Source: Amoebidium appalachense (Eukaryota; Protista; Ichthyosporea). Taken from it: DNA of 64,000 nucleotides. The notes beneath the pieces are model-generated. The model did not search any database, was not told the origin of the DNA, and worked only from the letters and a program-made list of their open reading frames with translations. The DNA is taken from NCBI GenBank assembly GCA_963693365.1, contig CAVNZM010000003.1, forward strand, positions 10,136,101 through 10,200,100, given 5' to 3'. Shown here piece by piece: positions 1-64,000 of this stretch. The position numbers and the translations under genes were made by a program. Positions within the stretch are counted from its first letter, which is position 1. Each line of letters starts with the position of its first letter.

Positions 1-2004
<2,004 letters not shown>

Positions 2005-2870
2005 TTTCGGTGGGCTCTAGTTAGAGCTAAAAAAAAAAAAAAAAAAAAATTAGAAAAACAAAGGTACAGTGTTACTGGATATAAAATTACTTTTAGTTTT
2101 TGAGGTTACGCTACATATGCCTGCATACGTTGTGCATGAGAATGTGCGTTTCAAAAACTCTCTAATGCCAGCCAGAGCTCACAGATGTTTATGTACACAT
2201 GAACGTGTCTGTGTGTGTCGGGTCCGCAACTGCAGGTAAGTTGAACGGATGCTACTCACTCTTCTTCAGCAAAACAGAGTTCGACTGTGAGCACTTTATA
2301 GCAGCGCTGGGGCACGCGGGACTGTTTTGGCCAAAATTCTTAGCATTCCAAAGAGAGTTGGGCGACAAAGATGTCCATAGAATACAACCGTGATCCAGAG
2401 TTCCACTCGAGCAGCGAGCGCCGAGGAAAAAAAACGTGGTGCGTTTTTAGCCAATAGGATGGGCCCGGAGAACAAAACCTGAAGCCAATCGATTTGTGAG
2501 TTCCAAATCTTCAAGGCGTTGATTGGTTAGATATGTGGATCTATTTGGAGGGATGACGAGAATGCTAAATTCGGTTCACGCACAATTAGTGTGATTGGTG
2601 CGACAACGACCTGCGTCAAGGTCCCGCGTTCTGGCAATATGTTAGGAATGCACATATGCATTCCTAATTCTGAGTCCGGCTTACGCGTGCGTGCGCGTAG
2701 CCTACCAAGCGTACATATGGGGTAAACGTGTTGTGAAGCACGCCCAGCGGGAAGCTTTGATATTTCAGTGGCACATGTTCAGAAGGTTACATATTTATTT
2801 AATACGAATAGTCGTGGCGGCACACGTTCGCCTTGCTCCTGCAGGACAACTTTGGTACGTAATTGATGAT

Positions 2871-2919
<49 letters not shown>

Positions 2920-2941
2920 GGGGGGGGGGCGGGCTTGGGGT

Positions 2942-2983
<42 letters not shown>

Positions 2984-2988
2984 GGGGG

Positions 2989-3028
<40 letters not shown>

Positions 3029-3071
3029 ATACGTTTTTTTTTTTTTTTTTTTTTTTGGGGTGTGTGTGTGT

Positions 3072-3110
<39 letters not shown>

Positions 3111-3317
3111 CATCATACGTGATGGCGTATCAGTTGTGATACATCCGCAGGGCTCCGAGCAGTTATCATTTTGGTTACGGCCTGAGGCCTCTTTCCAAAG
3201 CGTGATGAAACTTGGGCTAACTAATTAAAGCTTTTAACGTTGGCATCCCCAGCCACCTCAAGCTTTCCCTGCGTCTTCGCTCCCTGGGGTCTCCCAAAGT
3301 GAGCATATTATCAATAT

Positions 3318-3403
3318 ATACAAGTAGGTCTGTGCGCCGGCGCCAAAACATAACGAAACAGTTATTGATGTTGGGTTGTGTGGTTGTTACCTCCCTCTCC
3401 CCC

Positions 3404-3447
<44 letters not shown>

Positions 3448-3607
3448 GCCTCACGCTCCTCCCCCCCCCCCCCCCCCCCCCCCCCCCGCCTCACGCTTCC
3501 TCCCCCCCCCCCCGGCCCCCCCCCCCCCCCCCCCCTCCCCCCCCCCCCCCCAAATCCTGCAGTTGCTGGATCTGCCAAATGTTATGACCCTTTTCCCTTT
3601 CATTTAA

Positions 3608-3639
<32 letters not shown>

Positions 3640-4043
3640 TTTCTTGCCACACTGTGTTATCAGTCTAGGGCCGGGAGAGATTGCCATTGCCGAAGTACCA
3701 AGTTTACTTGTGGTCCTCCAAAAACATGTAGCTGAAAACCACCAAGTGCAATATATATGTTCTAAATTGCTTGCAAAAATTTTATAATATTAATATTTTT
3801 ATTATTTTGTTGTTTTACTTATTTTACAGAACTGTTTGGTAACCCGATGATATGCATGGACAGGCAATAAAACTTTCCACGTGCACTGAGTGCCAGGTGG
3901 GCAAAATATTTCAATGAAGTCTGGAATTGGCACCCCCCCCGAAATGTTCCCGAACATAAAATCATCATTCTACGGTGTGTGTCAATATACCATGCTCACA
4001 AGTCAGTACTGCAATTATACTATTCTCAGTTTACTTCAAAGCA

Positions 4044-4078
<35 letters not shown>

Positions 4079-4578
4079 CCCTCTTCCCATTCCCTGCCCC
4101 CCCCCAAATTTGTTTTTATGCTTTTCATACTCAGTGACTGCAATCATGGCACCCGTGTTTTCTAGATATATTTCCTTTCATTGTGTTCAACGTCTATGTG
4201 TGTGTGTGTGTGTGTGTGCATGTTTGTGTGTGTGTGAATGTGTGTGTGTGGGCCAAGTGAAGGTTGTATGCGTTTTTTTCTTCTTAGTTGTTTTTGTATT
4301 CTATTCGATTATTACTTTGTGTGTAAATGTGGAAAAAAAAACAAATAGAAAAAATTACCAATGACCACCGCCCAGCTTGAATCACCCTAGCTCTAGTGTA
4401 AAAAAATAATCATTATCAGTCACAAACCCTTCTACTACACTCGCCCCAAATGTCATATTCACATTACTGAGTTGATTTAGCTGTGTTTTTTACTCTATTT
4501 TTTTCAACAACTGTCTGCTATTAAACAGTAAAATGTACATGTGTTTGTGTGTGTGTGTGTGTGTGTGTGCCACAGGCC

Positions 4579-4617
<39 letters not shown>

Positions 4618-6039
4618 ATATAGAATTTACCGTCTTCATCCCCGTGTCCCCCTAAACCGGTGTTAGCGGACCTTTGAGGTTTTTGTGATTGGATTGGTAG
4701 TTCTATTACATTAAAAGTTTCAAAATGTCGTTGTACCAATGATATAATACGTTGTAAAACAAATGTCGCCGAATTTCTCCAAAAAAAGTGCGTTCCATTC
4801 TGGGTTAGAAACCAAAACCGTTTTGATACGGGAATCACCTGATCTCTGCCGTCATTCAGCCCAGCGCGTTCACAGTGAATCCGAAACCGCTGGTTTTTTT
4901 CTTTTTATTTCAAAGCCCCGAGTACGTACATCCTCTCGGGCCCAACTTTAGGGCACTATATTTCAATTTTCTCATTATCAAATATATAGTTATTTTAGGC
5001 TTTTTCATTAGTATCGCAAGAATATTTAGCGATTTTGATGTCATAAAAACAACTAAGCAACGTTTCGATGGTTTTTGATGCCTCACAAAATGGCCTTTGG
5101 TCCCCTCCAAATTCCGGATTTGAGGTCCGGCACTAAAAAAGGTGCGTTCCATTCTGGGTTAGAAACGAAAACCGTTTTGATACGGGAATCACCTGATCTC
5201 TGCCGTCATTCAGCCCAGCGCGTTCACAGTAGACTCCGAAACCGCTGGTTTTTTTCTTTTTACTTCAAAGCCCCGAGTACGTACATCCTCTCGGGCCCAA
5301 CTTTAGGGCACTATATTTCAATTTTCTCATTATCAAATATATAGTTATTTTAGGCTTTTTCATTAGTATCGCAAGAATATTTAGCGATTTTGATGTCATA
5401 AAAACAACTAAGCAACGTTTCGATGGTTTTTGATGCCTCACAAAATGGCCTTTGGTCCCCTCCAAATTCCGGATTTGAGGTCCGGCAAACAACGCATTAT
5501 TAACAATATAAATAATGCGTTGTTTGCCGGACCTCAAATCCGGAATTTGGAGGGGACCAAAGGCCATTTTGTGAGGCATCAAAAACCATCGAAACGTTGC
5601 TTAGTTGTTTTTATGACATCAAAATCGCTAAATATTCTTGCGATACTAATGAAAAAGCCTAAAATAACTATATATTTGATAATGAGAAAATTGAAATATA
5701 GTGCCCTAAAGTTGGGCCCGAGAGGATGTACGTACTCGGGGCTTTGAAATAAAAAGAAAAAAACCAGCGGTTTCGGATTCACTGTGAACGCGCTGGGCTG
5801 AATGACGGCAGAGATCAGGTGATTCCCGTATCAAAACGGTTTTGGTTTCTAACCCAGAATGGAACGCACTTTTTTTGGAGAAATTCGGCGACATTTGTTT
5901 TACAACGTATTATATCATTGGTACAACGACATTTTGAAACTTTTAATGTAATAGAACTACCAATCCAATCACAAAAACCTCAAAGGTCCGCTAACACCGG
6001 TTTAGGGGGACACGGGGATGAAGACGATAAATTCTATAT

Positions 6040-6078
<39 letters not shown>

Positions 6079-6577
6079 GGCCTGTGGCACACACACACAC
6101 ACACACACACAAACACATGTACATTTTACTGTTTAATAGCAGACAGTTGTTGAAAAAAATAGAGTAAAAAACACAGCTAAATCAACTCAGTAATGTGAAT
6201 ATGACATTTGGGGCGAGTGTAGTAGAAGGGTTTGTGACTGATAATGATTATTTTTTTACACTAGAGCTAGGGTGATTCATGCTGGGCGGTGGTCATTGGT
6301 AATTTTTTTTATTTGTTTTTTTTCCACATTTACACACAAAGTAATAATCGAATAGAATACAAAAACAACTAAGAAGAAAAAAACGCATACAACCTTCACT
6401 TGGCCCACACACACACATTCACACACACACAAACACGCACACACACACACACACACACATAGACGTTGAACACAATGAAAGGAAATATATCTAGAAAACA
6501 CGGGTGCCATGATTGCAGTCACTGAGTATAAAAAGCATAAAAAAAAAATTTGGGGGGGCAGGGGAATGGGAAAAGGG

Positions 6578-6613
<36 letters not shown>

Positions 6614-7006
6614 TGCTTTGAAGTAAACTGAGAATAGTATAATTGCAGTACTGACTTGTGAGCATGGTATATTGACACACACCGTAGAATGATGATTTTA
6701 TGTTCGGGAACATTTCGGGGGGGTGCCAATTCCAGACTTCACTGACATATGTTGCCCACCTGGCACTCAGTGCACGTGGAAAGTTTTATTGCCTGTCCAT
6801 GCATATCATCGGGTTCCCAAACAGTTCTGTAAAATAAGTAAAACAACAAAATAATAAAAATATTATAAAAATTTTGCAAGCAATTTAGAACATATTGCAC
6901 TTGGTGGTTTTCAGCTACATGTTTTTGGAGGACCACAAGTAAACTTGGTACTTCGGCAATGGCAATCTCTCCCGGCCCTAGACTGATAACACAGTGTGGC
7001 AAGAAA

Positions 7007-7038
<32 letters not shown>

Positions 7039-7325
7039 GGGGGGGGGGGGGGAAGGGGGGGGGGGGGGGGGGGGGGGGGTAAATAAAAGGGAAAAGGGTC
7101 ATAACATTTGGCAGATCCAGCAACTGCAGGATTTGGGGGGGGGGGGGGGGGGGAGGAAGCGTGAGGCGGGGGGCCAGGGGGGGGGGGGGGGGAAGCGTGA
7201 GGCGAGGGAGGGGGGGGGGACCGGGGGGGAGGGGAGAGGGAGGTAACAACCATACAACCCAACATCAATAACTGTCTCGTTATGTTTTGGCGCCGGCGAC
7301 AGCCGGCACACAGACCTACTTGTAT
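3318..7325. repeat. ~4.0-kb inverted repeat (foldback palindrome), 9-nt loop at 5502-5510
   Basis: 3318-5501 is the reverse complement of 5511-7325 (centre ...aacgcattatt aacaatata aataatgcgtt...). Mirror ORFs appear in the track (4521..4838- vs 5819..6136+). Confidence 0.95.
4781..5487 (+). repeat. ~355-bp tandem duplication in the left palindrome arm only
   Basis: gtgcgttccattctgggttagaaac...gaggtccggca occurs at ~4781-5132 and ~5136-5487; the right arm has a single copy. Confidence 0.9.
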
Positions 7326-7732
7326 GTTCATATCACTTGTTGTCCGACCGCCGGCTCTATCATGTGCCTGCCCCCCCCCCCCCCCATTTTTGTCTCTCGG
7401 AATTCGAACCTCTCTCAACATTGCTCCCACATCAAGGGAATGATAGATAGGCCACCTTTTCCCGCACGCATGAGAACACACAGCAAGACGAACACACACT
7501 CTCCGAGCGGCTCGAGCACACACACCCACACCCACACCCACACCCACACACACACACACCCACACACACACAACACACACACACACACAGCGCACACACG
7601 CGTCACAATGTGTATACACACCGAACCCTAACATATTACTTTATACACGATTCCCTCTCTCCCCCCTTCCCCCCCCCGATCCTCCTCTCCTCCCCTCCCC
7701 CCCTCCCCTCCCCCCCCCCCTCCCTCGGATCC

Positions 7733-7766
<34 letters not shown>

Positions 7767-7868
7767 CCCCTTCCACCATCTACCCCCTCCCCTCTCCCCA
7801 CCCCCCCACCCCACCTCAAAACGTAGGCAACTTCCAACTCACACGAGAAAAACGCTTTCGATCGGGTT

Positions 7869-7901
<33 letters not shown>

Positions 7902-8280
7902 GCGGGGGGGGATAGCCGGTACATACTATGCGTACGGCGGTATGAGACATGTTGCTGTCGGTGTGTACCAGTATTGGCCAGAGGATGAGTCGGCCATGCA
8001 TGAAGATGCAGTACAATACTTTATCTCCTCAATGTATATAGATATATAAATAAAATAAAAACAATTTAAAAAAAAGGAATATGGTGAAGGTATACCATAA
8101 TTCAGGTGTTGTTTTATTTCATTTTTTTGCCGCCTATAAGTGGTTTTTTTGTGTGGGTCGTTGGCCACAGGGGCCGTTAGTTTGCATGCAGTTTTTTTTC
8201 TTTGTTCTAGATCTTCTTCGTCTTATTTTTTAATTTTAATTTTAATTTTTTCCTCTTTTTCCTAGGGAAGGGGGGTGGGT

Positions 8281-8314
<34 letters not shown>

Positions 8315-8709
8315 ATGGCGAGCCAGGGGATTTGAAGGCTGGAGGAGAATAAATACATCGTTACATATGTGTGTGCATGTGTATTTATGTATGGCATTAC
8401 CACTGTACATATGCTGAAGAGGGCACATGGCTCATGGCAAGAGCTCACATAAAGCATGTACATGCACGCAGCGGGAGGCCAATATCTAATCCCAAAAGTC
8501 ACTTTTTTATTATTGAGTGTGATGCAGCCAATGTTGCTCGTCAATATGTACAACCCCACCTTGAGTAAAAAAAATGATGCAAGCAAACAAACAACAACTT
8601 CTATATCCACAAGGGGCAGAAATCAATCTTTCCTTTTTTATTTCGTAAAAAAGGAACCATATAGATATATATACATAAATATACAGGAAAAAACGTAATG
8701 TATTCGGGT

Positions 8710-28466
<19,757 letters not shown>

Positions 28467-29374
28467 CTAGTATGAGTAAGCAGCCTTTTTTCCGGGGCAA
28501 AAAAAAAAAAACGTTCAATTGCAAACCTCTGAAAGTGTTGCATGAAAGGTGAGGTCTAACCTCCGTGGGATTGATCCATCTTTACAGTAAGGAACACACC
28601 TAACTATTCAAGGATGTTGTATAAAGGGATCATGGATCGTAAACTGTTGAATGAACTCTGAGAAAAGGTGCACCTAGGCCTACTTATATTAGCAACCCGT
28701 TACGTGTTCGTGTGATGGATAACGCGGAGGGGAGGGGAGGGGAGGGGAGGGGAGGGGAGGGGAGGGGAGGGGAGGGGAGGGAGGGGGGGGAGGGGGGGGG
28801 GGGGGGGGAAGAAATGTAAAGCGAACCTTATTTCCAGCTATTATCTTCTTGGGATAAAGTCACCCGCTAGCCTGGATGTTTCAGTCACAATCGTTTTTCA
28901 CCAAGTAGAACTTTGGAGATAGATGAGTGTGTACTTGAACAAACCAAGCTGGCAGGGTAGGGGGGTGAATGAATGCCCCGCCGACCGAAAGATGCGGGGA
29001 TTATGCCCAAGGGAAAGTGAGCGAGAAAAGAAAAAAGAAGTGATACTTATAACCACAATAAACTGCTGAAAAAGGAAGGTGGTGTGACAGGTGTCGTGGT
29101 ATTTTCCCCAAGGCCGCTTCCTCCCCCATATGAGTGCATTCGTGTGTTTTGTTTTGGCAGCGTGTGACAGTATGTGACTGTGAGCCACAGGGTGTTTTTG
29201 ATTGGATAAAATGCCTACCATATATGGCAGGAGAGTAAGCTATGACGTCACAGACGCCGCTGAACTTCTGATGATTACCCGTCCCCCCTCACCCCCCCCC
29301 CCCCCCTCCCCCTGCCCGCGGCCCCCCCCGCCCGCGCCCCCCCCTCCCCCTCCCTCCCCCCTCCCCCCCCCCCG

Positions 29375-29413
<39 letters not shown>

Positions 29414-29414
29414 G

Positions 29415-29459
<45 letters not shown>

Positions 29460-32170
29460 CACGCACACACACGCACACACAACGTTCACACACACACGCA
29501 CCGGCCGTATACACACACGCACACACACACACGCACACACACACACACACACACACAAACACCTTGCACACACACACGCACGCACGCACGCACGCACGCA
29601 CGCACACACTGTACACCGTGCACAATCACACCCATGGCGTAGTACACGCACAAAAACGTACCGTAGGCAAATGTGTACATATGTACATGCACGGTGATCT
29701 AACAAAATGATTTGTATTATACAAAGAGTAGAGGATAGACGAGGAAAGAAAAGTGGAGTATGTAGTGCACCCGAAATTGTGCACCACGGTTGCTTCATAC
29801 GTACATACAAAACAGTATTATAATTAGCATGATCAGGATCTGACACGGTCTTTGGACGCTGTGATCGGCGCGTTTCAAAGCAGTCACGTGCCTGGCTAAA
29901 ACATAGAAGTTAGCTATGCATACATATGTGTTGTAAGTCTTTTCTTGGCTTGTATGGGCTTTTCTTTTTAGTAGGGCATTAGTTGTGATATACATACGTA
30001 GGCCGCGTACAGCGTAGCTACTAATATTAGGCCGGCTGATCAATGATCATGATATCAACATTGATGATCTCCCGACTCAGATTCTCGTGCATGAGTTTTA
30101 GCAAATCTCCATTTGAAAACATTTACTTTCTAAGGTTTTTTATCTTGAAACAAATCTGATTGGATAATACACACACCACTTTTTTGGCGCAACGGCGGGT
30201 CGTGACTCGTCTCGCTCGTCTGAGAAAGGAGACTCCGTGACACCTGTAGATGTGCGTCTTCGGCGCCCGTTTCGCACGCGTTTCAAGCTGCACATTTTCC
30301 GCTATTTCGGCTGCGAGTTACAGTATAGTAGATAAAGCATCAGTGCATCGTGCGTGCTCCATGCAGCTGTTGGTGATTGACAGGGAAACAACATCATGAT
30401 GCATATGTATATGCATGGATGCATATATGCGTTAACGTTCATGCATGCGTATGTTGTACATGTGGCTATTTGGTGAATTAAATATCTAGTAGGTACCGGG
30501 TACCTACAGTAGTAGACTAAGGCCCTCTCTCGGGCCTGTTGCAGCATTCCCACTGCAACATGCATTATGCTGATGTCTAAAACGCGTGGGCTTGCGTGTC
30601 TTGATAACCTTCGAGGGGTTTCTTTTGCATTCTAATTTTAGAGTCAATTTGCACCTACTACTTAACATGTAACACATCTTGTTTTATTATGCTGTACATG
30701 CATGTTATTAACATTTGCCAACTAAGTGCGCATAGTTTAGCTAGACATACAGCTTCATTTTTTTCGAAGAAAGTATCATTATTAAAACTGAAAAAACTGA
30801 AAAAGAATATATGAATTGCAGTTCACGTGAACAGTCATGCACATGCATTGCAATTGCAACTTGATGGACAGCATGCATGATGCATGCCGATATCAACTCG
30901 GCACTTATGTACTTGAGCGCGCCGGCCAGTAGGTTACAGCCTTTATCTTACCTGAAAACATGCACAATATACCACATTTAAAGTATTTGAAGCAGGGCTT
31001 CGAACGGCTCAAATTCGCACAAGGATTTAGTCTCCAAGGATATGTACCCACTGGCTTACGTAAGTGGCCGGGCACTACTACGCCACGGGACGCGACATAA
31101 AAAAAAAAAAAAAAAAAAAAGAGGCCGCAGGGAAGACAGCACTCAGTTTGAATAACAAGGATTCGAAACTAACTCACATGTGCACATTCCAGGACGGTAC
31201 CGTAGTAACCGTACGCGTATGGCAACGTTTAGTTAGTAGGCAGCTATTGAGGTAGACTGTAGAGCTCTCGAGGATATAAACTCCTGCCGGCGTGGCTGGG
31301 GTAGTAGCCCTGGGCAAAGTGTGTACTTATAGTTAGGTTGTGAAGGATGGTTTAGCTTAGCTGATCATGAACTCATAGATAGCACCTTAACTAGTGTACT
31401 GTCGACGTCGGTGCTGTGTGGTAGACGGTAGTTTCCCTAGAGGGCCTGAAAAGGCCGTCCGGGAACAAAACGTGATAAAATAAAATCAAAAAATAAAACA
31501 ATCTCGAGGATATAAAAGCCTGTCGTAAAATGATATTCGAATTCAGCACTAGCTAGCACTGTGAACTTGTATATGAGCATTCTGGGTGTTTGTGCAATAA
31601 TGCTCAACCCACCAGGTTGCACTGATGATCGTGAATCAATGACCATATTTATGTGCGCAGCGCTGCACATTTACAGCTGAATTCAACACCATTTGACTAC
31701 TATATATATAATATCCTCAACACTTTACTAGGAGAAAATGTATCTGATATGCAGCCTGAGGACAACTAAACTGGCAGATATACTGCTATGCATGTTGGTT
31801 CTTTTGGGTTGTCTGACTCAGCACCAGACTTTTTTACTAATAGTGGGAGCTACCTCAATGACATTGACAAAAACACACAACACACATTAAGTCTCACCAT
31901 CCGTGATGCCTCTCACCCCAGCCACAACAATCACTGATCTCTTTCGGAGTCGAAGATTAACCCATTACCTCCGGGCCCGAGACACCACACCATTAAACTC
32001 TTCATAAAACCCTAAAACCGAACAATCGCAAAGTTCGATCAACCAACCTCCTGACTGGGAAAAAAACGCTGATGCTCTATGCAAAGCATATGGGTGCTGT
32101 GGTGAACAGCTACCAACTGTGTTTTCCTATGAAACACATGATCCTGATGTTGGGACGGAGGGAGTGAAAA

Positions 32171-38350
<6,180 letters not shown>

Positions 38351-38428
38351 GTATGTGTAGTTGGTGCTCTACTTCCCTTCACCCGCTCCCCCCGCTCCAC
38401 CCGCCTCCTCCCCCTTCACAGACACACA

Positions 38429-38460
<32 letters not shown>

Positions 38461-38462
38461 GG

Positions 38463-38501
<39 letters not shown>

Positions 38502-38513
38502 GCGGGGAGAGGG

Positions 38514-38564
<51 letters not shown>

Positions 38565-38630
38565 CACACACAGAGAAAAGCACGCTCGCACACACGCACA
38601 CAGACAAAATTACACATATTGAAACACACA

Positions 38631-41215
38631 CATCAGCAAACTTCATCCGGCATCCGAAACCCATCTTATATATCATTTTGATATATGGCATACCAAACCC
38701 CACCCTAAATACGTCAAAAAGAGCCTGACAAGATATCATAGAATTCCCGGATAGAACCCATCAGATCCCTATCAATGATATCTTTGATAGGGTTCGGATT
38801 GGTTATGGTATGGCGCATATCCGAAACCCATCCTTTGCTGATATCCTTACGATATCCTTACGATATCATAGAAAACCACGATGGTTTTGGTTTTTGACCG
38901 AAAATCTCAAAATTTCCTCATAGCATTATGATATCCATATGCTATCCTAGTGATATGTATGTTAGCAAGGTCATAATAGCTCTTTTGGATATGTTTCACA
39001 TACGTTTAGGATATTGGTGCCCCAAACGATATCTGTTAGATGTCTTTGTTATAGCCTACATATATCCCTCATTATAGAATATCTTAATCCCATCCAATAC
39101 GCATTACATGACGATATCTACCTGATGTCGTGGGACAATACAAATTGATATCCACGTGATATCTGATGGATAACATGTATGCTTATAAATTGAATATAAT
39201 ACAGATGTTGTTTTGATATCGTCTGGACATCGTTGTGATGTACCTACAACCATTTTTTTGATATCGTTATGCGCCCATGGGGGTAATCCAGAAGATACCC
39301 TTGTACACAACCAGTAGGCATGTTGAAGACATCCTTTTGATATCCTTTCGGATATCCCTTTGTCCACAGGCCCAAGATATGATATCTAATTCATATCATT
39401 GTACAGGTCGTAAGGATATGTACCAAATATATCTAAATAAAGACTTGTGATATATGTGATTGGTATGTGTAAGATGCCCCTATGTACATCAATGTGATAT
39501 GCTGTAACTTATCATTTGAATATCCCGCTCTGTCTAAAACGGCAGCATTGTGGGTATCCTTTTGATATTCTTTTTGATATCCCTTTTATATTCAATATGT
39601 TATCTGTTTTTGGTCCTACATCTCAAACATATCACAACTGCCTCTTTGCAGGCCCAAGCTACGATATCTAATTCATATCTTTGTACACGTCGTAAGGATA
39701 TGTACCTGATATATCTAAATAAAGACTAGTGAGTTGTGTGATTGATATCGGTAAGATGTCGCTATGTACATCAATGTGATATGCTGTAACCTATCATTTG
39801 AATATCCTAATCTGTCCAGAGCAGTAGTCCACGAGGTATCATCTACATATCTTTTAGAGGCCCTTAGATTATCATTGCGATATCCGCATAGGGATATATT
39901 TATATATCGAATTCATAAGTATATGATACATAAGCTTGCCATCCCAGTGATATCTAAGCGGCAGTATTGTGGATATTAGAAAGATATCAGAAGAACATCC
40001 GTGCAGTAGAAGGTCAGTGTCTTTTGTAAGTACATCAATGTGATATCTAAACGGCAGCATTGTGGATATTAGAAAGATATCAGAAGAACAATCGAAAAAT
40101 CCTTTAGATGTCTATTAGATGTCCGATGAGAATGGTTGCGATATACGCGCAAAGAAAATTTTTGTGATCAAGCCAGCTGAGCAATCGTTGGGAAACCCGC
40201 CAATTACTCACACGGGGCATTGCGGGGCTCATTGCGGCCATCTGAATGTGATGGTGGCATGGCCATTTATATAGGGCCAGGAAATCACTTTTCCGTTCGA
40301 TTGTGGGACGAAAATCACAAAATGGCAAACCCGATTTTGATTGGTTGTTATTCTTCAAAACGGCATGCTCAGGGTCACCCAACTGTGATCAGCCAATCAC
40401 GTTTCATGTTTAATTGAGATTATCGCATACATCTAATGAAGATATGTTTCTGCCATCTTTACGACATCGCAACGACCTGATCTTCTATGGTCTGATCTTG
40501 TACATATCCCACAGGGGTCATAAACATCTCATAATGATATTTGTTAGATAAACACGCAACCACAACGGCCGCAAATAAAACTAAATTACCCCATTTGGCA
40601 AGTGCCATGTGGCAGAGTGTAAATTGCGAACGTCCGAAACACTAAACACTAGGCAAAATAGAGCAATCTAGTAACTACATAGTACCAATTTCGAGCATCG
40701 AAGCAGGAAAATGGTTATTTATTGCAATTTTATATTTTGTGTGTTCCGAGGATGTTACCACCTTTGAAGGTTTATTAGCGCCTGAAAACAATACCTTACT
40801 GCATTAGGGCGGGTGCACATCACAGGCACGTGCACATTCTCCGGACACCAGATGATATATCGCAAGATATCCGTACGATATCTAATGTATGTATTGTTGA
40901 TATCATTCTATTCTCATGCATCGTAGTTATAATGAACGTTACCATTTTATGACTATTTATGATATAAAACGCTAGTTACGCTTGTGCTTTCTATAACCGG
41001 TAACGCACGTTAACATTATGCCTCCGCGCGCGTGAACTACAAAGTATGTGAAAACTGCAACGTAGTGATACACACTCTTCTTCTGAACCTATGTCGTCAA
41101 TCATGACACACACACACACACACACACACAGCGAGACACGCACGCTGCCACACACACACACACAAACACACACACACAGAGAGAGATACACACACACAGA
41201 CAGACACGTTGCCCT

Positions 41216-41246
<31 letters not shown>

Positions 41247-41279
41247 GCCACACACACACACACACACACAGGCACGTTG

Positions 41280-41367
<88 letters not shown>

Positions 41368-41391
41368 ACACACACGTTACCATGCGCACCT

Positions 41392-41438
<47 letters not shown>

Positions 41439-41507
41439 ACACACGTACATACACACACCCAAACACATGCCCGTGTGCACGTACATCGGTAGACACGAAC
41501 GCGCGAG

Positions 41508-41539
<32 letters not shown>

Positions 41540-44025
41540 GTGTTCACATAAAGACAGGGTACACCACGGTTGCCTCGATATTCCTCTGTTCTTTATCTAC
41601 ACATTCTCGGCTCACTCTCCCGTTCATAAAATATCTCCTCCCTTGTAGCACCTTGTAGCATAGTATATGTACATATGTTACCTAGACATTATTGGTTTTT
41701 CAATAACTACCCACAGAACAGCCTCTAGCACGAGAAATTTACCACAACGTTTATGGGGGGGATGGTAAATGTGCCCCTGGAGTACGAGGGTCACACGAAA
41801 AAAACACAACCTTGTAGCTCGAATAGAACCCCCCTTGTAGCATAGTATAAGTACATGTGTTACCTAGACATTATTCGTTTTTTCAATAACTACCCACAGA
41901 ACAGCTTCTAGCACGAGAGCTTTACCACAAAGTTTATGGGGGGGATGGTGAATGTGCCCCTGGAGTACGAGGGTCACACGAAAAAAACACAACGTTGTAG
42001 CTCGTATAGAACCCCCCTTGTAGCATAGTATATGTACATAGTATGTTACCTAGACATTATTGGTTTTTTCAATAACTACCCACAGAACAGCTTCTAGCAC
42101 GAGACATTTACCACAAAGTTTATGGGGGAGATGGTGAATGTGCCCCTGGAGTACGAGGGTCACACGAAAAAAACACAATGTTGTAGCTCGAATAGACCCC
42201 CCTTGTAGCATAGTATATGTCCATGTGTTACCTAGACATTATTGGTTGTTTCAATAACTACCCACAGAACAGCTTGTAGCACGAGACATTTACCACAACG
42301 TGTATGGGGGGGATGTTGAATGTGCCCCTGGAGTACAAGGGTCACACGAAAAAAACACAACGTTGTAGCTCGTATAGAACCCCCCTTGTAGCATAGTATA
42401 TGTACATAGTATGTTACCTAGACATTATTGGTTTTTTCGATAACTACCCACAGAACAGCTTCTAGCACGAGAGCTTTACCACAACGTTTATGGGGGGGAT
42501 GGTGAATGTGCCCCTGGAGTACGAGGGTCACACGAAGAAAACACAACGTTGTAGCTCGTATAGAACCCCCCTTGTAGCATAGTATATGTACATATGTTAC
42601 CTAGACATTATTGGTTTTTCAATAGCTACCCACAGAACAGCCTCTAGCACGAGAGATTTACCACAAAGTTTATGGGGTGGATGGTGAATGTGCCCCTGGA
42701 GTACGAGGGTCACACGAAAAAAACACAACATTGTAGCTCGAATAGAACCCCCCTTGTAGCATAGTATAAGTACATGTGTTACCTAGACATTATTCGTTTT
42801 TTCAATAACTACCCACAGAACAGCTTCTAGCACGAGAGCTTTACCACAACGTGTATGGGGGGGATGGTGAATGTGCCCCTGGAGTACGAGGGTCACACGA
42901 AAAAAGCACAACGTTGTAGCTCGTATAGAACCCCCCTTGTAGCATAGTATATGTACATAGTATGTTACCTAGACATTATTGGTTTTTTCAATAACTACCC
43001 ACAGAACAGCTTCTAGCACGAGAGCTTTACCACAACGTTTATGGGGGGGATGGTGAATGTGCCCCTGGAGTACGAGGGTCACACGAAAAAAACACAACGT
43101 TGTAGCTCGTATAGAACCCCCCTTGTAGCATAGTATATGTACATATATATGTTACCTAGACATTATTGGTTTTTCAATAACTACCCACAGAACAGCCTCT
43201 AGGACGAGAGATTTACCACAACGTTTATGGGGTGGATGGTGAATGTGCCCCTGGAGTACGAGGGTCACACGAAAAAAACACAACATTGTAGCTCGAATAG
43301 AACCCCCCTTGTAGCATAGCATATGTACATGTGTTACCTAGACATTATTCGTTTTTTCAATAACTACCCACAGAACAGCTTCTAGCACGAGAACTTTACC
43401 ACAAAGTTTATGGGGGGGATGGTGAATGTGCCCCTGGAGTACGAGGGTCACACGAAAAAAACACAACGTTGTAGCTCGTATAGAACCCCCTTTGTAGCAT
43501 AGTATATGTACATCATACGTTATGTTACCTAGACATTATTGGTTTTTTCAATAACTACCCACATGCGGCATGTGTTACTTTCACGTTATTGGTTTCCTAG
43601 CACGGGATATTCAGCACACAGTTGGGGATGTGGGGGCAGTGTACACCTCAATATTGGTAAGGTGGTGGGTGGGTTGGGGGGGGGGGGGGGGGGGGGGGAG
43701 GGGGGGGGGGGTTCCACACAACCGAAACTGTCGGTGTTACAAGTGGTTCGGTCTTAAGAAGTTAGAACGGTGATTTTTTAATTAATAGCGGGAAACAATA
43801 TTATCCCCATTGCATATGGGGGGAACGAGGGGAGGGGGGGGGAGGGGGGGGGGGGGGGGGGGGGTTCACAACGAATTCTATCGACTGTGCATAATTAATG
43901 TATATTGCACATGTAGCCTGAAAGATTAAAGTGAATGTTGTGGTGTATGTATATGTGCGAGTATATTTGTGTATGCAATACATGTACAATGTTTTCGTCT
44001 TTGTAGGTGGGTGGGTGGGGTGGGT

Positions 44026-44066
<41 letters not shown>

Positions 44067-44271
44067 GCGCGGGGGGGAAGAGGGAGGGGGGGAGGGGGCA
44101 TCATGATCAGGGATAACAGGGTGTGTGCGTGTGTGCGCTTGTGTGTGCATGTGCTGTGTGTGTTGTGTAGGTGTGCGCCTGTGTGTGTGTGCGTGCCTGT
44201 GTGTGCGCGCCTGTGTGTGTGTGTGTGTGTGTGTGTGCAGTGTGCATGTGTGCGTGCGCGCGTGCGCGCGC

Positions 44272-44302
<31 letters not shown>

Positions 44303-45158
44303 TGATTTCAAAGAAGTCGAAAGCGCCAGTGACACCCATGTTGAAAAAAAGACAAGCAAGCACGCTAAGAAGGACAGCAAGAAGTAACAGAAACCCTTTC
44401 ATGCCGAAAAAATGGTCAAGAACAAAGAAGTGGAGGACACGTAACTATAGTCTGATAGTTGTGACTAAGGGCACTAAGGGTAGCGCTAAGGGCACCAAGC
44501 TGATGCACGCGCGCGCGCGAGCCGAAATCTATTTTTATCTTTTTCCTAATCAGGCGCGGCGATTAGTGATTGGCTAAATCCCAATCCGGTTTGCAATTTT
44601 TTTCTCCATTTAAGCCTGTACGCACGTTGTTTTCTCCATTTCTCTTCCCCCTTCCCGCAGGTCCGCAGGTCCTTTCCCGCAGGTCGCCTGGTCGCAGGTC
44701 CCTTCCCGCAGGTCGCCTGGTCGCAGTTCCCTTCCCGCAGCGCCTGGTCACAGATCCCCTCCGCAGATCGCGCAGCCACCGTGCTGATTGTTTTGGACCA
44801 TGCTGCATGCTGCAGCTTCTTCTTGAAGGTTAGTTTTGTGTTGCCTGCTTTTGTGCATATGGCGTTTGTCTGTCTGGTCTGTGTCTGTGTCTGTGTGTGT
44901 GTGTGTGTATGTGTGTGTGCGTGCGTGCGTGTGCGTGTGTCTGCTGGCTGCAGATGCACGTTGCCTTTCACGTTCATGAACCAGCGACTGTGGGCACTAC
45001 TTTTGCTGTTAGCACTATAGCTATCATCCCCTCCACCGATCGTTCAAGCTATTTTCTGCTTCTCTAGACTTCATAAGTTCTGGTCCGGGTTTCCGTCCTT
45101 ACTATCTTTAAGGTTGGTTCTGTCGACTCTTTTTTTGCCACTCTCAGTCAGCCCCCTC

Positions 45159-45198
<40 letters not shown>

Positions 45199-46243
45199 CC
45201 CCCACTTCTCGCAAGTAGGATGAGCTAATTCTTAGCTCGAGTTTCTTTACAGGTTTTGGCAAGGTTGGCCCATGAAGTCATCAGCAGCTATAAGGCTACG
45301 TTATCATCTAGAGGTGGGTACCGGCTCTTTGTCCTATGGCTGCTGTTGTTTCCGTTTTTCGTTTCATAGGTGGGTACCGGCTCTTTGTCCTGTTAAGGTA
45401 AATAAAGTATGGAGGCAAGACCCTGTGGGTCTGGTTCTTTGTCCTATGGCTGCTGTTGTTTCCGTGTTTCGTTTCTGTGTTGCTCTTATAGCACATGAAT
45501 GATCATGTGCATGTTTAGCACCCATAGGTGGGTACCGGCTCTTTGTCCTGTTAATTACTCTGCCGGCATTTGGTATGGTATGGTTTGGTGTAAGAGTGCC
45601 CCCCTTATATTGTCATGTTGGGCGTCCTTTTTTTTTTTTTTTGGGCCTCATACCCATACACACACACCTTGTTACTCTTCTGTCAAGGGATTAGCATGTG
45701 TTTAGTTTAATGATGTTGGGAGCTTCTTAGAAACCCGCATAATAGTTTGCTTGTTTTGAGTTTTGTTTATGTTCGTTGCTGCTCTTTTATACTCCTTCCC
45801 CCCCCCCCCCCCCACACACACACACACACAAAAGAGTGACTTTTCTTTTTTTTTCTTTTTTTCTTTTTTTTTGTGTGTGTGTGTGCGAAGAGAAAAAGTA
45901 ACAGAGCTTTTTATTATTTTTATTATTATTATTATTATTTTGTGTGTGTCTGTGTATTTATTTTGTGTGTTTTCGTAGTTCGAATAAATTGTGTGAAGAC
46001 ATGTCCCGAGGACATGTCTTTAAAAATATTTGTCTTAGAAAATATTTGTCTTAGAAAATATTTGAAGTGACAGACACGCCCCAGTGGGACATAACCCTAC
46101 GTAAAAGATAATAGATGAGTTATAGTTGACACGTTCCAGTGGGACGTGTCTGCAGAAAATGGATCTGTAATCAGCGGCTCGACGACATATGACCACGTGA
46201 CAGGCAGGTTCGAAAGGGGTGAGGGGCGGGGGGGGGGGGCGGT

Positions 46244-46279
<36 letters not shown>

Positions 46280-47304
46280 AAACGACATCAAACAGTGATC
46301 GGAAACGACGTCTGGATGATATCAACTTTGAAAATGGCTCAATCATATATATCAAGACATAACATAATGATATGAAAAGGATAATATAACTATATTGCGA
46401 AAATCATTCTTAATAAATCTTAATTATACCTTAAATTTATCGTTTTGATATATGTGCTGTATGTCAAAAAGATGTGACAGAGTTATGTTAACGATATGCT
46501 ACTAATATCATAAGGAATGGTTAGCTGATAAACTACTATATGTTTTAACGATATGTAACAGATACTAGAAAGATGTCGTGTAGAGGACATACAGCCAGAA
46601 CTTCTCATATCTTTAAAGGCTCCTAAAACTATCAAAACGATATTATTACGAAATTTCTTTTGACCCATCCTAGTTATCTTTATGTTATGAGGCTTATATC
46701 GTTATGACATTTAACGTATGATCTTTAGATAATGTTTTCGGCATCCTATACCTATCCGTTGTATATGAAAAGGACATCTGTAATAGTATCTTATAGATGT
46801 ATTACCATATACGAAACCTCCTATAATGACCTCGAAATGATATCATATAGATATATATGTATCTTATGATCGATTATCATATATATCGTAAGGATATGTG
46901 ATAGCTACCATAAGGATATGGGGAAGGGCTCCTAATCCGCTATTAGAGATATCTTTATTATGTCTAAAACGCTTCTGAACATCAGACTAAAAAGATTTTA
47001 TGATATCAAATAGACTATCATAATGGTATCATACGGATATAACGAGGTTGTTGAATACATGGAACACAGGATAGAACAACGATGGGTTCAGGGTGCTCCG
47101 TATGAGCCCATTATGAGATCATTTTGATTTCTAGCAAAAGATACCAAAATGATATCCAGAAAACCCGTGATAGCAAAACGATGCTGTTATGTTATCTAAA
47201 AGACAAGAGGGGGATAAAGAGTGGCAAAAAGATGGGTTTATGGGTTTATGATATCTTTAATGGGTTTTTAATGGGTTTCGGATGCCGGATGAAGTTTGCT
47301 GATG
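38631..47304. mobile_element. Non-autonomous TIR DNA transposon, CMC/EnSpm-like, 8674 bp
   Basis: Perfect 34-bp TIRs catcagcaaacttcatccggcatccgaaacccat (38631-38664 / 47271-47304). CA (or CACA) flanks both ends as a candidate TSD. Long subterminal zones are dense in GATATC-type hexamers. No transposase ORF seen. Confidence 0.8.
41651..43562 (+). repeat. Satellite array, 182-186-bp monomer x ~10.4
   Basis: Unit starts (ccttgtagcatag) at 41651, 41833, 42016, 42201, 42384, 42570, 42752, 42935, 43121, 43307 and 43490 (last one partial). Confidence 0.97.
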
Positions 47305-47679
47305 CACATACACTAGAGCCAGTGTGCAAATACATAAGCACAAACACTCACAAGAAAATCAATAAATATAAAAGGCGAGGGAAAGAAAGGGAAAAAGAGA
47401 AAGGTATGCGTGCCACCATCCAAACCCAAAGCCAAAGACGAATGAATGAATGAATGAAAGGTGGCAAAATAGCATTCAAACCCCAGCAACCACATAACAC
47501 AGACTGAATATTGACACGCCACACCAACACATTGTCAAGCACCCAACGGTGGATGTTTGTTTATTGGGGATTTTTATTGTTAAATGTGTCGGGGTTGGTA
47601 TACAGCCTAAGGTGTGCCGTTTGTGCGAATGTGAAGTTTGTGTGAGGGCTTACAAGGAGAGAGGGGGCCAGGGGAAGGG

Positions 47680-47720
<41 letters not shown>

Positions 47721-47721
<1 letters not shown>

Positions 47722-48485
47722 GTTGGAGTACACTGGTACTCCCGGCTAGCAATGTCTGTTAGAGAAAGTTTCTGAGCAATTGAATAACTGTTTCAACACT
47801 CACTCGAGTGCATAGAGCTTTTGTTTACGGTCATATTCATATATGGTAGTTATATGTTTGAGCCAAAACTGTACCAATGACGAGCTTCACTAGCAACGTG
47901 CTAATTGTGCTCATTAATTAATATTCCCGGTTCAGATGATGTCATGTCTATATTTGCCACAGGATTCTATTCTTAGAGTGGTAGTGTGCTTTATTCCCGG
48001 ATATTCTCAGAATATTTTTAGTTGTGTGAAGCAAGATTTACGTTTAACTGCAATTGGTGTGTTAAACACGTTTATTTGTGTGCTTTAGTGCAAGTTAACT
48101 AGCCACTCAACGTGCACAGTTAACTTTTATATCTTTAACGACTTGTTTTCATTGTGCTCTCTTTTCGGCCATGCTGTACATGGCCCACCACCAGGGTGCA
48201 CACGAGGCCACCATGAGGTGGCCAACGACTATATAAAGCAGTGCCTCCCATGTCACAAACATGGGAAGCAGAACGTTTGATTTACACTTTTCTACTGTCG
48301 TTTCCAGTGCACAAAACACATAGACTAGTTACCCATCATACACGACACTATGTCTGACAACTTACAGTTGCAGCAACTAGTCCAACTACTGGAGCAGAGG
48401 TTGGCCTCACAAGATGCAATCATTTCTGACTTACAGAAGGAACAACGTGCACTAGAACTAGCTTCTATGAACACAATGTCCAACA
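47721..48485 (+). repeat. 5' LTR (765 bp)
   Basis: TG...CA ends with 7-bp inverted termini; TATA-like ctatataaag ~48229; matches 52833-53597. Confidence 0.96.
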
Positions 48486-51400
48486 GGGTTATGGGCCCCT
48501 CACGTAATGATTCCATCAAGTTCAAGGTCGACATCCCTCTCTTCACTGGCATTGATAATGATTCAGGCACGGACTACCACACATGGGCCGAAACCATGTA
48601 TGTCCAGCTTTCTGGTGCTGGTCTTCTCCACACCATCGCGCCCAGTACGGAGCACCCGGCTACCCGTGAACAGGTCGACACTGCCCGTTCCTACCTGTGG
48701 CAAGCACTCTCGATTGACGTGCGTTGTATCCTAGGGTTAACACGCACCACCACACCTGCGGAGATATGGTCGGCCCTATCTGCCCACTACCTGGAGCAAT
48801 CTGAGGCCAATCAGTACGACCTTATCGGGCTGTACATGAATTCTACGCCTGAACCTACGGACACCGCGACGAAATACGCCATGAAACTCCGCGGCTACGT
48901 GCGGCGCCTGGCCGATTACGGCACACAAATTGGTGATGCTCAAGTGCTGACCAAGCTCACCAACGACCTCGGCAAGGTGCCTTACTACGAAATGCCTGTA
49001 ATTGCCTACAAGATGACACCCAAGCCTACCGTGACGGGCCTCCTCCAACAGCTACGGGCATATGAGACCAGCCACCCACGTGCACGTGTGACTACCAGCT
49101 CCGGGCCGGCCGCCTTCACCACACGGGCTCCTCAACCTGTCATCTGCCACGGCTGCGGCAAACCAGGCCACATCAAGTCTCAGTGCCCCAACGGCAACGG
49201 CCAACACAGCAACTCTGGCAACAACCGTGCCAGCACCTACCCCAAGGGTTCCTGCGTCAACCACCCACTGTCTACCAGTCACACTACCGCCATGTGCAAG
49301 GGGGGCAACCGTGCCAACGGCCGCAAACCTAAGGGTGGTCCCCTCCTGCCTGGGTCCTGCATCAACCACCCTGCCTCTACTACCCACACTACGGCACAGT
49401 GCAAGGGGGGGCTGCCGCTCCCCGGGCTTTCCTCATGTCTAGCAACGACTGTGGCACCAACAAGGTGCTCCTCGACTCTGGAGCCACTGACCATGTGTGC
49501 CCCCGGCCCGATGTGTTCATCAACATGCGTGCGGCGCCTTACTCCACGGTCCAAGTAGCCGACAAGGGTGCATGTGCAGTGCTTGGGGTGGGCGACGTGT
49601 TCTTTTCCAGCACCATCGACGGCGTTACTGCGGTGCATCAGCTGACGGATGTACTCTACGTGCCCTCCATCCCCGACACTCTCATCAGTGTGTTCACGGC
49701 AACTACCAACGGTGTTTTACCCCGCTTTGACACCCGCGGCGGCGTTAAGTTGTGCTACGGCGATCAAATTCTGGCCACCGGCTCGGCTGTCGGCACCAAG
49801 CTGTACCACATGGCGGTGTCTCTTCTGCGCGCGGACACAACCCCGGACGCCCAAACCACCACTGCTCCGCGTATCCTCAAGGTTACTGCCGACCTCAACA
49901 CGTGGCACTACCGTCTGGGCCATGCTGGCATTGACGCTGTACGCTCGGTCATCAAGTCTGCAGGCCTGTTGGTGGGTGGCGGTGCCAAGTCTCCGGGTGT
50001 GTGTGAGCCCTGTGCCCTCGGCAAAGCCCACCGTGTTGCCTTCTCCGAATCAACTAGCCAAGCTCCCCGGGTCCTCGCCAAGGTTCACAGCGACATCAGC
50101 GGCCCCTTCCCTCCCGCGATCGGTGGTGCTCAGTACTTGGCGACGTTCCACGACGAATTCACCGGCCACACCACGGCCGTGCCCCTCGTCAAGAAGTCGG
50201 ACACACTGGCTGCATATGTGACGTACCACAAGGCGGCGGTTACCCAACACGGTGTTCCCATGCAGGTGTTTCAGTCCGACGGGGGGGCGAGTACATGGGC
50301 ACGGCCTTCGGGGACTACAACCGTGAGCATGGCATTCGCCATCAGATCACTACCACCGGCTCTCCTCAACAGAATGGGACTGCCGAACGACTGAACCGGA
50401 CCCTCCTCGACATGGTTCGGGCACTCCTGCAGCAGTCCGGCCTTCCGGTGGGATTCTGGGCCGAGGCAGCTGTGACCGCGGCTTTTATACGCAACATGCT
50501 CCCGTCGCGAGCCACCGGCAGCCAATCGTCTCCCGCTCTGCTGTGGACCGGCATTCCTCCCGACTACAGCCGGCTCCGTGTCTGGGGCTCTCCCTGCTAC
50601 GTCCATCAACAGGATACACCGAAACTGGCGCCTCGTGCCGTCAAGGGCGTCTTCGTGGGCTACCCTCCTAACATCAAGGGCTACAAGGTCTGGATTCCAG
50701 CAGCACACAAGATGACCGTCAGCCGTGACGTGCAGTTCGACGAGGCTGCTATTCTGCACCCCCTCCGTGATGTCCCATCTGATTGGTCGACCGCACCGGC
50801 AATTCATCATTTTTTGGAGTCATCTGATTCGTCAAATCAGCCAGCCAATCACATCGTCCGGAATGATCAGCAATCTGATTCGTCTCGTCTGTCAGCCAAT
50901 GGGACAGCGCCGAGTGATCAATTGGACATTCCGATCCTGCCCGAGCCTGCACATCGGCTCCCCCGGACGACCCGTAGTGGCGCTGTGTACAACGACCAAC
51001 GTCGAGGCCCGACTGCCAACGTGGCTGCTGCTACGGCCCCCCTTGCCCCCCAGGCTACGGCTCCTGCATCAACACCCATCAAGGCTTCCACCATTGTTGT
51101 CCCCAAGACTGTCCGGGCTGCACTCAAGAGTCCCCAGCGTCTGAAATGGGAGGAGGCTGCACACCGTGAGCTCAAGGCCCTGGAAGACAACGGCACCTTC
51201 ACCCTTGTGCCCCGTCCAGAGGATGGCTCCACTGTCATTCCGGTCGGCTGGGTCTTTACGGTCAAGCAGGACAACGTCGGCAACGTCACTGCTTTCAAGG
51301 CCCGGCTTGTGGCCCGGGGCAACTACCAGCAGCCTGGCCAGGACTATTTCGTCACCGAGTCACCTGTGGCTGCGCTGGCTACCATCCGGCTGGTTTTGGC

Positions 51401-52646
51401 TACCTCCGTGGCCCAAGGTCTGCCTCTGCGCCACATCGACGTCAACACAGCATTCCTCAACGGCACCGTCAACGAGACCATCTACATTGAGCAGCCCCCT
51501 GGCTTCGTCAACCCCTCGGCCCCCCATGCTGTCGGCTTGCTCCACAAGGCGCTCTACGGCCTAAAACAGGCACCGCGCCAGTGGTATGAGGCCCTCCGTG
51601 ACCATCTCCTCGACCAAGGCTTCATTGTGAGTGCTGCTGACCCGTGCCTGTTCATCAAGAATGCCGGGACCCCAACATTTATTGCCCTTGCTGCCTACGT
51701 GGATGACTTCACCGTGACGGCCGCCACTGATGCGCTCATCGACGATTTTTTCACCAAGCTGGATGCTCGTTTCTCTGCCAAGGACCTGGGTCGTCCTACC
51801 CTGCTCATCGGGCACACTCTTACCTGGCTGGAGGACGGGTCTCTGCGTCTGGGCCATCGTCAACACATCATCGACTTGGCTGCCCGTTTTCGTCTCACCC
51901 ACATGTCCGGCACCAAGACCCCCATCGTCCCGGGCCAGGCCAGTGAAAGCAACAAGACCCCAGCCTACAGCAAGAAGGAGGACTATGCCAGCCTGGTCGG
52001 TGCCCTGCTGTGGATTGCGCGTACCACCCGCCCCGACATTTCCCAGGCTCTGGGAGTCCTTACTCGACACATTCATGCGCCCACCGTCACCCACTGGACT
52101 ATGGCTACCAGAGTTGTAAGCTACCTGCTGGCCACCATCGACCTGGGTATTGTCTACCGTCCCGGCCCCCCCAACCTTGTTGGCTACTCCGACTCCGACT
52201 ACGCCGAGGACCGCGACACCCGGCGCTCCACCACGGGCTATGTCTTCTTCATAAACTCCTCCCCTGTGTCCTGGGTGTCTCGGCTCCAGTCCATCACCAC
52301 CCACAGCTCCACTGAGGCTGAATTTGTGGCCATGTCTGCTGCTACGAACGAGGCCCTATGGCTCAACTATGTGATGGACGACCTGGGCCTTAATCCTATC
52401 AATGAGCCCACCCCGGTGCCCATCCATGGGGACAATGAGTCTGCCCGGGCCCTGCTGGACACCCTGGGGGTTAAGCCCAAGACCAAGCACATCGACGTCC
52501 GCTACTGCTCCGTCAAGGAACATCACCTGCTGGGCAACATCACTGTGGTCCCGGTGGCTTCTGCTGACAACAAGGCCGACATGTTCACCAAGGCCCTGTC
52601 TGCCTCTTTCTTCACCAAGGCCGTGGGGATGCTCAACATGTGCTGA
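48350..52646 (+). CDS. Copia gag-pol polyprotein, broken by two single-base frameshifts in G7 runs (49405-49411, 50281-50287)
   Basis: Gag CHGCGKPGHIKSQC; protease LLDSGATDH; integrase WHYRLGH..CEPC, HSDISGP, QSDGG(G)EY, NGTAERLNRTL; RT FKARLVARG, LYGLKQAPR, YVDD; RNase H YSDSDYA..SSTEAEF..DN..KHIDVRY..ADMFTK. Confidence 0.93.
48487..48498 (+). other. Primer binding site GGTTATGGGCCC (half-tRNA-iMet type)
   Basis: Directly after the 5' LTR; same motif as the PBS of Drosophila copia-type elements. Confidence 0.8.
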
Positions 52647-52819
52647 GCACCCGTCATCAACCAACTGCGCCCTCATACTTCAGGGGGGGGGAGAGAGTTG
52701 CATCCGACTGTGCAACTACGTGTACCATACTAAAATTGAGTAGGGGAATCTTTATTGTCTGTATTTTGTGCACCTGAAGCACTCGAGCTCAGTTGCATTA
52801 ATTCATACCACAATTATCC

Positions 52820-52832
52820 AATTGAGTAGGGG
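52820..52832 (+). other. Polypurine tract
   Basis: aattgagtagggg abuts the 3' LTR. Confidence 0.75.
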
Positions 52833-53597
52833 TGTTGGAGTACACTGGTACTCCCGGCTAGCAATGTCTGTTAGAGAAAGTTTCTGAGCAATTGAATAAC
52901 TGTTTCAACACTCACTCGAGTGCATAGAGCTTTTGTTTACGGTCATATTCATATATGGTAGTTATATGTTTGAGCCAAAACTGTACCAATGACGAGCTTC
53001 ACTAGCAACGTGCTAATTGTGCTCATTAATTAATATTCCCGGTTCAGATGATGTCATGTCTATATTTGCCACAGGATTCTATTCTTAGAGTGGTAGTGTG
53101 CTTTATTCCCGGATATTCTCAGAATATTTTTAGTTGTGTGAAGCAAGATTTACGTTTAACTGCAATTGGTGTGTTAAACACGTTTATTTGTGTGCTTTAG
53201 TGCAAGTTAACTAGCCACTCAACGTGCACAGTTAACTTTTATATCTTTAACGACTTGTTTTCATTGTGCTCTCTTTTCGGCCATGCTGTACATGGCCCAC
53301 CACCAGGGTGCACACGAGGCCACCATGAGGTGGCCAACGACTATATAAAGCAGTGCCTCCCATGTCACAAACATGGGAAGCAGAACGTTTGATTTACACT
53401 TTTCTACTGTCGTTTCCAGTGCACAAAACACATAGACTAGTTACCCATCATACACGACACTATGTCTGACAACTTACAGTTGCAGCAACTAGTCCAACTA
53501 CTGGAGCAGAGGTTGGCCTCACAAGATGCAATCATTTCTGACTTACAGAAGGAACAACGTGCACTAGAACTAGCTTCTATGAACACAATGTCCAACA
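52833..53597 (+). repeat. 3' LTR (765 bp)
   Basis: No difference from the 5' LTR found by eye; preceded by the PPT. Confidence 0.96.
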
Positions 53598-53749
53598 GGG
53601 GGGGGAGGGGGGGGGGGGGGGAGGGGGGGGGGGTAGGCAATGATCATCGCAAAGCTCAGCTGCCGCAAGTGCACTTACGATGGCCTTTTAAAGTCTAAAA
53701 TATAGAGAATAAACATCTGTACATTTTCTCATCTCTGATGTAAAACGCT

Positions 53750-54907
53750 ATGCAGGGAAGGTCGCGCGGCTGGCAGACACTCTTTGGGCCCGTTCGCCCA
53801 TTTGCGAACCGAAATATGAAAGACACAGGCCAACACTACCGGGGAGTATATTGGAATGGTAAAGAGGGCAAATGGTATGCAAAGATAGGAAGCCACATTT
53901 ATGTCGGTTCCTACGAAAACAGTCGCACGGCTGCACGGCAGCGGGATTTGGTCATTGATTTGTTGGTGCAGAAGGGGGTGTTGGCTCACCGATACCTAGA
54001 TTCTAAAAATGTTAGCCTCGGGAATTTGCGTAAATTCAAACCGACAGCCGATGATTTGGATTGGGCAGAGGAGTGGTGGGCCAAGAAAACAACAAAGGCG
54101 AAATCGTCAGTGTACAAGGGCGTAGCCTACAAAATTAGCAATATCCAAGAGCCGTGGCGCGCGTCTTATCGGAAGGATGGTGTTTCTCATTACGGCGGGA
54201 ACTACGCGACAGAAGTGGAAGCGGCACTTGCAAGGGACAAGGTGATACGTACTCTGGAGATTTCAAAGCGAGAGAAACTAACTTAAGGCGCCTAAACTTC
54301 TATCTCCCTGGCGATTATTTGAGTGTCGAGGAAGCAGAGCAGGCTGGGTGCATAGGGGTGTCCTTCCACACAGCCAGATCCCATTTACCCAACCCTTACG
54401 AAGTGCGCCGAGGGGATAGAACTGTTTCGGGTACCCAACCGAAATCCCTCGGCTGCTTTGCCTCGGTCACCGAAGGAGGCCGGGCATACGATCGAGACGC
54501 ACTGGCTGCATGGGCGCAGCAAAACGGACCACGCGGCCCCCTGCCCCCAACCAACTTCTGTCCGACCGAATACGGACACAAACTCCCTCAGCTGCCGCCA
54601 CCAATCCACAACCCCACGATAGCAACCAAAGACGAAGGCTCCGGTGGTGTTACGCATACCGCTGCCGACGAACATTCCCAACCACATCATCCCCTATGCG
54701 ACCCAAGAAATTGGCGGTGATGCCAACAATTCACCTCAAAGCAACAGGCAGGCTAAATCGACTCCACAGAGCAACAGCAACGACGGCCCGTTGGCTGTTG
54801 GTGACGTCACTGACCGGAATAATGACGACGTGGCGGGACAACACAACTCCCACTCGGATGCAAACGTTAACTTTCAGGCAGGGGTGGGGCAGAAAAGAAT
54901 GGTTTAA
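53750..54907 (+). pseudogene. Protein with three AP2/ERF DNA-binding domains; frameshift at ~54270 and possibly ~54690
   Basis: AP2-like repeats YRGVYW..GKWYAKI..YVGSY..TAARQRD; SSVYKGV..PWRASY..GNYATEVEAALARD..RLNF; IGVSF..SLGCFASVTEGGRAYD..PTNF. May be the last exon of an upstream gene (tatgcag| at 53754). Confidence 0.75.
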
Positions 54908-54992
54908 GTGTGGTAGGTGGTCAGATACGTATACAGAGGTGGGCCCCGGGGACACATAAGGTACTCTTATAGGAGAAAAGAAGGTACTACAA

Positions 54993-55063
54993 TAAGGGGC
55001 GCGGCACCCCGTGAATGGTGACGTCACAAGTGACGTCACATTCACGCGGTCCCGCACCCCTTA
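54993..55063. other. Imperfect ~35-bp hairpin with two self-palindromic GTGACGTCAC arms (T/Y-shaped)
   Basis: taaggggcgcggcaccccgtgaatg GTGACGTCAC aa GTGACGTCAC attcacgcggtcccgcacccctta: 3 mismatches and 1 bulge. Confidence 0.85.
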
Positions 55064-55326
55064 GGATATGGGATATGTGAATATGAGATATGTGATATCT
55101 GTGTACACATATCGCGATATGGGATATATGTGATATGGGTGGATATATGTACATGAGCACGTGCACACACTGTGTGTGTGTGTGTGTAAAACACGTGCAG
55201 AGCACGTGGTTTTAACTAAATGATTAAACAATTAAAGAGAGAGAGGGCGTGTCACGTGTACGCGTACGTGTACGCGTACATGTGGTGCGTACACAAGTGC
55301 GGATCAAAGGAATGCGAAGGTTTGCG

Positions 55327-55503
55327 CAAGGCGTCCAATGGGTTCGAATTCTGAATTCCATGTACAAGGCGTCCAATGGTATTACGGATGCGCAGGGTGG
55401 CCAATGATAATTCGGCTCAAAAAAGCAAATTGCCGCACAAGGCGTCCAATCGGAATCTAGACTGGCACATGTGGTTCTAGGTGTCCAATGAGGGCACAGG
55501 GAA
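55327..55503 (+). promoter_or_regulatory. Cluster of GGCGTCCAAT (CCAAT-box) motifs upstream of the 305-aa ORF
   Basis: CAAGGCGTCCAAT at 55327, 55365 and 55438; GGTGTCCAAT at 55480; GGCCAAT at 55399. Confidence 0.55.
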
Positions 55504-55668
55504 CAGGGATTACGGTCCTCATTGGCCAGAAACGCACCCTGCATCCTACCACCGTGTACATAAACAGCCGCACACAGGCAACATCTCACCAACCAAACAT
55601 GAGCCAGACAGTCACAGTCGAGGTGCACACCACAGTAACGTTCACCACACCCCCCAAGCAACAGCAAA

Positions 55669-56586
55669 ATGGTCAAGCCAACCCTGCTGCGTCAAATGAC
55701 TGGTCTGTCCACCGTCAAAAGGACCAGCATCGCCGCGGCAAGCAGTGGCAAAGAAAACATCAACAGCAGCGTTGAGGGGGCCAAGATGGTGCTGTACAAG
55801 GAGGTGTTCCTCAATGGTGTGGGCAAGGCCACCATGGGTGCACCCTGGGTCATGAACGACGTGCTGGTGGTGCAGCTGTACAACCTGCCCAACATCAACA
55901 TCAACGGGCAGATGTTGATTGAACTGGGCACCCACCTGTCTGCCTACGACAAAACCACAATCAAGATCAAGTCCCAGCGCCACCCTGAGCCCTTTGAGGT
56001 GGCCTACGCCGTTGGCCTGTGGCCCTACGTGTGCAGCATGGCCAAGGACGTGCTGTGGATGCACAAGGACCACGAGATGCTCAAGGATGTCGATCTGGAC
56101 ACCGTTGCCGTCAAGACCAGCAGCAGCCTGTGGTCCAGACACAGCCCCAACCTGTACGAGGTGCTGGGTGCCAACCCCGTCAGCAAGGCGGACATGGAGG
56201 GGGCACTGGGCGACACCTACTTCAACGTGACGGTGGAGCTCCCCAACCCCACTGGCCGCAACCCCTGCCTCTTCAAGCTGGGCAACAACGCGGCCTCTGT
56301 GGATGAGTTTGTGGAGTTTATGAACTCCCAGCGTGCCAAGTGCCGTGAGGTTACTGCATGGGTGTCTGCTGCCGCCACCAGTGTCATCTACAACAAGAAA
56401 AGCAACACTGTGCGCACCAAGCTCGTTGCCCGCAAGGTTCAGGTGTTTGATTTAGACGGTCTGATGGAGTTGGTCAGTGATGGTGCGGGTAGTGAGGGGG
56501 AGGGGGGTGATGTAGACATGGGGCAGGCTAAGCGTGCTGGCACGCCCATGCCTGGGGAGGACAAGGCCAAAATGCTCAGGATGTAA
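55669..56586 (+). CDS. 305-aa viral-element protein, possibly a T7 gp2.5/NCLDV-type ssDNA-binding protein
   Basis: Intact intronless ORF with strong codon bias. C-terminal beta-rich VTAWV..SVIYN..VRTKLVARKVQV followed by an acidic/Gly tail. The ORF is secure; the function is tentative. Confidence 0.6.
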   Translation: MVKPTLLRQMTGLSTVKRTSIAAASSGKENINSSVEGAKMVLYKEVFLNGVGKATMGAPWVMNDVLVVQLYNLPNININGQMLIELGTHLSAYDKTTIKIKSQRHPEPFEVAYAVGLWPYVCSMAKDVLWMHKDHEMLKDVDLDTVAVKTSSSLWSRHSPNLYEVLGANPVSKADMEGALGDTYFNVTVELPNPTGRNPCLFKLGNNAASVDEFVEFMNSQRAKCREVTAWVSAAATSVIYNKKSNTVRTKLVARKVQVFDLDGLMELVSDGAGSEGEGGDVDMGQAKRAGTPMPGEDKAKMLRM

Positions 56587-56967
56587 TAGGCACATGTCTG
56601 TTTATTCAGAATCTCTTTACCTCCGGGTGATGCCACGAAATAAACTTCTTCCCAAAAAAAAAAAAAACACTGTGTACCGCCGCGACTGAGTTGACTTAGT
56701 ACGTACATGAGTGAGAGAGTAAATGATTGCGCCAACTTGAACTTTGCGTAACTTATGAGCCAATGAAATCAAGCGAAATTGAATGTTACGTAATATTACG
56801 TATACACTTTTTTCTCCCATGTGCACTCTATCAGCTGTCGGCTCTCTCAGTCTCGTCTCGTTTTCGTTCGTTTTTTTGTGAAGAAAAAACTTAGAAAAAA
56901 CTCTTAAACATTTTCACAATCATCTCTTTTCGCACTTTTAGGTAGCAACACTTAGAAGTTACACCAC

Positions 56968-57056
<89 letters not shown>

Positions 57057-57142
57057 ACGCATGCATGCACACGTAGAAGGGTGTGGTAGGGTGACTGTTG
57101 GTTGCCTTTGGTTTTTTATTTTTATTTTTGTTTTTATTTTTA

Positions 57143-57207
57143 TTTTTCGTTAAAAATTTCATAGATTTTCGTTAGAGCCTTTTTGGCACACACACACACA
57201 CACACAT

Positions 57208-57252
<45 letters not shown>

Positions 57253-57664
57253 TGCAGGCACACGTGTGCAATGCACCATAGTAGTCTTCAACTTGTGCTC
57301 TGTTTTTTTTCCTTGGATCTTTTTGCCGTCGGTTTTCTTTGTAGAAAAAAAAAAACGTGAAAATAAAGGGCTCCGCCCAATGCATCCACAGATCACAAAG
57401 TTTTTTATTTTTTATCGTTAAAATCTTCATAGATTTTTGTTAGAGTGTTTTGGCACACACACAAGCACACACATGCACACACATGCACACACACGCACAC
57501 GTGCAGGCACACGTGTGCAATGCACCATGGTAGTCTTCAGCTTGTGCTCTGTTTTTTTTTCTTGGAACTTTCGTAAAAAAACAAAAGTTTATTTTTGCCG
57601 TCGGTTCAATTCTTTGTATAAAAGAAGAAGAAAAAAAAACGTGAAAATAAAGGGCACTGCCCAC
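57143..57664 (+). repeat. Degenerate tandem duplication, ~270-bp unit x2
   Basis: cgttaaaa..catagattt..gtgcaggcacacgtgtgcaatgcacca..aaacgtgaaaataaagggc occurs twice. Confidence 0.85.
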
Positions 57665-57788
57665 TATGTATACACAAATCACAACGGTGTCTATGTTAAT
57701 GAGACCATGGCATGCTCAAACTTTAAGGTACTTTACTAAAAAAATTAAAAATGGCAAAGTTTAGGGCACTGCCCCCCTATCCTGTGCA

Positions 57789-58890
57789 CTAGCCCATGTA
57801 GCCTTGGTTCACAGTCTTGAGGGGCGGTGCCGCTGAGGTACGGAGTAAGTTAGGCACCCGGGTCCTACCGTAGAAGTAGGGGGCACCGACCGTCATGTTG
57901 TTGTTGTTGTTGTTGTAGGGGGTGTTGCTGTTGGTGCTGCTGCTGCGGAGGGGGGCAAGGTTTTCCTTCTCCTTGGGGGCAATGTCGATGAACGTGCCGG
58001 ACTTGCGCCGTGATGGTGCCTCCTTGTGGATGCTTTTCTTGATCAGCCCTGCAAACACAATCTTCTCACCTGCACCATACATACGCTCATTCGCAACCCC
58101 ACGCAGCAATGCCTGCATGTCATGGAGGACATCCATGGCGACCCCTTTGAAGAGGGGCGTGGACTTCAACTTGGCTGCCTTTGCAGTGGCCACCATGGTC
58201 TGCAGGAAGCCAGCAACAACACGAGCCAGGTGGCGGGCCACCTCTCTCTCCCTGTGGGGAGTGAGTCCTGCCTTGCACATCCCGACGATGGGCTCCCAGT
58301 TGGCCTCTATCTCCTCCAGGTACCTCTGCATGTAGTCGCCAACCAACTGAGGGTCTGTCTCTACCTTGTGCCTAGTGGATCTCTCATGCTCTGTGAACTG
58401 CGGTAGGAGGATGTCTACCACAGCAGCAGCCACCCCCTTGAGCATGACGCGTTGCGGCACGCGAGTGTTGCCAAAAGCGACTTGCCGTGCAGTTCAGCCA
58501 GTTCTGCAGGCTCAGAGATGGTACCACGCACCAGCATCTCAGGGAGCCATGCCCCATCAAAGTCATCTAGACCCGTGAAGCGTTTTTGGAAGTAGACTTC
58601 GCCCCCTGCATCATAGCCAGCGAAGAAGTCACCTTTCTTGGCGGAGAGGAGGAAGGACGCTGCGTTGGCGGAAACACTGGGCTGTGCTGCATACCCCTCA
58701 GCAAGCGTGCGGTAGGATGCGTAGAAGGGTTGAAGCAGAACAGTGTCAAGATCCAAATCTTTGAGATGCCAGGAGAAGGTGCGGCCAGGAGGAGGCCTGC
58801 GGGCTGGCACAGAATGATGGCTGCTGCGGCGGCAGCAAGAACATCAGCATCGTCTAGAGCTAGAGGGGGCAGGAAGGAGAGGCCTGCCAT
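57789..58890 (-). pseudogene. Hypothetical ~365-aa protein split by two frameshifts
   Basis: Three overlapping minus ORFs (58567..58899, 58415..58810, 57789..58460) with coding-like composition; aaaccATG start at 58890. Confidence 0.5.
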
Positions 58891-59173
58891 GGTTTCCAAA
58901 GTTCGCTGCTTGCAAAAAGACCAGGCTAGAGTGGCTTAGAATATAAGAAAAAGTGTTTGAAGAAGGAACGTTTGCAGGTGGCTTTTGTGCCCTCCATTGC
59001 ACACACGCTGCCGTGCTCCAAAATTCGGTGACTCCTGCTGCACTAGGCGTCCAATAGGAGCACAGGGGAGTCGCCAATGGAATGCAAGTCAGCAAAGGCT
59101 ACAGCATTTTGATTGACCGCTCGCACCGCCCGCCAACGGTTCCCTGCACACTTACCATAAACGGAAGGTTCCA

Positions 59174-59761
59174 TTAGAGGATGCCGCGTCCCGATACGTT
59201 TGGCGACCTGGCTGGCGGCCAGACGTAGGGCTTACCGTCCACAACTTGAAGCACCTGCGTACCGCCCCCTCCGCCCCCTCTCCACTCGTAGCTGTTTCCC
59301 TTGCGTGTGCCTGCAGCATTCAAGTTATAAGGACCATATCCCAACGCATTCTGGGTGTTGTGCAGCAGGTAGTTGCCCGCATCCCTCGTGCCATTCCTCA
59401 GGGTCTTCCACGCACTGAATGCACCATTCTGCGCGCCCTGCCCTGCACGCTGCGTGCCCTGCACGGCAGCATCGCCTGTGGCACGCGCAAACCCCTTGAT
59501 CCCCTTGAACACCGTCCCCCCCGCCTCCTCCGCCTTCCCTGCAGTGTAGGTGGCAGCATCCGCAGCCTTGTTGTACATGTAGTTGCCCACCCCCCTCGCA
59601 ATGTCCCCCTTGTGCTTCCACGCATAGTACCCCCCTGCCCCCAAGGCTGCACCGCCCGCCAGGGCCCCCACCCACTTGGCTACCTCTGACGCCTTGTTTG
59701 GCTGGTTCTGCACGTAGATGACACGCGTGTTGCCGCTCCTGCCTCGCGATGACACCCCCAT
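59174..59761 (-). CDS. 195-aa Gly/Ala-rich protein with one hydrophobic segment (putative virion/membrane protein)
   Basis: caccATGG start; VAKWVGALAGGAALGAGGYYAW followed by amphipathic Ala/Gly helices. Confidence 0.6.
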   Translation of the reverse strand: MGVSSRGRSGNTRVIYVQNQPNKASEVAKWVGALAGGAALGAGGYYAWKHKGDIARGVGNYMYNKAADAATYTAGKAEEAGGTVFKGIKGFARATGDAAVQGTQRAGQGAQNGAFSAWKTLRNGTRDAGNYLLHNTQNALGYGPYNLNAAGTRKGNSYEWRGGGGGGTQVLQVVDGKPYVWPPARSPNVSGRGIL

Positions 59762-59858
59762 GGTGATGTGACTTGCACGCCTACTTATGCATGCACAATA
59801 TTTTTATTTTTGTTCGCCAAGTGCCCGCTTGGCCTTGGCCTACTACGTACACTAACGG

Positions 59859-60122
59859 TCAGTGCATGGGCCTGCCATGTGCACGCCTGAGTGCCGCAAA
59901 GGTGGGTCTGGGGCGAGCAAATCGGCCTGCTGCAGACCCTGCCATGGTGCTTGGTTTGAGGAAGAAGGGGTGGCGGGTACCGTGCGGGCATATCTTGTCC
60001 GCAACGGCCCGTGCCATCGCCTGCTGGCCATAGTAGCTAAAGTCTGTGTGCGTGGCGTTTGACGTGCGGGCGGTGAGGGGCTGAAACTGGTCGTTCAGCA
60101 CGATTTGGTAGGTGTTGGCCAT
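59859..60122 (-). CDS. ~87-aa small protein with Arg-rich C-terminus
   Basis: caccATGGCC start; packed between its neighbours; tail RFARPRPTFAALRRAHGR. Confidence 0.45.
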   Translation of the reverse strand: MANTYQIVLNDQFQPLTARTSNATHTDFSYYGQQAMARAVADKICPHGTRHPFFLKPSTMAGSAAGRFARPRPTFAALRRAHGRPMH

Positions 60123-60189
60123 GGTGTGCACGCACTACATACACTCTAACACACATTTTATGATCTAGCCCCAACTAGTAGATCTTAAG

Positions 60190-60736
60190 CTAGAAATCCA
60201 GCCCCAACACGCCCCCTGCCTTTGAGCTGCGCGGGTATGCCTCAGGCACCCACGACACTACACGTGGTCCCCCAACAGGCTGGGGCTCCGTGAACAAAAG
60301 CAGGCACACGCCCTCGGGCGATGGCCTCTTGAACCCCTCAAACTTGATCCTGCCCCGCAGGATGCGTATCTCTGCGGCGTACCTGAACGCCAGGTCATGG
60401 AACCAGCGTGCCTCCGTGCGTGCGGGCACGAGGAGCACGCTCTTTCTACCCTTGGATATGTACATCCGTATGGCCTTGCGTAAAAAGGGGGGAATCTCAG
60501 AGAAGGGAGGGTTGACATAGTTTATTTTCTCGCTGGACCACACGCCGTCGTCTGTGAGTGCGCAAGGGTCCTCCCCCCTCCCGCCAGGTGATGGGGCAGG
60601 GGTCGTTGAGTGCGCCAAACTCCTTTTCGAGTGCACCCAGCACCCATGCAGGCGTCTGCACCTTGTCAGTGTCCACTCCTGCCTTCCTCTTGTCCTGTGT
60701 AGCCTTGTACACCCCGCAGCAGCTGCCCAACCCCAT
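60190..60736 (-). CDS. Phage Dam-family (T1/HP1-type) DNA N6-adenine methyltransferase; one frameshift in a G-run at ~60575
   Basis: Joined frames give DKVQTPAWVLGALEKEFGALNDPCP..CALTDDGVW..YVNPPFSEIPPFLRKA..SVLLVPARTEARWF..AAEIRILRGRIKF. Confidence 0.85.
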
Positions 60737-60969
60737 GATGATCCGCACAGCTGGTCCCGCACCTGTGGGCCGCCAAAATTTCGCGGGCCACGGGTCGGGC
60801 CGGGCCGGGCCGGGTCGCGGCAGGGCCGGCTCGGGTCGGGTCGACCCGGAGAAGTCCGGGTCGGGTCAGGGCCTGCGGCCCGCACATGGGCGATTAGCCT
60901 GATATGGCAGTTACCCATTTGGGCTAGTTTTGAAGGCTGCCGGTTGGTGGGGCGTCTTTGTTTTTTTTT

Positions 60970-62297
60970 TCAAGACGGGCGTGCACGCCTTGCGCTGCGC
61001 CTCAGCACCACTTGCTCCTCTTGGTGTTCAAACGCCAATTTTTTGAGTTCCCGTGCCTTGCGTTTTTCTTTGTCTTTCTGCGTCTGTGCACGCGTGCCCT
61101 TGTGGCGTGCAAGTTCACGCCCTTGAAACGCCAGCTCCTCACGGGCTTTTTCCTTGGCGGTCTCCTTGCGGGCAGCGCGCATCCCGCTGCTGGGCGGTAC
61201 AGACACGCTGGTAGGTGGCACCTTCTTTAGCATGGTGTCTGGCCAAGCGTAGCGTAGGCCTGGCGTGTGTTTCCTCATCCCCCCTGTGGCTGCGTTGCGT
61301 AGCGCCCACCCACTTGCATCCTTGTAGGCGAGCGTGTAGACGTCCTTGGACCAGTTTCTGCCCTCCTTTTCAAACGGTCCCTTTGGCTTTTTGAGTGCAC
61401 GCACGTGCACGCCCTCCGTGTGCCCCATCTTGGCACGTAGCTCACCCTTTTGTTTCCTGTTCTCCAGCCACGTGTTGATGCTGTTCCACCGTTCGGCCCT
61501 CTGGGTCATCTTGTTGGGCTCTCTACCGATCGAACCATGGTACGTGTCGTTGTAATCCTCCAACACATTTTCCAACCCTTCCCCCGTCCACTTGCCCGTG
61601 TCGTTGGCCTCCATGTACTTGCTCAATCCTTGCTTTAGGGTGCGATGGAACCGTTCTACCATGGCCACGTTGCGTGGTTTTCGGCCTGGCTTTTGCGGGA
61701 GGATGGTGATGTCGTGTTGATCGTAGTACTTTTTCATTGTATTGCTGAGGAACTCCGTGCCCTTGTCCGTAAAGATCTGCTTTACCTCTGTAGGTTGTAG
61801 GTTTTCCTCCCCCTCGTTGCTTTCGTCCTTCATCTCCCTGATGGTCTTTAACGCTTTGTGCACTGCCCTCTGCATCTCCCCGGCGGCCCGTTGCTGATGG
61901 TGAGGTGCTCGTTTTTCCCGCTCCCTGAGCTCTTTGTTTTTATGGGCACGACCGTCGCCTGCCTTGTGTTCATGTCAATCATGCTCAATCCCCCCTTGTA
62001 CCACCTGTTTGCCTTTGAGTAACGCGGCATAAAAAACAGATCGGCAGCCACGCTGTTTGGCCGTGCTGTGGTGGTGAGGTAGTCCTTCCTCTCGATACGA
62101 TGGGGGGCGAGCACCTCCTTGAGGGATTCCTGCTGCCCGGTGTTTCTTCTGGACAGGTAGGCACGCACGGCCGGTTGCCCTACCCTCTTGTCTTTTGCTT
62201 TTGCACGCCGCCACAGTGCCTGCACGGTGGGGGGGAGCTTGAAGGTGGCGTAGGTCTCCTCAATCACCTGCTCAATGCCCTTGTCTCTGGCCACCAT
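60970..62297 (-). CDS. Polinton/Maverick-type retroviral-like (rve) integrase; one frameshift at ~61880-61940
   Basis: N-term VQALWRRAK..VRAYLSR; D1 VAADLFFMP; D2 IFTDKGTEF; E VAMVERFHRTLK; YNDTYHGSIGREP; C-term HVRALKK..FEKEG.NWSKDVY. Confidence 0.88.
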
Positions 62298-62318
62298 GGT
62301 GGTTTCCTGTGCTCGCTA

Positions 62319-62894
62319 CTAGTCGGTTGACACTTTCTCCTCGGGCACCCTTCTTGGCCTGCGGGTGTTGGTGGTCTTTCTGGTCGTTTTTTTGGCCTTG
62401 GGGGCAGGGGGTGCCTGGAGCTTGATGGGGTGGTCGGGGATGAGGGGGTGTGGGTGCAATGGGGTGACGTCCTTTTCCGTGTCCGTGCTGCCTGTGCTTG
62501 AGGCCATACCCTCATCATCGTCGAGTAGGGTGAGCACGGCGGATTGTAGCTCTTGTGGTGGGGGAGGGGGTGACTGGGGTGGGGAGGGGAAGGCAAAGAG
62601 GGGCTCAAAGGGGGGTGTAGGGGAGAGGAGGTCGTGGGGGAAAGGGGTGTCTGGCCGGGGGGAGGGGGTGGGGTGCTCGTGCAGTAGCACCTCCCTGATG
62701 GTGCTTGCATTCTCTTTCAACCACTCTGTAAAGGGTCTCCACTCTAGCCCCTTTTCTGTGCAAACCAACATCTCCCCTTCCTTGGGCGGGTGTTTTGGGA
62801 ACACGAGGTCGTAGGCTTCAGTAGATGGGTGGGCTAGCACACCCACGTACCCGCCTGCACGCGTGAGCAGATTGAGCCTGGTTACGTTAGACAT
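62319..62894 (-). CDS. 191-aa protein: fibre-like N-terminal motif plus Pro/acidic/basic disordered tail
   Basis: GGYVGVLAHP..YDLVFP..EGEMLVCTEKGLEW resembles the GYVG..Y.L.LP..GQVL..G.L.W motif of phage/virus fibre proteins. Confidence 0.5.
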   Translation of the reverse strand: MSNVTRLNLLTRAGGYVGVLAHPSTEAYDLVFPKHPPKEGEMLVCTEKGLEWRPFTEWLKENASTIREVLLHEHPTPSPRPDTPFPHDLLSPTPPFEPLFAFPSPPQSPPPPPQELQSAVLTLLDDDEGMASSTGSTDTEKDVTPLHPHPLIPDHPIKLQAPPAPKAKKTTRKTTNTRRPRRVPEEKVSTD

Positions 62895-62945
62895 CTTGGT
62901 CTTGTTTTTCCCTTTTATTATGGTTGCACATTTTTTCGTACGGAG

Positions 62946-63705
62946 ATGGTAGTAGGCAACTCAGTTGTGAGAATGATTGTCGACCTTGCACGTATATATT
63001 TTACCACCTGCTGTGCCATCATGTGTGTTGCACTCGTGGTGGCGTCCTACGGCACAGCCGTACTCATACCGGAACTTGCCAAACGTAATGTTTTGGCTCA
63101 TCATCCTACCCCTCACAGGTGTGGTCATGTGCCAGGCACAATGGGTGGCGTATGCCTGGCTCGACGTGGACACCCACCCTGACGTGGCCGGGCACTGTGT
63201 GATGTGGGCACCCTACTGGCTGGGCTCGTGGCTGTATGTGGCCTCCCCCCTCGCCTACATGCTGGCAGCAGCGTGCTGGGCCCGATCCATGCGTGTGACG
63301 ACCACGTTGTTCTTCCCACGGGCCGTGGCGTACATGGTGTGTGCCTCCCTCCTCCCCCTAAGTGCCCTCTATGGCATGACGTGCGTGTTTGAACCGTCGG
63401 TGTTTGGCTACGTGTTTCTTGTGTTGAGGGGCGTGCTGGCGTGTGCCACCCTCGTCTGTGCACGGTACATGCTCTCCCTGTCCGTGCCCGTGCTCACCAG
63501 GAACATTGTGCTGTGCGTGTGGGTGCATGCAGGCCTTGCACTGGCAGGCATTGTGTTTGACGAGCTCCACTGGAACTTGTGGGAGTTTGGGTTTTTGGAG
63601 AACGGGTTTCTGACCACGTTGGGATACACACTGCTCGCCTGCTGCCTGCTTGCCCTCTGGTACCTCATACTCTACTGCATGGACGTGCTGGGCCCCTACA
63701 CGTAG
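62946..63705 (+). CDS. Seven-transmembrane (GPCR-like) membrane protein, ~250 aa; one frameshift near 63065-63085
   Basis: ORF 62946..63182 supplies TM1 and ORF 62977..63705 supplies six further hydrophobic segments. Confidence 0.6.
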
Positions 63706-63707
63706 TT

Positions 63708-64000
63708 TTAGGGCATGGTCCATTTTGGCCCGTTGTCCCAGTCGCCCACATCCACGACGTTGTGGTCGGTTCCGTACTTACCCTGGTTGTTCTTCCAGGC
63801 CTCGAGCTCGGCGGCGTAGTTGTCGTAGTCGGTGGCGGCCCGGCGTGCCTTCCTCTTGCCCATCTTGCCAATGCCCGTGCCTAGCTTACCTCCGTACCTC
63901 TGTGCGAGTTTGCATGCCCCCTTGCCCACGGCAGACACGGCATCACCGACCACAGGTATGACCCCCATCAAGTCCATCACACTCTCCACAATGTCCAACG
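63708..64000 (-). CDS. C-terminus of a protein with an amphipathic GVIPVVGDAVSAVGKG motif (5' truncated by the window)
   Basis: Frame is open to the window edge; stop lies 2 nt from the convergent 7TM stop. Confidence 0.55.
   Translation of the reverse strand, partial: LDIVESVMDLMGVIPVVGDAVSAVGKGACKLAQRYGGKLGTGIGKMGKRKARRAATDYDNYAAELEAWKNNQGKYGTDHNVVDVGDWDNGPKWTMP

What the first reader, a model, noticed from the sequence alone, without database searches (positions are those of the whole stretch)
54993..64000. Endogenous Polinton/adintovirus-like element with an unusual cargo: hairpin end, SSB, Dam MTase, integrase, 7TM
Seen: an intron-riddled genome switches to tightly packed intronless ORFs including a DDE integrase with Polinton-type flanking motifs. 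Known: rve integrases without RT, in such cassettes, mark Polintons/adintoviruses/virophage-like elements. Inferred: this is the left ~9 kb of an integrated dsDNA virus. The combination of T-shaped end, putative T7-like SSB, phage MTase and 7TM gene is not the canonical Maverick gene set and may be an undescribed lineage.
Basis: partly seen in the sequence, partly recalled or inferred. Interest (0 to 1): 0.88.

Follow-up and report, generated by a model that had tools for sequence, protein, structure and literature searches.

The report
Left end of endogenous Polinton-like virus
This is the first 9 kb of a repeated, intron-free, gene-dense element with a Polinton-type integrase and a DNA adenine methyltransferase, likely one of the integrated mid-sized DNA viruses already reported from single-celled relatives of animals, so probably a new copy of a known kind rather than a new system.

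Summary
The element is real. Contig depth steps up at 54,984-55,090 in 4 of 4 public runs, and other insertions join different flanks at 54,995/54,996. It carries a Dam methyltransferase (Pfam E 1.6e-11) and an rve DDE integrase without RT or zinc finger, closer to a Polinton-type integrase than to the Copia next door. Three genes are frameshifted at four places, where sister copies differ in length. Corrections: the end hairpin is a simple stem, not T-shaped; the membrane protein has 5-6 helices, not 7; the SSB label is a lead only (language-model neighbours Pox_I3, DUF5871, DUF2738 at 0.76-0.80; direct profile tests negative). Capsid, ATPase, polymerase, far-end repeat and target duplication lie outside the window and were untestable. 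The cargo has precedent: Sarre et al. 2024 describe about 30-kb Dam-carrying 'adintoviruses' in Amoebidium, and PgVV-group PLVs carry DUF2738/5871 proteins. An Amoebidium-like host is inferred, not shown. Verdict: new member of a known kind, with divergent proteins.

The parts
54995..55520 (.). Left terminal region, candidate terminal inverted repeat; begins 5'-AG
   Evidence: Depth step in 4 of 4 runs; X20 loose ends before 54,995/54,996; depth 3.1x (X3), 2.1x (X4) and 0.8x (X1) that of ORF1. The far-end copy is outside the window.
54993..55064 (.). Terminal imperfect hairpin (simple stem). Its core is two copies of a 10-nt palindrome holding a CRE/ATF-type site (label recalled) at 55,018 and 55,030. 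The first two bases may be flank DNA.
55330..55525 (+). Five CCAAT boxes plus one reversed, upstream of ORF1; likely a host-polymerase promoter (inferred)
   Evidence: (family D7)
55669..56586 (+). ORF1, 305 aa (second ATG at 55,786), intact, acidic Gly-rich tail; possible giant-virus-type ssDNA-binding protein (lead only)
   Evidence: GC3 0.79; no homologue; Atlas leads; negative profile tests
56590..57780 (.). Non-coding spacer between convergent genes: A-runs, (CA)n tracts, imperfect direct repeats; differs between subfamilies
   Evidence: an X1 contig diverges right after the ORF1 stop
57789..58890 (-). ORF2, about 365 codons, broken by two frameshifts (near 58,815 and 58,447); no family match
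59174..59761 (-). ORF3, 195 aa, basic, 34% Gly+Ala, amphipathic; resembles membrane-active or core virion peptides by eye only
   Evidence: no family hit
59859..60122 (-). ORF4, 87 aa, basic, unknown
60190..60736 (-). Phage-type Dam N6-adenine methyltransferase, one frameshift near 60,573
   Evidence: (403 phage records; best listed 33.6% to Yersinia phage PY100 dam)
60740..60900 (.). GC-rich, strongly folding spacer between integrase and Dam
   Evidence: 72-nt windows at 60,745-60,817 among the best of 5,328
60970..62297 (-). Polinton-type rve (DDE) integrase, about 440 codons, one frameshift near 61,880; no N-terminal Cys, no chromodomain hit
62319..62894 (-). ORF7, 191 aa, Pro-rich with a basic C-terminus, unknown
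63088..63705 (+). Membrane protein, 205 aa, 5-6 predicted helices, no family
63708..64000 (-). C-terminal 96 aa of a gene running off the window; amphipathic, Gly/Ala-rich

Best explanation
This is the left 9 kb of a multi-copy, intronless element with an rve integrase and a Dam methyltransferase, likely an integrated Polinton-class (adintovirus-like) dsDNA virus of roughly 15-30 kb in a protist genome, with capsid and polymerase genes predicted to lie beyond the window. SHOWN: a sharp family end at 54,995/54,996; many diverged copies; a DDE integrase without RT or zinc finger; a Dam gene with its NPPF motif; a terminal hairpin; a CCAAT cluster; three genes frameshifted in this copy as assembled. 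INFERRED from Polinton biology: the integrase would insert the linear genome through its terminal repeats. A protein-primed PolB would copy it by strand displacement, and ORF1 would coat the displaced single strand if it is an SSB. The terminal hairpin would fold in that strand and serve as origin or end protection, while the same repeat would double as the promoter of ORF1. Dam would mark the viral DNA, for example against restriction by co-infecting giant viruses. ORF3, the last ORF and the membrane protein would be virion or entry accessories. This copy is probably a decaying, silenced provirus, unless the frameshifts are assembly errors. The host is probably an Amoebidium-like ichthyosporean, in which such elements have been described.
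For: Depth step in 4 of 4 runs and alternative flanks in X20. 20 of 24 listed runs, under 4 organism labels, hold the stretch or part of it. Contigs at 85-100% identity show several subfamilies. Integrase: 45% identity to P0001, E 3e-54. The profile of both matches P0002 (Pfam rve above cut-off plus a weak Chromo hit) at 99.1% probability over 250 columns, including N- and C-terminal flanks. blastp gives 31% over 176 aa to P0002 and no hit at E 10 to the window's Copia integrase; no Cys in the N-terminal 122 aa. Polinton integrases lack the N-terminal finger (PMC2836005). Dam. Amoebidium elements: compact, VLTF3, Dam, mCP, MCP, PolB, about 30 kb, 44 in the reference genome, some degenerating (PMC11244446). 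Host hint: CGC is depleted in the adjacent Copia (0 of 36 CG in the LTR; 98 against 155 expected inside, P 1e-8), as CGC/GCG-biased methylation would produce (PMC11244446 section 6).
Against: No capsid, ATPase, protease or polymerase gene in the 9 kb, among the frames scanned. No relative with genomic context was found in IMG/VR or JGI contigs. The end begins AG but lacks the vertebrate (AGT)2 or (AG)3 motif. The terminal-region depth excess is absent in X1. No contig among the 32 pieces shown (1,095 not shown) bridges this copy's own junction. P0002's Polinton label rests on its domain layout and recalled motifs; its contig was not seen, and no proper integrase tree was built. Host DNA outside the Copia shows no CGC depletion (0.95), so the host is unproven. 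The passages seen of PMC11244446 do not mention an integrase, and its gene map is a picture I could not see.
Confidence: 0.8

Rival explanations
1. A capsid-less, Polinton-derived large DNA transposon that moves by its integrase alone and carries Dam and orphan genes as passengers.
For: Only integrase and Dam are identifiable in 9 kb; many copies.
Against: Nine tightly packed genes with coding-like GC3, shared across copies in the runs laid. The gene set matches capsid-bearing elements described in PMC11244446.
Confidence: 0.1
2. A fragment of a giant-virus or Mriyavirus-like insertion, with the integrase as a passenger.
For: ORF1's named Atlas neighbours are Nucleocytoviricota clusters. T7-like SSBs occur in gamadviruses and four giant-virus families (PMC11253617).
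Against: A sharp shared end used by many copies, with alternative flanks. The word 'integrase' has 0 occurrences in the Mriyavirus paper's main text. The Atlas scores are under 0.9.
Confidence: 0.06
3. An assembly chimera or contaminant joined at about 54.99 kb, or a Ginger/LTR relic.
For: No listed contig bridges this exact junction. The window holds many homopolymer runs and a large fold-back duplication at 3.3-7.3 kb.
Against: The join falls on the family's natural end. The element and the flanking AP2 repeat are both covered in X3 and X4. No H2C2 finger, no TGTNR end and no RT inside the element.
Confidence: 0.04

Closest known systems
Amoebidium appalachense 'adintoviruses' (Sarre et al. 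2024, PMC11244446; passages, section 6 and supplementary legends seen)
   Same: Compact intron-poor multi-copy insertions with a Dam methyltransferase in an intron- and transposon-rich genome; several clades; some copies degenerating.
   Different: VLTF3, mCP, MCP and PolB could not be checked here. The passages seen do not mention an integrase, an SSB-like gene or a terminal hairpin. Identity of host and family is inferred, not shown.
Maverick/Polinton elements, class Polintoviricetes, including Adintoviridae (PMC8502044, PMC8097293, bioRxiv 2026.06.19.733378; passages seen)
   Same: rve integrase without RT or H2C2 finger; intronless ORFs; terminal region starting AG.
   Different: The integrase is divergent (27-31% to P0002) with no chromodomain hit; no vertebrate 6-bp end motif; carries Dam and orphan genes outside the eight vertebrate core genes.
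PgVV-group Polinton-like viruses (bioRxiv 2022.07.28.501842; figure legend and passages seen)
   Same: Precedent for a DUF2738/5871-domain protein, VLTF3 and a methyltransferase in a Polinton-like genome.
   Different: Their listed MTase is FkbM-type; no sequence link to this element was tested.
T7 gp2.5-like SSBs of Mriyaviruses and Nucleocytoviricota (PMC11253617; passages seen)
   Same: ORF1 has similar size, an acidic tail and language-model proximity to clusters with Pox_I3, DUF5871 and DUF2738 members (that these families are SSBs is recalled).
   Different: No significant alignment to a T7 gp2.5 profile or to a six-member DUF5871 profile; fold not obtained.
Ginger1 and Ginger2/Tdd DNA transposons (PMC2836005; passages seen)
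   Same: Integrase-type DDE enzyme without RT.
   Different: No H2C2 finger, no TGTNR terminus, nine genes rather than one.

Membership tests
Maverick/Polinton (Polintoviricetes, adintoviruses) | Retrovirus-like rve integrase, no RT, no N-terminal H2C2 finger | tested here: met
   criterion from PMC2836005
Maverick/Polinton (Polintoviricetes, adintoviruses) | Protein-primed PolB (or helicase/primase substitute) | not testable with these tools
   Not in the 9 kb scanned; no whole genome held; no related locus found
Maverick/Polinton (Polintoviricetes, adintoviruses) | Double-jelly-roll MCP, penton, A32/FtsK ATPase, adenain protease | not testable with these tools
   Not in the 9 kb scanned; the element runs off the window
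Maverick/Polinton (Polintoviricetes, adintoviruses) | Long terminal inverted repeats | tested here: inconclusive
   Sharp end; depth excess over ORF1 in 2 of 3 informative runs; second copy outside the window
Maverick/Polinton (Polintoviricetes, adintoviruses) | 6-bp target-site duplication | not testable with these tools
   Needs the right end
Maverick/Polinton (Polintoviricetes, adintoviruses) | Conserved end motif (vertebrates: (AGT)2 or (AG)3) | tested here: inconclusive
   Begins AG at 54,995 but not the 6-bp vertebrate motifs; the end is placed to within one base from two contigs of one run
Maverick/Polinton (Polintoviricetes, adintoviruses) | Intronless, closely packed ORFs | tested here: met
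Amoebidium adintoviruses (PMC11244446) | Dam methyltransferase | tested here: met
Amoebidium adintoviruses (PMC11244446) | VLTF3, mCP, MCP, PolB; about 30 kb | not testable with these tools
   Beyond the window
Amoebidium adintoviruses (PMC11244446) | Amoebidium host | tested here: inconclusive
   CGC depletion in the Copia but not in masked host DNA (0.95); no named host homologue obtained
Ginger1/Ginger2 transposons | H2C2 zinc finger and TGTNR termini | tested here: not met
   No Cys in the N-terminal 122 aa; end starts AG
LTR retrotransposon | Integrase with HHCC finger in a pol gene with RT, between LTRs | tested here: not met
   the neighbouring Copia served as positive control for the finger
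T7 gp2.5-like / giant-virus SSB (ORF1) | OB fold or significant profile match | tested here: inconclusive
   Atlas leads 0.76-0.80. Shuffles scoring as well as ORF1: 114 of 500 (T7 profile), 46 of 1,000 (DUF5871 profile), 18 of 150 (global hhalign). Models pLDDT 34-37.
AAV-like T-shaped terminal hairpin | Stem with two small side arms as the favoured fold | tested here: not met
7TM receptor or rhodopsin | Seven membrane helices or a family match | tested here: not met
   5-6 segments by hydropathy; no hit

The most novel reading that the evidence does not exclude
A deeply divergent Polinton-class virus lineage of unicellular animal relatives that has taken on a giant-virus-type replication aid. 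ORF1, placed first behind a hairpin-and-promoter terminal repeat and shared by all subfamilies seen, is an SSB of the Pox_I3/DUF5871/DUF2738 type. With the VLTF3 reported for Amoebidium elements, this would make the family a Polinton-Nucleocytoviricota mosaic whose proteins are almost absent from current databases.
Probability: 0.3. Interest if true: 0.6.

Novelty: new member of a known kind. Interest (0 to 1): 0.35.

Why it matters
Integrated Polinton-class viruses are known to be abundant in protists (PMC10120064, passages), so the element as such is expected. Its value is in detail. The passages I saw from the one paper on the likely family name no integrase, SSB or end structure. The proteins are near-orphans: ORF1 has 0 hits among 1.84 billion representatives, and the integrase has one close homologue. 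If ORF1 proved to be a giant-virus-type SSB, it would add to evidence that mid-sized integrating viruses and giant viruses exchange replication genes. A multi-copy family with sister copies in several isolates makes that testable by comparing natural copies.

Full report
Setting. The window has four parts. Bases 1-47,700 are intron-rich host DNA: simple repeats are 16.8%, and separate exons hit glycoside hydrolase 31 domains. A Copia retrotransposon with identical LTRs spans 47,721-53,597. An AP2-domain ORF at 53,750-54,286 lies in a stretch that is itself repeated. The flagged element follows and runs off the window. No whole genome is held.

The element and its end are real. 20 of 24 listed public runs, under four organism labels, hold the stretch or part of it (the best holder may be the window's own source). 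I laid four of them. Mean contig depth left of 54,984, in 54,984-55,518 and over ORF1 is 552, 13,151 and 4,297 in X3; 147, 1,012 and 484 in X4; 0, 17 and 20 in X1. X20 has no cover left of 54,984, and two of its contigs continue into other sequence before 54,995 and 54,996. The family therefore ends at 54,995 or 54,996 and is inserted at other sites too. These depths are no copy numbers, but contigs of 85-100% identity show many copies and several subfamilies. The excess depth of the first 500 bp fits a terminal repeat in X3 and X4 but not in X1. None of the 32 pieces shown bridges this copy's own junction; 1,095 were not shown.

The hairpin. 54,993-55,064 folds at -29.3 kcal/mol, z -6.0, with 0 of 200 shuffles as good. 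It is a simple stem. Forcing a T shape on the two inner palindromes costs 10.5 kcal/mol, and those arms have pair probability about 1e-7. The inner palindromes hold CRE/ATF-type sites (label recalled), and five CCAAT boxes follow at 55,335-55,485. I infer that the end doubles as the promoter for ORF1.

Genes. Nine frames cover 69% of the element's part of the window, most with GC3 of 0.66-0.80. Dam is secure: PF05869 E 1.6e-11, phrog_111 E 1.3e-20, TIGR01712 E 5e-10, 403 phage records, NPPF motif. The integrase is one gene. Its two pieces align in order with P0001 (42% and 47%), and the D-D-E triad is intact. The profile of both matches P0002, an rve protein with a weak chromodomain hit, at 99.1% over 250 columns. 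There is no Cys in the N-terminal 122 aa and no blastp hit to the Copia integrase in the same window, which does have the finger. Bao et al. state that Polinton integrases lack that finger, while Ginger1 and Ginger2 have it and end in TGTNR (PMC2836005 passages). The membrane protein has 5-6 hydrophobic segments, not 7. ORF2, 3, 4, 7 and the last ORF have no convincing family hit (best E 0.011), nor do 20 further frames. ORF3 and the last ORF are amphipathic and Gly/Ala-rich. Adintoviruses carry membrane-active and pX-like genes (PMC8502044 section 8), but the likeness is by eye only.

Broken frames. ORF2 is frameshifted near 58,815 and 58,447, Dam near 60,573, and the integrase near 61,880. 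At all four places contigs from X3, X4 and X1 differ in length from the window, in several cases at most or all of the local depth. The breaks are therefore features of this copy as assembled, from decay or long-read error, and not a recoding signal of the family.

ORF1 and the SSB idea. ORF1 is an orphan: 0 hits among 1.84 billion representatives, and none. The Atlas gives an unnamed cluster at 0.93 (47% viral), with a recognition value below the reliable range. Among named clusters, the three families shown are Pox_I3 (12% of members, score 0.80), DUF5871 (11%, 0.77) and DUF2738 (10%, 0.76). All are under 0.9. Direct tests failed: 114 of 500, 46 of 1,000 and 18 of 150 shuffles scored as well, and hhalign gave 1.3%. 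The folds were unusable. The DUF5871 profile also missed T7 gp2.5 in the PDB, so the tests are blunt. I put SSB at about even odds.

Host. Not shown. The neighbouring Copia lacks CGC: 0 of 36 CG sites in the LTR and 98 against 155 expected inside. Amoebidium methylates CGC/GCG at about 70% and other CG at about 20% (PMC11244446 section 6), which would erode CGC in this way. Masked host DNA shows no such loss (0.95), and codon usage was not controlled. The intron- and transposon-rich style also fits. I put an Amoebidium-like host at about 0.7.

What is known. [quoted passage not shown] A 2026 preprint confirms their Dam clade and found no methylation activity on expression in E. coli (10.64898/2026.05.21.726589 passages). 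Most PLVs carry MTases (10.64898/2026.06.19.733378 passages; also 10.64898/2026.10.13.758929 passages). PgVV-group PLVs carry DUF2738/5871 proteins and VLTF3 (10.1101/2022.07.28.501842 legend). T7-like SSBs occur in Mriyaviruses and four giant-virus families (PMC11253617 passages). Such insertions are common in protists (PMC10120064 passages). Polinton TIR and TSD criteria come from PMC8969392 and PMC8097293 passages; PMC12085832 only lists DUF5871 genes. My search for 'Amoebidium' with 'adintovirus' listed three works. In the passages seen none names an integrase, SSB or hairpin for these elements, but the gene map is a figure I could not see.

Verdict. It works like a Polinton-class integrating DNA virus (0.8). 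Membership is met for the integrase and the intronless layout, and untested for capsid, polymerase, far-end repeat and target duplication. It is most likely a further copy of an already reported family, with unusually divergent proteins and one open question, ORF1. Novelty: new member of a known kind; interest 0.35.

Noticed in passing
window 3318-7325: Long inverted duplication centred near 5,506 (arms 92-98% identical, about 2 kb each); a real palindrome or a fold-back assembly artefact.
   Followed up: no
window 47721-53597: Young Copia element with identical LTRs, sitting in a poly-G run. The first 44 or so gag codons lie inside the LTR, so they recur at 53,462. The pol frame shifts near 50,290.
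   Followed up: partly
window 47721-52800: CGC trinucleotides are selectively depleted in the Copia (0 of 36 CG in the LTR; 98 vs 155 expected inside), a possible footprint of CGC/GCG methylation.
   Followed up: partly
window 53750-54720: AP2-domain ORF (Pfam E 5e-6; HNH-endonuclease PHROG hits) followed by a similar-looking frame without a Pfam hit; part of a separate multi-copy repeat next to the element.
   Followed up: partly
window 465-1070: Host frame with a bacterial extracellular solute-binding domain (SBP_bac_1, E 3.6e-7) in intron-rich DNA.
   Followed up: no
window 60740-60900: GC-rich palindromic spacer between integrase and Dam that folds as strongly as the terminal hairpin and varies between copies.
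   Followed up: no
window 57800-64000: In the element's coding part CGT is over-represented (1.45) while the other three CG contexts are at 0.81-0.89; unexplained, possibly codon usage.
   Followed up: no

What the first reader, a model, noticed from the sequence alone, without database searches (positions are those of the whole stretch)
54993..55150. Parvovirus-like T-shaped terminal hairpin followed by GATATG iterons: candidate viral telomere/replication origin
Seen: a 71-nt imperfect palindrome (3 mismatches, 1 bulge) whose apex is GTGACGTCAC-aa-GTGACGTCAC. Each 10-mer is self-complementary and contains a CRE site (TGACGTCA). About 9 degenerate GATATG units follow immediately. Known: mismatched eared hairpins next to short iterated binding sites are the origin layout of rolling-hairpin replicons, whereas Polintons are thought to be protein-primed. 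Inferred: an integrase-encoding virus that may replicate by hairpin priming.
Basis: partly seen in the sequence, partly recalled or inferred. Interest (0 to 1): 0.78.

Follow-up and report, generated by a model that had tools for sequence, protein, structure and literature searches.

The report
Hairpin just inside a Polinton-like end
A real 71-base fold-back sequence and a run of short repeats sit seven bases inside the likely end of a multi-copy DNA element that is probably a Polinton-type integrated virus; the fold is predicted to be straight, not T-shaped, and likely acts as an end signal rather than a parvovirus-style primer, and similar ends were described in a 2026 preprint.

Summary
The palindrome (54993-55063; 30 pairs, 3 mismatches, 1 bulge) and the GATAT array are real and exceed chance. 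The fold is not T-shaped: the straight form is 10.5 kcal/mol better and 0 of 20,000 sampled structures have two loops. Contigs of one public run break from both sides at 54985|54986, and depth steps up in that bin in 4 of 4 runs, so the hairpin starts 7 nt inside a probable element end. The genes downstream include an rve integrase whose relatives are Maverick-type (name recalled) and a Dam methylase. Folding the strand whose 3' end lies here leaves a free 7-nt tail, and the end reads ACT-ACA, like a jump-back repeat; both argue against plain self-priming. Best reading: sub-terminal origin/promoter signal in the terminal repeat of a Polinton-like element (0.5). Hairpin priming stays possible (0.2); a 2026 preprint proposed it for palindromes in virophage/PLV ends. 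The far end, the polymerase gene and flip/flop isomers remain untested. New member of a known kind.

The parts
54980..54985 (.). Last bases of the flanking (AP2-gene) sequence; candidate left copy of a 6-bp target-site duplication
   Evidence: Run X16 contig 12 follows the window to 54985 and then runs on for 168 other letters. The second copy would lie beyond the far end, outside the window, so the TSD is untested.
54986..54992 (+). Probable element tip, 7 nt outside the palindrome, beginning ACT-ACA (imperfect short repeat)
   Evidence: X16 contig 13 matches from 54986 with 55 unlike letters before it; boundary good to about 1 nt. Stays unpaired as a 3' tail when the minus strand folds.
54993..55063 (.). 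71-nt imperfect palindrome: G/C-rich outer arms, two CRE-containing decamers at the apex; straight hairpin
   Evidence: plus strand -28.7, minus strand -36.3 kcal/mol; T form -18.2.
55064..55150 (+). Array of 10 GATAT(G/C/A)-type units, variable between copies
   Evidence: variant arrays leave the window at 55092 and 55127 in runs X1, X2, X7.
55151..55565 (+). Promoter-like block: 4 CACGTG boxes, a (GT)n run, 5 CCAAT boxes on the plus strand and 1 on the minus, a TATA-like site at 55557; a terminal repeat may end near 55450
   Evidence: Motif list (motif names recalled). Depth falls after 55422 in X1, X2, X7 and an X7 contig leaves at 55450: weak hint only.
55669..56586 (+). First gene, 305 aa, orphan; weak lead to a viral single-stranded-DNA-binding protein
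   Evidence: No homolog. Atlas neighbours carry Pox_I3 (12% of members) and DUF2738 (10-13%) at scores 0.76-0.81, below the 0.9 lead line. Folds failed, pLDDT 34 and 40.
59044..59068 (+). Interior copy of the 25-nt CCAAT motif at 55478-55502, tying the end region to the gene cluster
   Evidence: 5 mismatches of 25; best match for 300 of 300 shuffled queries is 7 or more. The query was picked by eye after seeing the likeness.
60190..60969 (-). DNA N6-adenine methyltransferase (Dam-like)
   Evidence: Pfam PF05869 E 1.8e-11; PHROG 111 E 1.4e-20.
60970..62297 (-). rve-type integrase, split over two frames in this assembly (break near 61880-61900)
   Evidence: Both parts match one 470-aa protein P0001 at about 45%; 15 further relatives all carry rve, 7 with a chromodomain, 2 named 'F54H12.3(-like)'.

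Best explanation
The hairpin and repeats are likely the outer part of the left terminal repeat of a multi-copy, probably Polinton/Maverick-type integrated virus, where they would act as an end signal (origin plus promoter of the first gene) rather than as a self-primer. Shown: the palindrome, the array, a junction at 54985|54986, diverged sister copies, and an rve integrase and Dam gene 5-7 kb downstream. Inferred: the 7-nt tip is the integrase end and, with its ACT-ACA repeat, the template for protein-primed initiation with jump-back; the palindrome (two CRE sites, two G/C boxes) and the GATAT array are binding sites in duplex DNA; on a displaced minus strand the palindrome would fold and leave exactly this tip single-stranded for the priming complex.
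For: Junction seen from both sides in X16 (contigs 12 and 13), bridged without a difference by X7 contig 26, and a depth step in 4 of 4 runs. Minus-strand fold leaves a free 7-nt 3' tail (-36.6, z -9.8); only 2 of 7 outer positions pair, so a fold-back primer could not regenerate the tip (inference from rolling-hairpin geometry, recalled). Vertebrate Mavericks end in 6-nt short repeats thought to allow jump-back (PMC8097293 passages). Integrase relatives are rve+chromodomain proteins. A 25-nt promoter motif and GC3 0.69-0.79 in 7 of 7 ORFs tested downstream, against 0.54 for the flanking AP2 ORF (copia pol also has 0.70), tie the end to the gene cluster. Dense E-box/CCAAT/TATA block before the first ORF.
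Against: No pPolB, capsid, ATPase or protease gene is recognisable in the visible 9 kb, and the far end is outside the window, so TIR, TSD and protein priming are unproven. ACT-ACA is imperfect and is none of the three motifs listed in PMC8097293. If the first ORF is an OB-fold SSB (weak), that type is typical of non-protein-primed systems (PMC4889955 passages), and the preprint links such palindromes to non-pPolB elements. The palindrome is not invariant: the deepest X16 contig lacks 4 nt of the left arm, and contigs in X1, X2 and X16 skip or replace 55014-55091. A microsatellite-rich spacer (56.9-57.8 kb) separates the first ORF from the integrase cluster, and no listed contig bridges it. 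The exact tip rests on two contigs of one run.
Confidence: 0.5

Rival explanations
1. Hairpin-primed replication: after excision the minus-strand 3' end folds back, is trimmed, and primes synthesis by a non-pPolB machinery, as proposed for Halocafeteria virophages and PLVs.
For: Long stable palindrome within 7 nt of the end. All three mismatches are G.T or G.G on the strand whose 3' end lies here, making it 7.6 kcal/mol more stable than the other (roughly 1 in 7-14 by chance, my estimate). Iterons adjoin it. Weak SSB lead for the first gene. One variant right arm in X2 and X7 has two of the three letters expected of the inverted isomer (read by eye). Precedent in the preprint.
Against: The 3' end is unpaired and the 7-nt tip is shared by two insertions, which fold-back priming would erase. 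No ears. No HUH/Rep or resolvase among 101 ORFs. The variant arm lacks the third isomer letter and has two other changes, so it is not a clean flop.
Confidence: 0.2
2. By-product: the palindrome arose once by fold-back copying of a CRE/GC-box promoter segment near the end and works only as a duplex enhancer; it never needs to fold.
For: Embedded in a dense promoter-like block. Uncompensated 4-nt loss in the left arm in X16's deepest contig and copies that skip the centre and right arm. The preprint itself offers accidental annealing as an alternative. Double decamers without arms occur in 43 unrelated viral-contig loci.
Against: Unique in the window and very far from chance; position at the end matches reports in other elements; the damaged variants may be dead copies.
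Confidence: 0.2
3. The end belongs to a smaller separate repeat (a non-autonomous element, or the hairpin plus first ORF only) and the integrase cluster is a different insertion.
For: Microsatellite and tandem-duplicated spacer at 56.9-57.8 kb; the end region is several times deeper than the ORF in all four runs; the window is full of nested elements.
Against: Shared 25-nt promoter motif and similar GC3; nine runs hold half or more of the words of 53650-63600.
Confidence: 0.1

Closest known systems
Terminal palindromes of endogenous virophages (subtypes 1, 2, 5, 6) and PLV subtype 4 of Halocafeteria seosinensis (bioRxiv 10.64898/2026.07.28.741278; section 7 read whole, figure images and supplements not seen)
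   Same: Palindrome of similar size (52 nt in their subtype 5, 71 nt here) at the end of an rve-integrase-associated element; the same hairpin-priming idea and the same by-product alternative.
   Different: Here the palindrome is imperfect, built of CRE and G/C boxes, starts 7 nt inside the end and is followed by a GATAT array; whether theirs are flush or offset could not be seen; capsid type and replication gene are unknown here.
Polinton/Maverick terminal inverted repeats (PMC8097293, PMC12747079; passages)
   Same: rve integrase, multi-copy, short-repeat-like tip, probable terminal repeat of a few hundred bases (46-1447 bp reported).
   Different: Tip ACT-ACA is not (AGT)2, (AG)3 or (AC)3A; 'palindrom' has 0 occurrences in the vertebrate Maverick paper; pPolB, ATPase, protease and capsid genes not seen in the visible part.
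Parvovirus / AAV rolling-hairpin telomeres (recalled)
   Same: Imperfect palindrome with mismatches next to short iterated units.
   Different: No ears, 3' end not base-paired, no HUH Rep found, flip/flop not shown; the element carries an rve integrase and Dam instead.
Adenovirus ITR origin and Streptomyces linear-replicon telomeres (both recalled, no call)
   Same: Short terminal repeat followed by host transcription-factor sites including CRE/ATF (adenovirus); folded sub-terminal palindromes that recruit a protein primer (Streptomyces).
   Different: Analogy only; no terminal protein or polymerase identified here.

Membership tests
Parvovirus-type rolling-hairpin telomere | Palindrome runs to the terminus so that the folded 3' end is base-paired | tested here: not met
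   7 nt lie outside the stem, 2 of 7 pair; free 3' tail in the fold; end placed.
Parvovirus-type rolling-hairpin telomere | T/Y shape with two ears | tested here: not met
   -18.2 against -28.7 kcal/mol; 0 of 20,000 sampled structures.
Parvovirus-type rolling-hairpin telomere | Flip and flop isomers | tested here: inconclusive
   One search shows 40 of 342 substitution rows, none in the stem; one loose end has 2 of 3 isomer letters plus 2 other changes.
Parvovirus-type rolling-hairpin telomere | HUH Rep nickase gene | tested here: inconclusive
   0 of 101 ORFs in 53601-64000 (Pfam); 0 of 14 chosen ORFs in PHROGs; the element continues past the window.
Parvovirus-type rolling-hairpin telomere | Short iterated sites beside the hairpin | tested here: met
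   10 GATAT-type units; binding itself untested.
Polinton/Maverick | Retroviral-like (rve) integrase | tested here: met
   that 'F54H12.3-like' denotes the Maverick integrase is recalled (searches did not confirm it).
Polinton/Maverick | Terminal inverted repeats | tested here: inconclusive
   No second copy of the tip in the window; depth fall and a diverging contig near 55450 are a weak hint.
Polinton/Maverick | 6-bp target-site duplication | not testable with these tools
   Far end outside the window; no whole genome held.
Polinton/Maverick | Short tandem repeat at the tip | tested here: inconclusive
   ACT-ACA if the end is 54986, TAC-TAC if 54985 (sequence); not one of the three motifs in PMC8097293.
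Polinton/Maverick | pPolB, packaging ATPase, protease, jelly-roll capsid genes | tested here: inconclusive
   None recognised in the visible 9 kb; most of a 15-25 kb element would lie beyond the window.
Halocafeteria-type palindrome-ended virophage/PLV | Palindrome within the terminal repeat next to the insertion site | tested here: met
   Starts 7 nt from the junction.
Halocafeteria-type palindrome-ended virophage/PLV | Non-pPolB replication genes; virophage or PLV capsid | not testable with these tools
   Only a sub-threshold SSB lead; no capsid gene in view.

The most novel reading that the evidence does not exclude
The element lacks pPolB, and its minus strand folds into a strand-specific hairpin that either primes synthesis or presents the 7-nt tip to a priming protein, as Streptomyces telomeres do, with a giant-virus-type SSB as first gene. 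The hairpin is built from host transcription-factor sites (double CRE here; one X7 contig hints at a sister subfamily with a CCAAT core in the same place), so origin and promoter would be one switchable structure.
Probability: 0.15. Interest if true: 0.75.

Novelty: new member of a known kind. Interest (0 to 1): 0.35.

Why it matters
How Polinton-like elements start replication, above all those without pPolB, is open. This end is a good test case: many diverged copies, three mismatches and a bulge that would mark flip/flop isomers, and a 7-nt unpaired tip that separates self-priming from protein priming. The element also seems a distant lineage (one integrase relative at 45%, orphan genes otherwise). 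The general feature, a palindrome at such an end, is already described.

Tried and rejected
T-shaped fold: rejected. Self-priming from the natural end: geometry against. Known RNA family: 5 sub-threshold Rfam hits, all in the 57.4-57.5 kb microsatellite, none on the hairpin. Public relatives of the hairpin: double-decamer scan of viral contigs gave 44 stretches, none with comparable arms on inspection; exact apex pattern in metagenomes 0. Related loci by integrase: none confirmed in viral contigs or metagenomes. First ORF: no homolog; two single-sequence folds unusable; Foldseek on the second gave 0 matches at E 0.001. Two 14-nt flank motifs do not map in the window beyond chance. No RNA holder was listed. 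No whole genome. Copy number from depth: not used, because contig depths are summed and X16 may be an RNA run. A finer read-out of variants across the hairpin was not obtained, so flip/flop and covariation are open. Literature: 10 searches; of the 8 papers opened, only the Halocafeteria preprint describes such palindromes; paywalled papers (e.g. the original Polinton description) and bioRxiv supplements were not seen and may bear on novelty. Earlier scan notes: nothing for this genome or sequence.

Full report
Observation. The palindrome is as described: 54993-55063, 30 pairs, three mismatches, one bulged G, two GTGACGTCAC decamers around AA. It folds at -29.3 kcal/mol, z -7.8, 0 of 200 shuffles, and is the only short-loop hairpin of its class in 64 kb. 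Ten GATAT-type units follow, five of them exact GATATG; 0 of 2000 shuffles reach the observed 8 GATAT. The T shape fails: the decamers pair with each other; the eared form is 10.5 kcal/mol worse and appears in 0 of 20,000 sampled structures.

Context. The host is a eukaryote of undetermined lineage with an intron-rich GH31 gene at 13.5-24.4 kb and many microsatellites. Left of the hairpin lie a copia element (47721-53600) and an AP2-domain ORF (53750-54286). Right of it lie a promoter-like block, an orphan 305-aa ORF, several orphan ORFs, a Dam methylase and an rve integrase split over two frames that both match P0001. Its 15 more distant relatives all carry rve, 7 also a chromodomain, and 2 are named F54H12.3-like; I recall that name as the Maverick integrase, but searches did not confirm it. 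No Rep, resolvase, pPolB, capsid, ATPase or protease family was hit by 101 ORFs in 53601-64000; the element runs off the window.

Where the end is. Contigs of 4 of the 23 listed runs were laid on 53400-56950. Depth rises in the bin holding 54986 in all four (X1 565 to 4086, X2 68 to 368, X7 3.5 to 16, X16 197 to 2432). In X16, contig 12 follows the window to 54985 and continues for 168 other letters, while contig 13 starts matching at 54986 after 55 unlike letters. X7 contig 26 crosses the junction with no difference, so the junction is not an assembly error. The element therefore most likely begins at 54986 (plus or minus 1), seven bases before the palindrome. Depth falls again after 55422 in X1, X2 and X7 and an X7 contig leaves at 55450, a weak hint of a terminal repeat of about 465 bp. 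Caveats: the tables show only 40 of 342 substitutions, 12 of 51 indels, 24 of 135 loose ends and 32 of 1800 pieces; depths are sums over contigs; X16 may be RNA (it holds an exon-exon join), so its depths give no copy number; the exact tip rests on two contigs of that one run.

Link to the integrase. A microsatellite-rich spacer at 56.9-57.8 kb was not bridged. A 25-nt CCAAT motif at 55478 recurs at 59044 with 5 mismatches, better than all 300 shuffled queries, and GC3 is 0.69-0.79 in the 7 downstream ORFs tested against 0.54 in the AP2 ORF (the copia pol, a different element, also has 0.70, so GC3 alone is weak). One element is likely, not shown.

Variation. The iteron array differs between copies (loose ends at 55092 and 55127). 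The deepest X16 contig lacks 4 nt of the left arm, with no matching right-arm row among those shown. Contigs in X1, X2 and X16 skip or replace 55014-55091. A contig in X2 and X7 has a right arm with two of the three letters of the inverted isomer but also two other changes. An X7 contig has a CCAAT-containing stretch in place of the right arm (all, read by eye). So the hairpin is neither invariant nor shown to flip.

Mechanism. The strand whose 3' end lies here folds better (-36.3 against -28.7; its mismatches are G.T and G.G) and leaves a free 7-nt tail. In rolling-hairpin replication the palindrome runs to the very end (recalled); a tip outside it, shared by two insertions, would be lost by fold-back priming. 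The tip reads ACT-ACA, close in kind to the 6-nt repeats that end vertebrate Mavericks and are thought to serve jump-back in protein priming (PMC8097293, passages), though it is none of the three motifs listed. I therefore commit to: sub-terminal origin/promoter signal of a Polinton-type element, primed by protein at the tip, with the palindrome and array as binding sites and possibly a structure that exposes the tip (0.5). Against this, the first ORF has a sub-threshold likeness to giant-virus SSB clusters (DUF2738 as an SSB is recalled, one search found no paper), OB-fold SSBs go with non-protein-primed systems (PMC4889955, passages), and palindromes are reported to go with non-pPolB elements. 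Hairpin priming keeps 0.2, a by-product with enhancer function 0.2, a separate small element 0.1.

Known versus new. bioRxiv 10.64898/2026.07.28.741278 (section 7 read whole; passages) reports palindromes in the TIRs next to TSDs of four virophage subtypes and one PLV subtype and proposes hairpin priming, untested. Earlier AI notes of this scan list similar ends in other genomes, two of them 10-13 nt inside the tip (unchecked leads). Other papers seen as passages only: PMC12747079, PMC12220804 (no 'palindrom' or 'hairpin'), PMC6431247, 10.64898/2026.05.21.726589 (mentions a Dam from an endogenised adintovirus and 6mA at ApT), PMC11662393. The finding is a new member of that known kind; its CRE-built apex, iteron array and unpaired tip are its own features. 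It is not a parvovirus-type telomere by two tested criteria, and Polinton membership is supported by the integrase only.

Verdict. Observation partly confirmed, interpretation partly supported, interest 0.35.

Noticed in passing
window 38350 and 53756: An X16 contig joins sequence matching 38320-38350 directly to 53756 (matched by eye), at a GT donor and AG acceptor and in frame with the AP2 ORF: a 15.4-kb intron filled with nested elements, or an intronless copy. It suggests that X16 is an RNA run.
   Followed up: partly
window 47721-53600: Copia element with 768-bp LTRs that are 100% identical, inserted in a poly-G tract; the gag start lies inside the LTR; gag-pol is split over three frames next to G runs, which may be assembly errors.
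   Followed up: partly
window 38631-47304: GATATC-rich region bounded by 34-bp inverted repeats, holding a tandem array of about 186 bp at 41.6-43.6 kb (period by eye): probably a non-autonomous TIR element.
   Followed up: no
window 3330-7300: About 4-kb near-perfect palindrome centred near 5506; real inverted duplication or fold-back assembly artefact.
   Followed up: no
window 60741-60900: G/C-rich stretch of GGGCC-type repeats just upstream of the Dam domain, folding at -31.5 kcal/mol per 80 nt.
   Followed up: no
window 55065 (run X7 loose end): One contig has a CCAAT-centred, partly self-complementary 12-mer where the window has the second CRE decamer: perhaps a sister subfamily with a different apex; only 30 of 45 letters were visible.
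   Followed up: no
window 55064-55150 and 60190-60969: The array is rich in ApT and the element encodes a Dam-like enzyme; the units could be adenine-methylation sites. Speculative; 6mA at ApT is discussed in 10.64898/2026.05.21.726589.
   Followed up: no
window 54801-54810: A third GTGACGTCAC decamer lies 185 nt outside the junction, in the flanking sequence.
   Followed up: no
L006, L014, L015, L038 (3001-3025): Two 148-150 kb viral contigs carry a double decamer about 65 nt from one end and again internally in inverted orientation, without hairpin arms.
   Followed up: no
window 468-1070 (-): Exon with a bacterial-type solute-binding domain (PF01547, E 3.6e-07) in a eukaryotic host gene.
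   Followed up: no
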